The notes below the pieces were generated by a model, which worked only from the letters and a program-made list of their open reading frames with translations, was not told where the DNA came from and made no database searches. A stretch of 64,000 bases of DNA from an uncultured Candidatus Saccharibacteria bacterium. GTDB taxonomy: Bacteria > Patescibacteriota > Minisyncoccia > 2-02-FULL-40-12 > GWA2-44-9. The DNA lies in the NCBI GenBank assembly GCA_964488565.1, contig CAZAUE010000002.1, positions 40,048 to 104,047 of the forward strand, in the 5' to 3' direction. The position numbers were made by a program, and so were the translations under genes. This document shows positions 1 to 64,000 of the stretch, piece after piece (position 1 is the stretch's first letter; each line of letters opens with the position of its first letter).

Positions 1-339
1 ATAAAAAGCACTGTAAACCCTCTGCTTATTTTTGCCCTTGTTTTTTCCAGAATCCGCAAAGGCCTCCACCCTAACCTTGGCTCCCAAAGGAAGCATCGTG
101 GCAGGAACTTCATTGTCCGGACTTATAACAAACTCCCACCGAACCTTGTTTACATAAACATAAACAGTCAAAGGATCGCCCGTCCTGTTTTCAAGAAAGT
201 AAGGATAGGTAGGGATTTCCGAATTTGTCGCCAACGGCCGTTCCTGATAATAAGGACGGTAATACGTCTGCGCATTTGCCATCACTGGAAAAGAAACAAT
301 AACCAACAAGACGAGAAGCAGTCTCTTCACGTTGTTCAC
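1..339 (-). CDS. hypothetical secreted protein, partial (3' end beyond window edge)
   Basis: Open frame with no stops from GTG at 337-339 (alternative GTG 328-330, Met 280-282) to position 1. N-terminus VNNVKRLLLVLLVIVSFPVMANA looks like a signal peptide. Not in the ORF track because it has no stop inside the window. Confidence 0.35.
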   Translation of the reverse strand, partial: MNNVKRLLLVLLVIVSFPVMANAQTYYRPYYQERPLATNSEIPTYPYFLENRTGDPLTVYVYVNKVRWEFVISPDNEVPATMLPLGAKVRVEAFADSGKNKGKNKQRVYSAFY

Positions 340-440
340 CTTTTATATTTCAAGAAACTTCAAATATCATATAGAATTATCCAATTTTGTCAACCATAAT
401 TAAAACACCACAGCTCAATCATTTTCCCCATCACCTTCCC

Positions 441-586
441 AACCCCTCGTCAAGCATCCTCTCACTACGCTCGCTCACCCAGCGTGTTCGCTCCCTGCTA
501 TTGCTCATAAGCTCGTCTGTCTACTGACAGACACCATGCCCGCTTATTTCGCAAAAGCCGCTCGAGAATGCATTGGCTCGGGTTAA
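441..586. repeat. left copy of a roughly 165-bp inverted repeat pair (partner 5128..5306)
   Basis: 94 bp are identical to the reverse complement of 5213-5306 (caagcatcctctcactacgctcgctcacccagcgtgttcgctccctgctattgctcataagctcgtctgtctactgacagacaccatgcccgct). A further 42 bp match with 1 mismatch. The copy contains the internal palindrome gtctgtctactgacagac. Confidence 0.85.
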
Positions 587-967
587 TTTAGTTAGCGAGC
601 CAGCCCATCTCTGATTTTGCCTTTTCTGAGGAGGAGAAAATATATGAAAGCGAATTAAGGGATTTATCCAAAATAATAGGTGCTCGGAGGGCGGTGCTTT
701 AGCCCGCCCTAGAATCTCTGTCGAGCGCCGAGCCGTCAGCCTGCCTGCGGTAGTCAGGCAATAGGCTGACGAAGCGAGGAGGCAAGCGAGGGTTACTTAT
801 TATAGCTGCGAGTGAGGACAAATGTAAGCTTACTTACAGTTTGTCCGAACGAAGCAGATATACAACGTATTTTGGCTTAAATCCCAAATGAGCTAAGTAT
901 ATTTTAGAAGACGAGGACCGAGGTCAAAATTAGAGATGGACTAGGGAGAGGTAAGTTCCGCGCGGAA

Positions 968-1342
968 CTAAACATCAATATTTTTGAAGTGTTTAATTTT
1001 GGCAACCCCCTTAGATTCATCTAATCCGACCGAGATTATATCAATCTGCCACTCCTGTTCTGAATCATATTTCTTTTCCGCGAGATAAGTCCTCGCTGTT
1101 CTGACTACTTTAATCATTTTGGAACTATTGGCTCTTAGTTCTGGCTCGAAGCCGACAATTATTTTCCTGTTAGCTTTAACTTCGACAAAAACCAAAATCC
1201 CCTCTTTCAAAGCAATGATATCTATCTCGCCCCACGGCTTTCTATAATTTAATTCCAGCACAGTATATCCCCTTTTCTCCAAATAACGGGCGACTAAGTT
1301 TTCTGCCAAAAATCCCAGTTCGGATGTTTTACCTTGAGTCAT
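968..1342 (-). CDS. yraN: YraN/UPF0102 family endonuclease-like protein
   Basis: C-terminal region GYTVLELNYRKPWGEIDIIALKEGILVFVEVKANRK matches the UPF0102/YraN core. I place the start at the internal Met (MTQGKTSELGFLAENLVARYLEKRGY, ATG revcomp at 1340-1342), because the 30-aa N-terminal extension in the ORF track is atypical for this family. Confidence 0.65.
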   Translation of the reverse strand: MTQGKTSELGFLAENLVARYLEKRGYTVLELNYRKPWGEIDIIALKEGILVFVEVKANRKIIVGFEPELRANSSKMIKVVRTARTYLAEKKYDSEQEWQIDIISVGLDESKGVAKIKHFKNIDV

Positions 1343-1677
1343 TTTGACCAAATTATCACTAATTTTTTGTCCACACAACCAAATTGACTTTTGGGCCCAA
1401 AAAATGCTAAACTCAGTAGGTAATTCTCGCAAGAGGATTTTTGCTTTATATATAGGAAATACCTGTTTTTTGGTCCCGATGGCTTTGCCATCGAGGATCC
1501 TCGACTGTGTCGGGACTTAATAGGCTAAAAGACTGGCAAGGCTAACTAATTTAAAAATCAATTAGTAAATTACTCAAAAAAATCATAGCCCTGACACTAA
1601 AAGGTCAAGGGGAAGGGTCATTTTGGCCCAAATTAAAAAGCTTCAAAGAAAGCCCCTCGTTTAATTTTTATGGGACC

Positions 1678-2703
1678 TTGGTCCTTGTTATGTTTGTCCT
1701 GATTTTCAAAGGAACTTCTGGTGAGGGTCAGGCAAATCTGTTCAGTAATCTTATTAGGAGCTATATAGAGGAAACCTCTGCGTCAATCATTACTGTCTCC
1801 CAGTCTCAAAATCAGTTAGCTGACATCAATAGTTTGACGGCTTTAAGCGGACAAAACCTGGGACGAGGAGGAGAAGTTTCAAAAAACTTAGATCCTTCAA
1901 CAGTTCAGGAAAATTCGCTAATGGCCAGCAATCCTGTCGCAACAGACTACATTGAAGCTGGATTTACCAGTAACCAAATAATTGAATATACAGTTCAACC
2001 GGGAGATTTGTTGTCTTTTATTGCCTCCGACTATGGAGTAAGTATTGATTCTATACTCTGGGCAAACAGTTTAGCCAATGCTAACAGTATAAAACCAGAC
2101 CAAGTCTTGAGAATTCCTCCTGTTTCCGGTGTAATTCATAAAGTAAAGAGTGGCGATACTGTAGCCTCAATTGCCAAGAAATACGGAGCTACCACAGATA
2201 AAATACTGGCATTTAATCATTTAGAAGATGGGCAGTCATTGGAATTAAATGAGGAATTAATCATTCCTGATGGAAAAATTAAGTCCTCAGTAACAACCAA
2301 ACCCGGAACACAAACAGCAGTTGCTAAAAGATTTTCATATCTTCCTGATTTAGGTGATTATTTCATGATTCCCACACAGGGACGAACAAGCCAAGGGATT
2401 CATGGAAGAAATGGGGTTGATAAAGCCAATCCTTGCGGTACTCCTATCTATGCGGCAGCAGATGGAAATGCTGTAACTGTTGATGGTGTTGGATATAATG
2501 GCGGATTTGGGCAATTTATTAAATTAGCCCACCCCAATGGCACAGAAACACTTTATGCTCATGCAAGTAAGTTGCTTATTACAGCCGGACAAAACGTTGC
2601 CAAAGGCCAATTAATAGCCCTGATGGGCTCCACAGGTCGTTCTACTGGCTGTCACCTTCACTTTGAAGTCCACGGGGCAAGAAACCCCCTCGTTAAGTAC
2701 TAA
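1678..2703 (+). CDS. LysM-domain M23 family metallopeptidase (cell-wall hydrolase)
   Basis: Two LysM-like segments (YTVQPGDLLSFIASDYGVSIDSILWANSL; HKVKSGDTVASIAKKYGATTDKILAFNHL). C-terminal M23 signature (HGRNGVDKA...GSTGRSTGCHLHFEV). Confidence 0.8.
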   Translation: MVLVMFVLIFKGTSGEGQANLFSNLIRSYIEETSASIITVSQSQNQLADINSLTALSGQNLGRGGEVSKNLDPSTVQENSLMASNPVATDYIEAGFTSNQIIEYTVQPGDLLSFIASDYGVSIDSILWANSLANANSIKPDQVLRIPPVSGVIHKVKSGDTVASIAKKYGATTDKILAFNHLEDGQSLELNEELIIPDGKIKSSVTTKPGTQTAVAKRFSYLPDLGDYFMIPTQGRTSQGIHGRNGVDKANPCGTPIYAAADGNAVTVDGVGYNGGFGQFIKLAHPNGTETLYAHASKLLITAGQNVAKGQLIALMGSTGRSTGCHLHFEVHGARNPLVKY

Positions 2704-2728
2704 AAACCACCTTTTCGGTGGTTTTTTG
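2703..2728 (+). terminator. rho-independent terminator after the M23 peptidase gene
   Basis: aaaccaccttttcggtggtttttt: a GC-containing stem followed by a T tract immediately after the stop codon. Confidence 0.7.
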
Positions 2729-2777
2729 ATAGTTCCGCACGGAACAATGCCAAATAAAAAGCCCCGCTACGCTGGGG

Positions 2778-3239
2778 CTAGGACTTCTGTTCTTGCGATA
2801 TTCTACTCTTGAGACTCATTAGGGCTGAGACAAGGACTTCCAGATTGTCTCTAGTCAGCGTCCAAAGGACGTCGTTTTTAAAATCAAACCATAAATTAAT
2901 TTTTAGTTGATTTTTGCGATTAGTCTTAATACCTAACTGGATTTTCACGGCATCAGCAAAAAAGGTCTTTTTGCTTGTTTTTGATCCCCCATCAACAATG
3001 TACTGTAAATACGGCTGGTAATCACTAAAAGAAAAACCATTACCAGCCACCATAAACACTGCGGCCACCTTATCTCCAACCTTCACCACACTCGAACCGG
3101 ACCGTATACCTTTCTTTATAATCCTTCCGAGGGATTGATGTTGTTCATTTAAATAAGGATTGCGAAAGCACCTTCTTAGGTCAATAACTATCATTCCTCT
3201 TCTTAACTGGCAACGTTGAACTGATTGAGGACTAAACAT
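2778..3239 (-). CDS. hypothetical protein
   Basis: 153-aa ORF with a good coding look (start may be the internal MIVIDLRR). No family recognised by eye. A hairpin agccccgctacgctggggct followed by T-run overlaps the stop on the minus strand. Confidence 0.4.
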   Translation of the reverse strand: MFSPQSVQRCQLRRGMIVIDLRRCFRNPYLNEQHQSLGRIIKKGIRSGSSVVKVGDKVAAVFMVAGNGFSFSDYQPYLQYIVDGGSKTSKKTFFADAVKIQLGIKTNRKNQLKINLWFDFKNDVLWTLTRDNLEVLVSALMSLKSRISQEQKS

Positions 3240-3352
3240 CTAGTCTCCTTGATGATTGTTAAGCTTAAAACCTGATATATAATATGCCATTTTAAATAAA
3301 TTACAAGGCGAAAACGGGCCTTTTAAGCCGATTTAATTGTTCCGTGCGGAAC

Positions 3353-4885
3353 TTATGCCAACTCGCTTAGCATCTTCTCATTAATGCGTAGATTTACAGC
3401 TTCGGCCACGTGTTGCTCTTTAATTATCTCAGAACCGTCTAAATCAGCGATAGTGCGGGCAAGCTTCTTGGTTTTATGATATGCCCTTAGTGATTGATTC
3501 TTTGCATTAATAGCTTGTTTGAGCAGATTCTCAGCCTCTTTGGTCAAAATACAGTATTTGTCTATGTTTTTATAATCAATCTCGGAATTATAAAACAAAC
3601 CAGTATTTCTGAACCTAGCCATCTGAATTTCTTTGGCTTTATTGATTTGAGCTTTAATTTCCGCCATTTTTACATTTCCTGAAGGGTAGACCTGTCCAAC
3701 TGTTTCGCGCGGAACATTGATTTGAATGTCTATTCTGTCTAATAACGGCCCAGACACCTTCTTTCTATATTTTAATACTTGAGTAGGGGAGCAGGAGCAA
3801 ATCCCCTTATCCTCGCCAAAATTACCACAGGGACAAGCATTCATAGCGGCCACCAAAGTGAAATTAGCTGGTAGGGTAATTGAGCTAGAGGCCCTAGAAA
3901 CAGAAATGGTGCCTTCTTCAAGGGGTTGCCTTAAGCTTTCTAGGACATTTCTTGGGAATTCCGGAAGTTCATCTAGAAACAAAACACCCCTGTGAGCTAA
4001 GCTTATTTCTCCTGGTTTTGGCCAAGTACCACCACCAACCATTGCTGGAGAAGACGTTGTATGATGCGGGCTTCTAAATGGGCGTTTAAACGAAAGAGGG
4101 GAGTTCTTAAATAGTCCGACTGAACTATAAATCTTGGCAACCTCAATCGCCTCCTCAAAAGACATTTTTGGCAACAACTCAGATAAGGCCTTAGCTAGTA
4201 ATGTTTTTCCTGAACCTGGAGGACCAGACATCAAGATGTTGTGAGCTCCAGCAGCTGCAATAATTAGGGCCCTTTTGGCCGTTTCTTGGCCCTTTATGGA
4301 CAACAATAGACCGTCGTCACCATCTTCAGGAGATTCATTTGTCTTTGCCCGCTCACTAAACAATGGTCGCGTGTTGTTTAAATGACCAACTACTTCTTTA
4401 ATATTCTTTGCCCCAACAACATTAATTCCTTGAACTATTTGCGCCTCAACAAGATTAGAATGGGGGACTATCAACTCTTTAAAACCCTTATTTTTTGCCA
4501 ATATTGCCGTAGCCAACACACCGTTGGTATGCTTTAAAGAGCCGTCTAAAGAAAGCTCGCCAATAAATAATTTTTTAGAGGAATCAAACTGTATTTGTTT
4601 GGTTTCCATCAAATAACCCACGGCAATCGGAAGGTCGTAGGATGGACCTTCTTTTTTAATATCAGCTGGGGCTAGGTTTATAATAATCTTTCTGTGCTTT
4701 GAGTTTGGCGCTGCCAAAGCGCTGTTCTTAATGGCTGAAGCAATCCTGTCTTTGGATTCTTGAACTGCTTTATCGGGAAGTCCGACAATATTAAAAACGT
4801 GAATACCTGGAGTTGAATCAACCTCAACCTCTATGAGTTGCGCGTCTATTCCGCTTATTGCGGAGGAAAAAAGTCTGATGGACAA
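3353..4885 (-). CDS. comM: ComM/YifB family Mg-chelatase-like AAA+ ATPase
   Basis: N-terminal Lon-like domain, Walker A GPPGSGKT, Walker B LFLDELPEF, and a C-terminal segment typical of YifB/ComM. 510 aa. Confidence 0.85.
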   Translation of the reverse strand: MSIRLFSSAISGIDAQLIEVEVDSTPGIHVFNIVGLPDKAVQESKDRIASAIKNSALAAPNSKHRKIIINLAPADIKKEGPSYDLPIAVGYLMETKQIQFDSSKKLFIGELSLDGSLKHTNGVLATAILAKNKGFKELIVPHSNLVEAQIVQGINVVGAKNIKEVVGHLNNTRPLFSERAKTNESPEDGDDGLLLSIKGQETAKRALIIAAAGAHNILMSGPPGSGKTLLAKALSELLPKMSFEEAIEVAKIYSSVGLFKNSPLSFKRPFRSPHHTTSSPAMVGGGTWPKPGEISLAHRGVLFLDELPEFPRNVLESLRQPLEEGTISVSRASSSITLPANFTLVAAMNACPCGNFGEDKGICSCSPTQVLKYRKKVSGPLLDRIDIQINVPRETVGQVYPSGNVKMAEIKAQINKAKEIQMARFRNTGLFYNSEIDYKNIDKYCILTKEAENLLKQAINAKNQSLRAYHKTKKLARTIADLDGSEIIKEQHVAEAVNLRINEKMLSELA

Positions 4886-5127
4886 AAAAGTGTATCGCCC
4901 CTCCTACGACTAGTTATGTTTAATATTAGAATAATAACCCTTATGTTTTAAAAAGCAATCTCTAATATCGCTCTCGCCCCTTATTATTTCCGCTCCCCAG
5001 CCACATACTCTTGAAAAACCGCAATTGGTTTTCTCCTGCGAAAAACCATTGCTTCATGCTCAGCGTTCCGAAGAACCAAGCCGAAACGCTTCCGCAACAT
5101 TTTTCAAGAATACGTGACTGGTTCGCT

Positions 5128-5306
5128 TAACCCGAGCCAATGCATTCTCGAACGGCTTTTGCGAAATAGCTCGGAGTGTGCCGTGCTTTAGCCGGCTTAA
5201 CTCTCTGTAGCGGGCATGGTGTCTGTCAGTAGACAGACGAGCTTATGAGCAATAGCAGGGAGCGAACACGCTGGGTGAGCGAGCGTAGTGAGAGGATGCT
5301 TGGAGA
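5128..5306. repeat. right (inverted) copy of the inverted repeat pair; carries a 40-bp extra module
   Basis: Reverse complement matches 441-586. An additional 40 bp (about 5173-5212) contains the GTGCTTTAGCC module also seen at 693-727 and 11303-11336. Confidence 0.85.
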
Positions 5307-5651
5307 GGGGTTGAAGAAATTTTAAGAATCAAAAAAGGCGCAGAACGCCCCTAATAAGTATGTAGTGTGGGCTCTGCGCCTTTGGGTCTCTTGCGAGACA
5401 TGAATTGCCGGCAATCCACGAATGTGTCTGACCACCAGCTAAAGATCTATACTAATTATACAAAGTCATTGGTGACACTGCAATAGCCAAACTGTGGATA
5501 AGGTGACACCATCAAACCATGGTGACATATTCATGGTGACACCATCAAATATTGGCTAATAGTGTCATTATTCCAAATAATCAGCCCCGCCAAGCGGGGC
5601 TGATTATTTACTAAATTTTATGGTGACAACAGGTTATGCACAAACCATCAC

Positions 5652-7079
5652 CTAAAATCCTTTGAGCTTATCTATTGTTCCAAAGATGGCTTCTCTCGAG
5701 TTTGTTACAACAAAATATGTTTTACCATTAGATGCCACAACAATTGAATAGTCTATCGTTCTGTCGGCAAATGGGAAATTCCAGAATCTAATGTTTGTGT
5801 TCCTGTATGAGTTGTTTGTAAAACCAGTTTGGTCTTTATTGCTTTTACCTAAAGAAAACAGGACCTTAAGATCGTTACTTAAACTATTTTCCCAACTGGT
5901 AATTACTTCGGAAGCACTGGCGGAATCTTTTAGTTCTGCGACAGCCACAATTCTATTAGAGGCAGTGGGTTCAATCAACAAATTACCCTTGGAGTCAAAA
6001 GATTCTTTTTGACCATAAACGAACATGGCGGAATCGTTTCCAATATTGCTTACTAATCCCACTGGAACGTTTAAGGCAAGTTTGGACAATAAATCAACAA
6101 AACCATAGGAAGTAGATGCGTTTTGAGCGTCGATAGTATTCAATATTTTAAATGATCCTGGAACCACAACCACCTTGCCAGTATCAGATACAAAAGACGC
6201 TAGTGCTCCAGTCTGTTTGATACTGACACTCTCTCTTACTACTCCGGAAAACATAGAGCTCAATGTTGGAGTAGGGGTTGGAACTGGTGTTTCTGTTGGA
6301 GTTGGCGTAGGAGTTTCAATTACAATCTCCGGGGCTGGTGCTCTTAAGATAAAGAACCAGTATGCAAATCCGGCCACCAATGCTATAGCGCCGATTCCCA
6401 AAAATAACACATTACGATTACCGCCCTTGGACCCAGCCTCAGGAACATAAATTTGTGACTTTTCCTCTGAAGTTGCTGGTGGTTTTGGGGCATCTTTCAT
6501 TTGAGCTAGTGGGCCCGTTTTCTGGCTTTCGCCCAAATTTACACTTGGAACTTTGAATTGCTGACCTGGTACTGCTGGCTTAGGAACGACGGGTTGAGGA
6601 GCAGGAGCTGCTTGTTCAACCTTTCTGGGAATATTAATTCCGGCTGGTTTTTGGCCTTGTTTTATATTAGAAATATCCTCACTCATTGTTCTGATTGAAG
6701 ATTGATATTCTTTTACGCCCGAGGTTGGTGGGGGAGTAACAGAAGATGGAGCTGGGGCTGGTTTTGATTGAGCAAATGACTGAGGGGGAACATTAAATTG
6801 TGGTCGTGGTGCTTCTGGTTTAGGTGTTGGAGTTGGAACAACTGGAGGTCTCACCGTGGTTGGTGGGACAAATGGTTTTGGTGCTGGCGAAGGAGGAGTT
6901 GCGGGTAAACCAGCCATTGGGGGAGATACTGGCGGTTTAGGTGTTGAGGGAATAGGTCTTGGTGCCTGAGTTGAAGGCGCAAGGGGCGGTGTCGGTGCTA
7001 CAGGATTTGTAGAACTTTTACTTAATTCCCTAACCAAGTCATTTATGTCCATAGTTTGGGGTTTCTGGTCATCTGCCAT
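5652..7079 (-). CDS. proline-rich membrane protein, hypothetical
   Basis: 475 aa. An N-terminal low-complexity P/T/A-rich region of about 200 aa, one TM helix (VLFLGIGAIALVAGFAYWFFIL), and a C-terminal globular domain. No recognisable family. Confidence 0.5.
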   Translation of the reverse strand: MADDQKPQTMDINDLVRELSKSSTNPVAPTPPLAPSTQAPRPIPSTPKPPVSPPMAGLPATPPSPAPKPFVPPTTVRPPVVPTPTPKPEAPRPQFNVPPQSFAQSKPAPAPSSVTPPPTSGVKEYQSSIRTMSEDISNIKQGQKPAGINIPRKVEQAAPAPQPVVPKPAVPGQQFKVPSVNLGESQKTGPLAQMKDAPKPPATSEEKSQIYVPEAGSKGGNRNVLFLGIGAIALVAGFAYWFFILRAPAPEIVIETPTPTPTETPVPTPTPTLSSMFSGVVRESVSIKQTGALASFVSDTGKVVVVPGSFKILNTIDAQNASTSYGFVDLLSKLALNVPVGLVSNIGNDSAMFVYGQKESFDSKGNLLIEPTASNRIVAVAELKDSASASEVITSWENSLSNDLKVLFSLGKSNKDQTGFTNNSYRNTNIRFWNFPFADRTIDYSIVVASNGKTYFVVTNSREAIFGTIDKLKGF

Positions 7080-7212
7080 GAGTAGTGTTTAAATCTGGTA
7101 TTCAGAAATTTAGTATCAAAACTAAAAACCAAAAAACAGATTATGATTATGCTTGAGATAATTTTAACACAACCAAAGAATAAGTTGTAAACATTTGTAA
7201 ACAAAAAAGACC

Positions 7213-7250
7213 TCAACACAGTGAGCTTCACGCTATGCGTGAGGTCTCTT
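7213..7250 (-). terminator. rho-independent terminator (minus strand) downstream of the GC-rich islet gene
   Basis: Minus-strand reading gagacctcacgcatagcgtgaagctcactgtgttgaggtctttttt: an 8-bp stem followed by a U tract. Confidence 0.6.
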
Positions 7251-7412
7251 CTGTGCCGAGGTCGACCTAGGACCGAACGACAGGTTGCTGTTTGACGGGG
7301 CAACCCGTCATCGTCATGGGGTTGCGACGACGGAGCTTCAGGAGCATCCGCCAGAACCAGAATGTCTTTGATTTCTTCATGGATTCTCCTATCTTGGTCG
7401 ATGGGTCAACAA

Positions 7413-7745
7413 CTACTTGATGATGTTGCTGACCTCAGCGATGCCCCAGCCAACTCGATTGATGCCGACGAGGCGTCCGTAGCGGGAAACATTTCCATCT
7501 TCCCGCATCTCTCCACATGCCCAGACGTGGTTCTGACCCTTCTCGTCAGTCCAGGTGACACGATCGAGGTTGACGTCGTCAAAGCCCTCGGCGGGCCAGA
7601 CGTAGACAACGGCGCCGTCGTCCTTGGGTTGAGCAGCAGCGAGTTGTGCCTTGAGCGACCCAATCTCGCTGTTCTTGCTGATCCTGTCCGCTACACTTGG
7701 ACCGATAATGAGCAAGCAGATCATTACCCAACGAAGTTGCGTCAT
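7413..7745 (-). CDS. small secreted protein of foreign (high-GC) origin, hypothetical
   Basis: 110-aa ORF with a strong SD (GGAGGcagtATG) and signal peptide MTQLRWVMICLLIIGPSVA. GC and third-codon-position GC are far above the surrounding genome. Overlapping ORFs on other frames (7362..7820, 7406..7663, 7579..7881) are typical high-GC shadow ORFs. Confidence 0.45.
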   Translation of the reverse strand: MTQLRWVMICLLIIGPSVADRISKNSEIGSLKAQLAAAQPKDDGAVVYVWPAEGFDDVNLDRVTWTDEKGQNHVWACGEMREDGNVSRYGRLVGINRVGWGIAEVSNIIK

Positions 7746-8060
7746 ACTGCCTCCTGCGCGCTAAGCGCGCGTACCGAATTTTTACAGAACGAATCGTATT
7801 TAAATTATACCACATTTTAAGCCATTTTGTCAAACCATGATTTATAACAAAAAACCAGCTTTTTGAGCCGATTTTTAACATTAGCGCAGGAACTCAGTCA
7901 TCTGAAGACATTTGAGACGTTGGCTGAACCGACTGATACAATATTGGACGAAGTCTATCAGTCGGCGATTAGACAATGCGATTATAGCCGAGATAAAACC
8001 GCTCACGGAGGAGCGGTTTTATCGGAGGCGTGTCTGAAGGTGGCTGGGTTCTGGAGCGAT

Positions 8061-10172
8061 CTATCTGTGCCCCTTCATCGTCAAACTTATCTTTCCTGTG
8101 TCATCTACGGCTTTGACCCAGACGTGGACTTCCTGACCCACCTTCAAAACATCAGTTACTTTGCTTACTCTTTCGTTGCTGATTTCAGATACATGAACCA
8201 TTCCATCTTTGCCAGGCATTATTTCCACAAAGGCCCCGAAGTCTCTGATGCTTACAACTGTGCCATCAAATTCATCTCCAGTTTTTACTTCGTAAGTAAC
8301 CTCGGCGATAAGAGCTAAGGCCTTTTTCATTCCTTCTGGAGTCATAGATGTGACGAATACGGAACCATCATCTTCAATATCTATTTCAGCTCCGGTTTTC
8401 TCAATGATTTCATTAATTACTTTTCCGCCTGGGCCAATAAGGGCTCCTATCTTGGCGGGATTTATTTTCACGGTTTGTATGCGAGGTGCATGAGCTGATA
8501 ATTCAGCTCTCGGAGCAGAAATTGCTTTATTTATAACATCCAAAATTTCCAAGCGAGCCTTAAGGGCTTGCGCTAATGTTTCTTCAACTATTTTGGGAGT
8601 AATACCATCAACTTTTACATCCATCTGCATACCAGTAACACCATCTTTGGTTCCAGCAACTTTCAAGTCCATGTCACCATGATGATCTTCTGGTCCCTGA
8701 ATGTCGGTAAGGATTTTATACTTCTCATTTTTTTCATCAAACATCAATCCCATAGCAATACCGGCAGCAGGGGATTTGATAGGAACTCCACCATCCATTA
8801 ACGCTAGAGTGGAACCGCAAACCGAGGCCATGGATGAAGAACCGTTAGACGATAGAATTTCTGACACCAAACGAATGGTGTAAGGAAATGCGTCTTTGTC
8901 GGGAATTATTGGCTCAAGAGAACGTTCTGCCAAATATCCATGTCCAACCTCTCTGCGTCCAAGGGCACCGACACGTTTTACCTCACCAGTTGAATATGGA
9001 GGAAAGCTGTAATGATGCATAAAGCGCTTCTTTGTAAGATTTATTTCCATGGTTTCAAGCCATTGTTCCATGCCTGGAGCAGCAAGTGTCAAAATAGACA
9101 AAGCTTGTGTTGTTCCCCGATTAAACAATCCTGAACCGTGAACACGAGGAAGAATTGAGGTGTCAGCTGATAGAGCACGAAGTTGATCAATCTTTCTTCC
9201 GTCTGGTCGTTTTCCTTCCTCAAGGACATTCTTGTGAACCATTCGATCTATTTCTTCTTCAAAAATTACGCTTACTTCGCTTAATTTTTTAGCAAGATTA
9301 AGGTCTGCTTCATATGTAGCCTTAAAATGGTCCATGAGTTCAGTCTTAATCTGACCAATTCCTTCATACAATTCGTCCTTGCCTTTGCCAGGTAAATAAA
9401 GAGCAACCCGAAGCTTGTCTTCGGTAAGTTTTCGGACCTCTTCAACTAATGCGACATCATGTACTGCAATAGTAAGCTCTTTCTTTGGTTTTCCGACTTC
9501 GCTCGCAATTTTTTTCTGAAAATCAGTCAATTGTTTGAGGGACTCAAAACCAGCATTGATTGCATCAGACATATCTTTTTCAGGAACGATCTTTGCACCG
9601 GCTTCAATCATGTTAATTCTTGTTTCTGTTCCAGCAACAACAATGTCAAAATCACTCAAAGCTCGTTCGGCATAAGTAGGGTTAAAGATCAGTTTTCCGT
9701 CTACGCGGCCAACACGAACACCAGCAATCGGGCCATCAAAAGGTATGTCGGAAATCATCAACGCAAGAGATGCGCCAAAAAGCGCCACGATATCTGAATC
9801 GTTAACGTAATCAAACGACAAAACTGTTGCAACAACCTGAATTTCGTTTCTGATTTTATTATTAAATCTGGGTCGGAGAGGTCGATCAATTAATCGGCCT
9901 GCAAGTATGGCTTCTTCTGTTGGTCTGCCATCGCGTTTTACCCAATTTGAGCCCTTAATTTTTCCGGCGGCATAATATTTTTCTTCGTACTCAACCTGAA
10001 GAGGGAGGTAGTCAACGGCTTTTTCAGCGTTCGACATGGTGGCATTAACCATAACGGTAGTTTCACCATATTGAACAACACAAACACCATTAGCCTGTCC
10101 ACCGAGACGACCTAATTCGACCTTGAGGGTTTTCCCCGCAAAGTCCATACTATATGTTTTTACTTCTGCCAT
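8061..10172 (-). CDS. pnp: polynucleotide phosphorylase (PNPase)
   Basis: 703 aa with two RNase PH domains, KH and a C-terminal S1 domain (GTVVSIRDFGAFVEI). Classic PNPase order. Confidence 0.95.
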   Translation of the reverse strand: MAEVKTYSMDFAGKTLKVELGRLGGQANGVCVVQYGETTVMVNATMSNAEKAVDYLPLQVEYEEKYYAAGKIKGSNWVKRDGRPTEEAILAGRLIDRPLRPRFNNKIRNEIQVVATVLSFDYVNDSDIVALFGASLALMISDIPFDGPIAGVRVGRVDGKLIFNPTYAERALSDFDIVVAGTETRINMIEAGAKIVPEKDMSDAINAGFESLKQLTDFQKKIASEVGKPKKELTIAVHDVALVEEVRKLTEDKLRVALYLPGKGKDELYEGIGQIKTELMDHFKATYEADLNLAKKLSEVSVIFEEEIDRMVHKNVLEEGKRPDGRKIDQLRALSADTSILPRVHGSGLFNRGTTQALSILTLAAPGMEQWLETMEINLTKKRFMHHYSFPPYSTGEVKRVGALGRREVGHGYLAERSLEPIIPDKDAFPYTIRLVSEILSSNGSSSMASVCGSTLALMDGGVPIKSPAAGIAMGLMFDEKNEKYKILTDIQGPEDHHGDMDLKVAGTKDGVTGMQMDVKVDGITPKIVEETLAQALKARLEILDVINKAISAPRAELSAHAPRIQTVKINPAKIGALIGPGGKVINEIIEKTGAEIDIEDDGSVFVTSMTPEGMKKALALIAEVTYEVKTGDEFDGTVVSIRDFGAFVEIMPGKDGMVHVSEISNERVSKVTDVLKVGQEVHVWVKAVDDTGKISLTMKGHR

Positions 10173-10368
10173 GTTTAAATACCAACAAAAGAGTGACCTG
10201 CCTGCGCAGGCAGGGAAACAAACTGGCCGAATATCTCAAGTAATAATTAAGATATTTGGCCAAATTATAGCCCCTTATAGTTAGTTTTTTGCGCCCTTGT
10301 TGGTTGTTAATTAACTTATCATGAAGATACCACAACACTTAAGAAAAATCCAGCCTTTAGCTGGATTT

Positions 10369-10881
10369 TTACTTCAGAAGAATCTTATCTTTCAACTCCT
10401 CTAGATCTGTGAAATTATTGGCAACATCTATTAATTTTGAACTGGCGCTTCTTTTGAAACCAACGACTTCTACGATTATTCCACTGAATTTAAGGTATTC
10501 TACCAATGGCTCATAGTCACCATCTCCTGATACAAGCACCACAACATCAAGTTGTTTAGATAAGCTGATTGCATCTACAGCAATAGCCACATCCCAATCT
10601 CCCTTTTTCATTCCCCCTGGGAATATCTGAAGGTCTTTGGATTTTAATTCGTAACCAGCCTTTTCAAGGGCATCAAAAAAGGCCTTCTCTTCATCGGTAT
10701 CGGATTTAACCACGTAGGCAATAGCTCTAACCAACTCTCTATTTGCGGTTGCGACCTTCAAAAGTTCACGAAAATTTACTCGTGATTTATAGAGATTTTT
10801 TGCCGAATGGTACATGTTTGAGACATCGACAAAAACACCAATTCTGTGATTCTTTCTTTGAGGGACCGTTACTTTGTGCAT
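10369..10881 (-). CDS. NYN/LabA-like (PIN-related) domain protein
   Basis: IGVFVDVSNMYH...DVAIAVDAI...VVLVSGDGDY motifs typical of the NYN/LabA family. Encoded immediately upstream of rpsO-pnp. Confidence 0.65.
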   Translation of the reverse strand: MHKVTVPQRKNHRIGVFVDVSNMYHSAKNLYKSRVNFRELLKVATANRELVRAIAYVVKSDTDEEKAFFDALEKAGYELKSKDLQIFPGGMKKGDWDVAIAVDAISLSKQLDVVVLVSGDGDYEPLVEYLKFSGIIVEVVGFKRSASSKLIDVANNFTDLEELKDKILLK

Positions 10882-10899
10882 GAGATAGTGAAAACTCTA

Positions 10900-11166
10900 T
10901 TATTTATCCAAACCTAACTTCTTAACAACTGAAGAGTGTCTTTTTGGAGCTTCTCTTTTCAAGTAATCCAGGAGTCGTTTTCTTTTTGAAACCATCTTTA
11001 AAAGTCCGAGTCTGGATGAGTTGTCTTTTCCGTGCTTTTTGAGGTGCTTAGCCAACTGTTCAATTTCTTCAGTAAACAAAGCAATCTGCGCTTCAGCAGA
11101 TCCTGTATCCTTGTCGTGAATCTTGACCTTGTCTATGACTTTTGTTTTTTCCTTTGGAGTTAACAT
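10900..11166 (-). CDS. rpsO: 30S ribosomal protein S15
   Basis: 88 aa. Matches the S15 consensus (DTGSAEAQIALFTEEIEQLAKHLKKHGKDNSSRLGLLKMVSKRKRLLDYLK). Confidence 0.9.
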   Translation of the reverse strand: MLTPKEKTKVIDKVKIHDKDTGSAEAQIALFTEEIEQLAKHLKKHGKDNSSRLGLLKMVSKRKRLLDYLKREAPKRHSSVVKKLGLDK

Positions 11167-11358
11167 GAATTTGTGCGTATCTTCCAGTCGTAACCAGATG
11201 ACCGCGGTTAATATTTCAATATCTGCTTATTTTACCACAACAAAAACAAATCTGCAAACCCTCTTTTCTTTCCATTTTTTACAGAAAATTCTATACTTAT
11301 TATGCGACAGAGTTCCTCGGTGGGCTAAAGCACCACCAGGAAACCACTCCGCCCACCC

Positions 11359-12270
11359 ATGGACATTAAGACACTAAAAATCCAATATCTTGAACATCTA
11401 GAAATAGAGAAGAATCGTTCAGCTAAAACCCTTGAGAATTACGGGCGTTATTTGGATAGATTTTTACAATTCGCAAAAGTTTCCAATCCATCAGGAATTA
11501 CCGAAGATTTAATAAGACAGTACCGACTTCACTTAAACCGCCTGAAAGACAAAGAGGGGAACACTCTAAAAAAAGTCACCCAAAACTATCACATCATTGC
11601 CTTAAGAAATTTTTTGAAGTATTTAGCCAAAAGAGATATAAAATCCGTCCCAGCTGAAAAGGTTGAATTAGGAAAACAAGAAGATAGAGAAGTCACATTT
11701 CTTGAGGCTGATGAATTAGAAAGATTATTAAAATCACCCGAAGGAGATAATTTAGACACATTAAGAGACAGGGCTGTTCTTGGTACTTTGTTTAGTACTG
11801 GCATGCGTGTCTCTGAGCTTTGTTCATTGGATAGAAATAAAATAGACACAACTCGAGGAGAGCTAAGCATACGCGGGAAGGGGAGTAAGATTAGGGTGGT
11901 GTTTCTTTCTGATGACGCCAAAGAAGACATCAGTAAATACCTCTCTAAGCGTTCCGACATTGATGAGGCTCTTTTTATTCGAATTCCTAAATCAAAAACT
12001 TTTTCCAAAGACGACAACTTAAGGCTTACCCCACGAAGCATCCAAAGAATAGTTCAAAAATACGCCACCAAATCCGGCATCATGGGAAAGAGTGTCAGCC
12101 CTCACACCTTGCGTCACAGTTATGCCACCGACCTTCTACGCAATGGTGCCGACATCCGCTCCGTTCAGTCAATGCTCGGACACTCATCCGTCACTACAAC
12201 TCAAATCTATACTCACGTTACAGACAAGCAACTTAGAGAAGTGCACAAGAAATTTCATAACAAAAAATGA
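11359..12270 (+). CDS. xerC: tyrosine recombinase XerC/XerD family
   Basis: N-terminal SAM-like domain. Catalytic region with R...HTLRHSYAT...Y (TQIYTHV). 303 aa. Confidence 0.85.
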   Translation: MDIKTLKIQYLEHLEIEKNRSAKTLENYGRYLDRFLQFAKVSNPSGITEDLIRQYRLHLNRLKDKEGNTLKKVTQNYHIIALRNFLKYLAKRDIKSVPAEKVELGKQEDREVTFLEADELERLLKSPEGDNLDTLRDRAVLGTLFSTGMRVSELCSLDRNKIDTTRGELSIRGKGSKIRVVFLSDDAKEDISKYLSKRSDIDEALFIRIPKSKTFSKDDNLRLTPRSIQRIVQKYATKSGIMGKSVSPHTLRHSYATDLLRNGADIRSVQSMLGHSSVTTTQIYTHVTDKQLREVHKKFHNKK

Positions 12271-12287
12271 ACCGACAAATCGGTTCA

Positions 12288-12683
12288 TTAAAATCTTTTA
12301 GATCTAAGTTCTGGTCCATAATATGGATGTTTTCTTTTCTCGCCACAATGAGGACACTTGAAACTCAACCAATACTTATAGACATGGGAATGTAATCTCT
12401 CTGGGTCACCGCCCAACCACTTACACTCGTATTCATAATCTGGCAAAACCGGACCTTCAATTTTCACAATTTTACCTATGGCCATATAGCTAAAAGAAGA
12501 ATTTTTAGCACAAAATCTTGCTTCAATGGCCAAAGCCATATCACCAACTCTAAAAACTTTCTTTTCTTTTGTTCTTGATTCACATTCTATGGCTTTTCTT
12601 TGAGTACGATATTTAGTTCCACAAACTTCACATTGAAAAGAGCGGACTGTATGCGCAGGAACTCGTCTGATTATCTTCTTCAT
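12288..12683 (-). CDS. zinc-ribbon protein, hypothetical
   Basis: CEVCG...CPHCGEK Cys pairs. 131 aa. Overlaps the start of the downstream M23 gene by 4 nt (operon). Confidence 0.4.
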   Translation of the reverse strand: MKKIIRRVPAHTVRSFQCEVCGTKYRTQRKAIECESRTKEKKVFRVGDMALAIEARFCAKNSSFSYMAIGKIVKIEGPVLPDYEYECKWLGGDPERLHSHVYKYWLSFKCPHCGEKRKHPYYGPELRSKRF

Positions 12684-13612
12684 TGTATTTCTCCATAAGG
12701 AAGGGCTGAGTTGATTGTATCAATAAACACTAGCGGGTCAACGTTCGTTCCATGAACTTTAATCATGAAATGAAGATGTGGAGATGCTTTCCGAGGCGTT
12801 GCTCCTGTTAAGGCAACAACCTGCCCCTTTTTAACAACATCTCCAACCTTAACTTTAAATTTAGACAAGTGCAGATACAAAGAAATAACTCCGGAGCCGT
12901 GATCAATGATGAGCATGTTTCCTTCTGTCCCTTGAATCGGAAAATTATGGGCCAGCAGAACTCGTCCTGAATTAATTGCAACAACAGGTAGGGGAGTTCT
13001 GGCCCTTAAGTCCGTTCCGGCATGATAAACAGTTTGTTGAATTTTTATTTTCTTTGTCTTTTTATCACGCTGTCCGTACAAGCGGGGAGTGCCAAAGTTA
13101 TCGGTTTTTTCAATACTTTCTAATGGATACAAGAATGGCCCCACCGCATAATTTTCATAAAAATTGGCGGATTTATATGCTTTGTTTTTTATTGCCTGCT
13201 CTTTGGCACGTTGCTCTTGAATGAGTTTATTTTTGGGTCTAAGTGAACCAACAAACCAAGGATCTCCGAAAACAGTTTCCTTAACATCTATGTGAGTATA
13301 ATAGAAATCAAACTGTTTAGCTTTCTGATATTCTTGATATTCAACCAAATAGACCAAATAACTACCCGGCTTTTGACTGATCTCGACTCCAACAAAAACA
13401 AATCCATTAGAGTCAAAAGGGTAGTCTCTATCAAAAACACGAAGCCCCAAATTTTTACCAACCAAATCGGAAGCGACTCTCACCACTAAAACTTCGCCCT
13501 GATTAACAAATGACTTACGGTTGTAAACCTCGAAGCTCTGAGCATAAGCTTGGGATAGTGATAAAAACATAAAGCAAATAATGGCCCCGGCCATTCGTAC
13601 ACATTTTTGCAT
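12680..13612 (-). CDS. M23 family metallopeptidase, secreted
   Basis: Signal peptide, then C-terminal M23 motifs (HAGTDL...; GNMLIIDHGSGVISLYLHL; GATPRKASPHLHFMIKVHG). Confidence 0.75.
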   Translation of the reverse strand: MQKCVRMAGAIICFMFLSLSQAYAQSFEVYNRKSFVNQGEVLVVRVASDLVGKNLGLRVFDRDYPFDSNGFVFVGVEISQKPGSYLVYLVEYQEYQKAKQFDFYYTHIDVKETVFGDPWFVGSLRPKNKLIQEQRAKEQAIKNKAYKSANFYENYAVGPFLYPLESIEKTDNFGTPRLYGQRDKKTKKIKIQQTVYHAGTDLRARTPLPVVAINSGRVLLAHNFPIQGTEGNMLIIDHGSGVISLYLHLSKFKVKVGDVVKKGQVVALTGATPRKASPHLHFMIKVHGTNVDPLVFIDTINSALPYGEIQ

Positions 13613-13702
13613 TGTAAAGGTCCTTCTTTGATACTAATTGCTTACAAAAATACCGCATTTAGCGGTATTGGTAAAGGAGGAGGAAGTCTGGGGGGGACTC
13701 GG

Positions 13703-13880
13703 TCACAGATAATTCTTCACTACTGGGGAGGGACTCGCCCACAAGTTGAATTGTCTTCCGACAATTCTCTTGCGGGCCCAGCTCGTGGTTTCGCTCGCCA
13801 ATTGCTCGCGAAACATCACTGCGCTTTTCGAGTCACTACGCGAGCCAAGCAGTTGGCTCGCTCCCTCGGGCTACTGAGTA
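13703..13880. repeat. GC-rich insert downstream of tRNA-Leu carrying a partial duplicate of the tRNA 3' end
   Basis: ctggggagggactcg at 13723-13737 duplicates the tRNA-Leu T-arm and acceptor sequence (13929-13943). It shares the cccagctcgtggttt...aacatcactgcgcttt module with 32470-32530. GC content is far above the flanks. Confidence 0.6.
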
Positions 13881-13920
13881 GTAAATTAAAATCGCTGTAA
13901 TTACAGCGATTTTAATTTAC
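13881..13920. repeat. perfect 40-bp palindrome (bidirectional hairpin terminator) at the tRNA-Leu 3' end
   Basis: gtaaattaaaatcgctgtaa|ttacagcgattttaatttac: perfect 20-bp arms. Separates tRNA-Leu from the GC-rich insert. Confidence 0.7.
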
Positions 13921-13925
13921 TAAAG

Positions 13926-14007
13926 TGCCCGGGGAGGGACTCGAACCCTCAATCCTTACGGAACACGATTTTAAGTCGTGCGTGTATACCAATTCCACCA
14001 CCCGGGC
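13926..14007 (-). tRNA. tRNA-Leu (anticodon TAA), long variable arm
   Basis: Minus-strand cloverleaf: acceptor gcccggg/cccgggc, anticodon loop cuUAAaa, T arm gaggg-ttcgagt-ccctc. No encoded CCA. Confidence 0.75.
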
Positions 14008-14121
14008 AAACATATTTCTGCCTTAATTTATCATAAATTCCAAATAATATAAACCCTCCTTTACAGCCCTCGGGACTTGTGAGAAAATCTTCTTGCTCTT
14101 TAAAATCAGAGGACTCAAAAA

Positions 14122-14787
14122 GTGTTGGGAACAAAACCATCCAAAAAAGTTATTACTTTTGCCATATCCGACAAGGAATATAAAAAATTTGGCTGTCCTG
14201 TTTGCGGACACGCTACAAGTAAGTGGTCATTCATGGGTGGTGGTGGATTAGTCGTAACATGTAAAAATACTAACTGCGAATCTATTTTTTATATCCTCAT
14301 TGGAAACTTCAAATCTTTTTACGTTAGATTTACCGATAAAACCGGCAAGTGTTTTACCCCAAAACTAGAAACGCATCCACGCAAAAACATACCTGCGTGG
14401 GGTGCAAGAGAGGATAAGAGATCACCAAAGACGGGCGAATTTTTTACGAACCCAAGCCAGTCTGAATATCGACACGGCCTTTGTTTTATTTGCAAAGATG
14501 TTTGCCGACTCCCGATTGACATAGAATGGCCAATGAAAAATCTTTTTTCTGTTAGCTTTAAAACACCCTGCGAAGAAGCGGCAAAAAGAATTCAAAAAAT
14601 CTTTGAAGCAAATGGACTTTGCATAAACACAGTAGGAAGTGGGGAAGAATATCCTCCTTCATTTTATCTTATAAACGTTTCCAGTTGCGTTGCTCACAAA
14701 CCCAATCTCTTAGAACTCCAAAAGGTTGCAAGAGAGAAGGGGGTCATCAACAAGAAAATCCTTTCAAAAATAAAGGCCCTCAAGTAG
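14122..14787 (+). CDS. hypothetical Cys-rich (zinc-finger-like) protein
   Basis: 221 aa with CPVCGH...CKNTNC and further Cys/His clusters. Lies between two tRNA genes. Terminator hairpin at 14788-14820. Confidence 0.4.
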   Translation: MLGTKPSKKVITFAISDKEYKKFGCPVCGHATSKWSFMGGGGLVVTCKNTNCESIFYILIGNFKSFYVRFTDKTGKCFTPKLETHPRKNIPAWGAREDKRSPKTGEFFTNPSQSEYRHGLCFICKDVCRLPIDIEWPMKNLFSVSFKTPCEEAAKRIQKIFEANGLCINTVGSGEEYPPSFYLINVSSCVAHKPNLLELQKVAREKGVINKKILSKIKALK

Positions 14788-14817
14788 GGTCTTTTTTATA
14801 TCTGATATTTTTACTTG

Positions 14818-14889
14818 AGGCGGCGGGCGGAATCGAACCGCCGTATAGGAGTTTTGCAGACTCCTGCCTTACCACTTGGCTACGCCGCC
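14818..14889 (-). tRNA. tRNA-Cys (anticodon GCA)
   Basis: Acceptor ggcggcg/cgccgcc, anticodon loop cuGCAaa, T arm ggcgg-ttcgatt-ccgcc, discriminator U73 as expected for Cys. Confidence 0.75.
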
Positions 14890-14895
14890 CTAACC

Positions 14896-16425
14896 TTAAA
14901 TAGAACGCTTGATTCTTTCCTCCTCGTATATATCTAATATATCTCCAACCTTAACATCTGCAAAATCTTTAGAAACAATATCAAACCTAATTCCAGCTTC
15001 AAGACCTTCTTTAACTTCAGGCATATCTTCTTTATTGTGCTGAAGTTGGCCAATCTTGCCCGTAATCACAACTAAACCGTTTCTTGTAACATCTCCCATT
15101 GCCCCCCTGACAACTTTGCCTGACATAACTCTGCCTCCAAATATTTGAGCTCTAGCATCTTTTTTAAACGTTGCCAAAACTTTTAATTTTCCAAGAGGAT
15201 TTTTCTTTATCTCCGCTCCCAAGAGAGCTGACATTTCTTCTCTAACATATTCTATTAATTCATAAATAATATCAAAATTAGATATTTTGATTCCTTCTTT
15301 GTCTGCTATTTTTTTTGCTGACTCTTCTGTTCCAACCCTAAAACCAATAACCTGACATTTTGAAGCAACAGCTGTTTTAATGTCGGCTTCAGAAATATTA
15401 CCAATATCATACGATATAACACGATAACCAATCTCAACTGATTTTATTGCCTTAAGTGAAGCTTCTATTGCTTCTAAAGAACTTGAGACGTCAGATTTAA
15501 AAACAAGATTCAAAAACTTTTTATTTTCATCACCAGTCTCAACGGAACCCTTAAAGAAAGTGAATAGGGGAGCGAGGTTAATATTACCTTCAGCAATTTT
15601 AGTTGCTTCGTCTTTGTTTGGAGCCACAACAAATTCTTTGCCGATATCCGGAGTTGTTGGCCATCCTGTAACCAAAACAGGCTGAGATGGTTTGGCCTGA
15701 ACAATGGCTTTGCCCATGAAATCTTCCATAGATTTTACTTTTCCAACAACAGTTCCAACAACGAGCCAGTCGCCCACACTAAGAATTCCTTTTTGAATCA
15801 ATACGGTGGCGACGTAGCCCCTTCTTTTATCTAGATTGGATTCAATTATTATTCCCGTAGCCGGTGATTCTAAATCTTCATTTAATTCTTCGAGCTCTGC
15901 CACCAAAAGAATCATGTCTAAAAGGGCATCTATGTTTCTGCCTTCTTTAGCTGAAATTTCTATAACAGGAACTGTTCCACCCCAATCTTCAACCAAAACA
16001 TCTTCTGTCGCTAAGTCTTGTTTAACCTTTTGAACATTTGCCCCTTCTTTGTCCATCTTATTTAATGCAACAATAAAAGGAATCTTCGCTTCTTTGATAA
16101 TTTTAATAGCTTCTTTTGTTTGAGGCTTTACGCTTTCATCGGCGGCAACCACCAAAATAGCAATGTCGGCCACTTTTGCCCCACGAGAACGAATGGCAGT
16201 AAAAGCTTCATGACCAGGTGTATCTAAAAAGGTAATAATCTTCCCATTAATATCTGTCTGATATGCTCCGATATGCTGAGTTATCCCACCAGATTCTCCT
16301 TCAGCTATTTTTGTTTTTCTTATTGTATCCAAGAGTTTTGTCTTGCCATGGTCGACATGACCCAAAACGACCACCACTGGTGGTCTTACGTTTTTGCCGT
16401 TTTTTATATCTTTAATGTCTGCCAT
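14896..16425 (-). CDS. infB: translation initiation factor IF-2 (short form lacking N-terminal domains)
   Basis: G domain VVLGHVDHGKTKLLD...DTPGHEAF...NKMD, followed by the IF-2 beta-barrel domains. Only 509 aa. Confidence 0.9.
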   Translation of the reverse strand: MADIKDIKNGKNVRPPVVVVLGHVDHGKTKLLDTIRKTKIAEGESGGITQHIGAYQTDINGKIITFLDTPGHEAFTAIRSRGAKVADIAILVVAADESVKPQTKEAIKIIKEAKIPFIVALNKMDKEGANVQKVKQDLATEDVLVEDWGGTVPVIEISAKEGRNIDALLDMILLVAELEELNEDLESPATGIIIESNLDKRRGYVATVLIQKGILSVGDWLVVGTVVGKVKSMEDFMGKAIVQAKPSQPVLVTGWPTTPDIGKEFVVAPNKDEATKIAEGNINLAPLFTFFKGSVETGDENKKFLNLVFKSDVSSSLEAIEASLKAIKSVEIGYRVISYDIGNISEADIKTAVASKCQVIGFRVGTEESAKKIADKEGIKISNFDIIYELIEYVREEMSALLGAEIKKNPLGKLKVLATFKKDARAQIFGGRVMSGKVVRGAMGDVTRNGLVVITGKIGQLQHNKEDMPEVKEGLEAGIRFDIVSKDFADVKVGDILDIYEEERIKRSI

Positions 16426-16525
16426 TTGAACCCGTAAATTATATCATTTTAAGCCCAAAATATCAATAAAAACCTACCTAAGAAGTTGAAATGAAACAAA
16501 AATAATGTTAAAATAGTATGGATTT

Positions 16526-16615
16526 GGAGACGTGTCAGAGTGGTCTAATGTGCCTCTTTGCTAAAGAGGTGATCGGTTTATCCCGGTCCGGAGGTTCGAA
16601 TCCTCCCGTCTCCGC
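16526..16615 (+). tRNA. tRNA-Ser (anticodon GCT), long variable arm
   Basis: Acceptor ggagacg/cgtctcc, anticodon loop uuGCUaa, long variable arm, T arm ggagg-ttcgaat-cctcc. Confidence 0.75.
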
Positions 16616-16761
16616 AGTGATAAATAAGGACAGCCGGTGGCTGTCCTTATTTAGTATCAATGCGTGATAGGGAGGATGAGAAAGGCGGAGCGCTGGCGCG
16701 AGCCGGGGTCGCGGAATTTTTCAGTAGAAAAATATCTGTGACCGAATCCTCCCGTCTCCGC
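16616..16761. repeat. about 145-bp GC-rich insert after tRNA-Ser ending in a 19-bp duplicate of the tRNA 3' end
   Basis: cgaatcctcccgtctccgc at 16597-16615 is repeated at 16743-16761. The insert begins with a terminator hairpin (aaataaggacagccggtggctgtccttattt) and contains the cgcgagccggggtcgcgg module. Confidence 0.65.
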
Positions 16762-16765
16762 CAAC

Positions 16766-17488
16766 TTACCCCCTCGCAACCACCAAAGCTACAACTCTTG
16801 AGGCTCCACCAGCCTTCAAGATCTTGGCACATTCATTTAATGTTGCTCCCGTGGTGCAAACATCATCTACCAACAACACCTCTCGCCCAATTATTTTTTC
16901 TTTATTTTTTATCCTAAAAATTCCATTCAAATTTTTTAATCTTTCTTCTCTCTCTTTAATGTCTGCCTGTGGGGTGGCGTTAATTGTTCGCTCAACAACA
17001 TCAACCGCCATTTCCATTTGAAATGTATCGGAGATATTTTTGGCCAATAATTCTGACTGATTAAAACCTCTCCAATTTAAACGCCTCAAATGAAGAGGCA
17101 CGGGAATCAAAAGGGGATTAGACTCAAAGACATTAAACTTTTTATCCAACGTTAGCCACTTAAGATACTTCTTAATTAAAACAGATAATGGCTGTTCCAA
17201 ATCAGATATAAATTTATACTTAAAGAACTTGAGAGTTTTTTCAACTAAGTGATTCTTATAATCCGCCACAATTAACAACTGATCAGCGGGGTTGGTCTTG
17301 GTGCAAAGAAAACAGGTTTGCCCAAAAGGAGTGTTCCTTTTACATCCTATGCATTCAAAGGACTTCTTTGTTGGTATTGCCCCAAGACATCCTCGACAAA
17401 CATAATCGCCAAAATCACCACAATCTATACATCTAATAGGGAAAATTGTATCCAAGAGCCAAACAAGGCCTTTCTGGGGATAATTCAT
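16766..17488 (-). CDS. comFC: competence protein ComFC (phosphoribosyltransferase-type)
   Basis: N-terminal Cys4 zinc finger (CIDCGDFGDYVCRGC). C-terminal PRTase motif VLLVDDVCTTGATL. Confidence 0.8.
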   Translation of the reverse strand: MNYPQKGLVWLLDTIFPIRCIDCGDFGDYVCRGCLGAIPTKKSFECIGCKRNTPFGQTCFLCTKTNPADQLLIVADYKNHLVEKTLKFFKYKFISDLEQPLSVLIKKYLKWLTLDKKFNVFESNPLLIPVPLHLRRLNWRGFNQSELLAKNISDTFQMEMAVDVVERTINATPQADIKEREERLKNLNGIFRIKNKEKIIGREVLLVDDVCTTGATLNECAKILKAGGASRVVALVVARG

Positions 17489-17530
17489 AATATATAGACA
17501 AAGATATTATGCTATACTTTTATTGTAGTA

Positions 17531-18616
17531 ATGTTTAATCTTTTTAAAGAAAAAGGCAAACTCGGCATCGACATCGGGACAGCTGCCATCAAAATTGTTG
17601 AACTTGATAAATCAGGCGGTCGTTTTGCTTTAAAAAATTACGGCCTTTTTGAACTAAAAGGCACAGACGTCCAATCATCCGGACCAGGCATGGGTCAGAG
17701 TATTTTGAAACTACCAGATCAAGAAATTATTTGGGGATTAAAAGAGTTAATAAGAAAAAGCAATATTAAATCCACAGACGCCATAGCCTCGATTCCATCT
17801 TTTTCAACTTTTACAACAATTATTGAGGTACCATATCTTTCAGAACAAGAATTGGCCAAGTCCTTACCTTTTGAAGCTCGCAAATATATTCCGATACCTC
17901 TGGATGAAGTTATTCTTGATTGGTCTATTATTGATATTACGAATCCGACTGTTTCAAAAGTTGTTGGTTCGGTTCCAAAACCGACCACAGTACAAGTATT
18001 TCTTGCTGCCGTACCAAAGGATGAGACTGAAAAGTATAGAAGAATAATGAAAGGTGCTGGATTAAACCTAAAAGCTCTTGAGTTGGAAAACACTGCTCTC
18101 ATTAGAGCTCTCCTTGGAAATGACCTGTCCCCAACAGCCATAGTAAACATTGGGGGGCGCAGCACTTCAATTGTTATCGTTGATAAGGGGTACGAACGAG
18201 TAAGTCATAATTATGAAATAGGTGGTTTTGAAATAACGAAGTCCATTGCCCGTTCTTTAAATGTAAGCATTGAGAAAGCGGAAGAGTTAAAAAGAAAGAT
18301 GGGTATGAATAAGGCCGATGAAAATATTGTTAACGAGGCCATGGTTTCTTTGATTGATATGATGGTTTTTGAAACCAAAAAAACTATCAGCAACTATGAA
18401 GGTGCCAAAAAACAAAAAATATCTAGGGTTCTCCTTGTTGGGGGATTGACCAATATGCCCAGCTTCGTAGATTACTTTAAACAAAAACTGAATATGGATG
18501 TTTATGGCGCTAATGCTTTTGCAAGAATTATTTACCCCGAACAATTAAAGCCCGTCATTCAAGAATTGGCCAACACATTTTCTATCGCCGCGGGCCTTGC
18601 CATGAGAGATATCTAA
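17531..18616 (+). CDS. pilM: type IV pilus assembly protein PilM (actin-like ATPase)
   Basis: LGIDIGTAAIKIVEL N-terminus, 361 aa, first gene of the pil operon. Confidence 0.8.
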   Translation: MFNLFKEKGKLGIDIGTAAIKIVELDKSGGRFALKNYGLFELKGTDVQSSGPGMGQSILKLPDQEIIWGLKELIRKSNIKSTDAIASIPSFSTFTTIIEVPYLSEQELAKSLPFEARKYIPIPLDEVILDWSIIDITNPTVSKVVGSVPKPTTVQVFLAAVPKDETEKYRRIMKGAGLNLKALELENTALIRALLGNDLSPTAIVNIGGRSTSIVIVDKGYERVSHNYEIGGFEITKSIARSLNVSIEKAEELKRKMGMNKADENIVNEAMVSLIDMMVFETKKTISNYEGAKKQKISRVLLVGGLTNMPSFVDYFKQKLNMDVYGANAFARIIYPEQLKPVIQELANTFSIAAGLAMRDI

Positions 18617-18658
18617 TGTTGATAACAAGTTTAGTCTATTAAGGTATACTTTATTAAG

Positions 18659-19213
18659 ATGCCAGATCAAGGTGGATTACAATTGCTTCCCGAGACAAGG
18701 AGAAAGATAGATGTAAAAGTTCCGGGAGAAAACAGACTTCTTTACTCAGGAGTCGCTATTTTTGTCTTAATTCTTATTGCCATAGGTGGTCTTTATTTTT
18801 ACAAGAACACCATGGAAAACAAGTTGGTAGAATTAGATGCGCAAATACTAGACCTTGAGAAAGCTCGAGACAAAAACGTTGAGACAAATCTTTTAGTCCT
18901 AAACAAACAGTTGTCCCTTATCTCAACTCTTCTTGATTCGCATATTGTTTGGTCAAAAGCATTTGGTAAGGTTGAGAGTTTATTACATCCACAAGTTCAG
19001 TTCCTAACTTTTGCTGCTGCTGTTTCTGATAATAGGTTTGAGTTTAAAGCTCTAGCTCCAAATTATACCGTAGTAGCAAAACAAATGGCCGCCCTTGTTT
19101 CAGACGATTCAATAAAAGATTTGGCCCTTATCAATGTTCACGTCTTAACTTCAGGAAAATTAGAATTCAGTATTAAGATAGAATTTGATAAAACTAAATT
19201 CATAAAAGAATGA
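18659..19213 (+). CDS. pilN: PilN-like bitopic membrane protein
   Basis: Short cytoplasmic N-terminus, single TM, coiled-coil periplasmic part. Positioned after pilM. Confidence 0.55.
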   Translation: MPDQGGLQLLPETRRKIDVKVPGENRLLYSGVAIFVLILIAIGGLYFYKNTMENKLVELDAQILDLEKARDKNVETNLLVLNKQLSLISTLLDSHIVWSKAFGKVESLLHPQVQFLTFAAAVSDNRFEFKALAPNYTVVAKQMAALVSDDSIKDLALINVHVLTSGKLEFSIKIEFDKTKFIKE

Positions 19214-19737
19214 ACAAAAACTACACCGGAGCAGGATTGATAGCCATAACCATTGTTTTGTTTTGGGCAATGGCTTTTCCAACCTATAACAGAATTTCTG
19301 ACCTAGATGTTGCCATTAAAGAACGAGAAGAGCTTTTAAGTTCCAGAAACACAATCATCGCTAATATAAAAAAATTAAATACTGAATACCAAAAAAGGAT
19401 TCCTGAAATCACCAAGCTGTCAGCAATTGTCCCTTCAAAGAAAAGTGTCGCTGAAATCTTATCAGCCATTAATGATGTGTCCGCAAAAAATGGAGTTGAA
19501 CTGTTTAGCTCGTCAATAATCGGCCAAAAAACATCTAACGCAGATGCTAGTCCTTTTAATCTTTTGTCTTTGGACATTGGTCTGAATGGAACCTACCCCG
19601 GCTTAACTAATTTCCTTAGAGGTTTAGAAAAAAACCTACGACTTGTAGACATAACATCGGTTGATGCAGCGGTCGGAACAGGGACAATTTCAGTTTTAAA
19701 TTTCACAATTAAAGGAAACGCGTATTATTTAAAATAA
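19210..19737 (+). CDS. pilO: PilO-like bitopic membrane protein
   Basis: N-terminal TM followed by a coiled coil. Start codon overlaps the pilN stop. Confidence 0.5.
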   Translation: MNKNYTGAGLIAITIVLFWAMAFPTYNRISDLDVAIKEREELLSSRNTIIANIKKLNTEYQKRIPEITKLSAIVPSKKSVAEILSAINDVSAKNGVELFSSSIIGQKTSNADASPFNLLSLDIGLNGTYPGLTNFLRGLEKNLRLVDITSVDAAVGTGTISVLNFTIKGNAYYLK

Positions 19738-20021
19738 TGGCTCCACAACAATCAAACAACCAGAACACACTTATAATAGCCTTAATATTGGTGGCCGGTT
19801 TCGCTGTGGGATATTTTTACTACTCACAATGGGTAGTTCCAGCAAGAGTCCTTATTGATCCACCTCCAGTAGCGGCAAGAGACGATCTTAAAAAATTTGA
19901 GAATTTAAAAATAGATTTTTCAATATTAGACAATAAAAAATACAAAGCCTTAGAAATTTTTGGAGAGTCACCTGTAAATCCTGGAGTTACAGGAAAGAGA
20001 GATATTTTTGCCCCGATTTAA
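19737..20021 (+). CDS. small TM protein of the pilus operon (PilP-like?)
   Basis: 94 aa, one TM helix, overlaps the pilO stop. Function inferred only from position. Confidence 0.35.
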   Translation: MAPQQSNNQNTLIIALILVAGFAVGYFYYSQWVVPARVLIDPPPVAARDDLKKFENLKIDFSILDNKKYKALEIFGESPVNPGVTGKRDIFAPI

Positions 20022-20120
20022 GCATTTGTCCAAAAGCGAAGCGATTGGCTACAAATGCTTACCCGCCTAAGGCGGGTGACAAGTTTATAACTATTCGCTT
20101 CGCTCATAGATAAACATGTC

Positions 20121-21875
20121 ATGCCGATAAAAATACCCCAAACTCTTATAGACGAATTAGTTCGTCTTAATGTAATCACGACAGAAGACATCGCGCCTTT
20201 TTCAGATCTGGCCCAAAACGAGAACAAAGATTTTGGTCAAATTTTAATAGACAAAGCACTTATATCTGATCCAGACCTTCTGGTGTTAAAATCAAAGCTT
20301 TACCACTTACCCACCGTTGACCTAGAAGGATATGAATTTAATCGTGAAGTTTTAAAAGAATTTTCCGAAGATATTGTTAATTTTTACAGAATTGCCCCAT
20401 TTGAAAAAGAGGGGAATGTGTTGAAGGTGGCCATAATTAATCCGGAAGCCATTGATGCTCTTGAGGCTTTAAAATTTATAGCAGAGGATAAACAATTAGT
20501 ACTAGATAAATATTTAGTAAGTTATCGTGATTTTGAAACAATCATTAGAAACTATAGAACCTTGTCAGGTGAAGTTGGTAAGGCTCTTGAATCCCTAACC
20601 GAAGAAAAGGCCGGAGAAGAAGAAGGGGGCGCTATTAAATCCATTGAAGACATCACAGCTGAGGCACCTGTGTCCAAAATAGTAGCCGTCTTAGTAAAAC
20701 ATGCCGTTGAATCAAGAGCTTCTGATATTCACATTGAACCATTTGAGGATAGGGTTAGAACACGTTTCAGAATTGATGGCATTCTTGTCACGACACTAAC
20801 GTTGCCAAAAGCTCTCCAATCAGCAGTCGTAACTCGCATCAAAATATTATCTGATTTAAAAATAGACGAAACTCGCCTAGCTCAAGATGGAAGATTTTCT
20901 ACCAAACTTGGTACGCGCAGAGTAGATTTTCGTGTTTCAACATTTCCTACAAAAAACGGAGAAAAGGTTGTAATGCGTATTTTGGATCCTCTGACAGGTA
21001 AAGTTGAGTTGGCAGACTTGGGATTAGATGGAAGATCAGAAGAAGTAATACAAAAAGCGATGGATAAACCTTTTGGAAGCATCCTCATAACTGGTCCAAC
21101 GGGTTCGGGTAAATCCACAACCTTGGCCGGAATGCTTAAAAGAATGAACAGTGAAGACGTAAACATTGTTACCCTTGAAGATCCAATTGAATACTTTGTT
21201 GATGGAGTTAACCAATCCCAAGTTCACGAAGAAATTGGGTACACCTTCGCTAGTGGTTTACGTCACATTTTGAGGCAAGACCCTGATGTTATTGTGGTGG
21301 GAGAGATAAGAGACAGAGAAACAGCAAGCTTGGCCACTCAAGCTGCTTTGACTGGCCACATCGTTCTTTCAACCCTACATACTAACGACGCTTTAGGGGT
21401 CGTCCCTCGTTTAATAGATATGGGCGTTGAGAAATATTTAATTCCATCAACTTTAAATGTTGCTGCTGCTCAAAGACTATTGCGACGATTATGTGCAGAA
21501 TGCAAACTTGAAGTTAAGGCTAACACCGCCGAAGAGCAAATGATAACTACGGCAATCCTTGATATGCCTGATAGCTATCAAAAAGAGCATCTTTCCAAGT
21601 CTGGCTACACCATACACAAACCAAATCTAGAAAATCCGTGCAAAAAATGTGGAGGTAAGGCTTTTAAGGGCCGAATAGCTATCTTTGAAATGTTGGAAAT
21701 GAGTGATGATCTGGAAAAAATAATTTTGGGAGATATCTCTGAATCAGCTCTTCGTGCAGAGGCGAAAAAGCAAGGAATGATTACAATGTTTCAAGATGGA
21801 ATTTTGAAAGTATTAAAAGGGGTAGTATCATTAGAGGAGTTACTTGAGATTGCTCAAGCAGGCGATAGTGCATAA
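20121..21875 (+). CDS. pilB: type IV pilus assembly ATPase PilB (GspE family)
   Basis: N-terminal GSPII domain, Walker A GPTGSGKST, Asp box, Walker B, His box, and a tetracysteine motif (CAECK...CKKCGG). Confidence 0.9.
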   Translation: MPIKIPQTLIDELVRLNVITTEDIAPFSDLAQNENKDFGQILIDKALISDPDLLVLKSKLYHLPTVDLEGYEFNREVLKEFSEDIVNFYRIAPFEKEGNVLKVAIINPEAIDALEALKFIAEDKQLVLDKYLVSYRDFETIIRNYRTLSGEVGKALESLTEEKAGEEEGGAIKSIEDITAEAPVSKIVAVLVKHAVESRASDIHIEPFEDRVRTRFRIDGILVTTLTLPKALQSAVVTRIKILSDLKIDETRLAQDGRFSTKLGTRRVDFRVSTFPTKNGEKVVMRILDPLTGKVELADLGLDGRSEEVIQKAMDKPFGSILITGPTGSGKSTTLAGMLKRMNSEDVNIVTLEDPIEYFVDGVNQSQVHEEIGYTFASGLRHILRQDPDVIVVGEIRDRETASLATQAALTGHIVLSTLHTNDALGVVPRLIDMGVEKYLIPSTLNVAAAQRLLRRLCAECKLEVKANTAEEQMITTAILDMPDSYQKEHLSKSGYTIHKPNLENPCKKCGGKAFKGRIAIFEMLEMSDDLEKIILGDISESALRAEAKKQGMITMFQDGILKVLKGVVSLEELLEIAQAGDSA

Positions 21876-21876
21876 C

Positions 21877-22944
21877 ATGATTGATTCAAAAAAATATTTA
21901 GAAGAATTACTTTTAACAACCGCTCAGCAAGGAGCGACTGATTTACATTTATCTCCCGGACACTATCCAACAATAAGAATAGACAGTCGCCTAATAATGC
22001 TAAATCAGCAGAAGATTTTAGATCGAGAAACCTTAGAAGGTTTAATTTTCGCTCTTTTGGGAGAAGAACGTAAGGCCAGATTTCTTTCAGAAAAAGAGTT
22101 GGATTTTTCCTATGAATTAGAGGGGCAGAACAGATTCAGGGTGGATGCATATCAAACTAAGGGTGGTTTAGCCGCCTCTTTAAGATTGATTCCCAACGAG
22201 GTCAAAACAATTGATGAGTTAAACCTGCCCCAAATAACCAAAATATTCTCAAAATTGTCTCAGGGTTTCGTTTTGGTTGTAGGACCAAATGGTCACGGTA
22301 AATCCACGACACTGGCAGCCATAGTGGACATGATAAACAAAGAGCGCGCTGAAAAGATCGTAACCATCGAAGATCCGATTGAATACATTTTTACACCCAA
22401 CAAAAGCATCATAGATCAAAGAGAGGTTTACCAAGATACATTTTCTTTTCATAAAGCCATCCGATCAACCTTTAGGCAGAATGCCAATGTTATTATGGTA
22501 GGGGAGGTAAGAGACTATGAAACCATGAGTGCAGTGGTAACTGCGGCAGAAACAGGACACTTAGTTTTAACTTCATTGCACACCAACAGTGCCTCTCAGA
22601 CGATTGAAAGAATTATTGATAGTTTTCCACCCAACCAAGAATCTCAAATCAGAAATCAACTCGCCAACACCATCTCGGGTATAATTTCACAAAGATTAAT
22701 ACCAAGAATAAAGGGTGGCCTTATTCCCGCAGTAGAAGTCATGATTGCTACTCCAGCAATCAGAACCCTCATTCGAGATAATCGCCCAAGACAAATGGAC
22801 ATGGTTATTGAGACCAGCCAAGACATCGGAATGATAAGTCTAGACAGGTCATTAGCAGATCTTGTCAGAAGAAAAGAAATTAGCTGGGAAAGAGCGGAGT
22901 TCTATTCAGTTAATCAGGCCGAATTAAAAAACTTGTTACAATAA
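21877..22944 (+). CDS. pilT: twitching motility/retraction ATPase PilT
   Basis: Walker A GPNGHGKSTT, AIRSTFRQNANVIMVGEVRD, and the His box. I use the Met at 21877 rather than the track start at 21844, which overlaps pilB by 32 nt. Confidence 0.88.
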   Translation: MIDSKKYLEELLLTTAQQGATDLHLSPGHYPTIRIDSRLIMLNQQKILDRETLEGLIFALLGEERKARFLSEKELDFSYELEGQNRFRVDAYQTKGGLAASLRLIPNEVKTIDELNLPQITKIFSKLSQGFVLVVGPNGHGKSTTLAAIVDMINKERAEKIVTIEDPIEYIFTPNKSIIDQREVYQDTFSFHKAIRSTFRQNANVIMVGEVRDYETMSAVVTAAETGHLVLTSLHTNSASQTIERIIDSFPPNQESQIRNQLANTISGIISQRLIPRIKGGLIPAVEVMIATPAIRTLIRDNRPRQMDMVIETSQDIGMISLDRSLADLVRRKEISWERAEFYSVNQAELKNLLQ

Positions 22945-22945
22945 T

Positions 22946-24154
22946 ATGAATTTTTTATACAAAATCAAAACCCAAAGCGGTGAAATAATAGAAGGGAAAA
23001 TAGAAGCTCCAGATGAAAACGTAGCAGTTAATACTCTTCAAAGTAAGGGTTACTTAATTTTATCCATTAAACAACTAGAAGGGGATATTTTTTCAATAGA
23101 TTTAAATAAGTACTTTCAAAAACCCACAAATAAAGACGTTGTTATTTTTACTCGCCAACTTTCAACACTAATAGATGCCGACATGCCTTTGGCTGAAGGA
23201 TTGAGAACTCTGGCTCGTCAATTCGAAAAACCCACCTTAAGAAAAATATTATCAGAAATATCTGATGCGGTTGAAGGGGGTTCTTCTTTGTCGAATGCGT
23301 TGGCTGTTCACCCTGAGCAATTTTCCTCTTTTTACATCAAACTTGTTCAATCAGGAGAAGTGTCCGGAAAACTTCATGAGGCATTACTTTATTTAGCTGA
23401 TCACCTTGAAAGAAGTCAGGAAATAAATTCAAAAATAAAAGGCGCGTTGGCCTATCCAGCATTCGTAGTTTTTGCCCTTATTGTTGTTACTGGCATTATG
23501 GTTGTTTATGTTTTGCCTCAATTATTAGCTATTTTTAAAGATGTCGGCGCTAATGACCTACCACTAACCACGCGGGCTTTGATTTGGGTAACTACTTTTG
23601 TTAATGATTATCTTTATTACCTTGCTGGTTTAATTTTTGGATCCCTTTTCTTCGGGTGGCAATATATTAAAACACCTGGAGGTAAAACCGCGTTTGATAA
23701 TTTCAAAATAAACATGCCAGCATTAGGAACAGTAGTTAGGAATCTATATCTGGCCAGAATATCAGAGAGTTTGTCTACCCTGATTAAATCGGGAATACCA
23801 ATCCTAGATACCATCCACATCACATCTGATCTTGTTGGTAATGAAAATTATAGAAGAATTCTCCTTGATGCTGAAGAAAATGTCAGAGGAGGAGGAACCA
23901 TTTCTGATGTGTTTATTAAATACAAAGAAATCCCACCACTAATGTCCTCCATGGTGGCAATAGGGGAGAAGACTGGAAAATTAGATTTTATGCTTGAACA
24001 TATTTCTAAATTTTATAAATCTGAATCCGATACAACCATAGACAACATAGCCACATTGATTGAGCCTATCTTAGTATTGGTTCTTGGTGTCGCTGTGGCA
24101 GTTTTGGTGTCCGCAATTTTGCTCCCAATATATAATCTAGTAAACGTAACCTAG
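22946..24154 (+). CDS. pilC: type IV pilus platform protein PilC (GspF family)
   Basis: Two GspF repeats, three TM segments, 402 aa. Confidence 0.85.
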   Translation: MNFLYKIKTQSGEIIEGKIEAPDENVAVNTLQSKGYLILSIKQLEGDIFSIDLNKYFQKPTNKDVVIFTRQLSTLIDADMPLAEGLRTLARQFEKPTLRKILSEISDAVEGGSSLSNALAVHPEQFSSFYIKLVQSGEVSGKLHEALLYLADHLERSQEINSKIKGALAYPAFVVFALIVVTGIMVVYVLPQLLAIFKDVGANDLPLTTRALIWVTTFVNDYLYYLAGLIFGSLFFGWQYIKTPGGKTAFDNFKINMPALGTVVRNLYLARISESLSTLIKSGIPILDTIHITSDLVGNENYRRILLDAEENVRGGGTISDVFIKYKEIPPLMSSMVAIGEKTGKLDFMLEHISKFYKSESDTTIDNIATLIEPILVLVLGVAVAVLVSAILLPIYNLVNVT

Positions 24155-24238
24155 TGTATTGCCCCATATCAAACACCTTATCTTAATGTTGATAACTAGA
24201 GTTTGTTAACATAATAATTTAAGTTGTATACTTAGTGT

Positions 24239-24727
24239 ATGAAAAATAAAAACCAAAAAGGTTTCACATTGGTCGAATTGCTAGTCGTCATTGCTATTAT
24301 TGGTATCTTGGCCACACTACTTTTGCTTCAATTAGGTGTTGCCAGACAAAGAGCAAGAGATGCAAAGAGAATTGTTGACGTAAGCCAGGTAAGAACCGCA
24401 GCGGAACTCTACTTTGACGATTCAGGTCAATATCCTCAGGTTGCAACTTGGGCTGCTTTGGCTGCACTTTTTGTTCCTAAGTACATGACCCAACTTCCAT
24501 CAGATCCATTAAACAACGGCAATTACACTTACAATTATGCCTACAGTGGACTGACAAAATATCACATGTGGGCTGAGCTTGAACAGTCTGCCGCCGCCCT
24601 AAAAAGCGATGCGGATATTGATTCTACTGGATGGACAGGACAAACCCAAAACGGAGCTGACGCTAATGGTGTCAACTGCACAACAGCTGCCATAGATTGT
24701 GTCTACGACCAAGGTCAAAGCCAATAG
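24239..24727 (+). CDS. pilA: type IV major pilin (class III signal peptide)
   Basis: MKNKNQKGFTLVELLVVIAIIGILA prepilin leader with G|F cleavage site and E+5. Strong double hairpin terminator follows at 24737-24793. Confidence 0.85.
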   Translation: MKNKNQKGFTLVELLVVIAIIGILATLLLLQLGVARQRARDAKRIVDVSQVRTAAELYFDDSGQYPQVATWAALAALFVPKYMTQLPSDPLNNGNYTYNYAYSGLTKYHMWAELEQSAAALKSDADIDSTGWTGQTQNGADANGVNCTTAAIDCVYDQGQSQ

Positions 24728-24736
24728 AATGATCTC

Positions 24737-24793
24737 TCAAACAAAACTCCGCTAGTAGCGGAGTTTTGTTTTTATCTCCACATCCATGAGTAG
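24737..24793 (+). terminator. tandem hairpin terminator after the pilin gene
   Basis: aaactccgctagtagcggagtttt followed by T-run, then a second hairpin atctccacatccatgagtaggcgtggagat. Attenuation of this kind after pilA is typical. Confidence 0.7.
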
Positions 24794-24823
24794 GCGTGGA
24801 GATAAATCTGATATAATTAACCC

Positions 24824-25576
24824 ATGGACATTTTCTTTATCTTTTTGATCGGATTAATCATTGGGAGTTTTTTAAACGTCGTTATTTTTAGATTAGATAA
24901 AAAGGGCGGTATTTTGATGGGTCGGTCTGAGTGTCCTAAGTGTCTAGAACGACTTAAATGGTATGACCTACTTCCTGTTTTAAGTTATGTGTTTTTAAAA
25001 GGAAAGTGCCGAAGTTGTAAAAACAAAATATCCAAAATCTATCCTCTAACCGAGATAGTCACTGCATTTTCTTTTTCATTGTTTTACCTAATATATAAAC
25101 CCACAATTGGGATAACTGATTTTTATTTCCTGCTGATTATAACCTCTTTCGTTGTTTTGGTCTTTTTTGATTATCTTTATTTTTTAATTCCAGACAAGAT
25201 AGTTTTACCACTAATCATTATTGCGTCTTTATATAATTATTTTTTCAGACAACCAGATTTTATAAGCTTATTATTATCCGCTTTAGTCATGGGCGGTATT
25301 TTTGCTATAATACACTTATCCTCTAGGGGGGAGTGGATGGGCTTTGGAGATGCCAAGCTTATGTTCTTGATTGGATTGGTACTTGGCTATCCTTTGGGAT
25401 TTTTAGCTCTGATACTATCAGTTTGGACGGCAGCATTGGTGGGGATCGTCTTAATGCTACTTGGAAGAGCTAATCGTAAAACTGCTTTACCTTTCGGTTC
25501 TTTCTTGGCCGGAATTTCAATTATAATAATTATTTTTCAAAATGAACTACAAAAAATTACTAATCAGTTTTTTTAA
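24824..25576 (+). CDS. pilD: prepilin peptidase PilD (A24 family)
   Basis: N-terminal CxxC...CxxC zinc motif, multi-TM, catalytic GFGDAKL. 250 aa. Confidence 0.85.
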   Translation: MDIFFIFLIGLIIGSFLNVVIFRLDKKGGILMGRSECPKCLERLKWYDLLPVLSYVFLKGKCRSCKNKISKIYPLTEIVTAFSFSLFYLIYKPTIGITDFYFLLIITSFVVLVFFDYLYFLIPDKIVLPLIIIASLYNYFFRQPDFISLLLSALVMGGIFAIIHLSSRGEWMGFGDAKLMFLIGLVLGYPLGFLALILSVWTAALVGIVLMLLGRANRKTALPFGSFLAGISIIIIIFQNELQKITNQFF

Positions 25577-25970
25577 GAAACCAGTCTTTGCTCAAATTAT
25601 TCTTTTAATAGCCCTACTGGGGGTGGCTTCTTTCCTTAAACTATCTTTTAATTTTTCAGGTGACTCTGCACCGGAACTAGCTACATTGTTTATAAATTTT
25701 GAAACAGAAAAAAGATTCTTTGAGGGTGAAGTGACTGACAATATGACAGTGTTGGATGCGCTTAACGCTGCAGTTTCAATTGGAAAAATTAAATTTAATT
25801 ATGCTATTAACGAATCCTCCGATGTAAGTGTTCTAGAGATAGATGGTCACACAAACGGGGCTGGTAACAAATACTTTGTTTTTTATCTTAACTCCAGAAA
25901 AATTCCCGTTCAAGACCTAAACAAGAAAGAAGTTCGCGGCGGAGATAGGATAGAAATTATAAATGAATAA
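25542..25970 (+). CDS. hypothetical membrane-anchored protein in the pil operon
   Basis: N-terminal TM. No pilin leader. Overlaps the pilD end. Confidence 0.35.
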   Translation: MNYKKLLISFFKKPVFAQIILLIALLGVASFLKLSFNFSGDSAPELATLFINFETEKRFFEGEVTDNMTVLDALNAAVSIGKIKFNYAINESSDVSVLEIDGHTNGAGNKYFVFYLNSRKIPVQDLNKKEVRGGDRIEIINE

Positions 25971-26517
25971 TTTAAAATTAAAAACCGAAAACACGAAAAC
26001 TGGTTTTACTCTGATTGAGGTCGTGGTGGTAGCCACAATAACCGCGATTATTAGTACTTTTATGCTTCTAAGTTTTCAAAGAACTCGCTTAGACTTAAAC
26101 GAAAGTACTACTGTTATCATAGCAGACCTAAGGTCTGCTCAGTCCAAAGCTCTTGCAAGCACAAAGTATGACAGTGGCTCTGGGTCCAAAATAAGGTGTG
26201 GCTATGGAGTTCATTACATCAACACAACTTCATATTCTATCTATGTTGGCCCTGACGCAAGTTCAGGTGATTGTAAATCACTGAACAGAAATCTTGACGG
26301 CGCAGATTCAGTAATTGCAACTAAAATTTTTAGTAACGAAAAGGTTGAATTTAAAGGTAGTTTCAGTGACATATTCTGGGAACCGCCTCATCCCTATACC
26401 TACATTAGCAATTCTTCATCGAGTGCCTCTGTAACTATCACAATCGGCAAAAAGGGCGGTGTCTGTCCTGGAGATTGTAAAACTATAAATGTATCAACAT
26501 CTGGAAAAATTGAATAA
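25963..26517 (+). CDS. minor pilin / pseudopilin
   Basis: GFTLIEVVVVATI prepilin-type N-terminal methylation motif. Confidence 0.6.
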   Translation: MNNLKLKTENTKTGFTLIEVVVVATITAIISTFMLLSFQRTRLDLNESTTVIIADLRSAQSKALASTKYDSGSGSKIRCGYGVHYINTTSYSIYVGPDASSGDCKSLNRNLDGADSVIATKIFSNEKVEFKGSFSDIFWEPPHPYTYISNSSSSASVTITIGKKGGVCPGDCKTINVSTSGKIE

Positions 26518-27001
26518 TAATTCATCATTAAGATCATCTAAAGGATTCACCTTAATTGAGGCTTTAGTGTCCTTGGTTGTCTTAACTGTCGCGTTGGGGC
26601 CAGCATTAGTTCTCTCTAGTAATATTTCTTCTACCGCGTCCATCATCCAAAACAACTTAGTTGCGGCCAACCTTTCCCAGGAAGGTCTTGAGGTCATCCG
26701 AGCACTAAGAGATGCTAATTGGTATAACGGATTGTCTTTTGATTCTGGACTACCTGATGGAATTTACAGAATTGACTGGAATTCAATTGATCTTATTTCT
26801 TTAGGAGGCAATCCGCCCCTTAAAATAACAAATGGTCTATATAACTATTCCTCAGGGGCAGATACGATATTCAGAAGAACTATAACCATAACAAAAATAA
26901 ACTCTGAAGAATTAAGAATTATAAGCGAGGTCAACTGGACAGAAAGGGGGGAAAGGGCAAGAAGTGTAAAAGCCGAATCACATTTGTTTGATTGGAAATA
27001 A
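26489..27001 (+). CDS. minor pilin / pseudopilin
   Basis: KGFTLIEALVSLVVL prepilin-type motif. Confidence 0.6.
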   Translation: MYQHLEKLNNNSSLRSSKGFTLIEALVSLVVLTVALGPALVLSSNISSTASIIQNNLVAANLSQEGLEVIRALRDANWYNGLSFDSGLPDGIYRIDWNSIDLISLGGNPPLKITNGLYNYSSGADTIFRRTITITKINSEELRIISEVNWTERGERARSVKAESHLFDWK

Positions 27002-27533
27002 AATTATGAAAAGTCATAAAAATGAAAATGGTTTTACTTTAGTAGAAGTTTTAGTGACTTCTTTGATTTTTTCAATAATCGCACTGAGTGTTAATGCTAT
27101 TTTTGTACAGATTATAAATTTGCAAAGACGAGGGTTTGCTGTTCAAAAAATTCAGGACAATTCTCTTTTAGCACTAGAGGAGATGTCCAGAGACATAAGA
27201 GTAAGTAGGATTTCTGACCAAGAATCTTCTGGTTGCACTGCGACCACCATAACTCTCACACACCCAACAAAAGGAGCCGTGATTTATCGAACAAACGGTG
27301 GAATAGTTCAGAGAAGTGTTGGAGGCGGAAGCTATGAAGATGTTAGTGGTTCCAATGTTAATTTCACCAGAATGAATTTCTGCATTATTGGATCTTTGAC
27401 CAATGACAACCAGAGCCCGCGAGTATCCGTAGTTGCTTCTGTTCAAAATCGAACAGGTAAAGACATACTGCAAATAAACATCCAAACAACTACCACTTCT
27501 AGAAATGTGGCAGATGAGTTTCAAAATCCATGA
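26988..27533 (+). CDS. minor pilin / pseudopilin
   Basis: NGFTLVEVLVTSLIF prepilin-type motif. True start is probably the Met at about 27006. Confidence 0.6.
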   Translation: MIGNKIMKSHKNENGFTLVEVLVTSLIFSIIALSVNAIFVQIINLQRRGFAVQKIQDNSLLALEEMSRDIRVSRISDQESSGCTATTITLTHPTKGAVIYRTNGGIVQRSVGGGSYEDVSGSNVNFTRMNFCIIGSLTNDNQSPRVSVVASVQNRTGKDILQINIQTTTTSRNVADEFQNP

Positions 27534-27883
27534 TAAATCAAAAAGGTTCAATTTTAATTTTTTCAGTCTTAATGCTTGGGGTTATTTTAACCATAACCTT
27601 GTCTTTGGGTAATATTTATTTACCTCGCCTTAAAACATCAACCGAAGCCATAAATTCAGTTGCTGCGGTCTACACTGCCGACAGTGCCCTAGAATGGTGT
27701 TTACACGAACAAAGAGGAAGAACCCCGTCAGTAGTTACTCCAACAATATCAATTATCGCAACCTATACAATTTATTTTGGTTCTGGAATAGCCACATGTG
27801 CTCCAGCAGAAGACCCCTTAAACCATCGGGCGGTAGGAACATATAAAGGAGTCACGAGATCGCTTGATATAGTTGAGGATTAA
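27530..27883 (+). CDS. pilus-associated small membrane protein (PilX-like?)
   Basis: 117 aa with an N-terminal hydrophobic helix. Last gene of the operon, start overlapping the previous stop. Confidence 0.35.
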   Translation: MINQKGSILIFSVLMLGVILTITLSLGNIYLPRLKTSTEAINSVAAVYTADSALEWCLHEQRGRTPSVVTPTISIIATYTIYFGSGIATCAPAEDPLNHRAVGTYKGVTRSLDIVED

Positions 27884-27973
27884 TTAACTAAGATTTGATT
27901 AAAAAGTTAACCAAAAGACTCTTTTCAGAGCCTTTTGGTTTGGTATACTACGGTCAGATAATTAACCTAACAC

Positions 27974-29992
27974 ATGAACAAGGATGCAGCCAAAGAAAGA
28001 ATATGGAAACTCAAGAAAACGATTAACCATCACCGTTATCTTTATCATGTTTTAGATCGTCAAGAAATATCGGATGAGGCTTTGGATTCTCTAAAAAAAG
28101 AGTTGTTTGACTTAGAACAAGAGTTCCCTAATTTAGTTACCACCGATTCACCAACTCAACGCGTTGCTGGCGAGCCACTAGAAGGGTTCACAAAAGTCAC
28201 ACACCCAGGACGAATGATTTCATTAAATGACGCTTTCAGTCACCAAGACTTACGAAACTGGCAAGAACGCTTAAACAACTTCCTCGGCCAAGATTATACT
28301 GGAAACTACTATTGCGATCTAAAAATGGATGGCCTCGCCATTGAACTTAGATATGAGAACGGAGAACTCACACAAGCATCTACCAGGGGTAATGGCCTTG
28401 TTGGTGAAGATGTCACTCAAAACATCCGAACGGTAGATGCTGTTCCATTACGCCTTCGCAGCGAAGACCGCCCCATTCCAAAAACACTTCTCGTCCGAGG
28501 TGAGGTATTTTTAACCAAAAAAGAATTTGCCAGAATAAATAAAGAGCAAGTCAAAAAAAATGAAAAAACTTATGCCAATCCACGTAATTTTGCCGCCGGA
28601 ACAATACGCCAACTTGATCCACGTATTACCGCTGGCAGAAAACTTTCTTTTTATGCCTACAGCGTAGTCGGTATTGATGGAACATATGGCGATGATTTTA
28701 AAAGTCATGCCGATGAATACCGAGCTCTAAACGAGTGGGGGATCGGAACTAATCCTCATGGTAAAGTCGCCAACACCCTGGAAGATATAATTTCATTCTG
28801 GGAAACATGGCAAGAAAAACGCGATAAATTAGATTATGAGTTTGATGGCATTGTCGTTTCAATAAATGACAATGGGGTTTATCGACGTGCTGGTGTCATT
28901 GGTAAATCGCCTCGAGGTGCGATTGCATTCAAGTTTTCACCAAAGTCCGCTCAGACAATTATTGAGGATATTCAAATTCAAGTCGGAAGAACAGGGGTCC
29001 TTACTCCTGTTGCTCATCTTAAGCCTGTTTCAATTGGAGGCACCACTGTTTCTAGAGCAACCCTCCACAATATGGATGAAATTAAACGCCTCGGTGTAAA
29101 AATAGGAGACACTGTTGTCGTCGGAAGAGCTGGAGATGTAATACCCGACATCCTTAATGTTCTGACGGAATTAAGAACTGGCAAAGAAAAAAACTTCCAA
29201 CTTCCGACAAAGTGTCCTGTTTGTAATACCCCCATCAAAAAAGAAGCTGAACAGGTTGCATCCTATTGTCCAAACATTGATTGTCCAGCTCGCCAACGAA
29301 TCACCATTTATCATTTTTGCTCCCGCAATGCCCTGAATATTGACGGTGTTGGTCCAAAAATTATAGATGCTCTCATGGATGCTGGTCTAGTCCAAGACTA
29401 TGCAGACTTATTTACCCTCAAAATCGAAGATCTCCAAAACCTAGATCGGTTTGCCGAAGTATCAAGCGCAAACGTTATTAAGGCCATCAATGACAGCAGA
29501 GAAGTTCCTCTCGCACGATTCGTTTATGCTCTCGGCATCATGCATGTGGGAGAAGAGACTGCTCGCGTTCTAGCTCAACACTTCCACACACTAGAGAAGA
29601 TCGCGGAAGCATCGGAAGAAGAACTCACCACAGTTGAAGATGTCGGTCCGGTTGTCGCTCATAGCATTGCCGAATGGTTTAAACGTCCGTACCATAAAAA
29701 AATATTAAAAAAGTTTGAACAAGCAGGATTAAAAATAATCACTGACAAAGGATTGGTTAAGGGCAAACTGTTCGGAAAAACATTTGTTCTGACTGGCACT
29801 CTTGAAACAATGAGCCGAGAAGAAGCTGGAGCAAAAATACGAACTCTTGGTGGTAAAATTTCATCTTCAGTTAGCAAAGATACGAGTTTTGTTATTGCTG
29901 GAGACAATCCTGGCTCTAAATATGACCAAGCTCAAAAACTTGGAGTAAAGATTCTGGATGAAAAAGAATTTTTGGAAATGCTGGCAATGTGA
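27974..29992 (+). CDS. ligA: NAD-dependent DNA ligase LigA
   Basis: Adenylation motif CDLKMDG, OB fold, Cys4 zinc finger (CPVCNTP...CPNIDC), HhH repeats, C-terminal BRCT. 672 aa. Confidence 0.92.
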   Translation: MNKDAAKERIWKLKKTINHHRYLYHVLDRQEISDEALDSLKKELFDLEQEFPNLVTTDSPTQRVAGEPLEGFTKVTHPGRMISLNDAFSHQDLRNWQERLNNFLGQDYTGNYYCDLKMDGLAIELRYENGELTQASTRGNGLVGEDVTQNIRTVDAVPLRLRSEDRPIPKTLLVRGEVFLTKKEFARINKEQVKKNEKTYANPRNFAAGTIRQLDPRITAGRKLSFYAYSVVGIDGTYGDDFKSHADEYRALNEWGIGTNPHGKVANTLEDIISFWETWQEKRDKLDYEFDGIVVSINDNGVYRRAGVIGKSPRGAIAFKFSPKSAQTIIEDIQIQVGRTGVLTPVAHLKPVSIGGTTVSRATLHNMDEIKRLGVKIGDTVVVGRAGDVIPDILNVLTELRTGKEKNFQLPTKCPVCNTPIKKEAEQVASYCPNIDCPARQRITIYHFCSRNALNIDGVGPKIIDALMDAGLVQDYADLFTLKIEDLQNLDRFAEVSSANVIKAINDSREVPLARFVYALGIMHVGEETARVLAQHFHTLEKIAEASEEELTTVEDVGPVVAHSIAEWFKRPYHKKILKKFEQAGLKIITDKGLVKGKLFGKTFVLTGTLETMSREEAGAKIRTLGGKISSSVSKDTSFVIAGDNPGSKYDQAQKLGVKILDEKEFLEMLAM

Positions 29993-30088
29993 TAATCTAA
30001 AAATGTGGGTATGGCCGAGAAAAAGGCGCATGGCAGGCAATCCATGATTCGGTAGGCTGAAATCCCTACCTACCCACTACATCTATTT

Positions 30089-30394
30089 ATGCTAACCGAT
30101 AAAGAAGTAAAACATATCGCTGAGCTAGCGAGAATAAAAATAAGTGAAAAAGAAGAACAAAGTCTCAAAAAAGATCTGTCTTCAATTTTAGAATACATCA
30201 ACAAATTAAACGAGGTGGATACAACCGGAGTTGAGCCATTATATCAGACAACCGGATTGGTTGATTCGTTCCGCAGTGATGAGTCAAGAGGGGAGTTTAA
30301 GATGGATGAAAATTTGAACGAAAAACTTATTGGCCAAGCACCACACAAAGACGACAGGTTTATAAAAGTTAAATCAGTTTTAGCACACAAATAA
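30089..30394 (+). CDS. gatC: Asp/Glu-tRNA amidotransferase subunit C
   Basis: 101 aa, [23 protein letters not shown], followed directly by gatA with overlapping stop/start. Confidence 0.8.
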
Positions 30395-31794
30395 TGGAAC
30401 CATCACTTACAATCAAGGATGTCCGAGATGGCCTTTCAAAGAGTCATTTTACGACTGAGGAGATTTTTAAAAAGTACTCAGATAAAATTAGCAAAGAAAA
30501 CAAAGAATTAAACGCGTATCTTTCTGTTTTTGAAAAACCAAAAGAAAGTCCTCCTCATGGTGAACTTTATGGCATTCCATGTGCGATTAAAGACAATATG
30601 CTAATTGAAGGAACTATCGCAACTGCTGGTTCTAAAATACTTAAAAATTATATTTCTTCTTACGATGCAACAGTTATTAAGAAGCTTAATAAGACTGGCG
30701 CAATGATTCTTGGAAAAACCAACATGGATGAATTCGCCATGGGAACTTCTACTGAGAACTCCGCTTTTGGACCAACAAAGAACCCCCACGACTTAACTCG
30801 AGTCCCCGGTGGTTCTTCTGGTGGTTCTGCTGCTGCCGTGGCTGCTGATCTTTGTGTTTTTGCTCTTGGCTCTGATACTGGGGGTTCTGTTCGCCAACCG
30901 GCTAGTCTGTGTGGGGTTGTTGGTTTAAAACCCACCTACGGTAGAGTTTCGCGGCACGGATTAATGGCCATGGCTTCATCTTTAGATCAGATTGGCCCTC
31001 TAACCAAAAATGTTTATGACTCGGCTTTGGTTTTAAATACTATCTGCGGACAAGATATTTTTGATTCCACTACCGTATCAAACAAAGTTCCCGACTTTAC
31101 TGAAAATCTTGAAAATGAAGTAAAAGGATTAAAAGTCGGTGTTCCAAAAGAATTTTTTGGAAAAGGATTAGATGGAGAGGTTGAAGAAAAAATACGATCA
31201 ACCATTACCAAACTCGAGAAGTTGGGTGCTGAAATTGTTGAAATAAGTTTACCTAATTTTGAATATGCTTTAGCTACTTATTACATAATCGTTCCCAGTG
31301 AAGTTTCCGCTAATTTATCGAGGTTTGATGGTATTCGATATGGCCACTCATCCAAAGAAGCCAAAACTCTTCTGGATACTTATTTAGAATCCCGTTCTGA
31401 AGGATTTGGGGCTGAACCAAAGAGAAGAATAATGCTCGGGGCATATGCATTATCGTCGGGTTATTATGATGCTTATTATTTAAAGGCTCAAAAGGTGCGG
31501 GCTTTAATAAAAAAAGATTTTGATAATGCTTTCAAAATAGTTGATGTTATTGTTGGACCCACTGCTCCTCACACAGCATTTAAGATTGGGGAAAAAATAT
31601 CAGACCCACTGTCTCTCTATATGGAAGACGTTTATACCGTTCCGGTTAATCTTACAGGCCTACCCGGAATCTCAATTCCGTGTGGAAATGGGACAACGAG
31701 TGGAATGCCTGTAGGCTTTCAAATAATCGGTCGTTCTTTTGACGAAGAGACTCTTTTAAAGGTATCCTACCAACTCGAGCAATCAATGAAATAA
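30394..31794 (+). CDS. gatA: Asp/Glu-tRNA amidotransferase subunit A (amidase family)
   Basis: Amidase signature [13 protein letters not shown]...[13 protein letters not shown]. 466 aa. Confidence 0.9.
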
Positions 31795-31808
31795 CAGCCG
31801 CGAGAATA

Positions 31809-32399
31809 ATGCTAATAAACAACGACAACCTTATAGAGAGTACCGTCTCGAGCTTGTATCAAGTGTCCGATTTTGAAATTGGAAAACTTACGGTTGCTCA
31901 AGCTTTAGAATATCTTCCTGGATTCGGAGCCGATGCAAACTGGAATATCGTAAAAATAATCATGATAGTGATTAGTGTATTGATTGGGATATTTTGGGTA
32001 AGGATATTATTAAAAACAAGAGAATTGTTTTCCACAAAAACAGACCTCTCCAAAAACCTCTTGCCACCATCAGGTACCACATCGGGATTAGATGCTCGTT
32101 GGGTTGAAATTGAGAAACACATTAACTCAACACGTGAAGCAGAATGGAAATTTGCAGTTATAGAAGCGGACAAATTAACTGACGAATTATTAAAATCATC
32201 TGGATTCCAAGGAGACACAATGGGGGATAGACTGATGAATATTCAACCTGGCCAACTAGTGACCATACAAGGCCTCTGGGAGGCTCACAAGATAAGGAAT
32301 CGCCTGGTTCATGATACTAATTACTTCCTACGCTACACTGAAGCAAAAAGAGCTGTCGGTCTATATGAAAAAACTTTAAAAGAATTACAGGCATTATAA
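31809..32399 (+). CDS. membrane-anchored hypothetical protein with a HEPN-like Rx4H motif
   Basis: Central TM helix (IIMIVISVLIGIFWVRILL). C-terminal AHKIRNRLVHD resembles the HEPN R-x4-6-H motif. Terminator aaactccctttagggagtttt follows. Confidence 0.35.
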   Translation: MLINNDNLIESTVSSLYQVSDFEIGKLTVAQALEYLPGFGADANWNIVKIIMIVISVLIGIFWVRILLKTRELFSTKTDLSKNLLPPSGTTSGLDARWVEIEKHINSTREAEWKFAVIEADKLTDELLKSSGFQGDTMGDRLMNIQPGQLVTIQGLWEAHKIRNRLVHDTNYFLRYTEAKRAVGLYEKTLKELQAL

Positions 32400-32569
32400 A
32401 ACTCCCTTTAGGGAGTTTTATAATCTGGTGGTCACAAGTATTTTTCCTGACGGAAAAATCTCGCGACCCCAGCTCGTGGTTTTTGCCTTTCGCTATCGCT
32501 CAAACAAAAACATCACTGCGCTTTCCAAAAGCTAAAAATCTAAAGCAGTTTAGATTTTCTGACGCTTTG

Positions 32570-32640
32570 TGGACCTACCGAGAGTCGAACTCGGCCCTCT
32601 TCCATGCCATGGAAGCGTAATACCGATTTACTATAGGCCC
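32570..32640 (-). tRNA. tRNA-Ala (anticodon GGC)
   Basis: Acceptor gggccua with a G3:U70 pair (Ala identity), anticodon loop auGGCau, T arm ccgag-ttcgact-ctcgg. Confidence 0.7.
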
Positions 32641-32804
32641 GAACGAGGATGTGGGAATGTTTTACATTCACATCATCCGAGTGAAGGGTATATACCTCTT
32701 GGTATAGGCCCTAATCCCATCAAAACTATACAAACATCATTCTCTTAATTTAATTGAAAAAATACCACAAAAATGCTACTATATCAAGATAAATTAACTT
32801 ATTC

Positions 32805-32876
32805 GCCCTCGTAGTTCAATGGATAGAACAAATCCGTCCTAAGGATAAAATGGGGGTCCGATTCCCTCCGAGGGCA
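32805..32876 (+). tRNA. tRNA-Arg (anticodon CCT)
   Basis: Acceptor gccctcg/cgagggc, D arm with GG, anticodon loop guCCUaa. The T loop reads tccgatt (C at position 55), which is unusual, so confidence is moderate. Confidence 0.55.
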
Positions 32877-33031
32877 CAAATTATGTTACGTTTTACGTAA
32901 AGCAAGTGAACTGCTTCACTTGCGTCAGAATTTGTGAGTTCGGAACTTATGACAGTCAATAGACTGTCATGTGAGAACGGGGTCGCGACCGAGCCAAGCG
33001 ACGGCGAGGCGAGAGTTGTGACCAAAAAGAT

Positions 33032-34465
33032 ATGAAATTACCAGAAGAAGTCCAAAATATAATCAAAAAGCTTCAAGATTCAGGATTTGAGGGGTATGCC
33101 GTGGGTGGCTGTGTCCGAGATTTATTATTGGGCAAAGAACCCAAAGATTGGGACATTACAACCAACGCCAAGCCGGAGGAAATACAAAACATATTTCCTG
33201 AACATGTTTACGAAAACACATTTGGAACCGTAGCGGTTAAAACCGGTTCAGAAAAATCTGAGCTTACTCTTGTTGAAGTTACACCGTATCGCATTGAAGG
33301 CAAATACACGGACAAACGCCATCCTGATGATGTTAAATTTGCCGACAAACTTGAAGACGATTTATCGCGTCGTGATTTTACGGTTAATGCTCTGGCGATG
33401 GATATTGATGGCAAAATCATAGATCTTTTTGATGGCAAAAAAGACTTGAAATCAAAAACAATAAGAACTGTAGGCGAGCCGGAAGAAAGATTTAATGAGG
33501 ATGCTTTGAGGTTGCTACGGGCCGTAAGATTCGCAACAATTCTTGATTTTAAAATAGAAAAGAAAACATTAGAAGCGGTAACCAAAAATTCAGATTGGTT
33601 GATAGCTATATCCAAAGAAAGAATCAGAGATGAGTTTGTTAAAATAATCAATTCTGACAACGCATATGATGGAATTGTACTTCTTAATGAAACAGGGTTA
33701 TTAAAACATATTGTTCCGGAACTATTAGAAGGAATCGGAGTTGGTCAAAACCTTCATCATATTTATACAGTCTGGGAACACAATCTTTTAGCTCTTAAGT
33801 ATGCCGTCAGTAAAAACTACTCACTGGAGGTAAGGCTTGGTTCATTGTTTCATGACATTGGTAAACCTCAAACAAAAAGAGGGGACGGGAAACATTCAAC
33901 CTTTTATGGACATGATGTGGTTGGGGCTAGAATAACCGCTGAGGTAATGGATAGATTAAAGTTCCCCAAAGAAACAGCCGAGAAAGTTATCAAACTTGTC
34001 CGTTACCATCTTTTCTATTACAACGTAGATGAGGTGACCGAATCCTCTGTAAGACGATTATTGGTGAACGTTGGTCCTGAAAACATGAGCGACCTAATAA
34101 AAATACGAGAAGCAGATAGAATTGGTTCAGGGACACCAAAAGCAGTTCCTTATAAATTAAGGCACCTGCAATATATCATTGATAAGGTTTCCCATGACCC
34201 GATTTCTGTAAAAATGTTAAAGGTCGGCGGAGAAGATGTTATAAAGGAACTTAAAACCCAACCAGGACCTAAGGTTGGATTGATTTTAAACTATCTTTTA
34301 GCTGAAGTAATAGATGATCCGTCAAAAAATACAAAAGAATATCTAGAACAAAGAATCCATGAATTAGATAAAGAGTCCCCAGAAGAATTAAAAAAATCAT
34401 TAGAAAAGATAGAGAAGGCGATTGAGGAGGAGGAGAAGGAAAGAATGAAGAAGTATTACGTTTAA
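33032..34465 (+). CDS. cca: CCA-adding tRNA nucleotidyltransferase with C-terminal HD domain
   Basis: Pol-beta NTase motif GGCVRDLLLG..DWDI, RRDFTVNALA, and an HD domain (HHIYTVWEH...FHDIGK). All tRNAs in the window lack an encoded CCA. Confidence 0.85.
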   Translation: MKLPEEVQNIIKKLQDSGFEGYAVGGCVRDLLLGKEPKDWDITTNAKPEEIQNIFPEHVYENTFGTVAVKTGSEKSELTLVEVTPYRIEGKYTDKRHPDDVKFADKLEDDLSRRDFTVNALAMDIDGKIIDLFDGKKDLKSKTIRTVGEPEERFNEDALRLLRAVRFATILDFKIEKKTLEAVTKNSDWLIAISKERIRDEFVKIINSDNAYDGIVLLNETGLLKHIVPELLEGIGVGQNLHHIYTVWEHNLLALKYAVSKNYSLEVRLGSLFHDIGKPQTKRGDGKHSTFYGHDVVGARITAEVMDRLKFPKETAEKVIKLVRYHLFYYNVDEVTESSVRRLLVNVGPENMSDLIKIREADRIGSGTPKAVPYKLRHLQYIIDKVSHDPISVKMLKVGGEDVIKELKTQPGPKVGLILNYLLAEVIDDPSKNTKEYLEQRIHELDKESPEELKKSLEKIEKAIEEEEKERMKKYYV

Positions 34466-34468
34466 TTT

Positions 34469-34540
34469 CGGGCCGTAGTGTAACGGTAACACGCACGATT
34501 CGGGTTCGTGAGACTCCGGGTTCAAATCCCGGCGGCCCGA
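34469..34540 (+). tRNA. tRNA-Pro (anticodon CGG)
   Basis: Acceptor cgggccg/cggcccg, anticodon stem cacga/tcgtg, loop uuCGGgu, T arm ccggg-ttcaaat-cccgg. Confidence 0.75.
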
Positions 34541-34710
34541 CTGGAGCAACGCGAAAGGAGGGGTGCAGCAAACAAACTACTTTGTTTGCGTCGAGAAGTG
34601 AAAAGCGGAGCGATATTTCTCGAACAGTTGGTGAGAGAAATCGCGAGCTGGGCCTGCGACCGAGCCGACGGAAGTCGGCGAGAGTTGTAGGCAAATCCCG
34701 GCGGCCCGAC
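34541..34710. repeat. about 170-bp GC-rich insert after tRNA-Pro ending in a perfect 19-bp duplicate of the tRNA 3' end
   Basis: caaatcccggcggcccgac at 34523-34541 is repeated at 34692-34710. The insert carries the gcgaccgagcc...cggcgagagttgt module shared with 32985-33020. Confidence 0.7.
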
Positions 34711-34720
34711 AAGCATCTGG

Positions 34721-35215
34721 TCAGTTAGGCTTTTTTCTTATTATTATTTTTATAGCTCTTTTCATGGTTTCAAAAATAACTGGAAGTTCAAGATAGTCTA
34801 TAGATATGGCTAGCCATGCAACGATATGGTTCCAGTGACCCACCAAACTTGCGTAACCCAAAACCTGGATAACCATTTCGTCGGTTATCCATAAAATATG
34901 CAACCACTGAACATTCAAGAAAATAAGGAAAAACAAATCTTTCCTGTTTGGTTTAATTTTGTATGATCTTAGATACACCAAAGAAGTTGCCACTATGGCC
35001 GGAATTTCAGTATAATCAACAACCGCTATGGTAGTATTGAAAAGGTGATTAATTAAAAACGGGGCAACGTCAAAAATTCTAGGAATTACCACGTTTGTAG
35101 TCAACCACAGAAGATGAATCAGTTGAATTGAAAATAATGCCCCAGCAAAGACAACATTGAAATCATCATGGTTGTCATACCACCTTAAAAATTTGCGCAC
35201 GATATTAGAAAACAT
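34721..35215 (-). CDS. hypothetical polytopic membrane protein
   Basis: 164 aa, 4-5 predicted TM helices. No recognisable family. Confidence 0.4.
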   Translation of the reverse strand: MFSNIVRKFLRWYDNHDDFNVVFAGALFSIQLIHLLWLTTNVVIPRIFDVAPFLINHLFNTTIAVVDYTEIPAIVATSLVYLRSYKIKPNRKDLFFLIFLNVQWLHILWITDEMVIQVLGYASLVGHWNHIVAWLAISIDYLELPVIFETMKRAIKIIIRKKPN

Positions 35216-35254
35216 TGTTTAAACATAATACCAGAAAAATATTAATTTTCAAAC

Positions 35255-35326
35255 GGGCCCGCCCTCACACCTACTTAGCACTGAGGGCCTCCGGCCCTAA
35301 AGTGTTATTGTGCTAAGTAGGTGTGA
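35255..35326. repeat. 65-bp palindromic insert flanked by a 7-bp direct repeat (gggcccg) at the 5' end of tRNA-Ala(CGC)
   Basis: Perfect 20-bp arms ccctcacacctacttagcac / gtgctaagtaggtgtgaggg (35262-35281 / 35310-35329) with a GC hairpin in the loop. gggcccg at 35255-35261 duplicates the tRNA acceptor 5' strand at 35327-35333. Confidence 0.65.
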
Positions 35327-35397
35327 GGGCCCGTAGTTAAGTGGCATAACGCGACATTCGCATTGTCGAGGCGGGAGTTCGATTCTCCCCGGGTCCA
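35327..35397 (+). tRNA. tRNA-Ala (anticodon CGC)
   Basis: Acceptor gggcccg/cgggucc with G3:U70, anticodon stem cgaca/tgtcg, loop uuCGCau, T arm gggag-ttcgatt-ctccc. Confidence 0.7.
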
Positions 35398-35399
35398 CA

Positions 35400-35424
35400 A
35401 TAAAAACCCCACCTAGGTGGGGTC
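35400..35424 (-). terminator. bidirectional hairpin terminator (CDF gene on minus strand, tRNA-Ala on plus strand)
   Basis: aaaaaccccacctaggtggggtc. The minus-strand reading ends in a U tract. Confidence 0.65.
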
Positions 35425-36354
35425 AGAAGAACATCTTGTCTCAATTGTTAGGTGCACATTTTTTAATTCAGGAAATTCTTCCTGAAGATGAGTCTTAATT
35501 AGGTCGGGGACAGAGTCGTGCAGGGTGTGACTACTAATCAAGACGCTACCACTTAAAACCGTTAGGTCGGAGCTGATTTTGTTTATATGTAAATCTAAAA
35601 CATCACTTACTCCATAAACTTTATTAATTGATGCTGTGACTTTATTAAAATCGATATCTATTGGCACAGCTTCCATTATCATGTTGAAAATTATTTTCGG
35701 AGTTTTTCTAAAACTCCAGATCAACATACCAGCAATCATAATCGCGGCTAAAATATCTACCCAGAATAAACGTTGGTCAATCAAAACAACAACGGAACCG
35801 ATAATAACAGCAACAGAACCTAACGCATCGGTAACAGCACAGGCAATAGCGCTTTTTATTCCTTCTTCTCCGTGACTATGAACACTTAGGGTCTTGAAGA
35901 CCGCTAGATTTACCACAAGTCCGAGTGTGCCGACCAAAAATACCGGCCACGCAAGAATCTCGGTGTGTCCAAACATTAATCGCAAATACGCTTCTCTGAC
36001 AATCCAAAAAATCGCGGTCCCCACCAAAAGAGTGTTGAGAATAATAATTAATAACTCCAAACGACGGAAACCAAAACTTAGATAGCCAACAACCGAATCT
36101 CTTGGGGGAACACTCCTTAATTTATAAACCCAGTAGGTCAGAACCAGAACAAAACCATCAGTGAGCATGTGAATACTATCACCCAACATTGCCAAACTGT
36201 TTGTTAGGTAGCCGGTTATAAATTCAACCGCAAAGTAAGCAAGTGTTATGAAAATACCTTTTTTTAAATCACCCAATTTAAGATGCTCGTGATGTACGTG
36301 TTCATGTCCGTGATGTATATGTACATCTTTTTGTTCCTGAAATGTGCAACTCAT
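35413..36354 (-). CDS. cation diffusion facilitator family divalent-metal efflux transporter
   Basis: Six TM helices, HxxxD metal-binding motifs in TM2/TM5, His-rich N-terminus (HIHHGHEHVHHEH), and a C-terminal cytoplasmic domain. Confidence 0.8.
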   Translation of the reverse strand: MSCTFQEQKDVHIHHGHEHVHHEHLKLGDLKKGIFITLAYFAVEFITGYLTNSLAMLGDSIHMLTDGFVLVLTYWVYKLRSVPPRDSVVGYLSFGFRRLELLIIILNTLLVGTAIFWIVREAYLRLMFGHTEILAWPVFLVGTLGLVVNLAVFKTLSVHSHGEEGIKSAIACAVTDALGSVAVIIGSVVVLIDQRLFWVDILAAIMIAGMLIWSFRKTPKIIFNMIMEAVPIDIDFNKVTASINKVYGVSDVLDLHINKISSDLTVLSGSVLISSHTLHDSVPDLIKTHLQEEFPELKNVHLTIETRCSSDPT

Positions 36355-36437
36355 ACTTGTCCTTTTAAAGGTACCTAATTACTATCTTTATACGCTAAAT
36401 CTAAAACTTATTCAAAATTACGAATTTTCATAAATGT

Positions 36438-38444
36438 GTGGTAATGTCAGATATAAACATGGAAGAAATATTCAAGAATTTAAATGACAAACAGATAGAA
36501 GCCGTGAAAGCCGTTGAGGGTCCGGTTTTAGTCATTTCAGGTCCTGGTTCAGGTAAAACTCGATGCCTAACTCACAGGGTGGCTTATTTAATTTCTCAGG
36601 GAATAAGGCCTGATAATATTTTGGCCATAACTTTTACAAACAAAGCATCAAACGAAATGAAGGAGAGGATTAATGTACTACTCAACCAAGAAAATAAACC
36701 TTCTTTCGGTCGAATGGGTCAACCGGTAATCGGCACATTTCATTCAGTCTGCTTAAGAATATTAAGGAGAGAAATTACCATCTTAGGATATAAATCAAAC
36801 TTCTCAATTTTTGATACTAATGACCAGCTAAGCCTAATAAAAAAAGTAATGACTGGTTTGGAAATAGATTCCAAAAGATATAACCCTCGTTTGGTATTAA
36901 ATAAAATTTCCAAACTTAAAACAGATTTAATTTTCCCAGAGAACTACAACCCAACAGAATTTTTCACAAAAATTGTTTCACGAGTCTATAATGGCTACCA
37001 AGATGAGTTAAAAAAGATGAACGGTTTAGACTTTGATGATTTAATTGTTTTAACTGTTAAAATTTTCAAACAAAATCCGGAAATATTGGAAAAATATCAA
37101 AGTTTTTGGAAATACATCCTCGTGGACGAATATCAAGATACCAGTCATGACCAGTATACATTAGTAAAACTATTATCGGCCAAGGACAAGAACATCTTCG
37201 CCATAGGTGATGACGCTCAATCAATTTATGCTTTTCGTGATGCTGACATAAGAAATATTTTAAATTTTCAAAAAGATTATCCTGATGCTCAGGTTATTTT
37301 TCTTGAACAAAACTATCGCTCAACCAAGAACATACTAGCCGCAGCTCAAAATCTTATCTCAAATAACCAAGCTCGTGTTCCTAAAGAATTATGGACCGAA
37401 AACACGAAAGGGGAGAAGATCTATGTTAAAGAAACTCTCAACGAACGAGATGAGGCTGAATTTGTGGTTGATAAAATAGATGAACTAATGGAATCGGGTT
37501 ACAAGATTCAGGATTTTACAATTCTATATCGCACTCATGCCCAATCAAGAGCTATTGAGGAGGGCTTAATCACCAGAGGATTTCCGTATCAAATCGTGGG
37601 CGGTATCAGATTCTACGAAAGGAAAGAGATTAAAGACATTCTGTCTTACCTTAAATTTATGGTTAATCCAACTGATTTAATGAGTCTTGAGAGGATATAC
37701 AATGTCCCAACAAGAGGGATCGGCGAAACAACTTTCAACAAAATCACTGCAATTGATGCGCCTGACCTAATTCAATCAATCGGGATACTTGCCAAAGAGA
37801 GGGGCGACACCAAGCAAGCCAGATCTTTAAATGAATTTGAAAAACTCCTAACCGATCTATCTGAAAGAAAAAATGATAAAAATTTAACTTCCGTCATAAA
37901 GTACATAATCAAAAGAATTGACTATGAAGATTATCTGAAGAGTTTAGTTGCAAAAAAAGAACTCTACGACAACGTTGAGGACAAAATGGAAAACTTAAAA
38001 GAACTTTTAACTGTTTCAAAAAAATACGACCTACTAAAAGGCGAAGAGGGGATAGAAAAGTTTCTCGAAGAAATAGCCCTGCTCCAGGAAACAGACAAAA
38101 TGAAGGCTTCTGCTGACAGAATCACACTCATGACAGTTCACTCATCAAAAGGCTTGGAATTTCCTGTTGTTTTTATTGCCGGAATGGAAGAGGGTCTTTT
38201 TCCACACAGCAGAGCGACATTGGTGCCATTGGAACTGGAAGAAGAACGTCGTCTTTGTTATGTGGCTATTACAAGGGCAAAAGATCGCTTGGTCATGACT
38301 CATGCCAAATACCGAACCATTTATGGTACCACTCAAACCAACCTGCCCTCGCGATTTATTTATGAAATACCCAAAGACGTTCTTCATGTTCAACCATTAT
38401 TTGAAAGCATTAGTCGTTATGATGAGGATATTATAGAATACTAG
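36438..38444 (+). CDS. pcrA: ATP-dependent DNA helicase UvrD/PcrA family
   Basis: Motif I GPGSGKT, motif II DEYQD, and the later motifs through TVHSSKGLEF...VAITRAK. 668 aa. Confidence 0.9.
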   Translation: MVMSDINMEEIFKNLNDKQIEAVKAVEGPVLVISGPGSGKTRCLTHRVAYLISQGIRPDNILAITFTNKASNEMKERINVLLNQENKPSFGRMGQPVIGTFHSVCLRILRREITILGYKSNFSIFDTNDQLSLIKKVMTGLEIDSKRYNPRLVLNKISKLKTDLIFPENYNPTEFFTKIVSRVYNGYQDELKKMNGLDFDDLIVLTVKIFKQNPEILEKYQSFWKYILVDEYQDTSHDQYTLVKLLSAKDKNIFAIGDDAQSIYAFRDADIRNILNFQKDYPDAQVIFLEQNYRSTKNILAAAQNLISNNQARVPKELWTENTKGEKIYVKETLNERDEAEFVVDKIDELMESGYKIQDFTILYRTHAQSRAIEEGLITRGFPYQIVGGIRFYERKEIKDILSYLKFMVNPTDLMSLERIYNVPTRGIGETTFNKITAIDAPDLIQSIGILAKERGDTKQARSLNEFEKLLTDLSERKNDKNLTSVIKYIIKRIDYEDYLKSLVAKKELYDNVEDKMENLKELLTVSKKYDLLKGEEGIEKFLEEIALLQETDKMKASADRITLMTVHSSKGLEFPVVFIAGMEEGLFPHSRATLVPLELEEERRLCYVAITRAKDRLVMTHAKYRTIYGTTQTNLPSRFIYEIPKDVLHVQPLFESISRYDEDIIEY

Positions 38445-38445
38445 A

Positions 38446-39189
38446 ATGGAAATAAATCCTAAAAAATCACTGGGTCAAAACTTTTTAATAAATGCTGGCG
38501 TATTAGAAAAGATTGTTGATGCAGCAGAAATAACTAAAGAGGATACGGTCTTAGAAGTTGGTCCCGGAACAGGAAATCTAACTAAACTAATATCCGAAAG
38601 AGCCGGTAGCGTTGTGGCAATTGAAAAAGATTACCGATTAATAGAAGACCTCAAACTAAAATTTCCTGCCATCAAATTGATTGAGGATGATATCCTTAAA
38701 TTTAAACCGGAAGAACATGGCCTAAAAGATAACGCCTACAAAATTGTTGCCAATATTCCTTACTATTTAACTTCAAATTTACTGAGGATCATCTTTGAAA
38801 AATGGCCTAGGCCAAAATTAATAGTTTTAACTATTCAAAAAGAAGTTGCCCAAAGAATCATTGCCAAATCTCCTGACATGAACTTACTTGCTCTATCAAT
38901 CCAACTTTATTCAGAGCCTAAAATAATTGGATATATCTCTAAGGGCAGTTTTCGCCCCATACCTAAAGTAGACTCGGCAATCATTAAGCTAACACCCAAA
39001 GAGGGGACAAACACGGAAGACAATGAAAAAGTTATTGAGGTTGCAAAAAAAGCTTTTGCTGGTAAAAGAAAACAACTACAAAACACTCTCTCGGAAATAA
39101 ATCTTGAATCTCTTGGAATCAATCCCAAGTCTAGGCCAGAGGAACTTTCTATCTCTGATTGGCTAAAAATGGCTGAGGATAGCTTTTAG
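38446..39189 (+). CDS. rsmA: 16S rRNA (adenine1518/1519-N6) dimethyltransferase RsmA/KsgA
   Basis: LGQNFLIN...VLEVGPGTGNLT SAM-binding motifs. 247 aa. Confidence 0.9.
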   Translation: MEINPKKSLGQNFLINAGVLEKIVDAAEITKEDTVLEVGPGTGNLTKLISERAGSVVAIEKDYRLIEDLKLKFPAIKLIEDDILKFKPEEHGLKDNAYKIVANIPYYLTSNLLRIIFEKWPRPKLIVLTIQKEVAQRIIAKSPDMNLLALSIQLYSEPKIIGYISKGSFRPIPKVDSAIIKLTPKEGTNTEDNEKVIEVAKKAFAGKRKQLQNTLSEINLESLGINPKSRPEELSISDWLKMAEDSF

Positions 39190-39204
39190 TGCTAAGATTA
39201 ATAG

Positions 39205-39765
39205 ATGAATCGTCGTCTCACTACAGTAATTGTTTTATTAGGAGTTGTGGTTCTGTTTGTTCCAAGGAGCACTCAAGCTGCCAACCCGTTCAGTATCTTT
39301 AAAATTATCGGTACAATAAATGATGCGGTCCGTTCAGCACAAATCCCTAGTGGCCCATCAGCATTGGCTCCTTTTGGAGGGAGAATAACAGAAAGCGGGA
39401 CGGCATGTAAGCTGAATTACTGGACAGGATATCCCATTCCCTTTTTTCCTTTTTATGTTACTCACCCAGGACCACCCATTCCTCTTTTTGGAACAAAAAT
39501 TAGTGTAAGTCGTCCAGGAATTCCGGTATCGGATGTTTTCACATTCCCAGGTATCACCAAAATTTACCCCAATCACAATGAGGACAAGGTGGGGAAATGG
39601 ACACTTGGTCAGGTTTATAGGACTAATTTTATGGGACCACTCATAGACAAAATAAACTCTACCCTAAGCTCAATGCCTCCTATAGTGGTTGGGCCAGTAA
39701 CCTTTTATAATTTTAGTTTAAGTTGCCCAGACGGTAAGGCAATCTTCAAGATTGGCACAAGTTAA
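39205..39765 (+). CDS. secreted hypothetical protein, first gene of the T4SS-like operon
   Basis: Signal peptide MNRRLTTVIVLLGVVVLFVPRSTQA. Pro/Gly-rich mature part. No recognisable family. Confidence 0.45.
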   Translation: MNRRLTTVIVLLGVVVLFVPRSTQAANPFSIFKIIGTINDAVRSAQIPSGPSALAPFGGRITESGTACKLNYWTGYPIPFFPFYVTHPGPPIPLFGTKISVSRPGIPVSDVFTFPGITKIYPNHNEDKVGKWTLGQVYRTNFMGPLIDKINSTLSSMPPIVVGPVTFYNFSLSCPDGKAIFKIGTS

Positions 39766-39814
39766 CATATCAACACTCTTATTGTTGGTTTAGTGCTATA
39801 ATTAGGGCACAGAA

Positions 39815-40732
39815 ATGGCAAATAAATTCAAACTTTTTGTCGGTTTTTTGGCATTGATAGCCCTATTTTCGGTTTACAGTTTCTTCAATTCTTTTAGCTC
39901 TCCTTCTCCGATTACAAAAACCGCAAACATGCTCCAAAATTCTACATCCTTTAAGGTTGATGCCGATACAGATAAAGATGGTTTAACCAATCGAGACGAA
40001 TCCTATTGGAACACAGATTTTCAAAACCCCGATACTGATGGTGATGGATTTTTAGATGGAGAAGAAGTTTCATCCGGCCATGATCCTTTAATCCCTAGCC
40101 CAAACGACCTTTTAAATACTGGCAACACGACATACAAACTATCAAATCTCACACTCTCTGGTCTTTATGAAGGTTCTCTTGCTCCGAATAATCCAAATTA
40201 CAACAAATCCATATATGACATGGCACTTGCAGTTATGGATGATGCCTCCAGCGAGTTAAGCTCTAAAATTTCTCCTGAAAAAATAAAGACCTCAAAATCC
40301 AACAAAGAAAACCAGGAAAAATACATTAGGGAGATATCTCCTCTAATCGAGCAGATGTTCTCAGCTTATGTATTTGAGTTAAATAAAATTGCAAGCGACT
40401 TCAATAATTCAGAACTATCTAACTCAGACGATCAAATAATTGAATTTTTCAAGAATCAATCTGAACAATATGATGAGTATCTCAACACAGCACTAAACAT
40501 CGTCCCGCCTAAAAATTGGGAGTCTGATCATGTTGGGCTTTTAAAACTTCTTGAAGACCTAAAAAATGTTCATGCGGCAATCTTTAAAAATAATACTGAC
40601 CCGATCACAGCACTTGTTGCAATGAATCGACTCAGTGGTCTTTTGGAAATAATCCCCAAAATAACACTATCTTACGCTGAAAAAGTTGAGGTTGAAAAAA
40701 TAAAAACCGAATCAACTATTTTCCACAAATGA
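39815..40732 (+). CDS. secreted/membrane-anchored protein with thrombospondin type-3-like Ca-binding repeats
   Basis: N-terminal hydrophobic segment. DADTDKDGLTNRDE...DTDGDGFLDGEE repeats (DxDxDG). Remainder helical. Stop overlaps the next start (ATGA). Confidence 0.5.
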   Translation: MANKFKLFVGFLALIALFSVYSFFNSFSSPSPITKTANMLQNSTSFKVDADTDKDGLTNRDESYWNTDFQNPDTDGDGFLDGEEVSSGHDPLIPSPNDLLNTGNTTYKLSNLTLSGLYEGSLAPNNPNYNKSIYDMALAVMDDASSELSSKISPEKIKTSKSNKENQEKYIREISPLIEQMFSAYVFELNKIASDFNNSELSNSDDQIIEFFKNQSEQYDEYLNTALNIVPPKNWESDHVGLLKLLEDLKNVHAAIFKNNTDPITALVAMNRLSGLLEIIPKITLSYAEKVEVEKIKTESTIFHK

Positions 40733-42282
40733 GAGTAATCTTTTTAAAAACAATTACCTGCTTACTCTTTGTTATTCTTATTTATCCCAACAACACCGCA
40801 TTTGCAGCACCAACGGTTGGTTCAATTTCTGTGGGTGCCGCTAGATTTGGTGCTTGCTCCATAGGAGGAAAAATATCTCCCTACTTAAGCCAAGTATTGG
40901 ATGACGGCTACAAAAATCTCAATAAAGGAATAAATAAAATTATCGCCCGAATTCCTGGATTATCTAGAATACCAGGTATCGGAGGATTGGCTGGTGGGGT
41001 TCTCGGTGGAGATTCTGTTCCGGTCAATGATGCTGGTTTAAATACTATTCAAAGCAGGCTTTTGGCAAAAGAAACTTCTGGTGACATTGCAACCAGATGC
41101 GCTTCTATGGAGGTTTTGAATTTTATGAACACAAGCATAAATGATCTAGCCAGAAATAGTGGTAGAAATGGCGGAGCGTCCTGGATTAGAAATTGGAGAA
41201 ACTTTCAAACCGACTCCCAATACAGAGGAGAGGGAATATTTAGAGCGATGCTTTCAAATACAAAACTTTGCGATTACTTTAGCGGTGACCTTAAGGGGTT
41301 ATTTGGAGCAACAACACCAACGGCTGCACCCAGAAATACCAGAACAGGCAATCTTGATCCCTACGCCCTTCGTGCTAATTGCACTATGCCCTCAGGTTTT
41401 AATTTAACCAATTATCAGAACGATTTTTCTGGAAATGGTGGTTGGAATGCTTTTTCGAGAATGCTTGAACCACAAAATAATTACTATGGAGCTTTGTTCG
41501 GGGCTTTAGATGAGGTGTCCAAGCAAAGATCGTTAGAGGAGTCGGCTGATTTAAACCAAGTTATAGCAAACAGGGGTTTCACTGGAAGGAGTGGTGGAAA
41601 TGCAGCTGAAAGTTGCTCTTCAAGAGACCCAAGTGGTAAATGTCTTAGCTACAACGACATAAAGACACCCGGAAGTGTAATCGCAGATAGTATTGCCGCA
41701 TCAATAAAAACAGAACTTGATGTGGCTGTTTCGGCAGATGAAATAAGTGAACTAATAAGCACCGCCACCGATGTTTTAATAAACAGATTAAAAGACCTTG
41801 GTAATCCTAATGAAGGTGAGTACTTATCATATACACCTCCCGAAGTGTCTGAAGAAGCACCACCCGGAGGTGGTGGTCGTTGTGCTGGAACAAGCACGGG
41901 TCCAATCTATGAGGGAGCTCTTGATGGTGCAATTAGTGCTGTTATTACTGCCAATCCGGGAGGAATAGCCGATGAACTTAACACCGCCAATAATGGTTTT
42001 GTTTTTCTAAGCTATTTAGGCCCAGAACTAGAGCGAAGAGGATTTAACGCTACCGCTACGGTCTTGAATGGAAATGACAATCCCAACCAAGGAGATTTAA
42101 TTGCGCTTCAGAGACCAAACGAGCCGGAATGGGAACGATATGATGTAATTGTTAATTCCGGAGCAGGAGATGCTCCACTAAGGACAGTGGTCGGTACTGA
42201 CTATGTAGGCACCATTCCTTTGAGTTGTGTTACGGGTGGTAGTGGTGGTGGTGGAACACCAACTCCTGAACCGGCATTTTAA
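40729..42282 (+). CDS. large secreted Cys-containing hypothetical protein
   Basis: Signal peptide ending NNTAFA|AP. 517 aa. Gly-rich segments and a C-terminal GGSGGGGTPTPEPAF tail. Translationally coupled to the flanking genes. Confidence 0.45.
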   Translation: MRVIFLKTITCLLFVILIYPNNTAFAAPTVGSISVGAARFGACSIGGKISPYLSQVLDDGYKNLNKGINKIIARIPGLSRIPGIGGLAGGVLGGDSVPVNDAGLNTIQSRLLAKETSGDIATRCASMEVLNFMNTSINDLARNSGRNGGASWIRNWRNFQTDSQYRGEGIFRAMLSNTKLCDYFSGDLKGLFGATTPTAAPRNTRTGNLDPYALRANCTMPSGFNLTNYQNDFSGNGGWNAFSRMLEPQNNYYGALFGALDEVSKQRSLEESADLNQVIANRGFTGRSGGNAAESCSSRDPSGKCLSYNDIKTPGSVIADSIAASIKTELDVAVSADEISELISTATDVLINRLKDLGNPNEGEYLSYTPPEVSEEAPPGGGGRCAGTSTGPIYEGALDGAISAVITANPGGIADELNTANNGFVFLSYLGPELERRGFNATATVLNGNDNPNQGDLIALQRPNEPEWERYDVIVNSGAGDAPLRTVVGTDYVGTIPLSCVTGGSGGGGTPTPEPAF

Positions 42283-44741
42283 TGATAAAAATAAAACTAT
42301 CAAAACTTAGTTTATTATTTGTACTAATCGCGGTGAGCGCAATGGTTTTGCTTCCAACACATCCAGTTAATGCCGCGTGTATTGCTGGATTTTTCCCCAT
42401 AACAGACTGCATTCTTGTGGGAACATCCTATCTTGTTTATTTAGTATTCACGATAGTTGGTCAAGGCATCGCTGCTCTGGTTGGGGTTCTTCAGTGGGTT
42501 ATAAATCTTCCTGTTTACCCAGCTGACGGCCAGAGAATCGCTGTTATTGATGAAAGTTGGAAAATAATGAGAGACTTTGCCAACATGTTTTTCATCTTAG
42601 CTCTTATTCTGATGGCGTTTGCAACTATTTTTGACGTTCTTCCTGGAGCGGCTAAATATAATGCTCGGGCTTTGTTCGGTAAATTTATTTTTACAGCACT
42701 TCTTATAAATTTCAGTCTAGTGCTCGGGGTTATGGTTATTCAAGGAACTCAAGTTCTAAATAATACATTTCTGACATCAATAGGGGACATGTCTAGTCAA
42801 TTGGGGCAAGCATTAAATCCGTCACTTTTACTTCCAAATATTAGTTCCGCAACAATTTCCCAAGCAGTAGATCAGGGCTTGTTTGGATCTCTTATTTCAC
42901 TAGTATTTGCTGTTGTTTTGGCTTTTACTTTTTTATTCAGTCTTTTGACAGCAGTTATCTTTTCCTTCATTAGAATTCCGATTCTCTGGGCCCTGTTAGT
43001 GATTTCACCGATTGCCTGGATTTTAAATATTTTTCCGGCAGGAGAAGGTATGTTTAAAAAATGGTGGAGTACATTCATAGGTTGGAATATGTTTCTTCCA
43101 ATCTTTCTGTTTTTCCTTTATTTCGGTCTTTATTTCCTTAAGAGCCAAGGCACCACAATGCAGGCAATAGCAGGAAGCTCTGGTACTGGTACTATTCTGG
43201 GTGACACTGTCACAAGTTTCACTTTTCAAATGTTGTTCATGTATGTCATGGCAGGAATATTCTTAATTGGTGGAACAATCGTCGCCATGAAAGCATCTAT
43301 GTTGTCTGGAACTGGAGTGCTGGGAATTGCGAAGTGGTCACGAGGAAAAGCGGCGCGCTGGACAGGATTAACCGGAGCAAATCAAGCTTGGCAGGAAAAG
43401 AGAAAAGAAATTGAAGGAGGAGAGGGGAGATTGGGCAGAATTTTTGGTGGTCCACCGATGGGACTTGAGTCATCCAGAAGACTGCTCGGTGTCAGAGGAG
43501 GAGATTACAAAACCCAAAAGGAATTCGTTGATAGGGCTGGAAAAGAATATGACCTTATTCAAAATCAATATGACACTGGCAAAATTAGTGTTAATGACAT
43601 AGTTGCCCGAGCTAGCCAAGGAAGTGCTACTAATCCAGAGACATACGCCTACAGAAAAATGGCTGCCAAAATGGGTAAACTTACTGATCCTATTTTTGAA
43701 AAAACAGTTAACGACTTGTCGGAAAATCCTTATGCTCTGCAAGACTTTATTAAAACAGCCAAAGAGGGCAAGTTTTCCGATGTTGGTGCTGGTACAATAC
43801 TTGATTTTGCCTCTCGACAAGGTGGTTTTGCGAATACCGGACCCAATGCACTTCCAGGTAGACGAGAAACATATAGACACATTCAGTCTAATGCCAAAAT
43901 AATGTCTAATCCGAGATTTGGTCAAAGTGAATTCAATCAAGGTGTAGACATTTTTGGCGGACATACAACCGCTGAAGGTCAAAGCTTCTTAGAAGATGTT
44001 GGCAAAACCAGACCTGACTTGGTCATAGATTACAATATGGGAAATGAGGATGTAATGAGAAAGATAAACGATAGAAGGAGAGAAGAGGGTAAAAATCCAG
44101 TTACTCGTTCAGAAATGTTTGATGGTTATATTAAAGACGCAAAAGATATCGCCAACCTTCCCAAGACTGTGTGGACAAATCAAGACTTTCAAAAAGCTCT
44201 CGAAAGAAAACTGTCTTTCGGTAGCCCCAAGGCTCAAAGAAATTTCCGAAACCGTATCATTGATAACCTTAGGACTGCCATGAACGGCGAGGACAAGAAA
44301 AATATTTTAAACACATTGTCAGGAGCTAGAGATGATGGACAAACACCAGACAATGACAACTTTGGAGAAGACGACTTGGATTTAGATAACGATGAAACTC
44401 CACCAACAGGGGGTGGTCCTGGTCCAACAACACCGCCAACCCCAACAACTCCTCGAACTAACAATGTAAACCCTAACAACGTCGTTAATTTAAGAAACCC
44501 CACAACTCAAAACACTAGGGGGTCAGGATGGCTATCTGATGTACAACAAAACATTGAGAGGCTCGGCAAACAAGAATTTACACTTGAAGATGCGTATAGT
44601 TTTGAGGGCGAACTAAGCACACTTCATCCTGAAAATAAATTTGTAAAAGATAAAATCCGACAACAACTACAGGTTCTACGTGATAAAGGATACCTTGAAT
44701 TTACTGGCCCAGGAAAATACCGAATAAAAAATAGCCCATGA
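42282..44741 (+). CDS. VirB6/TrbL-like polytopic membrane protein with large C-terminal hydrophilic extension
   Basis: N-terminal signal or TM segment plus about 7 further TM helices over about 330 aa (the VirB6/TrbL architecture). Then a roughly 450-aa soluble domain containing a PT-rich linker (GGGPGPTTPPTPTTP). Position immediately upstream of VirB3-like and VirB4 genes. Confidence 0.5.
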   Translation: MIKIKLSKLSLLFVLIAVSAMVLLPTHPVNAACIAGFFPITDCILVGTSYLVYLVFTIVGQGIAALVGVLQWVINLPVYPADGQRIAVIDESWKIMRDFANMFFILALILMAFATIFDVLPGAAKYNARALFGKFIFTALLINFSLVLGVMVIQGTQVLNNTFLTSIGDMSSQLGQALNPSLLLPNISSATISQAVDQGLFGSLISLVFAVVLAFTFLFSLLTAVIFSFIRIPILWALLVISPIAWILNIFPAGEGMFKKWWSTFIGWNMFLPIFLFFLYFGLYFLKSQGTTMQAIAGSSGTGTILGDTVTSFTFQMLFMYVMAGIFLIGGTIVAMKASMLSGTGVLGIAKWSRGKAARWTGLTGANQAWQEKRKEIEGGEGRLGRIFGGPPMGLESSRRLLGVRGGDYKTQKEFVDRAGKEYDLIQNQYDTGKISVNDIVARASQGSATNPETYAYRKMAAKMGKLTDPIFEKTVNDLSENPYALQDFIKTAKEGKFSDVGAGTILDFASRQGGFANTGPNALPGRRETYRHIQSNAKIMSNPRFGQSEFNQGVDIFGGHTTAEGQSFLEDVGKTRPDLVIDYNMGNEDVMRKINDRRREEGKNPVTRSEMFDGYIKDAKDIANLPKTVWTNQDFQKALERKLSFGSPKAQRNFRNRIIDNLRTAMNGEDKKNILNTLSGARDDGQTPDNDNFGEDDLDLDNDETPPTGGGPGPTTPPTPTTPRTNNVNPNNVVNLRNPTTQNTRGSGWLSDVQQNIERLGKQEFTLEDAYSFEGELSTLHPENKFVKDKIRQQLQVLRDKGYLEFTGPGKYRIKNSP

Positions 44742-45046
44742 GATTTCAATTACCACAATTTATTGAGACAGAGACCAAAATAATTGGTCCGTTTACTCTT
44801 CAACAATTCCTGTGGATTGCCGGCGGGGTAGCTTTCATTTTTTTGTTCTATACTTTAATCAAGGGGGTTTTATTCTTCTTTCTTGCAATTCCGGTGGCTG
44901 TAATTTTCGGAGCCCTGGCCTTTGTTAAAATAGATGGCGTTCCGCTTATTGTTTATGCATCTTATAGTATTTCTTATTTCACGAATCCCAAAAAATATGT
45001 TTTCAAAAAAGACGATGAGGGTATAAAAGATTACACTAAGCAATAG
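44738..45046 (+). CDS. VirB3-like small two-TM membrane protein
   Basis: 102 aa with two hydrophobic helices. Encoded directly upstream of the VirB4 ATPase, as VirB3/PrgI-type proteins are. Confidence 0.4.
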   Translation: MRFQLPQFIETETKIIGPFTLQQFLWIAGGVAFIFLFYTLIKGVLFFFLAIPVAVIFGALAFVKIDGVPLIVYASYSISYFTNPKKYVFKKDDEGIKDYTKQ

Positions 45047-45054
45047 ATACAAGC

Positions 45055-45711
45055 ATGGCAACCCAATCCACCAAACAATTAGTCGAAATTTCTAACATCA
45101 TAGACAATGTTGTTTTACTAAAAAACGGATCATTAAGATCTGTGATTGAGGTTACAGCAATAAACTTTGAGCTCCGCTCAGAAGGGGAGCAGATAGCCAT
45201 TCTTCAGAATTTTCAACGATTTGTAAATTCAATAGATTTTCCACTTCAGATAGTAATTAACTCCAGAAAGTTAAACATAGACGAGTATGTTAAGTTTGTT
45301 GAAAAATCTTCAGGCGAACTTACCAATGAATTGTTAAAAATACAGGCCACGGAGTATTCCAAATTCATTAAGGAGCTTTCCGACCTTTCTAATATCATGT
45401 CCAAGAAATTCTATATTGTTATACCTTTCTATGTTTTTGAGGCGCCTTCAAAGGCGGGGATAACCCAAAGCTTAAAAAGTATATTCAAACCCTCTACTGT
45501 TGCAAAAGAGCTTACTCCAGAACAATTGGAAACCTACAAAAGCCAACTTCTTCAAAGAACTGAACTGATTTTTGATGGCTTGGTTGGAATGGGACTAAAA
45601 ACAAGAACATTAGAAAAGGATGACTTAATGAATCTTTTCTATGGACTATATAATCCATCCACTAAAAGCGATTTTAAAAGCACTGAAGATAACACGCTAG
45701 ACTTAAAATAA
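45055..45711 (+). CDS. VirB4/TraC-type ATPase, N-terminal domain (separate ORF)
   Basis: IIDNVVLLKNGSLRSVIEVTAINFELRSEGEQIAILQNFQRFVNSIDFPLQIVI resembles the N-terminal domain of Gram-positive-type VirB4 (ConE/PrgJ/TcpF-like). Ends in TAATG overlapping the next start in a different frame. Confidence 0.6.
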   Translation: MATQSTKQLVEISNIIDNVVLLKNGSLRSVIEVTAINFELRSEGEQIAILQNFQRFVNSIDFPLQIVINSRKLNIDEYVKFVEKSSGELTNELLKIQATEYSKFIKELSDLSNIMSKKFYIVIPFYVFEAPSKAGITQSLKSIFKPSTVAKELTPEQLETYKSQLLQRTELIFDGLVGMGLKTRTLEKDDLMNLFYGLYNPSTKSDFKSTEDNTLDLK

Positions 45712-47456
45712 TGGATATCGGACAAAATAAAAAATTAGACGAATTGTTTGCCCCTTCGGCTTTCAGCGTTTCACCTAACTATTTTCAGATAGGGGATAGA
45801 TATGCTCGCACGATCTTTCTTGCAACTTATCCGCGCTATCTCCAAACCAGTTGGTTTTCACCGGTAATAAATCTTGACCGAGTATTTGATGTTTCGATTT
45901 TTATATTACCAAAAAATACGGCCACGGTTCTCAAGCAGTTACGAGACCAGCTGGCCAGACTCCAATCTCAAGTGATGGAGGAATCCTCAAAGGGAAAAGT
46001 TCGTGATCCAATGCTTGAGACGGCTATCCAAGACATAGAGACACTAAGAGACAAACTCCAGCAAGGAACTGATAAGTTCTTTGAACTTGGGGTCTATATT
46101 ACGATTTATGAAAACAGCGTAAAAGAATTAGATGAAACTGAAAATAAAATTAAAGGTTTTTTGGAATATCAACTAGTCTATCCGAAACCGGCTATTTTCA
46201 GAATGAATGAAGGTTTTAATTCAACCCTTCCTATTAATGACGACCAGCTTAATGTTCACACCTCACTAAACACAGAGCCACTTTCTTCTTTGTTTCCGTT
46301 CGTTTCTTTTGACCTGACATCCGATTCGGGAATCCTTTATGGCATAAACACACACAATAATTCACTAGTCTTGTTCGACAGATTTGGTTTAGAAAACGCC
46401 AATGCTGTAGTTTTTGGAAAATCTGGAGGTGGTAAAAGCTATACAATCAAGTTGGAAATATTAAGAAGTCTTCTTTTTGGAACTCAGGTTTTAATTATTG
46501 ATCCAGAAAACGAATACAAATATCTCTCAGACACAATTGGAGGATCGTCGATAAAAATTTCGATTAATTCAGACCAACACATCAATCCATTTGATTTACC
46601 AACACCAAAATCCGACGAGTCGCCGGCTGACGTTTTCAAATCCCACATTTTAGAGCTTACTGGTCTTTTAAGACTCATGCTCGGAGAACTAACCCCAGAA
46701 GAGTCAGCCATCTTAGATGAAGCTCTTATCCAGACATATGCCATCAAGGACATAACTCCAGAATCAGATTTCTCTCAGTCATCTCCACCATTACTTTCTG
46801 ACCTTCAAAGTATTCTTGAGGGATTAACTGGGGCAGAATCAATGGCCATAAGACTACGAAAGTATACACAGGGAACTTATTCAGGGTTCTTGAATAAGCC
46901 AACCAACGTATCTCTTGATAATCAACTCATTACGTTTAGTATACGAGAAATGGAAGAGGAGTTAAGACCTATCGCCATGTACCTAATCTTGAATTTTATG
47001 TGGGTAACAATAAGAAGAACCCTCAAGAAACGCATTCTTGTTGTTGATGAGGCTTGGGTACTTATGAAATATGAAGTTGGCGCAAACTTTTTATCCAATA
47101 TCGCCAAGAGAGCTCGAAAATATTATGCTGGGCTGACAACAATCACTCAAGACATACCCGATTTCCTCTCATCGCCACAAGGAAAAACTATTCTGAGTAA
47201 TTCTTCAATACAAGTACTAATGAAGCAGTCGCCATCATCAATTGAGGTGGTAAAAGAAACCTTCAACCTAACTGATGCTGAAAAATATTACCTATTAGAG
47301 GCACGTGTAGGTTTTGGATTATTCTTCCTTGGGCAAAATCATATCGGCATTAGGGTTGTTGCCTCTTATGCTGAAGATCAAATAATTACTTCTGATCCAC
47401 GCCAAATACTTGAGATAGAAAAGGCAAAAGAGGAGTGGGCTAAATTAAGAGGGTAA
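45711..47456 (+). CDS. VirB4/TraC/CagE-type T4SS ATPase, C-terminal ATPase domain
   Basis: Walker A VVFGKSGGGKS, Walker B RILVVDEAW, a TQ sensor motif (LTTITQD), and VirB4-type linker regions. 581 aa. Together with the 218-aa ORF it makes about 799 aa, the size of a full VirB4. Confidence 0.75.
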   Translation: MDIGQNKKLDELFAPSAFSVSPNYFQIGDRYARTIFLATYPRYLQTSWFSPVINLDRVFDVSIFILPKNTATVLKQLRDQLARLQSQVMEESSKGKVRDPMLETAIQDIETLRDKLQQGTDKFFELGVYITIYENSVKELDETENKIKGFLEYQLVYPKPAIFRMNEGFNSTLPINDDQLNVHTSLNTEPLSSLFPFVSFDLTSDSGILYGINTHNNSLVLFDRFGLENANAVVFGKSGGGKSYTIKLEILRSLLFGTQVLIIDPENEYKYLSDTIGGSSIKISINSDQHINPFDLPTPKSDESPADVFKSHILELTGLLRLMLGELTPEESAILDEALIQTYAIKDITPESDFSQSSPPLLSDLQSILEGLTGAESMAIRLRKYTQGTYSGFLNKPTNVSLDNQLITFSIREMEEELRPIAMYLILNFMWVTIRRTLKKRILVVDEAWVLMKYEVGANFLSNIAKRARKYYAGLTTITQDIPDFLSSPQGKTILSNSSIQVLMKQSPSSIEVVKETFNLTDAEKYYLLEARVGFGLFFLGQNHIGIRVVASYAEDQIITSDPRQILEIEKAKEEWAKLRG

Positions 47457-47465
47457 TCAATAACC

Positions 47466-48029
47466 ATGGGATACGAATCAGAAGAAAAAAAAGAGTCGTT
47501 AAATCCAGAAAATAAACAAAACAGGCTGGACCGGATCTGGGAACAACAAGAGGGGCTTGAGCCAGGTAGCGCTAATCAGTCAAAGCAGGAAAGACTGGAA
47601 CGAATCTTGGAACAACAAGAACAGCTCGAATCAGACAGGGCTGTTTATCAAAACGAGCAAGAAAGAGAAAGTGCGGAAGCAAAAAATCAATCTCCACAAG
47701 CACAACCATACAAAATGGGGGCTGGGTCTTATGTCCTTATACTCTTTGCTCTTTTCGTTGATATAATTGAAATAATAACAACCTACACAGGGGTTGGTGC
47801 TATAATTTCTATCCCACTGGGTCTTCTTGTGGATGTTATAATATTTTTAGGGGTTGGCATGTCCAAAGATGCTCGAAAACAGTGGAAACGATTTGCTGTT
47901 GGGTTTGTTGGAGAAAATTTCCCCATACTTGCCTCAGTTCTTGAATTCATACCATTCCGAACACTTTCTTTAATCTGGATGTATCGAGGCATGAGTAGTC
48001 CTCAACAAGAAGATCCTGGGGTAAACTAA
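47466..48029 (+). CDS. hypothetical protein with charged N-terminal repeats and C-terminal two-TM hairpin
   Basis: Repeats RLDRIWEQQEGLE / RLERILEQQEQLE. C-terminal hydrophobic hairpin (VLILFALFVDIIEIITTYTGVGAIISIPLGLLVDVIIFLGVG). Operon position follows VirB4. Confidence 0.4.
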   Translation: MGYESEEKKESLNPENKQNRLDRIWEQQEGLEPGSANQSKQERLERILEQQEQLESDRAVYQNEQERESAEAKNQSPQAQPYKMGAGSYVLILFALFVDIIEIITTYTGVGAIISIPLGLLVDVIIFLGVGMSKDARKQWKRFAVGFVGENFPILASVLEFIPFRTLSLIWMYRGMSSPQQEDPGVN

Positions 48030-48030
48030 T

Positions 48031-49104
48031 ATGAATAGGAAATTTTTAATCTTTTTAACGGTTATTTCTTTATCTTTTACGGCTTTTTTATCCGGATATT
48101 TAGTAAGCCAAAAAGATTTTCATAGAAACCCTGATTCAATCCCTACCGGAAACATCCTTGATAAATTTAACGGTGTTAGCTCGGAATCAAATTCGCAAAT
48201 AAATTCATCTAACACACCAAAACTCCTAGGCCCAAGAAATGTAATATCTCCAATCCTCTCCAAAGAAAAAGATGGTATTATTTACTACGAAAAAGGCACG
48301 GGCAAGGTTTTTGAAATCACACCAAAAAACCTAAGAGAGAAGCCTGTTTCTGATATTTTTTTAGAAAATCTAGTTAAAACAATATGGGCACCATCGAGAA
48401 AAGAGGTTGTATCTGTTTTTTACTACCCGAAAGGAAATAGTTACAAATACTTTAATTACAAAACAAAATCTTCTGTTGATCTTGGGACAGATATTGAATC
48501 TTTGGTTTTCTCTCCTGATGGAAGTCAGATAGCTTATTTCGGAACAAAAAATGATTCCCGTGGTGTTTTTATTTCCCAACCTGACGGCAGTGCCTTAAAA
48601 CAAATACTCTCAAGTCGCTTGGAGGACGTGGAAGTTTATTGGCCTTCAAGTGAACTTCTCTCTTTTAAAACAACTTCGACTAATGGTTCTGAATTATATA
48701 GTCTATCCAAAGTAGGGGAGGTTAAAAAGATATTAGGCATAAAAGACGGTCTGGATATTAAATGGTCCGAAGACGGTTCGCGAATGTTGTTTTCTCAGAA
48801 AACAGAATCTGGCACTAGTTTGTTTTATAAAGATATCAACTCTGAAAAAGAGACTGGCCTGGGGATATCAACTCGAGCATCAAAATGTGATTGGGGCATG
48901 AGTGGAGAGACTGTGGTTTGTGGAGTTTCCAGAGCATCTATGTCTGGCGATGAAATATATGAAATTAATATAAATGGGGCAATAAAACTTATTTCCTCAC
49001 CAACCACAAAAATAAACACCTCAGAACTCTTTCTTTCTGGATTAGATAGTCACATTATTATTTTTAATAGTTTAGACAACAGATTGTACGTAATTAATAA
49101 ATAA
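48031..49104 (+). CDS. membrane-anchored TolB-like beta-propeller (PD40 repeat) protein
   Basis: N-terminal TM helix. PD40-like repeats (FSPDGSQIAYFG, WSEDGSRMLFS). Last gene of the operon. Terminator aaccccgcaattgcggggtt at 49106-49125. Confidence 0.5.
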   Translation: MNRKFLIFLTVISLSFTAFLSGYLVSQKDFHRNPDSIPTGNILDKFNGVSSESNSQINSSNTPKLLGPRNVISPILSKEKDGIIYYEKGTGKVFEITPKNLREKPVSDIFLENLVKTIWAPSRKEVVSVFYYPKGNSYKYFNYKTKSSVDLGTDIESLVFSPDGSQIAYFGTKNDSRGVFISQPDGSALKQILSSRLEDVEVYWPSSELLSFKTTSTNGSELYSLSKVGEVKKILGIKDGLDIKWSEDGSRMLFSQKTESGTSLFYKDINSEKETGLGISTRASKCDWGMSGETVVCGVSRASMSGDEIYEININGAIKLISSPTTKINTSELFLSGLDSHIIIFNSLDNRLYVINK

Positions 49105-49145
49105 CCCCGCAATTGCGGGGTTATTTATTAATTACTAGTTAGGGT

Positions 49146-49622
49146 CTATGGATAAGGCTTAATAACAATTCGTCTCTGTGGCTCATCTCCAATACTCTCT
49201 GTGGCCACATCAGGATAAGAAGCTAATTCCATGTGAACTATTCGTCTCTCATAAGCCGACATTGGAATAAGAACTTCTGCCTTCTGAGTATTTCTTACTC
49301 TGGTTACTGCCTGCTTGGCTGTATCTACAACAAATGATGCTCTGGATTTTTTGTAATCGTTAATGTCTATAATTATATTTTGTCCGTCATTATTTTTTAA
49401 AAGCATAGCTCTGACTAAGTGCTCAAAAGCTTTAAGATTCTGACCATTTTTACCAATAATAAACCTAACATTGTCAGGAGTATAAACAGAGACCACCACA
49501 GCCTTTGATTCAGGACCATTTTCTTCTCGTATTTCTACCTGGCAATCAAGGTTCATAAAACCAATAATCTTTTTGATTGTTGTAACTACTTTTTCTTTGT
49601 TTTGTTCGATTATATTATCCAC
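49146..49622 (-). CDS. jag: Jag/KhpB-like RNA-binding protein (KH + R3H domains)
   Basis: Conserved position downstream of yidC. R3H-like motif near the C-terminus. 158 aa. Confidence 0.7.
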   Translation of the reverse strand: MDNIIEQNKEKVVTTIKKIIGFMNLDCQVEIREENGPESKAVVVSVYTPDNVRFIIGKNGQNLKAFEHLVRAMLLKNNDGQNIIIDINDYKKSRASFVVDTAKQAVTRVRNTQKAEVLIPMSAYERRIVHMELASYPDVATESIGDEPQRRIVIKPYP

Positions 49623-50307
49623 AATATTTAATATATACCTGCTCTAGAATTGAAAAGACTGTAGTTGTTATCCAGTATAATACCAGACCTGCGGGTAAAT
49701 TCCAACCAATAATTATTATCATAACGGGGAAAAAATACAACATCTGACTATTCAAGGCTTTCATTTCTTTACTGACTCCTGCGCCTTGGTTTTGCGCTTT
49801 AGACACCCATGCTTGAGCAAACTGAGCCGCTCCAGCAATTATTGCCAAAAGAGGTATCTTGGAGGTTATGTTCATAAAACCAAAAGACATTTCGTTTATT
49901 GTTCCAGGATTAAGCACAAACGCATAAAGCATGCTTAGGTTTTCTGGTTTTAATCCAGCTATAAAAGCTTGGTACAGAGCAATCAAAATTGGTAGTTGAA
50001 TTAAAAGAGGAAGGCATCCTGCAAGGGGATTAACATTATGGTCTTTATACAATTTCATAATCTCAGCCGACTGAGCGGAAGAATCACCCTTGAGTCTCTG
50101 TTTTATCTCCTGCATCTTAGGGTTTAATTGATTTAGCTCTTTTTGAGACCTAACGGTTTTAATAGACAGAGGAAAGAAGAGTACTCTTATTACAGCCGTA
50201 AGAGCAATTATGGCTAACCCAAAATCATTCCCTGGCAAAACATTGTAAAGAAAAACAACGGCGTTAAATAATGGGCGGTATAAAATTTCAGTATATAGTG
50301 TCATCAT
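49615..50307 (-). CDS. yidC: membrane protein insertase YidC (short Gram-positive/CPR type)
   Basis: Five TM helices with the conserved YidC/Oxa1 core. 230 aa. Position within rnpA-yidD-yidC-jag. Confidence 0.85.
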   Translation of the reverse strand: MMTLYTEILYRPLFNAVVFLYNVLPGNDFGLAIIALTAVIRVLFFPLSIKTVRSQKELNQLNPKMQEIKQRLKGDSSAQSAEIMKLYKDHNVNPLAGCLPLLIQLPILIALYQAFIAGLKPENLSMLYAFVLNPGTINEMSFGFMNITSKIPLLAIIAGAAQFAQAWVSKAQNQGAGVSKEMKALNSQMLYFFPVMIIIIGWNLPAGLVLYWITTTVFSILEQVYIKYCG

Positions 50308-50327
50308 AATATTATAACTGGCAGTGA

Positions 50328-50558
50328 TTACGCTTCGTCTATGCCTGCTTTAGACAAAGGATTACATCTTAAAACTCTACCCACGGCTTTTATTGTCCCT
50401 CTTGTGGCTCCATATTTAGAAACCGCATCAAGAGCATAATCGGAACAGGTTGGATAAAACCTACAAGAAGAATTAAATGATCCGAAAGGACTACTGGCCC
50501 AAAAAGGGGATATTGCCCCTTTATAAAACTTAATTAATTTAATTATTATTATTTTCAT
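50328..50558 (-). CDS. yidD: membrane protein insertion efficiency factor YidD
   Basis: 76 aa with conserved Cys and the YidD motif FYKGAISPF...CRFYPTCSDYA. Confidence 0.75.
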   Translation of the reverse strand: MKIIIIKLIKFYKGAISPFWASSPFGSFNSSCRFYPTCSDYALDAVSKYGATRGTIKAVGRVLRCNPLSKAGIDEA

Positions 50559-50908
50559 TTAATTTTCTTAATAACCTCCAAAAAATCATCGACCAGATCC
50601 TTCTTGTCCGCAATGATTGTTTTCTTGGTTGCAAATACAATAATGTCGTGACCTTCTAAATTTTTAATCCTACCTCTTGCTGCTTCGGAAATAATTCTCC
50701 TTATCTTATTTCTTTCAACTGCTTTCTTTGCAATTTTAGCCGATACAACAAACCCGAAACGGGGGATACCTAATTCGTTTGTTCTGTGTTTTATAAACAA
50801 AAAGCTGCCATTAACAGCTTTCCCTTTTTTAAAAACGTCCTCGAAGTCTCGTTTTTTCTTAAGCCTGTTTTTTATATTCAAAGCCATGCGATAATTGTCC
50901 GCGAACAC
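50555..50908 (-). CDS. rnpA: ribonuclease P protein component
   Basis: 117 aa, basic, RNR-like motif (KIAKKAVERNKIRR). Position after rpmH. Confidence 0.8.
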   Translation of the reverse strand: MFADNYRMALNIKNRLKKKRDFEDVFKKGKAVNGSFLFIKHRTNELGIPRFGFVVSAKIAKKAVERNKIRRIISEAARGRIKNLEGHDIIVFATKKTIIADKKDLVDDFLEVIKKIK

Positions 50909-50987
50909 AGTGAGTGGTTACAATTATCAGCACCCGCCTTAGGCGGGTAACTTTTTGTTTCCAATCGCTAAGCTCTTGGACAAAAAG

Positions 50988-51125
50988 TTAGACAGCTAAA
51001 CTCTTCCTGCCTTTTCTCCTTCGCCTGGTCAAAACATTCCTTCCAGACTTAGTTTGCATCCTTCCCAGAAAGCCATGTTTTACTTTCCTTTTCTTCTTTT
51101 TTGGTCTAAATAAAGTAGATTTCAT
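50988..51125 (-). CDS. rpmH: 50S ribosomal protein L34
   Basis: The C-terminal 45 aa [45 protein letters not shown] match L34. I start at the internal Met (ATG revcomp at 51123-51125), because the 25-aa N-terminal extension in the ORF track is not L34-like. Confidence 0.8.
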
Positions 51126-51375
51126 AAGTTTTAGTATACTTTTTATTTCTTGGAGGGTCAACCCCGCCGTTGAAGAGCAGAATTTATAATTATTAACCAA
51201 TTAACCCTAAAATCTCCATTGATTAACTATTTTTTAAAATAAAAAATTTAATTTTATGATTACACTGCTTTTCAACGGCGGGGTCAATATTGTTTTAATA
51301 TTTTCCACTTGTTATACACAATATATCAACTAATTTCTTGTCCCGCTAAATTTTTAACAAGGTATAATAAAACGT

Positions 51376-52749
51376 ATGACCAACGAAGAACTATGGAAAG
51401 CGGTGTTAGGAGAAATGGAATTGTCTTTAACCAAGGCAAATTTTACTACTTGGTTTAGGAACACCACTATTTTATCTAAAGATAAAAACGCTGTCGTTGT
51501 AAGTGTGCCTAATGGTTTTATTAAAGAATGGCTTGAAAACAAATTTAACAAAAGAATTCTTCAGTCTATTAGAAACCAGACCCCTGAAATAAGAGAGATA
51601 AAATATCTCATCGGCCGACCCAAAATAGAGCTTGCAAAACAAGACCTATCAAAAATGAATCTCGATACTGAGATAGACGAGAAAGCCGAATCGGATCTTG
51701 ATAAGGATCTAGATAAGACAACCAACCTAAACAGGAAATATACATTTGATTCTTTTGTTGTAGGTTCAAATAATGAGCTGGCTCATGCTGCTGCTTCGGC
51801 TGTAACCAAAAATCTTGGACGACTTTATAATCCACTATTCCTTTATGGTGGTGTTGGGTTAGGCAAAACCCACCTCCTTCAGTCTATTGGCAATAAGATA
51901 GCCGCGGAAAATAGGGATAAGAAAATATATTACATTCCCGCAGAAAGATTTACTGCTGAAATTGTGGAGGCAATCAGAAACAAAAACATAGAAGAGTTAA
52001 AAAATCAGTATTCAAAACTAGACCTACTCATGATTGATGATGTTCAGTTTATCGCCGGCAAAGAAAAGACTCAGGACATATTCTTTTCAACGTTCAATGA
52101 ACTCTATAGCCGAAACAAGCAAATAATTCTTTCCTCGGATCGACCTCCTCAAACAATTCCCGCACTTGAAGAACGTTTACGTTCACGCTTTCAAGGTGGC
52201 ATGGTCGCTGATGTTGGTCTGCCTGATTTTGAAACTAGGTTAGCTATCTTGAAATTAAAAGCTGCTGAAAGAAATTATGATCTTAATTTAGAGGTCCTCA
52301 CTTATATAGCTACTCACATCCAGAAAAATGTCAGAGAGCTTGAAGGAGCCTTAAACAGGGTAGTGGCTTTTGGTCAAATCTATAATAGAGTTCCCGATAT
52401 AAAAGAAGTAAAAAACATTCTAAACACCTACCTAAGCACTCCTTATAGAAAAACTTCTCCTCAGGTAATTCTTAAGTCGGTTGCCGATTTTTATAGTATT
52501 TCTTTGGCTGATTTAGTAAAAAGAAGTCGAAAGAAAGAAATTGTTAGACCTAGACAAATAGCCATGTTTTTACTTAGAGAGGAGACTAAATTATCCTTCC
52601 CTGAAATAGGTCAAAAATTAGGTGGGCGTGACCATTCAACTGTTATCCATGCTTGTGAGAAAATTAAAAACGAAGTTTCAGTAGATGAACCATTAAAACA
52701 AGAATTAATTTTGATAAAAGAACGTGTTTATAATTCGTTTGATAAGTAG
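51376..52749 (+). CDS. dnaA: chromosomal replication initiator DnaA
   Basis: N-terminal domain I, AAA+ Walker A GGVGLGKTHL, Walker B LLMIDDVQF, sensor and Arg finger, and a C-terminal DnaA-box-binding HTH. 457 aa. Confidence 0.95.
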   Translation: MTNEELWKAVLGEMELSLTKANFTTWFRNTTILSKDKNAVVVSVPNGFIKEWLENKFNKRILQSIRNQTPEIREIKYLIGRPKIELAKQDLSKMNLDTEIDEKAESDLDKDLDKTTNLNRKYTFDSFVVGSNNELAHAAASAVTKNLGRLYNPLFLYGGVGLGKTHLLQSIGNKIAAENRDKKIYYIPAERFTAEIVEAIRNKNIEELKNQYSKLDLLMIDDVQFIAGKEKTQDIFFSTFNELYSRNKQIILSSDRPPQTIPALEERLRSRFQGGMVADVGLPDFETRLAILKLKAAERNYDLNLEVLTYIATHIQKNVRELEGALNRVVAFGQIYNRVPDIKEVKNILNTYLSTPYRKTSPQVILKSVADFYSISLADLVKRSRKKEIVRPRQIAMFLLREETKLSFPEIGQKLGGRDHSTVIHACEKIKNEVSVDEPLKQELILIKERVYNSFDK

Positions 52750-52752
52750 TGA

Positions 52753-53022
52753 GGTCAGGTAATTAACATATTTAACAATCTTAGCGGAGCGGATTTTAGC
52801 CAAATCCGAGACGCGAGGATGAAGCTGTAGTTTATTCTACTGCGAGTCCGAGTAACGAAGGATTTGGTCTAAAATCAGCCCGCCCTCAGAGGGAAGCAAT
52901 GAATAGACCGATTTCTTTATCACTCCTCCTTGTCATAGAACAATCTATGTCTTCGTCGTCGTTTCTTGAACTCGGTCTATTCATTAGTTTCTAATGTTGT
53001 TAAATATGTTAATTACCTGACC
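52753..53022. mobile_element. MITE-like element with 26-bp perfect terminal inverted repeats inserted at the dnaA stop codon
   Basis: ggtcaggtaattaacatatttaacaa (52753-52778) pairs with ttgttaaatatgttaattacctgacc (52997-53022). The roughly 220-bp core has further internal inverted repeats (ggattttagccaaatcc / ggatttggtctaaaatc). No ORF. Confidence 0.6.
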
Positions 53023-53026
53023 ACAA

Positions 53027-53244
53027 ACTTGTTGATAAATTTGGAAATAAAAAGTTATCATTTATATATCCAGATGTAATTAGTACTTTATTAACATTTA
53101 AACAAAACAAAATTTAACCAATTTAGTTAATGATTACGTGATAAAAGTAATATCATCCACAAAGTTTTCAACATTTCCACAGCCCTAATAATAGTAATAA
53201 TATTTTAATCTAATAGTTATAAGAAGAGATCCACTATCCACTTT
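53027..53244. promoter_or_regulatory. putative oriC segment / dnaN promoter region with DnaA-box-like motifs and an AT-rich unwinding region
   Basis: TCATCCACA (53153-53161), ATTTCCACA (53173-53181), CTATCCACT and GATCCACT (53229-53243) approximate the TTATCCACA consensus. The intervening sequence is more than 80% AT. Classic dnaA-dnaN intergenic location. Confidence 0.5.
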
Positions 53245-54336
53245 ATGAAAATAACAGTTAATCAAAAAAATCTTAAGAAAGCATTAAGTCTGGTTGAGAA
53301 GGTTGTTTCTAAAAATTCATCTCTTCCGATTTTAAATAACATTCTTCTTAAAACTGAAAATGGGCGTCTTAAAATTTCAGCCACAAATCTTGAGATAGGA
53401 ATTAATTATATTATTGGCGCTAAAATTGAAGAGGTAGGTCAGATAGCCGTACCCGCAAGAATTATTTCAGATTTTATAGGAAATATAATGGACGACAAAG
53501 TTTCCTTAACAACAAAGAATAATATTTTAAGCATAAATTCCGACAGGTATAAGACTCAAATTCTTGGTTTTGATGCTAAAGATTTTCCAATAATACCTAA
53601 AATAAAATCCCAACCCCTAGCTGCTATTCCGACTAAACTTCTTAAAAATTCACTTATGACAGTTTTAGATTCAGTAGCTGTATCAGAAACAAGACCAGAA
53701 CTAGCAGGAGTCTATATGAATTTTAATAACGACAAGATTGTATTTGCAGCCACTGATAGTTTTAGATTAACTGAAAAAAGTGTTGATTTTAAAAATGTTC
53801 AAAAACAATTTTTCATCATTCCAAGAAACACAGTCGTAGAATTAATAAGAATAGCAGGAGAGATAGAAGGGGATTTATCGTTTAATACTAGCGATAATCA
53901 AGTATCTTTCTTTAATGATGATTTTGAAATGGTATCAAGGATTGTAGATGGAAATTATCCTGATTATAAAAAAATAATTCCTGAAAAATCTGTATCTAGG
54001 GTATTGGTAAACAAAAACGAATTAGATAAAAACATACGCATAGCAGGTTTATTCTCAACAAACATATCCGATATAAAAATTAACTGTTCTGAAGGTAAGA
54101 TGGCTATTTTAGCCAAAAACTCAGACAAAGGAGAAATTGAGACTCTTGTTGAAGCATCTCTTAAGAATGAACCATTTGAAGTTTCTTTAAACTTCCACTA
54201 CCTTCTTGATGGTTTAAAAATATTAGATACAGAAAAAATTATTATAGAATTTACAGGACAAGGTAGTCCTTTGGTAATAAGACCTAATGATGACAAAAAA
54301 GATGTGGTCTATCTCATTATGCCCCTAAGAAGTTAA
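53245..54336 (+). CDS. dnaN: DNA polymerase III beta sliding clamp
   Basis: 363 aa, three-domain clamp architecture, conserved position after dnaA. Confidence 0.9.
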   Translation: MKITVNQKNLKKALSLVEKVVSKNSSLPILNNILLKTENGRLKISATNLEIGINYIIGAKIEEVGQIAVPARIISDFIGNIMDDKVSLTTKNNILSINSDRYKTQILGFDAKDFPIIPKIKSQPLAAIPTKLLKNSLMTVLDSVAVSETRPELAGVYMNFNNDKIVFAATDSFRLTEKSVDFKNVQKQFFIIPRNTVVELIRIAGEIEGDLSFNTSDNQVSFFNDDFEMVSRIVDGNYPDYKKIIPEKSVSRVLVNKNELDKNIRIAGLFSTNISDIKINCSEGKMAILAKNSDKGEIETLVEASLKNEPFEVSLNFHYLLDGLKILDTEKIIIEFTGQGSPLVIRPNDDKKDVVYLIMPLRS

Positions 54337-54350
54337 CTGAATTACTAAAA

Positions 54351-54638
54351 ATGTTCAGATCAATAGGTGGAACTATAGACAGAAAGAAAAATAATTTAAT
54401 TAAAGCTGGAGAAAAAAGCTCAGATATTAGTTTGATTTTTAATAAGTTTTTGAATAAGTATTTTGCGGATTATAAAGATTTATTCGAATGGGAAGCTTCT
54501 TATAGTCCTAAAGATGGAAAAGTTATTATCAATACTGGCAGTAAACTAATAGCTGGAGAACTCAGTTTAAAAATTAAGGAGCTCTCACAGCTCCTTAAAG
54601 AGGCAAACCTAAAAGTTACTCAAATTGTTATTGTATAG
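54351..54638 (+). CDS. small hypothetical protein downstream of dnaN (DUF721/DciA-like position)
   Basis: 95 aa. Only the position after dnaN is suggestive. No motif confirmed. Confidence 0.3.
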   Translation: MFRSIGGTIDRKKNNLIKAGEKSSDISLIFNKFLNKYFADYKDLFEWEASYSPKDGKVIINTGSKLIAGELSLKIKELSQLLKEANLKVTQIVIV

Positions 54639-56757
54639 GAGGATTGTAAAAATTAGTTACAGGCCATTCCCAGTTTTTAAATTGAGGATCAGTGCTTGGA
54701 TTTAATGGGATTGGACCAAGAGGATTACTTCTGTCTACATAATAAAGAACTTCATGATATTCGGGGAACGAGCTACCTTCTCTCAGATAGGTGTAATTGC
54801 CGTCTAACATCACTTTGTTGACGATTACGGGGTCTGGGTTGGTGAATCTCTCATTTGGCATTGTACTTAACGCCTTAGCCATAAATTCATGCCACATTGG
54901 ACCTGATGCACTTATACCAGCTCCTTCTTTTGTCATGGATTCGTTTTTATTGTTTCCTGTCCAAACACCGGCAACAAGATTAGGAGAATAACCAACAACC
55001 CAAGCATCTCTATTTTCTTGAGTCGTTCCTGTTTTAGCAGCCACATCTCTTCCAGGGAAATATAAAGAGCTTGAATAGCCAAACACAGGAGCTCTTGCCA
55101 CATTATCTGAAAGCATGTTGCTAATAAGGCGGGCTATTTGAGAATCAATAACTCTTTCTTGCTCATTAGTTTTTTCCTCTAACACTTGGCCATTAGAAGA
55201 TTCAATTTTTTGAATAAAAGACCAAGGACTTCTCATTCCATCATTTGCAAAAACTCCGTAAGCAGAAACCAAATCAACTAGTTTTACTTCAGCACCTCCT
55301 AAAACAAGTGATAATCCAAAACGTGACTTGTCACCTAATGTTGTAATTCCCATATTTTCAGCAAGCGTTATTGTGTCATCTATTCCTGCCAAGTAAAGAG
55401 CTTTAACAGAAGGAACGTTTAAGGACTGCGAGAGTCCTTGTCGGAAAGTAACTGGGCCACGATATCGGCCGTCATAGTTTTGAGGATGATAACAATCTAA
55501 ACCATACTGATCTTTTGTTTGAGAACTATTGGGATTACAGTTAGGATTAAATTCTGTTTTAAGGTCAAAAACAACAGTGTCATCAGGATAGCCTTTTGCC
55601 AGCGCGGCAGCGTAAGCAAAAGGCTTGAAAGAAGATCCAGGTTGGCGATTAGCTATGGCAACATTAAAATTTCCTTCATCTTCAATATTAAAATAATCTT
55701 TTGAACCGACTAAAGCTAAAAGATCACCATTTCTTGGATTTATGGCCACCAAAGAAGCATTTACAGCTTTATATTTTTCCTTATTTATTGTGGCATATTT
55801 AGAAACAGCTTCTTCGGCAATTTTTTGAAGATTTGAATCAAGAGTTGTGATTATTTTAAAACCGCCGCTTTCAACAGCATCCTCTCCGTATTTAGAGCTC
55901 ATATATTCCTTGACCATGATTACGAAGTGAGGGGCTTGGATATCATCATCAACCGCTTTGAATTCTAGTTTTTGAGACAAAGCTTCCTGATACTCAGTTT
56001 CGTTTATGTAACCAAGATTTTTCATACTAGCTAGAACAGAATTTTTTACTCCCATAAGAGCATCGACGTGATTACCAAAGGGAGAATAGAATGATGGAGC
56101 TTTGGGTAGAGAAGCTAGGGTGGCGGCTTCAGCTAAGGTCAGACCATAAGCATTTTTACCAAAGAATTCTTTAGCAGCCGCCTCTATGCCATAAGCATTA
56201 GATCCATATGGAATTTGGTTTAAGTACATCCAAAAGATTTGATCTTTAGTAAACTTTCTTTCTATTTCAATTGCCAAGACAGCTTCTTTTATTTTTCTTG
56301 AAATGGTTCTCTCATCTCCAAGTAAAGCTTTTTTGACTAATTGTTGAGTAATAGTAGAACCTCCCTGAGAAACACCGAGATTAATAATGTCCTTAAAGAA
56401 CGCTCTTGCAATACCCTTGAGATCTAGTCCTTTGTGGTTATAAAAATCGCTATCTTCGGAAGCTAAAGTGGCTTTCTTGATGTTCTCGGGGATTTGCTCC
56501 CAAGGAATGATGGTTCGTTTTTCTTCGCCATGAATGTCATACAGGAGTATTTCGCCGGTATTATCATATATCTTTGTAGATTCGCCGACTTTTCTAGTTG
56601 CAATTGACTCTGGATCAGGCAGTGTTCTTTGGAGGTATAAAAAGAAGGAAAGAAGCATGATTGTTCCAATTACGAATAACCACAAAAAAAGCATTGCCAA
56701 TGCCTTGAAATTCTTAAATGTTCCTATTTTTCTGAACTTTCTTAGTAGATTAGTCAT
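54628..56757 (-). CDS. mrcA: class A penicillin-binding protein (PBP1A; glycosyltransferase + transpeptidase)
   Basis: N-terminal TM, GT51 motifs EDSDFYNHKG and RKxxE, transpeptidase SxxK (SSFKPF), SxN and KTG(T) motifs. 709 aa. Confidence 0.9.
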   Translation of the reverse strand: MTNLLRKFRKIGTFKNFKALAMLFLWLFVIGTIMLLSFFLYLQRTLPDPESIATRKVGESTKIYDNTGEILLYDIHGEEKRTIIPWEQIPENIKKATLASEDSDFYNHKGLDLKGIARAFFKDIINLGVSQGGSTITQQLVKKALLGDERTISRKIKEAVLAIEIERKFTKDQIFWMYLNQIPYGSNAYGIEAAAKEFFGKNAYGLTLAEAATLASLPKAPSFYSPFGNHVDALMGVKNSVLASMKNLGYINETEYQEALSQKLEFKAVDDDIQAPHFVIMVKEYMSSKYGEDAVESGGFKIITTLDSNLQKIAEEAVSKYATINKEKYKAVNASLVAINPRNGDLLALVGSKDYFNIEDEGNFNVAIANRQPGSSFKPFAYAAALAKGYPDDTVVFDLKTEFNPNCNPNSSQTKDQYGLDCYHPQNYDGRYRGPVTFRQGLSQSLNVPSVKALYLAGIDDTITLAENMGITTLGDKSRFGLSLVLGGAEVKLVDLVSAYGVFANDGMRSPWSFIQKIESSNGQVLEEKTNEQERVIDSQIARLISNMLSDNVARAPVFGYSSSLYFPGRDVAAKTGTTQENRDAWVVGYSPNLVAGVWTGNNKNESMTKEGAGISASGPMWHEFMAKALSTMPNERFTNPDPVIVNKVMLDGNYTYLREGSSFPEYHEVLYYVDRSNPLGPIPLNPSTDPQFKNWEWPVTNFYNPPIQ

Positions 56758-56821
56758 GTGCGCTTGTGTTTAATTGTGCCACAAAAAAGTGACATTTACA
56801 AGGATTTAAATTAGCGATAAT

Positions 56822-58021
56822 ATGAAGCATATGTTTGGAACTAAAATAAATACTGACCCTGAAAAGATTAAAGAAATTCTTGAACGAGGTGTTGATGAAG
56901 TTATCAATAAAGAACACCTTCAAGAACTTTTGCAAAGCGGAAAACAACTAAGAATAAAACTTGGCATAGATCCAACGTCTCCGAGTATTCACATTGGGCG
57001 TGCTGTAGTGCTTTGGAAGTTACGGGCGTTTCAAGATTTGGGCCATAAGGCAGTTTTAATCGTCGGAGATTTTACGGGACTGATAGGGGATACCTCAGAT
57101 AAGGAGTCTGAGCGACCCATGCTCACAGAAAAACAAGTGCAAGAAAACAAAAAGACATATTTTGAACAAGCTTTTAAAGTTCTTGATAAATCAAAAACAG
57201 AAACTAGATATAACTCTAGTTGGTTAAAAAAACTAGGATTTCTTGAGATTGGAAAATTGGCCGACATGTTCGGATTGCATGAGTTTGAGGCTCGAGAAAA
57301 TATTTCCAAAAGACTTAAAGAGGGAAAACGAGTTTCTCTCCGTGAGTTGCTTTACCCGCTTATGCAAGGATACGACAGCGTAGAGGTTAGAGCCGATGTG
57401 GAGCTTGGCGGCACAGATCAGAGGTTTAATTTGTTGGCAGGAAGAACTATTCAGCCGGCTTATGGGCAGAAACCACAGGACATATTGATGACGAATCTCA
57501 TAGATGGAACTGATGGACGTAAAATGTCTTCTTCGTGGGGTAATGCTATTAATCTTACTGATGAGCCTAATGATATGTTTGGTAAGGTTATGTCTGTTCG
57601 TGATGATATGATTGTTAGGTATTTTGAGCATGCGACTAGGGTTCCCATGAATGAAGTAGAAGTCATTAAAAATGAGCTTGAAGCTGGAGCAAGTCCTCGC
57701 GATATTAAAAAACGATTGGCCACAGAAATTGTTTCATTGTATTACAACACTAAAACAGCACAGGAATCTTCTCTTGAATGGGAAAAAGTTTTTTCTAAGA
57801 AAGAAATGCCAAGTGAAATTCAGGAAGCACCAGGAGAGGGGATGAAGCTGGTTGATTTTATGACAGAACACGCCATGGCAACTTCATCTTCAGAAGCAAA
57901 AAGATTATTGGACCAAGGAGCGGTTAGTGTAAACGAAGAAGTTGTAAAAGAATGGGGACGTGTGCTTAGGGGTGGAGATGTTGTGAAGGTTGGCTCAAGA
58001 AAATTTCTCAAAGTAGTTTAA
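56822..58021 (+). CDS. tyrS: tyrosyl-tRNA synthetase
   Basis: HIGH-type motif GIDPTSPSIHIGRAV, a KMSKS variant KMSSS, and a C-terminal S4-like RNA-binding domain. 399 aa. Confidence 0.85.
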   Translation: MKHMFGTKINTDPEKIKEILERGVDEVINKEHLQELLQSGKQLRIKLGIDPTSPSIHIGRAVVLWKLRAFQDLGHKAVLIVGDFTGLIGDTSDKESERPMLTEKQVQENKKTYFEQAFKVLDKSKTETRYNSSWLKKLGFLEIGKLADMFGLHEFEARENISKRLKEGKRVSLRELLYPLMQGYDSVEVRADVELGGTDQRFNLLAGRTIQPAYGQKPQDILMTNLIDGTDGRKMSSSWGNAINLTDEPNDMFGKVMSVRDDMIVRYFEHATRVPMNEVEVIKNELEAGASPRDIKKRLATEIVSLYYNTKTAQESSLEWEKVFSKKEMPSEIQEAPGEGMKLVDFMTEHAMATSSSEAKRLLDQGAVSVNEEVVKEWGRVLRGGDVVKVGSRKFLKVV

Positions 58022-58022
58022 A

Positions 58023-58058
58023 TAACAAAACACCCCAGAAAGGGGTGTTTTGTTATTG
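58023..58058. terminator. bidirectional hairpin terminator between convergent tyrS and the acidic-protein gene
   Basis: aacaccccagaaaggggtgtt with T and A runs on either side. Confidence 0.65.
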
Positions 58059-58298
58059 TTAGATTACTTCTTCAAGTTCTTCTTCCTCGTCCTCATCATC
58101 CTCTTCGTCTTCGTCTAAGTCATCTTCGTCGTCATCCTCTTCCAAATCTTCAATAGCATCGTCTTTTTTCTCTTCCACTTCATCCGCTTTTAAAACGTAT
58201 AGCGGATCCATTATTTCGTTTATTGCCATGCTGGCCTTATTTATCTTGTTTCTATTGACGGGCCGCTTAAGAGCCGCCAGACCATATAAACGAGACAT
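58059..58298 (-). CDS. small protein with extremely acidic C-terminal tail, hypothetical
   Basis: 79 aa. The C-terminal 40 residues are almost entirely D/E. First gene downstream of ruvC in the same orientation. Confidence 0.4.
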   Translation of the reverse strand: MSRLYGLAALKRPVNRNKINKASMAINEIMDPLYVLKADEVEEKKDDAIEDLEEDDDEDDLDEDEEDDEDEEEELEEVI

Positions 58299-58309
58299 TT
58301 ATTAAAACT

Positions 58310-58780
58310 TTATCCAATTTTATTACTTACTCCGCAAATTGCAATAGCCAATGCATCTGCAGCATCATCGGGCCTGATTTCTTCTTTTATTCCCAGTATT
58401 AAACGAACCATTCTTTGGACCTGATTTTTGTCGGCTCCACCATGTCCTGATACAGCTTGTTTTACCTGCATAGGAGTAAACTCAAGAACGGGTAGGTTGT
58501 GATTGGCGAGAGTTAACATTAGTACCCCACGCATTTCCCCGACAGACATAACTGTTTTTTGGTTTTTAAAAAAGAATAGTCTTTCTACAACAGCTAGCTC
58601 TGGTTTGTGTTTCTTGATTAGTTTGGAGAGTTCTTTGGCTGTGTTTTTATAATCAAATAGTTTGTCTTTGCCATTATTTTTTATAATCCCGTAATCTAAA
58701 GACTCAAAACGATTACCCTCGTTTTTAATAACACCAAAACCTATTTGTGTGGTTCCAGGATCAATTCCAATAATTATCAT
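58310..58780 (-). CDS. ruvC: Holliday junction resolvase RuvC
   Basis: MIIIGIDPGTTQIGFGVI N-terminus, RNase H-like fold, conserved catalytic acidic residues. 156 aa. Confidence 0.85.
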   Translation of the reverse strand: MIIIGIDPGTTQIGFGVIKNEGNRFESLDYGIIKNNGKDKLFDYKNTAKELSKLIKKHKPELAVVERLFFFKNQKTVMSVGEMRGVLMLTLANHNLPVLEFTPMQVKQAVSGHGGADKNQVQRMVRLILGIKEEIRPDDAADALAIAICGVSNKIG

Positions 58781-58788
58781 ATTTACAA

Positions 58789-59298
58789 TTACTCAGCTAA
58801 ATTAGAGGTAACATCTTCTACTTCATCCTGATCATCTAGAGCTTCGAAAAGTTTCTCTACTTGCTCCTGAAGAGAGGAGTCATTGAGGGTCAATGGCTGA
58901 TTAAACATCCAAGTAAGACTTCCCGGTTGAACCAACTTAGAATTGTTTTCTCCTAATATTTTTTTAATTTCAGCCATTGTCCTGTTTCGGTTGTCAGTGA
59001 TGGCTTTTATTTTTAGAGCAACCCCTCCAGGGCCTAATGCTTCAATAGACAATTCTTCTAATTGAGCATGATCTTTATCGGCAACTTTTTTGATTGCCCT
59101 CTCTATGTTTTCGTTGGGCATGTTTACGGCTTTAGCATTTTCAATTGCTTGAACAAGAGAAGGATTAGATTTGGGATCAGGTCCTTTTTTGGCAGCCAAA
59201 GTAATCAGCCTAGAAAGCTTAGAAAATATTTGCCCTTTCTTCTTGTCAGTGATGGCTTTCTTGTGTTTTATTTGTGACCACTTGGAATGTCCTGACAT
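58789..59298 (-). CDS. yebC: YebC/PmpR family transcriptional regulator (shortened, 169 aa)
   Basis: MSGHSKWSQIKHKKAITDKKKGQIFSKL N-terminus is diagnostic. The protein lacks about 70 residues of the central domain compared with canonical 240-aa members. Confidence 0.75.
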   Translation of the reverse strand: MSGHSKWSQIKHKKAITDKKKGQIFSKLSRLITLAAKKGPDPKSNPSLVQAIENAKAVNMPNENIERAIKKVADKDHAQLEELSIEALGPGGVALKIKAITDNRNRTMAEIKKILGENNSKLVQPGSLTWMFNQPLTLNDSSLQEQVEKLFEALDDQDEVEDVTSNLAE

Positions 59299-59302
59299 AT
59301 AA

Positions 59303-60349
59303 TTACAATAAGGTTTCTTTTACGGGTCGGCCTATGTGTTTTAATCCATTTGAAGTGATAATTCGGCCTTTGGGTGTTCGAGATAAAAATCCCATTTGCA
59401 TTAAGTATGGTTCGTAGACATCTTCAATCGTTCCTTCTTCTTCTGAAATGGCTGCTGCGATGGATTTAAGGCCTACGGGTCCGCCATCGAATTTTTCTGC
59501 GATAGCCAAGAGAATCTTCCTGTCGGTTTCCTCGAGGCCCTTGTGGTCAATTTCTAGAAGCTTAAGGCTCTCTTTGGCCAAGGTCTCGTTAATATAATCA
59601 ACATCTTTCATTTGTGCGTAGTCGCGAACCCTCTTTAATAGACGATTGGCTACGCGAGGAGTGTATCTAGATGAGGTGGCCACTATCTGTATTGCTGGCT
59701 TATCTATTTTTACAGATAATAATTCAGCAGAGCGACTAATTATTTTTTCAATATCCTCGTCTTTGTAAAAATCTAATCTGAAACTTACTCCGAATCTTGA
59801 ACGAAATGGAGCAGAGAGAAGTGAAATCTTTGTTGTTGCAGCTATCAAAGTAAATCTCGGAAGATCAATCTGAAGGGTTTTTGCTGAATTGCCTTTGCCG
59901 ATAACGATATCGAGTTTGAAGTTCTCCATCGCTGGATATATGACTTCTTCCACCATCTTATTAAGTCTGTGAACCTCATCAATAAACAAAACATCTCCAT
60001 CACTAAGACCTGTTAGTATTGAGCCGACATCACCAGCTTTTTCCAAAGCCGTGCCCGAAGTTATTTTGATACTTGCCCCGAGTTCTTTGGCGATAAGATA
60101 GGCGAGTGTAGTCTTTCCTAGTCCGGATGGACCATGAAGAAGTAGGTGCTCTATGGGCTCTTTGCGCTTCTTTGCCGCTCCAATGACCACTTTTAGGTTT
60201 TCTTTTATTCTGTTTTGGCCAATATATTCGTCAAAAGTTTTGGGCCTCAAAGCCTGATCAAGTAATTGATCCTCAGGGACAGGTTTTGGGGTCATAGAAT
60301 TAGGCTTGACATTCATGGCAATTTGAACTAAAATATGTAGACTATACAA
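59303..60349 (-). CDS. ruvB: Holliday junction branch-migration helicase RuvB
   Basis: AAA+ Walker A GPSGLGKTTLA, Walker B VLFIDEVHRL, sensor 2, and a C-terminal winged helix. 348 aa. No ruvA seen between ruvC and ruvB. Confidence 0.9.
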   Translation of the reverse strand: MYSLHILVQIAMNVKPNSMTPKPVPEDQLLDQALRPKTFDEYIGQNRIKENLKVVIGAAKKRKEPIEHLLLHGPSGLGKTTLAYLIAKELGASIKITSGTALEKAGDVGSILTGLSDGDVLFIDEVHRLNKMVEEVIYPAMENFKLDIVIGKGNSAKTLQIDLPRFTLIAATTKISLLSAPFRSRFGVSFRLDFYKDEDIEKIISRSAELLSVKIDKPAIQIVATSSRYTPRVANRLLKRVRDYAQMKDVDYINETLAKESLKLLEIDHKGLEETDRKILLAIAEKFDGGPVGLKSIAAAISEEEGTIEDVYEPYLMQMGFLSRTPKGRIITSNGLKHIGRPVKETLL

Positions 60350-60548
60350 GGACCTTTATAATCTGTAGGCAATTGGGTCGGAGTATTTTAATACATAGAT
60401 CCAATCGGGATATTATCTAGTTTGGATAGTTTGGTTTCGACTGGGCTACTCCTCGGAATTATCCTGCCCCGCGTTTTGTAAATTCGGGCATTTGCCTACA
60501 GATTATATGGGTTCTTTTCTTTTCCCGCCAATTTTGGCGGGTTTAATT

Positions 60549-62207
60549 TTAACCCAAAACCCTATCAATCTCTTCCACAGATGTAATTCCCTTCAGTAGT
60601 TTTAAATAGGCATCCTGCAACATGGTAACCATGCCTTCTTTTTCAGCCAACTCTTGAATGTCTGAAATCGCTGGTGATTTTAAAATTAATTTCTCCATTT
60701 CCTTGCTAATTATAAAAGCCTCGTAAACTCCTATTCTCCCTTTATATCCAAGCTCATTGCACTCCTTACATCCCTTACCCTGAGAGTAAATATTGGAGGA
60801 ATCAATTTCGGACAGTTTAAAACGGTCTTTTATGGGAGCCATGATTTTTTGTATTTTTTCTAGCGTTTCTGGTTTGACCTCATCTTGTTTTTTGCAATCT
60901 GGACAGAGTTTTCGAACCAGTCGTTGGGCCATGGCCATATTGATCGCCGGAGCAATAATCTGGGGTTGAATACCTAAGTCGATAAGACGGGGGATAGTTC
61001 CAGCCGAATCATTGGTGTGAATTGTAGACAAAACCAAGTGTCCAGTCAGAGCTGCTTGTAGGGCAATATCAGCCGTTTCTTCATCTCGTATTTCACCAAC
61101 AAGAATAATGTCTGGATCTTGTCTGACTATCGCTCTTAAGCCGTTAGCAAAACTATATCCCTTTTTAGTATCAACTTGAGTTTGGGAAATGCCTTGGATG
61201 TGGTATTCAATTGGATCTTCAATCGTGATTACTTTAGTGCCGGAAGAGTTTAGATAAGTAACAAAGGCATATAGACTGGTGGTCTTACCAGAACCAGTGG
61301 GTCCTGTGGTAAGAATGGCACCAGTAGCTTTGGTTAATTGTTCCCGCACTAACACCAAAAGGTCTTCACGCATTCCAAGATCTTCCAGGTTGGTTTTGAT
61401 AGATCGGGGATCTAGTAAGCGCATTACAATTGTTTCTCCATATTCACTTGGGAGAACAGAAACTCTGACCTCAATGTTGGCAACTTTTTGTTTGATGGTA
61501 AATCTGCCATCTTGTGGGGAACTGTGAATGTTTAGTTTTAGTTTGGACAAAACTTTAATACGATTCAAAAGTTTCTCGTACGTGGGTTTATCTAGAATGG
61601 TGACATCGTTTAAAACTCCATCAAATCTGTATCGAAGGCGAGTGTTTTCTGATTCTGGTTCAAAATGAATATCGGACGCACCTATCTTGAGGGCCCCCGC
61701 AATCAAAGTTTCAAGCATTTCGGTTGCTGAAATTTTATTTACCTTGTCCTTTAGGTCTCCAATATTTTTTATCTCATCCTGGATTTTTTTTAATTCTTCT
61801 TCTTTTATTTCTATGGCTCCAACTTCAAAAAGTTCATGCGTTTGGGCATATTTATATCGACTCAGTATATTATCAAGAACGGAAGGGGAAGTGACAATGG
61901 GGTTGATGACAAACCCTTTATCCTTGAGGCTATCTAATGTCTTTTGTGTCGCTGAGCTTTCTGGATTGGTTATGGCTACCGTTAGTTTGTTTCCTGCTTT
62001 GTATATAATAGCTAAATTTGAAGAGCGAGCTGTGTTTTCATCAATCAACATCAAAGCATCACTATCAATAGGGGCTGACTTTAAGTCCGAAAAAGGAAGG
62101 TTAAACTTTTTAGCCAAAGACACAGAGTCTTCCTCGGTTCTTTTTGTGGCCATTTCAGAAAGTTTCTTTTCTAACTCTTCTTCTTTTGTGTTTGTTGGTT
62201 CTGTCAT
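60549..62207 (-). CDS. second GspE/PilB-family secretion ATPase (orphan)
   Basis: Walker A GPTGSGKTTS, Asp box, Walker B, His box, and a tetracysteine motif (CPDCKK...CKECN). 552 aa. Not adjacent to other pilus genes. Confidence 0.85.
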   Translation of the reverse strand: MTEPTNTKEEELEKKLSEMATKRTEEDSVSLAKKFNLPFSDLKSAPIDSDALMLIDENTARSSNLAIIYKAGNKLTVAITNPESSATQKTLDSLKDKGFVINPIVTSPSVLDNILSRYKYAQTHELFEVGAIEIKEEELKKIQDEIKNIGDLKDKVNKISATEMLETLIAGALKIGASDIHFEPESENTRLRYRFDGVLNDVTILDKPTYEKLLNRIKVLSKLKLNIHSSPQDGRFTIKQKVANIEVRVSVLPSEYGETIVMRLLDPRSIKTNLEDLGMREDLLVLVREQLTKATGAILTTGPTGSGKTTSLYAFVTYLNSSGTKVITIEDPIEYHIQGISQTQVDTKKGYSFANGLRAIVRQDPDIILVGEIRDEETADIALQAALTGHLVLSTIHTNDSAGTIPRLIDLGIQPQIIAPAINMAMAQRLVRKLCPDCKKQDEVKPETLEKIQKIMAPIKDRFKLSEIDSSNIYSQGKGCKECNELGYKGRIGVYEAFIISKEMEKLILKSPAISDIQELAEKEGMVTMLQDAYLKLLKGITSVEEIDRVLG

Positions 62208-62295
62208 TTTTAATCTTATTTTACCATGCTCTTAAGTATGCCTCAATCTAACGAATCAAGGTCTTTTGTAAAGATAAATTTGTGGATAAACCAGA

Positions 62296-63084
62296 TTAGA
62301 TGTTGATATGTTCTGCTGAAATAGTTTTTTTCATCAAAGTAGATGCAACATTTGAGAAAATCTTGCTATCTCCAGTCGTTAGATAATAGGTTTTACCACC
62401 TCTAGTGTTCAGGGAATCAGAATCTTTAAGAATGCTCAAAGTTCTTTTAGCGACCGCTTTTCCAGAATCAATAATTTTAACATTTGGACCCAGTTTCGAT
62501 TTAATCTTTGTTTTTAAAAAGGGATAGTGGGTACAACCAAGAACAATAGCATCAGCCCTGGCTATCTTTATTGGTTGCAAGAATTTTTGTAGAAGCAACT
62601 CTGTTTCTTTAGAATTTAGATCTCCATTTTCAACAACATTTTCAAGCCCAAAACAGCCGACATTAATAACCCTAACTCCTTGTGTGTGGTTGGAAATAAG
62701 ATCTGAAAGATAACCACTTTCAGAGGTGGATGGGGTAGAGATAATTCCAACACACTTGTTCGTGGTTTTTTCGGCGGCAGTTTTGATGGCCGGTACTGTA
62801 CCCACAAAAGGCACGGCGAATTTCTTTCTCAAAAAACCTATTGAATTACAGGTCGCGGTGTTGCAGGCCACTACTATCAACTTGGATTCGCTTTTTACAA
62901 GAAAATCGGAAATATTAGATGTAAGTCGGCAGAGCTGAGATTGAGATTTTTCTCCATAGGGAACATTGGCCTGATCGGCTAAAAAAATAAAGTCTTCTTT
63001 GGGGAGGAGTTTGTGGAGTTCCTTGAGTATGCTCAACCCTCCGACACCTGAATCAAACACCCCGATTGGACGTTTATCACTCAT
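62296..63084 (-). CDS. murI: glutamate racemase
   Basis: VFDSGVGGLS and the two catalytic Cys motifs (VVACNTAT; LGCTHYP). 262 aa. Confidence 0.85.
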   Translation of the reverse strand: MSDKRPIGVFDSGVGGLSILKELHKLLPKEDFIFLADQANVPYGEKSQSQLCRLTSNISDFLVKSESKLIVVACNTATCNSIGFLRKKFAVPFVGTVPAIKTAAEKTTNKCVGIISTPSTSESGYLSDLISNHTQGVRVINVGCFGLENVVENGDLNSKETELLLQKFLQPIKIARADAIVLGCTHYPFLKTKIKSKLGPNVKIIDSGKAVAKRTLSILKDSDSLNTRGGKTYYLTTGDSKIFSNVASTLMKKTISAEHINI

Positions 63085-63219
63085 AGGATAAGTATACTAC
63101 AACCCTAAATATTCGCATTTGACTTTGTTTTTAAAAACTGATATTATGTATCTATAGATTGATTACTACTGATGTCCGCCGATGGCGGTCATTTGTTTAA
63201 TACAGTCCAAAAACTAAAT

Positions 63220-64000
63220 ATGGATACAAAACAATTCGTTTCGGCAATCAAACAAATTTCCGAAGAAAAAGGCATATCAGAAGCAAGCGTTCTGGAGACA
63301 ATAGAAGCGGCCATCGCAGCTGCTTACAAGAGAGACTATGGCAAGAAGGGTCAAATAATTAAAGCTAAACTCGATACTGAAAGCGGGGATCTTGTCATGA
63401 CCCAAACTCACTATGTCGTTGAGGGTGTTGATGAAGAGGGTTATTTAACCGGAACTTTGCCGACTAAGGTTATGGAAGAGAAGCCAGATCCTCAGGACTA
63501 TGATTCCAGATCAAGAAGAGAATATAGAGAGGTAGAAACTTCTGGAGAAGACGACATAATCAAGATAAAATATAATCCCGAAAAACATCTCTTGCTAGAA
63601 GAGGCAAAAAAGAAAAGCAAAAAAGCCAAAATTGGAGACGAAATTATCGTTAAACTTGAAACGCATACCGATTTCGGACGTATTGCTGCTCAGACCGCAA
63701 AGCAGGTTATTATTCAGCGATTGAGAGAGGCAGAGAGAGAAGCCATCTTCTCTGAATTTAAAGGAAGAGAGGGAGAAATAATTAGCGGTGTTGTTCAGAG
63801 AAAAGAGGGCCAATTGGTCTTTATTGATCTTGGAAAAACCAACGGATTGTTGATTCCTGCAGAACAAATACCGACAGATAATTACAGAATGAATCAAAGG
63901 TTCCGATTTATGATTTTAAAGGTTGAAGAAACTCCTCGTGGACCAGTCGTTTTGCTTTCTCGTTCTCACCCAAAGCTTGTGTTGGGATTGTTTAAGGTTG
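63220..64000 (+). CDS. nusA: transcription termination/antitermination factor NusA (N-terminal part; continues beyond window)
   Basis: N-terminal domain MDTKQFVSAIKQISEEKGISEASVLETIEAAIAAAYKRDYGKKGQIIKAK, followed by an S1 domain. The ORF runs off the window end. Confidence 0.8.
   Translation, partial: MDTKQFVSAIKQISEEKGISEASVLETIEAAIAAAYKRDYGKKGQIIKAKLDTESGDLVMTQTHYVVEGVDEEGYLTGTLPTKVMEEKPDPQDYDSRSRREYREVETSGEDDIIKIKYNPEKHLLLEEAKKKSKKAKIGDEIIVKLETHTDFGRIAAQTAKQVIIQRLREAEREAIFSEFKGREGEIISGVVQRKEGQLVFIDLGKTNGLLIPAEQIPTDNYRMNQRFRFMILKVEETPRGPVVLLSRSHPKLVLGLFKV

What the first reader, a model, noticed from the sequence alone, without database searches (positions are those of the whole stretch)
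441..5306. Roughly 165-bp near-perfect inverted repeats bracket a 4.5-kb four-gene segment (yraN, LysM-M23 peptidase, hypothetical, comM)
441-586 and 5128-5306 are reverse complements of each other. A 94-bp core is identical and a further 42 bp have 1 mismatch, and each copy carries an internal hairpin gtctgtctactgacagac. The right copy has a 40-bp module inserted. Long inverted repeats in a small genome can drive inversion of the enclosed segment. They may also mark the ends of a composite or mobilised unit, or be a pair of convergent structured RNAs. Both flanking non-coding regions are unusually long for this genome, at about 540 and about 760 bp.
Basis: seen in the sequence. Interest (0 to 1): 0.6.

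Follow-up and report, generated by a model that had tools for sequence, protein, structure and literature searches.

The report
Structured palindromic repeat element, two copies
The two inverted repeats are two recently inserted copies of a small, strongly folded repeat element that is scattered through genomes of the ultra-small Patescibacteria and can even sit in frame inside genes; they are not the ends of an invertible or mobile four-gene unit.

Summary
Positions 440-586 and 5127-5313 are reverse complements: a 94-nt identical run, 3 mismatches in all, and a 40-nt insert at 5169-5208.

The inversion and composite-unit interpretations fail. Eight independent assemblies and five sister Yanofskybacteria species keep the same gene order and orientation. 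The sister species lack both repeats; their spacers at these sites are short.

Each arm is one copy of a ~147-nt element ("type A") belonging to a family found in at least 28 copies across Patescibacteria contigs (Yanofsky-, Jorgensen-, Saccharibacteria). Family members share:
- a long closing stem and a three-way junction;
- invariant unpaired motifs, GCGGGCAUGGU and a hairpin loop ACGCUGG;
- stems that covary (42 of 45 pairs);
- non-canonical pairs that are G·U or G·A rather than A·C or C·U, so one strand is the folded one.

One subtype sits in frame inside ComF, and orthologues without it exist, as with Rickettsia palindromic elements. It probably also sits in frame inside ParB.

There is no Rfam match, no transposase nearby, and no description in the searched literature. 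The flanking spacers are nests of further small repeats (X, Y and a 40-nt module).

Best reading: a new structured, RPE/ERIC/MITE-like selfish element. How it moves is unknown.

The parts
440..586 (-). Left copy of the type A element (147 nt). Its folded strand is the - strand (5'-TTAACCCGAGCC...GAGGGGTTG-3').
   Evidence: Covariance-model hits of 129.6 bits (R1) and 169.7 bits (R2). RNA minimum free energy -59 kcal/mol on the - strand against -44.6 on the + strand for 430-600.
5127..5313 (+). Right copy of the type A element (187 nt = 147 + a 40-nt nested insert). Its folded strand is the + strand.
   Evidence: R2 score 127.8 bits. Fold -79.8 kcal/mol, z = -3.0.
5169..5208 (+). 40-nt nested module M (GCTCGGAG-N26-CTCTGT), inserted in the 5' strand of helix P3 of the right copy.
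   Evidence: It is absent from the left copy. The same 40-nt module type lies at 682-721, where its absence from the homologous element in L024 shows it to be an insertion.
533..541 (-). Invariant unpaired motif GGGCAUGGU (the 5' side of the asymmetric internal loop between P3 and P4), left copy. The right copy has it at 5212-5220 (+).
   Evidence: Invariant in the 26 aligned family members. Two diverged copies carry the variants GGGUAUGGU and GGGCAGGGU.
515..532 (-). P4, the variable apical hairpin (GUCUGUC-AGUA-GACAGAC). The right copy has it at 5221-5238 (+).
   Evidence: About 20 different hairpin sequences occupy this position across the family, and all but one or two form stems of 5-12 pairs. 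A strain 99.94% identical to the window has GUCUCU-GAA-AGAGAC here.
473..491 (-). P5 hairpin GCGAAC-ACGCUGG-GUGAGC, with a tandem G·A pair and a conserved 7-nt loop. The right copy has it at 5262-5280 (+).
   Evidence: The loop NCGCUGG is kept while the stem is replaced (GGCUCAC/GUGAGCC in L036; CCUUUUUCC/GGAAAAAGG in L009).
4997..5121 (.). X, a separate 125-bp repeat with 22-bp terminal inverted repeats (CCAGCCACATACTCTTGAAAAA / TTTTTCAAGAATACGTGACTGG), lying 5 nt from the right copy.
   Evidence: pair I5. Copies at 83-90% identity occur in L019, L018 and L016. The X + A juxtaposition recurs in L015, L016 and L018.
600..945 (.). Y, a ~345-bp repeat with ~23-bp terminal inverted repeats (CCAGCCCATCTCTGATTTTGCC...), lying 13 nt from the left copy. 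It carries three nested inserts: a 40-nt module M at 682-721, a 26-nt insert at about 747-772 and a 66-nt insert at about 805-870.
   Evidence: Terminal repeats. L024 1617-1837 is 93-96% identical but lacks all three inserts.
366..393 (-). Promoter-like site (TTGACA-16-TATGAT) of the downstream 127-aa gene. It marks the outer edge of the left insertion zone.
   Evidence: The same promoter directly follows the yraN terminator palindrome in sister species L053 and L058.
5334..5352 (-). Terminator-like hairpin of the 475-aa gene. It marks the outer edge of the right insertion zone.
   Evidence: Conserved in L053, where it is followed by ~45-55 bp instead of the window's ~370-400 bp.
955..968 (.). 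14-bp palindrome GTTCCGCGCGGAAC at the yraN stop codon, marking the inner edge of the left insertion zone. Sister copies lie at 2732-2745 and 3339-3352.
   Evidence: 4 matches, 0 expected. Also present at the yraN end in L053.

Best explanation
Each arm is one copy of a ~147-nt non-coding, G-rich repeat element that folds on itself. The family is dispersed through Patescibacteria (CPR) genomes.

Shown:
- The window comes from Candidatus Yanofskybacteria GW2011_GWA1_39_13.
- Both copies are lineage-specific additions to two intergenic 'safe havens', each lying between a terminator hairpin and the next promoter, on either side of an old syntenic ComM-M23-YraN block. Sister species have short, empty spacers at both sites.
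- The element has a conserved architecture: a 20-30-bp closing stem, then a three-way junction. One arm runs P2-P3, an asymmetric loop GGGCAUGGU/GA, and a variable hairpin P4. The other arm is a hairpin P5 with loop ACGCUGG.
- Stem sequences are replaced in a compensatory way, while the unpaired motifs stay invariant across phylum-level lineages.
- Non-canonical pairs are G·U and G·A on one strand only.
- One subtype sits in frame inside ComF, and orthologues lack it. It also reads in frame through the N-terminal linker of ParB; no insert-free ParB orthologue was examined.

Inferred:
- The element is a selfish, non-autonomous mobile repeat of the RPE/ERIC/MITE kind.
- Its active form is a folded single strand, either ssDNA or a transcript. 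The invariant loops would be the recognition or cleavage site for a trans-acting enzyme encoded elsewhere in the genome.
- The two copies arose by two insertions, or by copying one from the other. The 40-nt module was inserted into the right copy afterwards.
- The inverted orientation is incidental. It makes RecA-type inversion possible, but none is seen.
For: **Repeat reality**
-.

**A family outside this genome**
- An exact 20-mer hits two other Patescibacteria MAGs, one of them a Saccharibacteria.
- A gapped core pattern hits 31 metagenome contigs, 28 of them true members.
- Covariance models recover 28 copies at 30-170 bits, including diverged second copies in L009, L012, L019 and L030.

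**Structure**
- Type A alone: 87% of cells paired against at most 49% when the partner is slid, and 9 pairs with double changes.
- All types: 86% paired against 35-50% when slid; 42 of 45 pairs with double changes; covariation score 0.58 against 0.17 in shuffles.
- In all 25 members tested the 5' and 3' arms form a duplex of -25 to -43 kcal/mol, against -10 to -22 when the 3' arm is shuffled. The arm sequences are completely different between subtypes.

**Strand-specific folding**
- G·T 64 against A·C 17, and G·A 117 against C·T 4, at paired positions.

**Insertion behaviour**
- In frame between the two CxxC knuckles of ComF. The Pfam DZR_2 match stops at profile position 16 of 56.
- ComF orthologues at 72-82% identity occur without the insert (four), with the full insert (one besides the query itself), and with internally deleted remnants (three).
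- In frame in the ParB N-terminal linker.
- Empty orthologous sites in sister Yanofskybacteria: no model hit in L053-L060. About 25-30 bp lie between the yraN stop and the next promoter (86 bp between the genes), against ~560 bp more in the window. At the right site ~45-55 bp stand against ~370-400 bp.
- A third, 99.3%-identical copy lies in a different context, next to ftsH (L015).
- A nested 40-nt insert.
- The copies sit in unrelated contexts and in both orientations relative to neighbouring genes.

**Source organism**
-.
Against: - No target-site duplication could be defined at any copy.
- No parent insertion sequence or transposase was found in the 64-kb window or around other copies. Only a XerC/D-type recombinase lies at about 11.4-12.3 kb.
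- Density is low: 2 copies per 64 kb.
- The pattern of conservation is the reverse of a classical MITE. The core is invariant and the termini are free to change, which is what a functional structured RNA looks like.
- The all-types pair counts were made on an alignment fitted to the model, which favours the structure (tool caveat).
- The 'empty' sister-species sites differ from the window by more than a clean element-sized gap, so the exact insertion junctions are not resolved.
Confidence: 0.75

Rival explanations
1. The two arms are paralogous genes for a free-standing structured non-coding RNA with a cellular function, such as a protein-binding or regulatory RNA. It would be a new Patescibacteria RNA class rather than a selfish repeat.
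For: - Invariant unpaired motifs and strongly covarying stems across phylum-level lineages.
- One strand is clearly the folded one.
- Some copies are retained at the same locus in related species: the same inter-gene spacer (seryl-tRNA-synthetase-like and neighbouring ORFs) in L012 and L013, and the mraZ-rsmH spacer in L033 and L034.
Against: - Absent from both orthologous sites, and from ±6 kb around them, in five sister species.
- Found in frame inside ComF and ParB.
- Decays by internal deletion inside ComF.
- Occurs in unrelated contexts, in both orientations, and in adjacent inverted pairs.
- Truncated copies exist.
- No promoter-like site is predicted upstream of either copy on its folded strand.
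- Tolerates a 40-nt insertion in helix P3.
Confidence: 0.12
2. The repeats are recombination sites of an invertible 4.5-kb segment, that is, a phase-variation-like switch or a frequent RecA-mediated inversion.
For: Inverted repeats of 147 bp at 98% identity are long enough for homologous recombination. Several assemblies break their contigs inside or at the edges of the arms (L004, L006, L007, L044).
Against: - Every contig that spans a junction shows the same orientation, in 8 independent assemblies.
- Sister species without the repeats have the same orientation.
- No invertase or recombinase lies in or next to the segment.
- Nothing promoter-like would be switched by an inversion.
- Contig breaks are expected at any multi-copy repeat.
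Confidence: 0.04
3. The repeats are the ends of a composite transposon or genomic islet that brought in the four genes.
For: Inverted terminal copies of a repeat flank a gene block.
Against: - The block ComM - M23/CHAP peptidase - YraN, together with its outer neighbours (PNPase, the 450-475-aa protein, the 127-aa protein, TsaE, PolA), is syntenic in species that lack the repeats.
- A 98.4%-identical strain has the block and the right copy but no left copy (L005, L051).
- GC content of the block is that of the genome.
Confidence: 0.02
4. Assembly artefact: a collapsed or chimeric repeat introduced by the assembler.
For: The source is a metagenome-assembled genome, and some scaffolds end inside the arms.
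Against: The same sequence and arrangement were recovered in independent assemblies of different samples and with different assemblers (MEGAHIT k127 and k141, ANAN16 scaffolds, Logan).
Confidence: 0.01

Closest known systems
Rickettsia palindromic elements (RPEs)
   Same: - Palindromic, non-autonomous repeats of ~100-150 bp in small genomes of host-dependent bacteria.
- Several subfamilies.
- Insertion in frame into conserved protein genes, so that the element is translated. Here ComF, with insert-free orthologues, and probably ParB.
- Decay by internal deletion.
- No known transposase.
RPE properties are as summarised in PMC10969869.
   Different: - No sequence relationship was tested, and none is expected given the different phylum.
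- In-frame copies were seen for only one subtype. Type A, the window's subtype, is intergenic: a search of 1.84 billion representative proteins found only two spurious small ORFs.
- An invariant unpaired core shared across phylum-level lineages, and a clear single folded strand, are not features I know to be described for RPEs (own knowledge).
ERIC / IRU elements of Enterobacteria
   Same: - An imperfect palindrome of ~127 bp, mostly intergenic.
- Present or absent at orthologous sites between relatives.
- Copy number low in some genomes and high in others.
- Conserved over a wide taxonomic range.
- Variants with extra internal inserts at fixed positions.
- Thought to act at the RNA level when co-transcribed.
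Sources: PMC10969869 and own knowledge of Wilson & Sharp 2006.
   Different: - No sequence similarity: no match in 5,426 E. coli genomes.
- A three-way junction rather than a simple rod.
- Occurs in both orientations relative to transcription.
MITEs with terminal inverted repeats (e.g. Correia/NEMIS of Neisseria)
   Same: Small, non-coding and multi-copy, with complementary ends. They nest in and next to other small repeats, and they lie between a terminator and a promoter.
   Different: - The termini are the least conserved part across the family and the core is the most conserved, the reverse of a transposase-bound terminal repeat.
- No target-site duplication was found.
- No parent insertion sequence was found.
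REP / REPIN elements mobilised by RAYT (Y1 HUH) transposases, and IS200/IS605 ends
   Same: Recognition of a folded single strand with a conserved unpaired motif and hairpins whose stems may vary. These elements are strand-specific, often occur as inverted doublets (compare L009 and L020), and produce no target duplication.
   Different: - No RAYT or TnpA gene is seen near any copy.
- The GTAG-type REP head is not conserved across subtypes.
- At 147 nt with a three-way junction, the element is larger and more complex than a REP doublet.
- The two window copies lie on the same side of the dnaA-dnaN region in opposite orientations, so there is no obvious replication-strand rule.

Membership tests
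MITE (miniature inverted-repeat transposable element) | Small (under ~500 bp) with no coding capacity of its own | tested here: met
   147 nt. The only open frame is the antisense one (428-583), which has no real protein relatives: two spurious ORFs among 1.84 billion representatives.
MITE (miniature inverted-repeat transposable element) | Terminal inverted repeats conserved within the family | tested here: inconclusive
   The ends are complementary in every copy. Within type A they read AACCCGAGCCAA...TTGGCGAGGGTT. Between subtypes the termini are unrelated, while the core is invariant.
MITE (miniature inverted-repeat transposable element) | Target-site duplication flanking each copy | tested here: not met
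   Flanks of about 12 type A copies were compared by eye. No consistent direct repeat was found. The empty sites in L053 do not give a clean junction.
MITE (miniature inverted-repeat transposable element) | Multiple dispersed copies and presence/absence polymorphism | tested here: met
   - Two copies in the window plus a 99.3%-identical copy in another context (L015).
- Two copies on L009, L012, L019 and L030.
- Absent at orthologous sites in five sister species.
MITE (miniature inverted-repeat transposable element) | A related autonomous insertion sequence with the same ends | tested here: not met
   No transposase domain appears in the gene tables covering the window or next to other copies. 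The rest of the genome could not be searched.
Rickettsia palindromic elements (RPE-like behaviour) | In-frame insertion into conserved protein-coding genes, with uninterrupted orthologues elsewhere | tested here: met
   ComF orthologues occur with the insert, without it, and with remnants of it. The Pfam DZR_2 domain is split. The ParB N-terminal linker also carries the element in frame. This holds for type B only.
Rickettsia palindromic elements (RPE-like behaviour) | Sequence homology to the RPE-1 to RPE-10 consensus sequences | not tested
Membership in the RPE families proper is not claimed.
REP/REPIN-RAYT system | A RAYT (Y1 transposase) gene flanked by the repeats in the same genome | not testable with these tools
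   Only 64 kb of the genome was available, and none was seen in it.
REP/REPIN-RAYT system | A short (20-40 nt) palindrome with a conserved 5' GTAG head, usually in inverted doublets | tested here: not met
   The unit is 147 nt with three helical arms. GTAG follows P5 in types A and B but not in type C.
Any described RNA family (Rfam 15) | A covariance-model match at or near the gathering score | tested here: not met
   Only tRNAs reach the gathering score in the window. Nothing overlaps the left copy at E up to 10. Over the right copy there is only a chance-level mir-375 hit (14.9 bits).
Site-specific invertible DNA segment | Both orientations present in the population | tested here: not met
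   A single orientation in all junction-spanning contigs from 8 assemblies. Read-level data are not available.
Site-specific invertible DNA segment | An invertase or recombinase gene within or adjacent to the segment | tested here: not met
   The enclosed genes are YraN, a LysM-M23 peptidase, an ORF with no Pfam hit, and ComM. The nearest tyrosine recombinase is ~6 kb away.
Diversity-generating retroelement (TR/VR pair) | Repeat differences confined to adenines of the template, a reverse transcriptase nearby, and a variable repeat inside a target gene | tested here: not met
   The three substitutions are at 449, 450 and 561 and are not adenine-specific. Both copies are intergenic, and no reverse transcriptase is in the neighbourhood.

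The most novel reading that the evidence does not exclude
The family is a previously unrecognised class of mobile structured nucleic acid that spans the Patescibacteria. It would be a ~150-nt three-way-junction RNA, or folded ssDNA, whose invariant loops (GCGGGCAUGGU and ACGCUGG) form a catalytic or protein-recognition core. That core would carry out or direct the element's own excision, integration or processing. This would be a mechanism distinct from transposition driven by terminal inverted repeats, and it would explain why the core is frozen while every stem is free to covary.
Probability: 0.25. Interest if true: 0.8.

Novelty: new variant of a known kind. Interest (0 to 1): 0.6.

Why it matters
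Patescibacteria genomes are regarded as streamlined and poor in repeats and mobile DNA. Here a single structured element family is shared by Yanofsky-, Jorgensen- and Saccharibacteria-type genomes. It expands intergenic spacers about six- to nine-fold (568 and 766 bp against a median of 87.5 bp), marks strain-level rearrangement hot spots, and is written in frame into conserved proteins (ComF, and probably ParB). I know that behaviour mainly from Rickettsia.

Three practical consequences follow:
- It gives a concrete covariance model for a census across CPR genomes.
- It offers a handle for finding the trans-acting enzyme by phylogenetic profiling.
- It explains recurrent contig breaks in CPR metagenome assemblies.

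The frozen unpaired core with covarying stems, and the single folded strand, make it a good candidate for biochemical testing as a new functional RNA or ssDNA motif.

Tried and rejected
**Known RNA families**
- Rfam at gathering score and at E up to 10, plus ARAGORN: no known RNA at the repeats.
- I compared the core from memory with SRP RNA, 6S RNA, tmRNA, RNase P RNA, 5S rRNA, the hammerhead, twister and HDV ribozymes, group II intron domain 5, T-box and several riboswitch cores. None fits. 'GGCAUGGU' also occurs at the start of the HDV ribozyme, but no P1 partner exists here. This is my own reasoning and was not tested with a tool.

**Other explanations**
- DGR template/variable repeat pair: rejected, because the substitutions are not adenine-specific and no reverse transcriptase is present.
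- Coding fragment: the arms have no protein relatives.

**Searches that found nothing**
- A protein search with the type B peptide returned nothing. This is a limit of the word index, since the host protein P0003 is in the database.
- Core pattern in viral contigs: 0 hits.
- E. coli genomes, phages and plasmids: no match.
- Six literature searches for palindromic, MITE or structured-RNA elements in CPR/Patescibacteria found no description.

**Inconclusive tests**
- Target-site duplications: none is consistent.
- Orientation relative to neighbouring genes: about 13 co-oriented against 7 anti-oriented, which is not decisive.

**Method note**
- MAFFT with RNAalifold on all subtypes recovered only 18 pairs, because the variable stems were misaligned. 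I replaced this with anchored counts, duplex tests and a model-fitted alignment.

Full report
**1.

Positions 440-544 and 5209-5313 (105 nt), and 545-586 and 5127-5168 (42 nt), are reverse complements at 98% identity. The BLAST E-values are 2e-48 and 4e-15. The only differences are at 449, 450 and 561, plus a 40-nt insert at 5169-5208 in the right copy. The longest identical run is 94 nt. BLAST and an unfiltered covariance-model scan find no third copy in the 64 kb.

The element is 54% G+C in a 39% G+C window. The two spacers that hold the copies are 568 and 766 bp. They are the longest in the window; the median spacer is 87.5 bp.

The window comes from Candidatus Yanofskybacteria bacterium GW2011_GWA1_39_13, a groundwater CPR bacterium.

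**2. Each arm is a self-folding unit and belongs to a wide family**

Each copy folds alone into a long rod, because its own two ends are complementary (z about -3). An exact 20-mer from the core occurs in two other Patescibacteria genome bins, one of them a Saccharibacteria. A gapped core pattern finds 31 metagenome contigs, of which 28 are clearly related and 3 are chance hits in high-GC coding DNA.

Three main subtypes have completely different outer stems:
- type A, the window's type;
- type B, in Jorgensenbacteria-like contigs;
- type C, in Saccharibacteria-like contigs.

All share the same layout:
- a closing stem P1 of 20-30 bp;
- a three-way junction;
- an arm made of P2-P3, an asymmetric internal loop (GGGCAUGGU on the 5' side, GA on the 3' side) and an apical hairpin P4 that is different in almost every copy;
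- a second arm P5, GCGAAC-ACGCUGG-GUGAGC, with a tandem G·A pair and a conserved 7-nt loop.

Pair statistics support this structure.
- Type A alone: 87% of cells are paired, against at most 49% when partners are slid by 1-3 columns. Nine pairs have compensatory double changes.
- All 28 copies, aligned to a model built from type A: 86% paired against 35-50% when slid; 42 of 45 pairs have double changes; the covariation score is 0.58 against 0.17 in shuffles. The caveat is that this alignment is fitted to the model.
- In every one of 25 copies tested, the 5' and 3' arms form a duplex far more stable than with a shuffled partner.

Non-canonical positions are G·T (64) and G·A (117) rather than A·C (17) or C·T (4). 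Selection therefore acts on the fold of one strand, the G-rich one. That is the - strand for the left copy and the + strand for the right copy, so both read outward from the segment.

Rfam 15 has nothing like it.

**3. It behaves as an inserted, selfish repeat, not as a resident gene**

(a) Sister species. Sister Yanofskybacteria were reached through ComM homologues of 72-92% identity. They keep the order PNPase ... 450-475-aa protein - ComM - M23/CHAP peptidase - YraN - 127-aa protein ... TsaE - PolA, in the same orientation. They contain no copy of the element.
- In L053 and L058 the yraN stop and terminator palindrome are followed within about 25-30 bp by the TTGACA promoter of the next gene. 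The window has about 560 bp more at that point.
- On the other side, about 370-400 bp of the window (X + A + M) stand where L053 has about 45-55 bp.

(b) A close strain. A strain 98.4% identical to the window (L005, L051) has the block and the right copy. From position 586 leftward it carries a different small gene instead of the left copy.

(c) A third copy. A copy 99.3% identical to the left copy lies next to ftsH on another contig (L015).

(d) Varied contexts. Copies lie after dnaK, EF-G and groEL, in the mraZ-rsmH spacer and in other spacers between conserved genes. About 13 are co-oriented and 7 anti-oriented with their neighbours.

(e) Insertion into genes. Type B sits in frame inside ComF, between the two CxxC knuckles of the double zinc ribbon. 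The Pfam match stops at profile position 16 of 56. ComF orthologues at 72-82% identity exist in three states: without the insert (four), with the full insert (one besides the query itself), and with internally deleted remnants (three). The same element is in frame in the N-terminal linker of a ParB. In-frame insertion of this kind is the signature of Rickettsia palindromic elements (PMC10969869).

(f) Nested and degraded copies. The right copy carries a nested 40-nt module. A second copy of that module at 682-721 is shown to be an insertion by a homologous element in L024 that lacks it. Truncated and adjacent inverted copies also exist.

**4. No support for inversion or for a composite unit**

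All junction-spanning contigs from 8 assemblies have the window's orientation. No recombinase is in or beside the segment. The block is ancestral, as item 3(a) shows. Contigs that end in the arms (L004, L006, L007, L044) are what any multi-copy repeat causes. A rare inversion cannot be excluded without reads.

**5. How it most likely works**

Shown:
- The two copies are lineage-specific additions at sites between a terminator and a promoter.
- One strand is the folded one.
- The unpaired core is frozen and the stems covary.

Inferred:
- The element is non-autonomous.
- It is handled as a folded single strand, either ssDNA or a transcript, by an enzyme encoded elsewhere. The invariant loops would be the recognition or cleavage site.
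- The closest mechanistic analogies are REP/REPIN-RAYT systems and IS200/IS605 ends.
- The closest behavioural analogies are RPE and ERIC.

What argues against a classical MITE: no target duplication, no parent insertion sequence, and termini that vary between subtypes. No transposase is encoded in the 64 kb. The window holds type IV pilus and T4SS-like clusters, dnaA-dnaN at 51-54 kb, and a Xer-type recombinase at about 11.4-12.3 kb.

The main rival is a free-standing functional RNA gene. It fits the conservation pattern but not items 3(a) to 3(f). I give it about 0.12.

**6. Novelty**

I found no Rfam family and no match in phage, plasmid or E. coli collections or in viral contigs. Searches of the paper library found no description.

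I class it as a new variant of a known kind, the palindromic repeat elements. What is unusual is a core conserved across phylum-level lineages and a strand-specific three-way-junction fold. If that core proves to be catalytic, or to define a new mobilisation mechanism, the finding would be considerably more important.

Noticed in passing
window 4997-5121: X is a separate 125-bp repeat with 22-bp terminal inverted repeats and two internal hairpins. Copies at 83-90% identity lie in L019, L018 and L016. The X + 5 nt + A arrangement recurs at four different loci.
   Followed up: partly
window 600-945: Y is a ~345-bp repeat with ~23-bp terminal inverted repeats whose ends resemble those of X (both start CCAGCC). 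A 93-96% identical copy in L024 (1617-1837) lacks three nested inserts of 40, 26 and 66 nt.
   Followed up: partly
window 682-721 and 5169-5208: A 40-nt module GCTCGGAG-N26-CTCTGT with an internal GC-rich hairpin occurs twice, each time as a clean insertion into another repeat. I do not know how a 40-nt unit would move.
   Followed up: partly
window 955-968, 2732-2745, 3339-3352 (and 3702-3715 with 1 mismatch): The 14-bp palindrome GTTCCGYRCGGAAC occurs only in this gene block within the 64 kb, where 0 matches are expected. It lies at the 3' ends of yraN, the M23 peptidase gene and comM. It is also at the yraN end in sister species L053. It could be a terminator or an operator site.
   Followed up: partly
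window 2778-3239: The 153-aa ORF has no Pfam hit. It is bracketed by two copies of that palindrome (pair I7). It is absent in L053 and L058, where comM and the peptidase gene lie only 23-42 bp apart. It looks like an inserted cassette.
   Followed up: no
window 587-967; L005, L007, L050, L051, L052: The spacer downstream of yraN has at least five haplotypes among strains that are otherwise 98.4-99.98% identical. Each is built from different GC-rich hairpin modules.
   Followed up: partly
L054 5256-5940, L056 5081-5940, L051 3270-3717: At the same hot spot, sister species and strain L051 carry ~0.7-0.8-kb cassettes. Each encodes a small hydrophobic protein with its own promoter and terminator, and each is flanked by yet another inverted repeat (..CAACCGGCGGAGGG..). 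That repeat is also found in L016, L018 and L023.
   Followed up: no
window 5465-5630: A perfect DnaA-box consensus (TGTGGATAA) sits among 5-6 GGTGACA(CC) repeats. The arrangement is conserved in L053 and L058, although dnaA-dnaN lie at 51.4-54.3 kb in the window.
   Followed up: no
L001 14342-14443, corresponding to window 515-532: In a strain 99.94% identical over 12 kb, all 4 mismatches and 2 gaps fall in the P4 hairpin of the left copy. The hairpin is replaced by another perfectly paired one, GTCTCT-GAA-AGAGAC. Possible causes are gene conversion from another copy or remodelling of the hairpin tip.
   Followed up: partly
window 7883-8051; L019 6667-7043: Another intergenic stretch of the window is 84% identical to L019 6667-6834. 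In L019 that stretch lies next to a diverged A copy (6846-7018, 40 bits) and a partial X. The area 7080-8060 may be a further repeat nest.
   Followed up: no
L019 2534-2560: A copy of X is followed by only the first ~18 nt of an A element (AACCTGAGCCAATGCATT). This is either a truncated copy or an excision footprint.
   Followed up: no

Follow-up and report, generated by a model that had tools for sequence, protein, structure and literature searches.

A GC-rich, self-contained accessory unit in a hypervariable slot beside pnp of Candidatus Yanofskybacteria

Within the stretch of DNA analyzed here (64,000 nt, hereafter the window), which encodes proteins that exactly match KKR02641, KKR02643 and KKR02645 of Ca. 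Yanofskybacteria GW2011_GWA1_39_13, we observe a GC-rich islet between the AT-rich gene for a Pro-rich protein and pnp. The islet (7230-7790) has a GC content of 55.6%, compared with a window mean of 39.0% and a standard deviation of 3.6% among 540-nt windows, and it is the GC maximum of the window. A first-pass annotation of this DNA had described a block of approximately 57% GC containing a 110-aa minus-strand open reading frame (ORF; 7413-7745) with a consensus Shine-Dalgarno (SD) sequence, and closed by a minus-strand terminator. The block, the ORF, the SD and the terminator are all present, whereas the position and role that it gave to a palindrome, its reading of the remaining sequence as non-coding and its 5′ limit do not hold. 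The islet is a self-contained accessory cargo unit of ~670 bp on the minus strand, extending from ~7203 to 7876, and is organized as one transcription unit, i.e., promoter, leader, hairpin, the 110-aa gene (gene A), a second, smaller gene (gene B), and terminator.

The true 5′ limit of this unit is formed by two AT-rich elements, a promoter and a conserved hairpin motif, both located outside the islet coordinates of the first-pass annotation. The hairpin motif, AAAAATC-GGCTCAAAAAGCTGGTTTT-TTG, marks the 5′ edge of the unit (7848-7876, minus strand); its core, GGCTYAAANNGNYNGTTTT, matches 7851-7869 and, in a second copy, 3311-3329, both on the minus strand, where 0.04 matches are expected by chance, and the motif is terminator-like for transcripts arriving from the pnp side. 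The promoter is of the sigma-70 type (7804-7833, minus strand; −35 at 7833-7828), with TTGACA, an 18-nt spacer, TATAAT, and a TG before the −10 (extended −10), thereby agreeing with the consensus at 12/12 positions; it is unique within the window, and nearly invariant in the related loci L001, L002, L005, L006, L007, L012 and L014. A conserved 5′ leader, ATTCGTTCTGTAAAAATTCGG (7774-7794, minus strand), varies little or not at all among all the cassettes, including one (L014) in which an unrelated gene, A2, takes the place of gene A. Directly 5′ of the gene A SD is a hairpin in the 5′ untranslated region (UTR), GCGCGC-TTA-GCGCGC (GCGCGCTTAGCGCGC; 7756-7770, minus strand). This is the palindrome previously placed at 7752-7766 and read as an islet boundary; it abuts the SD and does not delimit the islet. 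Its GCGC..GCGC stem is retained in L002, L005, L006, L007 and L012, shows no covariation among the cassettes, and is missing from L014.

The gene A SD, AGGAGG (7750-7755, minus strand), is located 4 nt before the ATG and is invariant in the cassette alignment, and gene B has its own SD, AGGAGA (7385-7390, minus strand), evident both from the sequence and from the cassette alignment. The spacer between the two genes is 32 nt in the window; in relatives, the gene A stop codon overlaps the SD or the ATG of gene B (ATGA in L006 and L007, TAGGAGA in L002/L003). The unit ends in an intrinsic terminator, a compound hairpin AGAAGAGACCUCA..UGAGGUCUUUUUU identified from the minimum free energy structure and the sequence (~7203-7254, minus strand), and homology with alleles that lack this cargo picks up again at ~7197. 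Relatives have a different long hairpin at the terminator position (CCCCGACAGGA..TCCTGTGCGGGG followed by a T-run). From this arrangement, we would expect the consensus extended −10 promoter to drive a GC-rich, unusually structured bicistronic mRNA, with gene A translated from a perfect SD and gene B probably translated by coupling, as its own SD or ATG overlaps the gene A stop in most variants; the gene B SD could also pair with the WFW codons of gene B itself. We also considered an antisense 152-aa ORF (7362-7820, plus strand) and the other long ORFs of the islet, and rejected these as by-products of GC richness, because their extent differs among homologues and the signal of purifying selection is in the sense frames.

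Gene A (7413-7745, minus strand; 110 aa) belongs to an orphan family with homologues P0001-P0004 and P0006. Its product begins with MTQLR, has hydrophobic residues at positions 4-18 ending in G-P, followed by SVA/D, so that the signal peptide proposed in the first-pass annotation is borne out as a Sec-like N-terminus, read from the sequence, which may act as a signal or as a signal anchor; this is followed by a short helix (ISKNSEIxSLKAQL) and, at the C-terminus, a small domain rich in beta structure. Searches of Pfam, PHROG, NCBIfam, PADLOC and PDB gave no match to gene A, and an AF2 model built from a 6-sequence alignment reached a pLDDT of 47.8, so that only its secondary structure is usable. 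With a dN/dS of 0.21-0.45 at a dS of 0.8-1.8, gene A is under purifying selection as judged from sequence comparison, and its C-terminal domain diverges fast, at 51% identity between strains with ~84% identical slot flanks. A short form of 59 aa without the C-terminal domain is present in L007-L012, where gene B is intact. Genes A and A2 are not homologues (hhalign E=0.09, probability 0.6%), and have architecture alone in common. This architecture, an N-terminal membrane helix followed by a short leucine-zipper-like helix, is also that of DivIC/FtsB (PF04977), where A2 gave sub-threshold matches (E 0.017-0.06; 13.6-15.4 bits against a cut-off of 28.9), gene A gave none, and neither reached the Pfam gathering score; in contrast to divIC/ftsB, which are core genes, the A/A2 locus is accessory and variable. 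We also raised a spanin pair (Rz/Rz1-like), as the membrane helix and coiled coil of A recall an i-spanin and an 'LGC' tripeptide is present in B, and rejected it since B lacks the h-region of a signal peptide and the segment after its Cys is ~10 aa.

Gene B (7267-7380, minus strand) was found in the cassette alignment and encodes a 37-aa product, MKKSKTFWFWRMLLKLRRRNPMTMTGCPVKQQPVVRS, within the sequence (7251-7412) that had been described as 160 bp of non-coding DNA. This small, conserved gene was overlooked by gene callers as well as by the first-pass annotation, and just 1 of the gene B copies that we found was already called as a gene in the protein collection (using a 41-aa extended query). 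The product is Trp/Arg-rich with a net charge of +10 and zero acidic residues, and charge and hydrophobicity analysis detected neither a signal peptide nor a membrane-spanning stretch; its homologues are 36-38 aa in length, carry a charge of +9 to +11 and 2-3 Trp, and have no hydrophobic h-region. No other part of the cassette is as conserved as gene B: its ORF, 36-38 codons in length, is retained in L003, L005, L006, L007 and L014, indels are in frame, and the majority of changes are synonymous (dN/dS 0.06-0.36). By this comparison of homologues, gene B is protein-coding and under purifying selection, and both genes are classed as coding since their dN/dS is well under 1 with near-saturated dS. 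No family match (Pfam, NCBIfam, PADLOC) and no PDB match was obtained for gene B.

Two conserved mRNA hairpins are located inside gene B (7299-7352, minus strand; RNAalifold, 7 sequences), the first being GGCGGAuGCU-loop-AGCUCCGyC (7329-7352) and the second CGCAACCC..GGGUUGC (7299-7327). In the same seven sequences the stems are invariant, including at synonymous sites, with the variable positions in the loop, and the second stem is preserved through 3 independent changes to G-U wobble pairs. Searches with Rfam covariance models gave no match at the gathering score across the window, where only tRNAs elsewhere were found, and, with the threshold set to E≤1 for 6500-8500 and to E≤0.1 for five cassette loci plus the L017 slot, matches were at chance level only. 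The WFW codons and the hairpins downstream of them made a Trp-codon leader-peptide attenuator a candidate; this was rejected as the main role because the whole gene B sequence is under purifying selection and the downstream genes differ among loci.

Comparison of related loci demonstrated that, in Candidatus Yanofskybacteria, a hypervariable cargo slot separates pnp from the Pro-rich protein gene, and that sister strains whose PNPases are 92-96% identical carry different cargo there. For example, L007-L012 have the order pnp-hicBA-A′(59 aa)-B-ProRich, where hicBA is a bona fide toxin-antitoxin pair; L013/L014 contain the unrelated A2 together with B, behind the same promoter and leader as the A+B cassette; and L016 and L017-L020 contain unrelated genes (~95 aa or ~175 aa) whose composition is host-like. 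In every case, a cargo unit begins with the hairpin motif, followed by the TTGAC −35 of the unit's own strong promoter, the motif is upstream of every cargo unit in the related loci, and L012 contains 3 copies. In addition, the upstream flank of L005 and the flank downstream of pnp in L016 match at 84%, and this match stops at the hairpin motif. L007 carries a diverged copy of the cassette at the same site, and its pnp has a dS of 1.23 relative to the window. We consider it very probable that the islet is an accessory cargo unit of two genes, occupying a variable slot.

Several features of the slot resemble those of integron gene cassettes, i.e., short units of one or two genes in tandem at a variable site, with a repeated hairpin that might correspond to the imperfect palindrome of cassette junctions. 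The core motif GGCTYAAANNGNYNGTTTT is present at every cargo junction, and three such hairpin-marked junctions are present in L012. In contrast to integron cassettes, each unit in the slot carries its own promoter and has the motif on its 5′ side, the motif itself looks like an intrinsic terminator, and R′/R″ core sites were not identified in the slot. No IntI-type integrase with attI adjoins the array; in L016/L017, the only tyrosine recombinase (Xer-like) is ~1.5 kb beyond the pnp start, with the S15 and NYN genes intervening; a window ORF (12680-13612, minus strand) has the same position beyond S15 as this recombinase. Compositionally atypical accessory DNA is carried by groundwater CPR genomes, with most transfers reported to be within the phylum (PMC12455944), and the cassette shares this character with the Patescibacteria islets and islands described there. 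However, at 0.67 kb it is far below the usual size of called islands, and its composition anomaly is common to all members of the cassette family and persists through synonymous saturation of the host.

As to what the cargo does, the gene A product may be exported or membrane-anchored through its Sec-type N-terminus, and the gene B product, polycationic, rich in Trp and Arg and apparently leaderless, resembles peptides that bind to anionic membranes or to nucleic acids. By analogy, B could be a membrane-active peptide, with A conferring immunity to it, acting as its antidote or handling it. An accessory cargo unit of two genes with a toxin-partner function is the best joint explanation of our observations, and a somewhat probable one; that A and B constitute a two-component toxin-partner module is, taken by itself, a tentative proposal. 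It draws on composition, architecture and location, since our searches of Pfam, PHROG, NCBIfam, PADLOC and PDB found no homology of A or B to toxin, antitoxin, bacteriocin, immunity or defence families.

Two classes of known system lend themselves to comparison with this proposed module. As in type II toxin-antitoxin systems (e.g., hicBA), A and B are two small genes with their own promoter that, from the shared promoter and terminator and from the stop codon overlap in L002/3, L006 and L007, appear to be co-transcribed and translationally coupled; they are strain-variable, occupy an accessory slot, and combine a variable, swappable upstream partner (A, A2 or short A) with a conserved downstream one. 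In contrast to these systems, the upstream protein A carries a signal or anchor sequence but lacks a DNA-binding domain, the toxin candidate B is a 37-aa polycationic peptide and not an enzyme fold, and A, B and their homologues have no match to a type II family in Pfam, NCBIfam or PADLOC. The second class is that of the leaderless class II bacteriocins with adjacent immunity genes, such as LsbB, EJ97, aureocin A53 and lacticin Q. Like these, B is a small, Trp-rich peptide (36-38 aa) of strong positive charge that has no leader and begins at Met; its N-terminal part is probably helical and its tail conserved and unstructured, and B is predicted to be co-transcribed with a small membrane-associated protein, in a locus that is accessory and compositionally atypical. 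Unlike these bacteriocins, the candidate immunity gene A is upstream of B, and the A+B unit contains neither an ABC exporter nor any other gene for export of B; no dedicated export or immunity transporter is present, the unit consisting of A and B between promoter and terminator, with pnp and the Pro-rich protein gene as neighbours. B itself showed no similarity to bacteriocins in Pfam, NCBIfam or PDB.

Some further observations touch on this functional proposal. The slot also houses the hicBA toxin-antitoxin pair in sister strains, which speaks for a toxin-partner role, and A, if cleaved and secreted, could not neutralise a cytoplasmic B, which speaks against it. The exchange of A for the unrelated A2, or its reduction to 59 aa while B stays intact, fits antidote swapping and equally fits separate roles for A and B. 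Such separate roles are central to an alternative that we consider rather unlikely, in which A is the effector, a small, strain-variable secreted or surface protein for contact with host cells or competitors, and B, a conserved peptide, is not a toxin and has an accessory role in regulation or handling. The Sec-type N-terminus of A, the predicted strength and constitutive character of the promoter, and the episymbiotic lifestyle of the CPR (PMC9600506) agree with such an effector, as does a C-terminal domain that is replaced (in A2), fast-diverging or truncated, as expected of surface or interaction proteins. However, the dN/dS of A (0.2-0.45) gives no sign of positive selection on average, the 59-aa A of L007-L012 has lost the C-terminal domain alongside an intact B, and our searches found no adhesin or effector homology.

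The second question raised by the unit is its base composition. The GC content at third codon positions (GC3) of gene A is 0.685, compared with 0.326±0.037 in 51 other ORFs, i.e., ~9.7 standard deviations above the mean, in agreement with the G/C bias noted in the first-pass annotation, and the foreign-looking composition is also apparent in amino-acid usage and in the use of C-ending and CGN codons. Translational selection is ruled out as the source of this bias, given the GC3 of S15 (0.38) and pnp (0.33). In A, A2 and an EamA-like gene in L015, gene-body GC is 0.53-0.57 and GC3 is 0.60-0.72, compared with a GC3 of 0.25-0.40 in other cargo alleles. On these sequence comparisons, high GC characterizes the gene family as a whole, and is not a sign that the genes were recently transferred into this genome. 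Two explanations could account for it. One is repeated import of the family from an unsampled pool of higher GC, with cassettes being replaced between a conserved end that comprises promoter and leader and another end that comprises gene B and terminator; the other is that the GC content of the family is upheld in place. Past acquisition from such a pool is possible, and an outside pool as the origin of the composition is disfavoured since no family member was found on GC-rich flanks. A stable equilibrium in place is likewise disfavoured, because changes from strong to weak base pairs (S>W) exceed the reverse (W>S) by 22:8 in close pairs.

One form of maintenance in place would be selection on the RNA, with the high GC owed to a stable, structured and possibly dual-function mRNA and not to foreign origin; we regard this as unlikely. 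The whole transcript folds with z=−4.4, the A+B body with −3.3 and the B segment with its intergenic region with −2.7, compared with −2.1 to +1.2 in 12 control coding segments, and the sense strand folds better than the antisense strand. Within gene B, the hairpin stems are preserved at synonymous sites, and changes are confined to the loop or to wobble pairs. GC3 remains at 0.63-0.69 despite a dS of 0.8-1.8, where a two-state estimate of neutral decay under the host bias gives a GC3 of ≤0.5-0.6 even from a start at 100%, and deep comparisons are near a balance of S>W and W>S (37:27, 38:36, 49:39). Set against this, gene A alone folds like the controls (z=−1.6) yet has the highest GC3, the amino-acid composition is also shifted, which RNA structure does not explain, RNAalifold detected no compensatory double changes in 7 sequences, Rfam gave no match, and close pairs show a net loss of GC.

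Recent horizontal acquisition from a high-GC donor, such as Actinobacteria or the host of an episymbiont, was the main reading offered by the first-pass annotation, and our data make it improbable. In its favour are the elevated GC3 and the shift of amino-acid and codon usage towards those of GC-rich genomes, i.e., a composition atypical of the host, and a slot that accepts foreign cargo and is polymorphic for the presence of this unit (other cargo in L016 and L017-L020, although L007 has a diverged copy). The excess of S>W changes in close cassette pairs is as expected of imported DNA decaying to AT. Some Yanofskybacteria are parasites of Methanothrix (PMC9600506). A systematic search for relatives covered ~15 billion proteins, with 1.84 billion representative proteins searched exhaustively by HMM and 5.8 billion clusters by word index, as well as GTDB genomes, IMG/VR, INPHARED phages and PLSDB plasmids. 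Across these protein, GTDB, IMG/VR, INPHARED and PLSDB searches we found no actinobacterial, archaeal, phage or plasmid donor, and no homologue in a GC-rich organism: GTDB species representatives contained no relative of A and no gene B motif, scans of IMG/VR with A, A2, the EamA-like protein and the gene B DNA motif found no relative, and blastn and tblastn searches for a phage, plasmid or viral origin gave no match. Methanothrix genomes are >50% GC.

All relatives found are instead on contigs with AT-rich flanks of the Yanofskybacteria type, with the same native-type promoter, in the same slot, and at a GC3 (0.63-0.69) like that of gene A, so that the closest homologues are not in a donor lineage of matching composition. 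The synonymous divergence of the syntenic L007 copy equals that of pnp (host pnp dS 1.0-1.5, similar to the cassette dS), and the cassette is therefore not recent in the lineage. Homologues of the same composition in related CPR genomes, of which L007 is an example, are the very observation that the first-pass annotation had named as telling against a donor; the foreign-looking composition that it recognized stands, and the high-GC donor or host that it proposed is unsupported. Its other suggestion, a chimeric assembly or a contaminant joined into the contig, has an abrupt change of composition as its only support and next to no probability, since five junction-spanning contigs from independent assemblies (3 from ENA, 1 from JGI and 1 from Logan; different runs and assemblers) are collinear across both junctions at 99.9-100% identity, the composition boundaries fall at the promoter and the terminator, and diverged homologues show the same AT-rich/GC-rich junctions.

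As our analysis illustrates, neither misassembly nor recent import from a named donor has to lie behind a sharp GC islet in a CPR genome; here, the composition of a lineage-restricted accessory cassette has outlived the synonymous saturation of host genes, which simple amelioration models do not predict. More speculatively, and with low probability, these loci could represent an undescribed Yanofskybacteria cassette system, in which short, hairpin-led, promoter-bearing units are swapped at fixed slots without a neighbouring integrase, in which the A/A2/EamA-like+B family is actively held at ~56% GC (GC3 ~0.65) in ~39% GC genomes by selection on a structured bicistronic mRNA or by a cassette-specific biased process, and in which B would be a new class of polycationic Trp/Arg micropeptide with constraint at the RNA level. 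The hypervariable slot, with its recurring lead-in of hairpin plus promoter, provides a handle on strain-level gene flux in an uncultivated episymbiotic lineage, and slot and cassette also provide handles on possible toxin/immunity or host-interaction functions and on CPR micropeptides. A second variable slot is located downstream of a ChlI-like gene.

Our analysis identified the GC-rich islet at 7230-7790 as a new, orphan two-gene accessory cassette located in a variable slot between pnp and the gene encoding a Pro-rich protein; it includes a micropeptide gene that had been overlooked, and its GC anomaly is persistent and puzzling. The islet, put at ~57% GC by the first-pass annotation, is real: it measures 55.6% GC vs 39.0% for the whole window, and the 540-nt window starting at 7231 is the maximum of all such windows (mean 39.0%, sd 3.6%). 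The GC content of the 110-aa ORF at 7413-7745(-), here gene A, is 0.595/0.414/0.685 by codon position, vs 0.468/0.355/0.326 (sd 0.049/0.052/0.037) in 51 other ORFs of the window, placing its GC3 ~9.7 sd above the mean. Its codons are mostly C-ending plus CGN (CTC for 7/10 Leu, GTC 9/15 Val, ATC 7/9 Ile, AAG 8/10 Lys, CGN 11/12 Arg), and amino-acid usage is also shifted (GARP 0.26-0.30 vs 0.21±0.04; R/(R+K) 0.58-0.67 vs 0.35±0.12), so the foreign-looking composition originally described holds. A chimeric assembly or contaminant join is refuted, since the exact A protein is encoded by five contigs assembled from different runs by different assemblers (three ENA, one JGI, one Logan), all collinear with the window over both junctions at 99.9-100% identity, and one of which, of 13.9 kb, spans NYN-pnp-A-ProRich-ChlI. 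Proteins of the window are identical to KKR02641 (S15), KKR02643 (PNPase), KKR02645 (Pro-rich protein) and KKR02619 (DNA ligase), and by these exact protein matches we assign the organism to Candidatus Yanofskybacteria bacterium GW2011_GWA1_39_13; A is absent among the NCBI proteins of that record.

Alignment of the window with a few related contigs, and then with later loci, demonstrated a single conserved transcription unit on the minus strand. This begins with a hairpin motif (core 7851-7869(-)), followed by a sigma-70 promoter, TTGACA-18 nt-TATAAT with a TG ahead of the -10 (7833-7804(-)), the only one in the window to match the consensus at 12/12 positions, and a conserved leader, ATTCGTTCTGTAAAAATTCGG (7794-7774(-)). 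The palindrome reported as a border of the islet at 7752-7766 exists, but at 7756-7770(-), where it is a GCGC hairpin of the 5′-UTR touching the SD, and not a border. The ORF and SD reported for gene A are present, with AGGAGG at 7750-7755(-), 4 nt ahead of the ATG. The region 7251-7412, regarded as non-coding in the first-pass annotation, contains a second gene, B (7267-7380(-)), a 37-aa ORF encoding MKKSKTFWFWRMLLKLRRRNPMTMTGCPVKQQPVVRS and preceded by its own SD, AGGAGA (7385-7390(-)); folding places a compound terminator, a hairpin plus U-run, at ~7203-7254(-). In most relatives the A stop codon overlaps either the B SD (TAGGAGA) or the B start (ATGA). The window and one related locus, L001, carry ~24 nt extra between the A stop and the B SD (7381-7412(-)) vs L002, L003 and L005, creating a second in-frame TAG, and their terminator is unrelated to the CCCCGACAGGA..TCCTGTGCGGGG hairpin of other cassettes, i.e., the 3′ part of the window copy is remodelled.

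Nei-Gojobori estimates for gene A (dN/dS 0.21-0.45, dS 0.8-1.8) and gene B (dN/dS 0.06-0.36, dS 0.3-1.7) indicate that both are protein-coding and under purifying selection. All relatives retain B as an ORF of 36-38 codons with indels in frame, and the B peptides carry a net charge of +9 to +11 and 2-3 Trp, and lack a hydrophobic span. The N-terminus of A (MTQLR, hydrophobic residues 4-18 ending in G-P, then SVA|D) has, in our reading of the sequence, features of a Sec signal, in line with the signal peptide initially claimed. In a low-confidence AF2 model (pLDDT 47.8), the N-terminus and residues 27-37 appear helical, and there seem to be four strands. Neither A nor B has a match in Pfam, PHROGs, NCBIfam, PADLOC or PDB sequences.

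The transcript is also predicted to be unusually structured, with the whole folding at z=-4.4 vs dinucleotide shuffles, the A+B body at z=-3.3, B plus the intergenic part at z=-2.7 and A alone at z=-1.6, vs -2.1 to +1.2 for 12 control coding segments of the window. RNAalifold, run on seven B regions, identified a 9-bp hairpin, GGCGGAuGCU..AGCUCCGCC, with a stem that is invariant even at synonymous sites and a loop that varies, and a second stem, CGCAACCC/GGGUUGC, preserved across three different G-U changes; since these seven regions contain no double compensatory change, we regard this as suggestive rather than proof. The B SD could pair with GGUUCU (WFW codons), which would tie translation of B to ribosomes coming from A.

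Comparison of related loci showed that the slot carries variable cargo. For example, loci L007-L012 are syntenic with the window, with the order pnp, hicB, hicA, a short A of 59 aa, B, terminator and Pro-rich gene. In L016 (a 450-kb contig) and L017-L020, with PNPases 92-96% identical, the same position contains unrelated genes of ~95 aa and ~175 aa with a host-like GC3 (0.30-0.40), and the window matches L016 and L017 only up to ~7197, just beyond the terminator. The flank upstream of the L005 unit is 84% identical to the pnp-downstream flank of L016, with the match stopping at the hairpin motif. This motif, GGCTYAAANNGNYNGTTTT, lies ahead of every cargo unit (three copies in L012), with the TTGAC of the -35 beginning 5-17 nt after it. 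In L013 and L014, B and a long terminator follow the same promoter and leader, and the upstream protein is an unrelated one of 131-141 aa, A2, which has an N-terminal membrane helix and coiled coil, as in A (hhalign of A2 against A, E=0.09). In L015, B is absent and a GC-rich operon (125-984, GC3 0.68-0.72) behind an AT-rich consensus promoter encodes an EamA-like half-transporter of 150 aa (Pfam E=7e-4, below cut-off) followed by an A2 homologue, demonstrating that GC-rich cassettes are not limited to the A+B pair. A second motif copy, GGCTTAAAAGGCCCGTTTT (3311-3329(-)), follows the ChlI-like gene of the window and leads a 153-aa gene (2778-3239(-)); L007, L016 and L017 have unrelated genes at the corresponding position, which makes this a second slot for variable cargo that shares its lead-in with the first.

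Three relatives of A, with identities of 99, 73 and 51%, came from a word-index search of 5.8 billion clusters; searching 1.84 billion representatives exhaustively by HMM yielded just two more, of 99 aa and 59 aa. Nothing was found in GTDB species representatives or IMG/VR, or by blastn or tblastn in INPHARED phages and PLSDB plasmids. All relatives are on groundwater contigs, several from Rifle and Hainich samples, and all share the promoter and leader and have a GC-rich body (GC 0.53-0.57, GC3 0.63-0.69) between AT-rich flanks. The proposed high-GC, e.g., Actinobacterial, donor is therefore unsupported, with relatives only on AT-rich flanks and no donor lineage visible across the cluster, representative-protein, GTDB, IMG/VR, phage and plasmid searches. 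Homologues of the same composition do occur in related CPR genomes, for example L007, where the same islet has 57% GC within a 35-45% background, arguing against a recent transfer into this genome. For groundwater Patescibacteria, the literature describes genomic islands and transfer that is mostly within the phylum (PMC12455944). A specific parasitism of Methanothrix by Ca. Yanofskybacteria/UBA5738 has been demonstrated (PMC9600506), making a host-derived origin conceivable; our searches found no archaeal homologue.

Between the window and L007, dS is 1.23 for pnp, and the cassette values are similar, at 1.55 in B and 1.04 in the N-terminal part of A, so the copies found here appear to date back to the host split. 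In our own two-state estimate (equilibrium GC3 0.33, 0.6 substitutions per synonymous site per lineage, 70-85% of changes S<->W), GC3 excess decays to 0.32-0.39 of its starting value, and an ancestor with 100% GC3 would now be at 0.54-0.59, or <=0.50 for deeper A splits (dS 1.7-1.8), vs the values of 0.60-0.72 observed for A, A2 and the EamA-like gene. When polarised, the substitutions (S>W:W>S) are near balance in deep trios (37:27, 38:36, 49:39) and indicate a net loss of GC in close pairs (16:5, 4:3, 2:0). These mixed signals allow two readings, between which we do not choose. The cassettes may have diversified in an unsampled, GC-richer pool and been re-imported by replacement between conserved ends, decaying now; or GC may be held up in place, with RNA structure or stability, a recombination hot spot with biased conversion, and the avoidance of AT-specific cleavage as candidate causes.

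As to function, we tentatively propose that A+B might be a toxin-partner module, of either the toxin-antitoxin type or the type that pairs a leaderless cationic bacteriocin with an immunity protein, because the slot also houses hicBA, the two genes are small and coupled, the downstream partner is conserved with the upstream partner interchangeable, B is a leaderless polycationic Trp/Arg peptide, and A is predicted to be exported or membrane-anchored. That A is instead a variable secreted or surface factor, with B an accessory peptide, seems improbable.

Several other elements were noted. Between the pnp terminator AAAACCGCTCCTCCGTGAGCGGTTTT and the hairpin motif is a stretch of ~130-180 nt (7877-8060(-)) that ends at the motif and contains a TATAAT, an internal hairpin, GACTGATA..TATCAGTC, and part of a sequence conserved in L001, L002, L005 and L016; it may correspond to a small transcript. 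A 151-aa ORF that overlaps pnp in antisense, 7863-8318(+), is probably spurious. Downstream of the Pro-rich gene, a ~130-nt unit (5290-5470(-); 4190-4350 in L007) is nearly invariant between the window and L007, with a promoter-like TTGGCT-N17-TATAAT and an intrinsic terminator, ..GGCGCAGAGCCCACACTACATACTTATTAGGGGCGTTCTGCGCCTTTTTT, at its end; as it lacks both a conserved ORF and a match in Rfam, we regard it as a candidate small RNA. Several GTGTCACC(AT) copies are located just upstream (~5480-5620). An inverted repeat (440-586/5127-5313) of ~150-190 nt and ~52% GC flanks 4.5 kb that hold the ChlI-like gene together with three small genes. Its arms are 98% complementary, one of them carrying a 40-nt insertion. 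L007 does not conserve this repeat, which may be MITE-like or may mark the two ends of a segment that is invertible or mobile. A repeated unit that we call element X, with no copy in the window and no Rfam hit, is bounded by inverted repeats, CTGATATTTTATTTCA .. TGAAATAAAATATCAG; it contains a promoter of its own, TTGA-N17-TATAAT, and its core, ..CAACCGGCGGAGG.., is GC-rich. Copies are found in L017 (8975-9290), L016 (8745-8960 and, inverted, 13800-13910), L006 (840-950) and L014 (1-95, inverted, and 840-950), adjoining cargo units in several strains in either orientation. Element X might encode a small RNA or, alternatively, be a MITE associated with the variability of the slot.

What the first reader, a model, noticed from the sequence alone, without database searches (positions are those of the whole stretch)
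13703..14007. tRNA-Leu followed by a roughly 180-bp GC-rich insert carrying a copy of the tRNA 3' end
Downstream of tRNA-Leu(TAA) on the minus strand lies a perfect 40-bp palindrome. After it comes a GC-rich block whose far end (13723-13737, ctggggagggactcg) repeats 14 of 15 nt of the tRNA T-arm and acceptor 3' strand (13929-13943). A tRNA 3' end duplicated at the distal border of an insert is the classic footprint of site-specific integration into a tRNA gene (attL/attR). Here the insert is only about 200 bp and has no integrase. The same pattern occurs at tRNA-Ser and tRNA-Pro.
Basis: seen in the sequence. Interest (0 to 1): 0.7.

Follow-up and report, generated by a model that had tools for sequence, protein, structure and literature searches.

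The report
Tiny structured inserts at tRNA gene ends
The GC-rich block after tRNA-Leu is one copy of an unannotated family of roughly 140-240 bp, protein-less, highly structured mobile elements that insert exactly at the 3' end of tRNA genes in Patescibacteria (CPR) and rebuild the tRNA end; which enzyme moves them is unknown.

Summary
tRNA-Leu(taa) is followed by a perfect palindrome (44 bp, not 40), a GC-rich block, and two decayed copies of the tRNA 3' end.

The block is not locus-specific. A covariance model finds the same core after 5 of the 7 tRNAs in the window (Leu, Ser, Pro, Arg, Ala-ggc) and 63 more copies in 45 Patescibacteria loci. Where an upstream tRNA could be identified (56 of the 68 copies in all), the core lies on the tRNA's strand, usually 27-100 nt downstream; 52 of 102 tRNA genes are occupied. 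The core folds as a three-way junction: 95% of cells pair, 23 of 25 pairs show compensatory changes, and one G.U is nearly invariant. No Rfam family matches it and no gene is linked to it.

It is an insertion. Fourteen close relatives keep the same tRNA genes, and the five sites occupied in the window are empty wherever they were recovered. One relative carries a near-identical element at a different tRNA-Ala.

In the window every element starts right after C74. The near copy of the tRNA end lacks the encoded CCA, and the far copy keeps CCA and the native flank at Ser and Ala. The layout is X, loop, inverted X', body, X. This resembles integration of a folded single-stranded hairpin att site, as in CTXphi. 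That mechanism is inferred, and the enzyme is unknown.

The parts
13925..14007 (-). tRNA-Leu(taa), intact. Its last 19 nt (13943-13925, C56 to C74) are the near copy of the repeat (X-prox). The gene ends ...gggcaC with no encoded CCA.
   Evidence: ARAGORN; Rfam tRNA 61 bits. The closest orthologue, L087, has an almost identical gene ending gggcaCCA.
13879..13922 (.). Perfect 44-bp palindrome with no spacer. It forms the tip of the long hairpin that starts in the tRNA T-loop and looks like a terminator for the tRNA.
   Evidence: the repeat finder (I1, 22+22 nt, 100%). ssDNA fold.
13862..13871 (-). X' 5' half (gcccgaggga), complementary to the acceptor 3' strand of the tRNA (tccctc...gggc).
   Evidence: Read from the sequence. 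Inverted repeat I2. Paired in the fold.
13840..13861 (-). P0 hairpin gcgagccaACTGCttggctcgc. This side branch splits X' and recurs in many family members.
   Evidence: Sequence. Fold.
13829..13834 (-). X' 3' half (gactcg), complementary to the first 6 nt of the repeat (cgagtc, C56-C61).
   Evidence: Closing-helix counts.
13738..13829 (-). Conserved three-way-junction core: GAAAAGCGCAGUG, P2 hairpin, CCACGAGCUGGG, then the long P3 hairpin with a GGAA loop, ending cuuguggg.
   Evidence: CM R1 hit 13728-13839, 86.3 bits. Covariation. RNA fold z -6.2.
13725..13737 (-). First far copy of the tRNA 3' end (cgagtccctcccc, C56-C68), truncated after 13 nt.
   Evidence: Exact 13-mer match.
13702..13724 (-). 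Remnant of an older, Ser-type module (agtagtgaagaattatctgtgac): the loop and 3' strand of its P3 hairpin.
   Evidence: Aligns with the Ser module's cagtagaaaaatatctgtgac. An analogous nested remnant is seen in L033.
13688..13701 (-). Second, outermost and decayed copy of the tRNA 3' end (cgagtcccccccag). It probably retains the original CCAG(A) of the native gene end.
   Evidence: 2 mismatches. Compared with the L087 flank gggcaCCAGAAg. This reading is an inference.
13646..13669 (-). Hairpin followed by a T-run (ataccgc taaa tgcggtat ttttt), probably the native terminator of the tRNA, now beyond the insert.
   Evidence: Read from the sequence. The simple scan did not call it.
16616..16742 (+). 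Ser element, following tRNA-Ser(gct) at 16526-16615. It contains hairpin 16622-16652, X' 16662-16677, and a short core 16680-16742 without P2.
   Evidence: CM R1 58 bits. Sequence. ssDNA fold.
16743..16763 (+). Far copy of the tRNA-Ser 3' end, C56-C74 plus CA. It keeps the encoded CCA and abuts the stop codon of the convergent ComF-like gene, so it is the original gene end.
   Evidence: Two of the three relatives with tRNA-Ser encode CCA.
34542..34691 (+). Pro element, following tRNA-Pro(cgg) at 34469-34541. It contains P0 34565-34590, core 34600-34691, and a largely decayed X'.
   Evidence: CM R1 94.8 bits. Sequence.
34692..34710 (+). Far copy of the tRNA-Pro 3' end, a perfect 19 nt (C56-C74).
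   Evidence: In four of the relatives tRNA-Pro is followed within 13-52 nt by tRNA-Ala(cgc).
32878..33022 (+). Arg element (type 2), following tRNA-Arg(cct) at 32805-32877. It is followed by CA and then the start of the cca gene at 33032.
   Evidence: CM R1 59.4 bits. Sequence. In four relatives tRNA-Arg ends about 10 nt before cca.
32428..32568 (-). Ala(ggc) element (type 2), following the tRNA at 32569-32640. It ends cttgtgac + CAC and is then followed by CA and the native terminator.
   Evidence: CM R1 56.3 bits. Sequence. A near-identical element lies after tRNA-Ala(cgc) in relative L164.

Best explanation
The block is a copy of a family of miniature, protein-less insertion elements of about 140-240 bp. 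They are specific for the 3' end of tRNA genes and widespread in Patescibacteria.

Shown: each element sits in a tRNA gene. In the window the element sequence begins right after C74. The element supplies the near end of the tRNA, without the encoded CCA. At Ser and Ala the far copy keeps CCA and the native flank, so it is the original gene end pushed downstream. From left to right an element contains a terminator-like hairpin, an inverted copy of the tRNA end (X', often split by a small hairpin P0), a conserved three-way-junction core (P1/P2 and P3 with a fixed G.U), and a direct copy of the tRNA end. That direct copy is 19 nt (C56-C74) in type 1 and 0-4 nt in type 2. The elements are present or absent among close relatives, sit at 13 kinds of tRNA, and form nested or tandem copies. 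They are therefore mobile or were so recently.

Inferred: the free form folds as a single strand so that X pairs with X' into a forked hairpin that mimics the duplex tRNA-gene end. One strand is cut and joined after C74 by an enzyme supplied in trans, and replication completes the insertion. This gives the observed order X, loop, X', body, X, as with CTXphi attP(+) and XerCD. The enzyme could be a tyrosine recombinase or an HUH-type nuclease. X' would provide target recognition by base pairing, which would explain how one core family serves many tRNAs. Once inserted, the element is most simply co-transcribed with the tRNA.
For: Family and structure:
- CM R1 finds 5 copies in the window at 56-95 bits, against a next-best hit of 11.5 bits.
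- It finds 68 copies across the window and 45 CPR loci.
- 95% of cells pair, 23 of 25 pairs have compensatory changes, 0 of 500 shuffles reach the observed values, and the G.U is present in 61 of 65 sequences.
- Non-CPR control sequence, 778 kb, scores at most 26 bits.

tRNA linkage:
- An upstream tRNA on the same strand was identified for 56 of the 68 copies, usually 27-100 nt away, and 52 of 102 tRNA genes are occupied, covering 13 amino-acid families.
- In type 1 the repeat always starts at T-loop position C56.

Insertion:
- There are no modules in the 8 IF-2 relatives.
- The Arg, Pro and Ala(ggc) sites are empty in the 6 cca relatives, while L164 carries a near-identical element at tRNA-Ala(cgc), a site that is empty in the window.
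- The nearest relatives of a module are usually in other genomes and at other tRNAs.
- Nested remnants occur in the window Leu locus and L033, and tandem copies in L018.

Junction: near copies end at C74 and lack CCA. Relatives, and the far copies at Ser and Ala, continue with CA and the native flank or terminator.

No linked protein: no ORF family recurs next to modules, the window contains no transposase, RT or nuclease, and there are essentially no hits in viral contigs.

Hairpin: the single strand from T54 of tRNA-Leu to X' folds into one forked hairpin, -44.8 kcal/mol, z -12.9. The Ser equivalent gives z -10.4.

CTXphi precedent: two inverted att sequences about 90 nt apart fold into a forked hairpin, one strand pair is exchanged, and integration leaves one functional and two non-functional sites (PMC3089051).
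Against: - No enzyme has been identified. The only tyrosine recombinase in the window (11359-12270) is a syntenic Xer-like gene that is also present at 88-89% identity in module-free relatives.
- No free circular or single-stranded form has been observed.
- The conserved G.U pairs and cGGAAg tetraloops fit an RNA at least as well as a folded DNA strand, so the core may act as RNA.
- X':X pairing is less well kept than the core helices (74% against 91-98% of cells). X' has largely decayed in the Pro element.
- The 'after C74' rule holds for the window elements, L164 and L005, but not for every family member. In L075 the repeat runs through CCA.
- How X' and X are re-matched when the element moves to a new tRNA is not explained by any data here.
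Confidence: 0.6

Rival explanations
1. The element is primarily an RNA. It would be a tRNA-linked, tRNA-like small RNA co-transcribed with the tRNA. X' and X form an acceptor/T-stem-like closing helix, P0 stands in for the tRNA body, and the three-way-junction core replaces the T-loop. RNase P and RNase Z would release it. It would then either serve the cell (processing, decoy, sponge) or act as the active RNA, ribozyme or guide, of the mobile element.
For: - The sense strand carries an invariant G.U, further wobble pairs and cGNRAg loops, and covariation is strong.
- Wherever an upstream tRNA was identified, the element is on that tRNA's strand and close behind it, with no promoter-like site in between.
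- The closing helix covaries with the identity of the tRNA.
- RNA folds give z -4 to -6.
Against: - Many copies place a strong terminator-like hairpin between the tRNA and the core.
- The distribution is patchy: close relatives have none.
- Nested, tandem and decayed copies look selfish.
- Strand and position are fixed by the insertion site anyway, so they do not argue for RNA function.
- X':far-X pairing is often lost (window Leu, Pro, L045).
- This rival is not exclusive of the best explanation.
Confidence: 0.25
2. The element is a non-autonomous IS200/IS605-type element (PATE), moved as single-stranded DNA by a Y1 HUH transposase. The hairpins near both ends would be the transposase handles. 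The tRNA end (...N73 C74) would be the target after which it inserts, and X' would be an enlarged version of the internal guide that base-pairs with the cleavage site.
For: - Small size, multiple copies and no protein.
- A hairpin near the left end and the P3 hairpin flush with the right end.
- Insertion immediately 3' of a defined nucleotide.
- An internal sequence complementary to the target.
Against: - IS200/IS605 elements make no target duplication and use 4-5 nt targets. Here 19 nt are repeated in type 1.
- No TnpA or TnpB is present in the window or in 45 loci.
- There is no similarity to Rfam IS605-orfB or omega-RNA-type families.
Confidence: 0.12
3. The core is a guide-RNA scaffold (omega-RNA or crRNA-like). 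The 19-nt tRNA 3' end after it would be a guide directing a TnpB/Cas12k-like protein to tRNA genes, with GGTT in the T-loop as TAM/PAM, for homing.
For: In type 1 a conserved structured scaffold is followed directly by a variable 19-nt segment identical to the tRNA sequence downstream of GGTT.
Against: - The intact tRNA next door would be a perfect self-target.
- Type 2 members have only 0-4 nt of 'guide'.
- The 'guide' is paired in cis with X'.
- No nuclease gene is linked.
- At Ser and Ala the far copy is the displaced original gene end with CCA and the native flank, not an element-encoded spacer.
Confidence: 0.03
4. The element is a decayed remnant (attL/attR scar) of a once larger integrase-bearing island or prophage, or else an ancestral tRNA trailer.
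For: A regenerated tRNA plus a displaced 3' fragment is the signature of islands integrated in tRNA genes (PMC4383910).
Against: - 68 copies share a covarying structure rather than random leftovers.
- None adjoins an integrase.
- There are essentially no viral-contig hits.
- Near-identical copies sit at different tRNAs in related genomes.
- The sites are empty in 14 relatives, which excludes an ancestral trailer.
Confidence: 0.03

Closest known systems
Genomic islands and prophages integrated in tRNA/tmRNA genes by tyrosine integrases (Islander definition, PMC4383910; the sublocation classes of Williams 2002 are cited from memory)
   Same: The element splits the tRNA gene, restores it from its own sequence, and leaves the displaced 3' fragment as a direct repeat at the far border. 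The identity block starts in the T-loop (type 1) or at the extreme 3' end (type 2) and runs to the gene end.
   Different: The size is 140-240 bp rather than kilobases. There is no integrase or any other ORF. The element has a conserved covarying three-way-junction core and an inverted copy of the att sequence inside it. One core family serves at least 13 tRNA types. Type 2 shares only 0-4 nt with the target, too few for a classical 6-8 bp overlap.
CTXphi and other IMEX elements; integron attC sites (folded single-stranded recombination sites; PMC3089051)
   Same: Two att-like sequences in inverted orientation are separated by a loop and fold into a forked hairpin. The integrated state has one functional site plus an inverted and a direct non-functional copy. 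No own recombinase is needed. Little target identity is required, because only one strand pair is exchanged.
   Different: The target here is a tRNA gene end, not dif or attI. No ssDNA phage or replicon is known for this element. The recombinase is unidentified. This element is 20-50 times smaller than CTXphi.
MITEs and PATEs (non-autonomous IS derivatives, including IS200/IS605-derived palindrome-associated elements; cited from memory)
   Same: Small, multi-copy, protein-less, structured ends, mobilised in trans, and patchy among strains.
   Different: The inverted repeats are copies of the target rather than of a parent IS. The insertion site is a single defined position in tRNA genes. The repeat length is 0-19 nt rather than a fixed TSD. 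No parent IS has been found.
tRNA-like processing elements and functional tRNA trailers (plant mitochondrial t-elements, PMC1920247; E. coli 3'ETS-leuZ sponge, cited from memory)
   Same: A structured RNA physically linked to a tRNA transcript that could be cut out by tRNA-processing enzymes.
   Different: Those are fixed host features. This one is a polymorphic insertion that duplicates the tRNA end.

Membership tests
tRNA-gene integrative island (tyrosine-integrase type) | Target tRNA gene regenerated; displaced 3' fragment forms a direct repeat at the far end | tested here: met
   Leu, Ser and Pro repeats. Empty sites in relatives.
tRNA-gene integrative island (tyrosine-integrase type) | Encodes its own integrase next to an att site | tested here: not met
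   There is no ORF inside any element. No recurrent neighbouring protein in 45 loci. Pfam scans of the window.
tRNA-gene integrative island (tyrosine-integrase type) | attP/attB identity covering a 6-8 bp overlap region | tested here: inconclusive
   Type 1 shares 19 nt with the target. Type 2 shares only 0-4 nt.
Folded-ssDNA att elements (CTXphi/IMEX, integron attC) | Two inverted att-like sequences separated by a loop that fold into a hairpin mimicking the target duplex | tested here: met
   X and X' with a loop between them. Forked hairpin of -44.8 kcal/mol, z -12.9. Seen across the family.
Folded-ssDNA att elements (CTXphi/IMEX, integron attC) | Integrated state has one functional site plus inverted and direct non-functional copies | tested here: met
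   The order X-prox, loop, X', body, X-dist is seen in the window and in other loci. Compared with PMC3089051.
Folded-ssDNA att elements (CTXphi/IMEX, integron attC) | Single-stranded replicative or transfer form, and catalysis by Xer or IntI | not testable with these tools
   A Xer-like gene is present but is equally present in module-free relatives.
MITE | Terminal inverted repeats shared among copies and with a parent IS; fixed short TSD | tested here: not met
   X'/X differ from copy to copy and match the local tRNA. The repeat is 0-19 nt.
IS200/IS605-derived PATE | Subterminal hairpins; insertion 3' of a short specific target without duplication; TnpA in the genome | tested here: inconclusive
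   Hairpins and a defined insertion point are present, but a duplication is also present. No TnpA or TnpB in the window or loci. Whole genomes were not examined.
omega-RNA / crRNA guide | Conserved scaffold with a 16-20 nt variable 3' guide, plus a cognate nuclease gene | tested here: not met
   Type 2 has a 0-4 nt 'guide'. No nuclease gene. No Rfam match.
Any Rfam 15 family | Covariance-model match at or near the gathering score | tested here: not met
   Only tRNAs reach threshold. Nothing plausible up to E = 10 over the Leu and Pro loci.

The most novel reading that the evidence does not exclude
The element may be a programmable, base-pair-guided insertion system of minimal size. X', as RNA or as a folded DNA strand, would select the tRNA 3' end by about 19 nt of complementarity. 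The conserved three-way-junction core would be either a ribozyme or the sole handle for a host enzyme, catalysing one strand transfer exactly at C74|C75. Changing X' would then be enough to retarget the element from one tRNA to another. That would be a new class of mobile element and potentially a very small targeting module.
Probability: 0.2. Interest if true: 0.9.

Novelty: new variant of a known kind. Interest (0 to 1): 0.72.

Why it matters
Patescibacteria have some of the smallest bacterial genomes, yet in the genomes that carry this element about half of the tRNA genes examined hold a copy. Four consequences follow.

- The element is absent from Rfam 15, and my literature searches found no description of it.
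- It breaks metagenome assemblies at tRNA loci.
- It strips the encoded CCA from the tRNA genes it enters, which should make them depend on the CCA-adding enzyme.
- It shows that a tRNA gene can be targeted and repaired with under 250 bp and no protein of the element's own. If target choice is set by the internal complementary segment, the element is a natural example of reprogrammable site-specific insertion.

A covariance model of the core would also let annotators mask or label hundreds to thousands of such copies.

Tried and rejected
- Rfam, at gathering thresholds over the whole window and at E up to 10 over the Leu and Pro loci: only tRNAs.
- Guide-RNA reading (omega-RNA, or a Cas12k homing crRNA with GGTT as PAM). 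Attractive at first, but rejected because of self-targeting, type 2 members without a guide, cis pairing with X', and the absence of any nuclease.
- Group I or other intron in the T-loop. Rejected: the near tRNA is complete without splicing, the boundaries do not fit, and the core is too small. The only CPR tRNA-intron paper found concerns position 35/36 (PMC13011429).
- Self-cleaving ribozyme classes (hammerhead, twister, pistol, hatchet). The junction strand lengths do not fit the hammerhead, and Rfam finds none of them.
- Phage origin: the pattern scan of 2.9 million viral contigs gave one short, chance-like hit.
- Linked protein: all-against-all BLASTP of ORFs from 46 loci found no family that recurs beside modules.
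- The nearby Xer-like recombinase as an element-specific enzyme. It is syntenic and present in module-free relatives, so it is neither supported nor excluded as a host factor.
- Exact-protein look-up of the neighbouring M23 peptidase returned only the same strain with an identical 510-bp spacer.
- Non-CPR hits of the DNA pattern (Proteobacteria, Acidobacteria and others) are chance matches in GC-rich coding sequence, scoring 26 bits or less with the CM.
- Literature searches for a prior description found nothing.
Full report
**1. What is at the locus**

tRNA-Leu(taa) lies at 13925-14007 on the minus strand. Reading downstream on that strand, the following features appear in order:

- The tRNA ends ...GGTT CGAGTCCCTCCCCGGGCA C, with no encoded CCA.
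- A perfect 44-bp palindrome without a spacer, 13879-13922.
- GCCCGAGGGA (13871-13862), complementary to the acceptor 3' strand.
- A small hairpin, P0 (13861-13840).
- GACTCG (13834-13829), complementary to the first six bases after GGTT.
- A GC-rich core (13829-13738).
- CGAGTCCCTCCCC (13737-13725), an exact copy of tRNA positions 56-68.
- A 23-nt piece identical in pattern to the end of the Ser module (13724-13702).
- A second, decayed copy of the tRNA end (13701-13688).
- A hairpin with a T-run (about 13669-13646).

The 13-mer occurs 3 times (allowing up to 2 mismatches) against 0.42 expected by chance.

**2. It is a family, not a local oddity**

The inserts after tRNA-Leu, tRNA-Pro and tRNA-Ser align with each other and show compensatory changes. 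Simple motif searches then found a fourth copy after tRNA-Ala(ggc).

One pattern scan of 185,579 species genomes returned 75 loci. About 45 are Patescibacteria: Saccharibacteria, Paceibacterota, Yanofsky-, Moran-, Kaiser-, Taylor- and Zambryskiibacteria. The remainder are GC-rich chance matches that score 26 bits or less with the covariance model.

An alignment of 22 type-1 copies gave a consensus of 25 pairs, 16 of them with compensatory changes, plus an invariant G.U. I built covariance model R1 from this alignment. With filters off it finds five copies in the window:

| tRNA | R1 score (bits) |
|---|---|
| Pro | 94.8 |
| Leu | 86.3 |
| Arg(cct) | 59.4 |
| Ser | 58 |
| Ala(ggc) | 56.3 |

The next-best hit in the window scores 11.5 bits. 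So 5 of the 7 tRNA genes in the window carry the element. The exceptions are Cys and Ala(cgc).

Across the window and 45 CPR loci there are 68 copies. On that alignment:

- 95% of cells pair.
- 23 of 25 pairs have changes on both sides.
- 0 of 500 shuffles and no slid register come close to the observed values.
- The G.U is kept in 61 of 65 sequences.

No Rfam 15 family matches.

**3. Link to tRNA genes**

An upstream tRNA on the same strand could be identified for 56 of the 68 copies. It usually lies 27-100 nt upstream; a handful lie further away, from about 180 nt up to 1.5 kb, some of them behind other copies in tandem arrays. The remaining copies sit near contig ends or follow tRNA fragments. 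In these loci 52 of 102 tRNA genes are occupied, from 13 amino-acid families.

Two architectures exist:

- **Type 1** (Leu, Ser, Pro here). The far end repeats the tRNA from T-loop position C56 to the discriminator or C74. The start of the match is always at the same tRNA position.
- **Type 2** (Ala, Arg here; many Ala and Glu genes elsewhere). Only the last 0-4 nt (CCAC) are repeated.

Both types have an inverted copy X' of the repeated segment just upstream of the conserved GAAAAGCG motif. In type 1 it is about 19 nt, split by P0. In type 2 it is GTGG plus element-internal bases. The X':X helix covaries with tRNA identity but is less well kept than the core, at 74% against 91-98% of cells paired.

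**4. It is an insertion**

*IF-2 relatives.* Using IF-2 as a handle, eight close relatives (83-89% identity) were recovered. All keep tRNA-Cys, seven also carry tRNA-Leu(taa), and three carry tRNA-Ser. None has a module anywhere in 49 kb.

Their tRNA-Leu genes end in CCA in six of the seven loci and have ordinary trailers. L087 has an almost identical tRNA-Leu ending gggcaCCAgaag. Two of the three tRNA-Ser genes also encode CCA.

*CCA-enzyme relatives.* Using the CCA-adding enzyme (homologues are named Candidatus Yanofskybacteria), six relatives at 77-89% identity were fetched.

- All keep tRNA-Ala(ggc), tRNA-Arg(cct), cca, tRNA-Pro(cgg) and tRNA-Ala(cgc), in the same order in five.
- Only two modules occur in these loci, both at other tRNAs: L164 after tRNA-Ala(cgc) and L165 after tRNA-Lys(ttt).
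- In four of them tRNA-Arg ends about 10 nt before cca, against 155 nt in the window.
- In four of them tRNA-Pro and tRNA-Ala(cgc) are 13-52 nt apart, against 786 nt in the window.

The L164 element is nearly identical to the window's Ala(ggc) element, even though the host CCA-adding enzymes differ by 17%. L164's own Ala(ggc) site and the window's Ala(cgc) site are both empty. That is presence/absence polymorphism with recent movement between two tRNA-Ala genes or genomes.

*Module relationships.* The nearest relative of a module is usually in another genome and at another tRNA. For example, the window Ser module is 84% identical to the L048 Arg(tct) module. Occasional intragenomic pairs are 95% identical, as with L016 Ala(ggc) and Ala(tgc).

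*Repeated insertion.* Nested remnants (window Leu, L033) and tandem copies (L018, L031) point to repeated insertion at the same site.

*Assembly effects.* Public assemblies often break at these elements.

**5. The junction**

In all five window elements the element-specific sequence starts immediately after C74. The far copy, or the orthologous empty site, continues with C75 A76 or the native flank.

| tRNA | Near junction | Far copy or empty orthologue |
|---|---|---|
| Leu | gggcaC\|tttag | relatives: gggcaC\|CAgaag |
| Ser | ccgC\|agtg | far copy: ccgC\|CAactt, abutting the convergent gene's stop codon |
| Ala(ggc) | tccaC\|aaagcg | far copy: gtgacCAC\|CAgatt, then the native terminator |
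| Arg | ggcaC\|aaatt | L161: ggcaC\|CAgaac |

At Ser and Ala the far copy is therefore clearly the original gene end, and the near copy came with the element; the same is inferred for the other sites. Insertion removes the encoded CCA from the working gene. The rule is not universal across the family: in L075 the repeat runs through CCA.

**6. No linked enzyme**

- No element contains an ORF.
- No protein family recurs beside them.
- The window encodes housekeeping functions, type IV pilus genes and a TraG-like region, but no transposase, HUH protein, RT or RNA-guided nuclease.
- The only tyrosine recombinase (11359-12270) is Xer-like, syntenic, and present at 88-89% identity in module-free relatives.
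- Viral contigs lack the element.

**7. Mechanism (inferred)**

The order X(near), loop, X'(inverted), body, X(far) is what results when a folded single-stranded hairpin att site recombines with a duplex target by one strand exchange. CTXphi is the precedent. It carries two inverted dif-like sequences about 90 nt apart that form a forked hairpin. XerC exchanges one strand pair and replication finishes the job. Integration leaves one functional and two non-functional sites (PMC3089051).

Here the single strand from T54 of tRNA-Leu to X' folds into exactly such a forked hairpin, with the palindrome at the tip and P0 as a side branch. Its energy is -44.8 kcal/mol, z -12.9. The Ser equivalent gives z -10.4.

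A single-strand cut and join after C74 would also explain why type 2 needs only 0-4 nt of identity with the target. An HUH (IS200/IS605-like) enzyme using X' as an enlarged base-pairing guide is an alternative catalyst.

The conserved core could be a handle for the enzyme, a replication or priming structure, or an active RNA. Its wobble pairs and GNRA loops fit RNA well. The absence of a promoter between tRNA and element makes co-transcription the simplest expectation, although many copies place a terminator-like hairpin first.

I rate 'mobile insertion element family at tRNA 3' ends' at about 0.85. I rate the specific folded-hairpin, single-strand mechanism at about 0.3. The combined statement gets 0.6.

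**8. Comparison with what is known**

The element behaves like a tRNA-gene island as the Islander authors define one, with a regenerated target and a displaced fragment (PMC4383910). It fails that family's integrase and size criteria.

It shares the inverted-att hairpin logic of IMEX and attC elements, but it has a different target and no known single-stranded life cycle.

It resembles MITEs and PATEs in size and dependence on a helper, but its inverted repeats are copies of the target. It is not a guide RNA of the omega or crRNA type.

I found no prior description. I therefore class it as a new variant of a known kind. There is a real chance, about 0.2, that the mechanism is new in kind.

Noticed in passing
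window 35255-35333: Immediately upstream of tRNA-Ala(cgc), the first 7 nt of the tRNA (GGGCCCG) are duplicated at 35255-35261 and 35327-33. The duplicates flank a roughly 65-nt insert built from a 20-nt inverted repeat (35262-35281 and 35310-35329). This looks like a different small hairpin element inserted at the 5' end of a tRNA gene.
   Followed up: no
window 14122-14787 (+) and 34721-35215 (-): Two ORFs without Pfam matches (221 aa with CxxC motifs, and 164 aa) sit between tRNA genes that are adjacent in several close relatives: Cys and Leu are 15-28 nt apart in five of the IF-2 relatives, and Pro and Ala(cgc) are 13-52 nt apart in four of the cca relatives. They appear to be lineage-specific insertions next to the structured elements.
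   Followed up: partly
L050 461-1291 (-): A 276-aa LAGLIDADG_3 homing-endonuclease-like ORF with an N-terminal HTH starts at the end of tRNA-Lys(ttt). Its stop codon abuts T54 of a 3' fragment of another tRNA, and that fragment heads a module. This may link T-loop-targeting homing endonucleases with these elements.
   Followed up: partly
L164 1168-2769: In a close relative, a 533-aa large serine recombinase (Resolvase, Recombinase and Zn_ribbon_recom domains) abuts or overlaps tRNA-Ala(ggc). A separate integrative element appears to use the same tRNA neighbourhood.
   Followed up: no
window 39200-49100: A block of ORFs that mostly lack Pfam matches, together with a TraG/VirB4-like P-loop ATPase (45711-47456) and an 819-aa protein with a DpnI_C domain (42282-44741). 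It lies just upstream of yidC, dnaA and dnaN (49.6-54.3 kb) and may be an integrated conjugative or secretion-type element near the origin.
   Followed up: no
window 5440-5570 (-): At least five copies of the box (G)TGTCACC(A), spaced 10-30 nt apart, lie downstream of ORF 5652-7079 and its terminator hairpin. They look like an array of protein-binding sites.
   Followed up: no
L077, L080, and many contigs behind P0001-P0120: Public short-read contigs repeatedly end about 170 nt upstream of the M23 peptidase gene, or contain only the cca gene (1.5-2.7 kb). Assemblies evidently break at these repeated elements.
   Followed up: partly
L011 (labelled Elusimicrobiaceae) and L038 (labelled Gammaproteobacteria): Two MAGs labelled outside Patescibacteria carry high-scoring modules (91 and 92.6 bits). 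The proteins neighbouring the module in L038 match those of Saccharibacteria and Zambryskiibacteria loci, so mis-binning is likely.
   Followed up: partly
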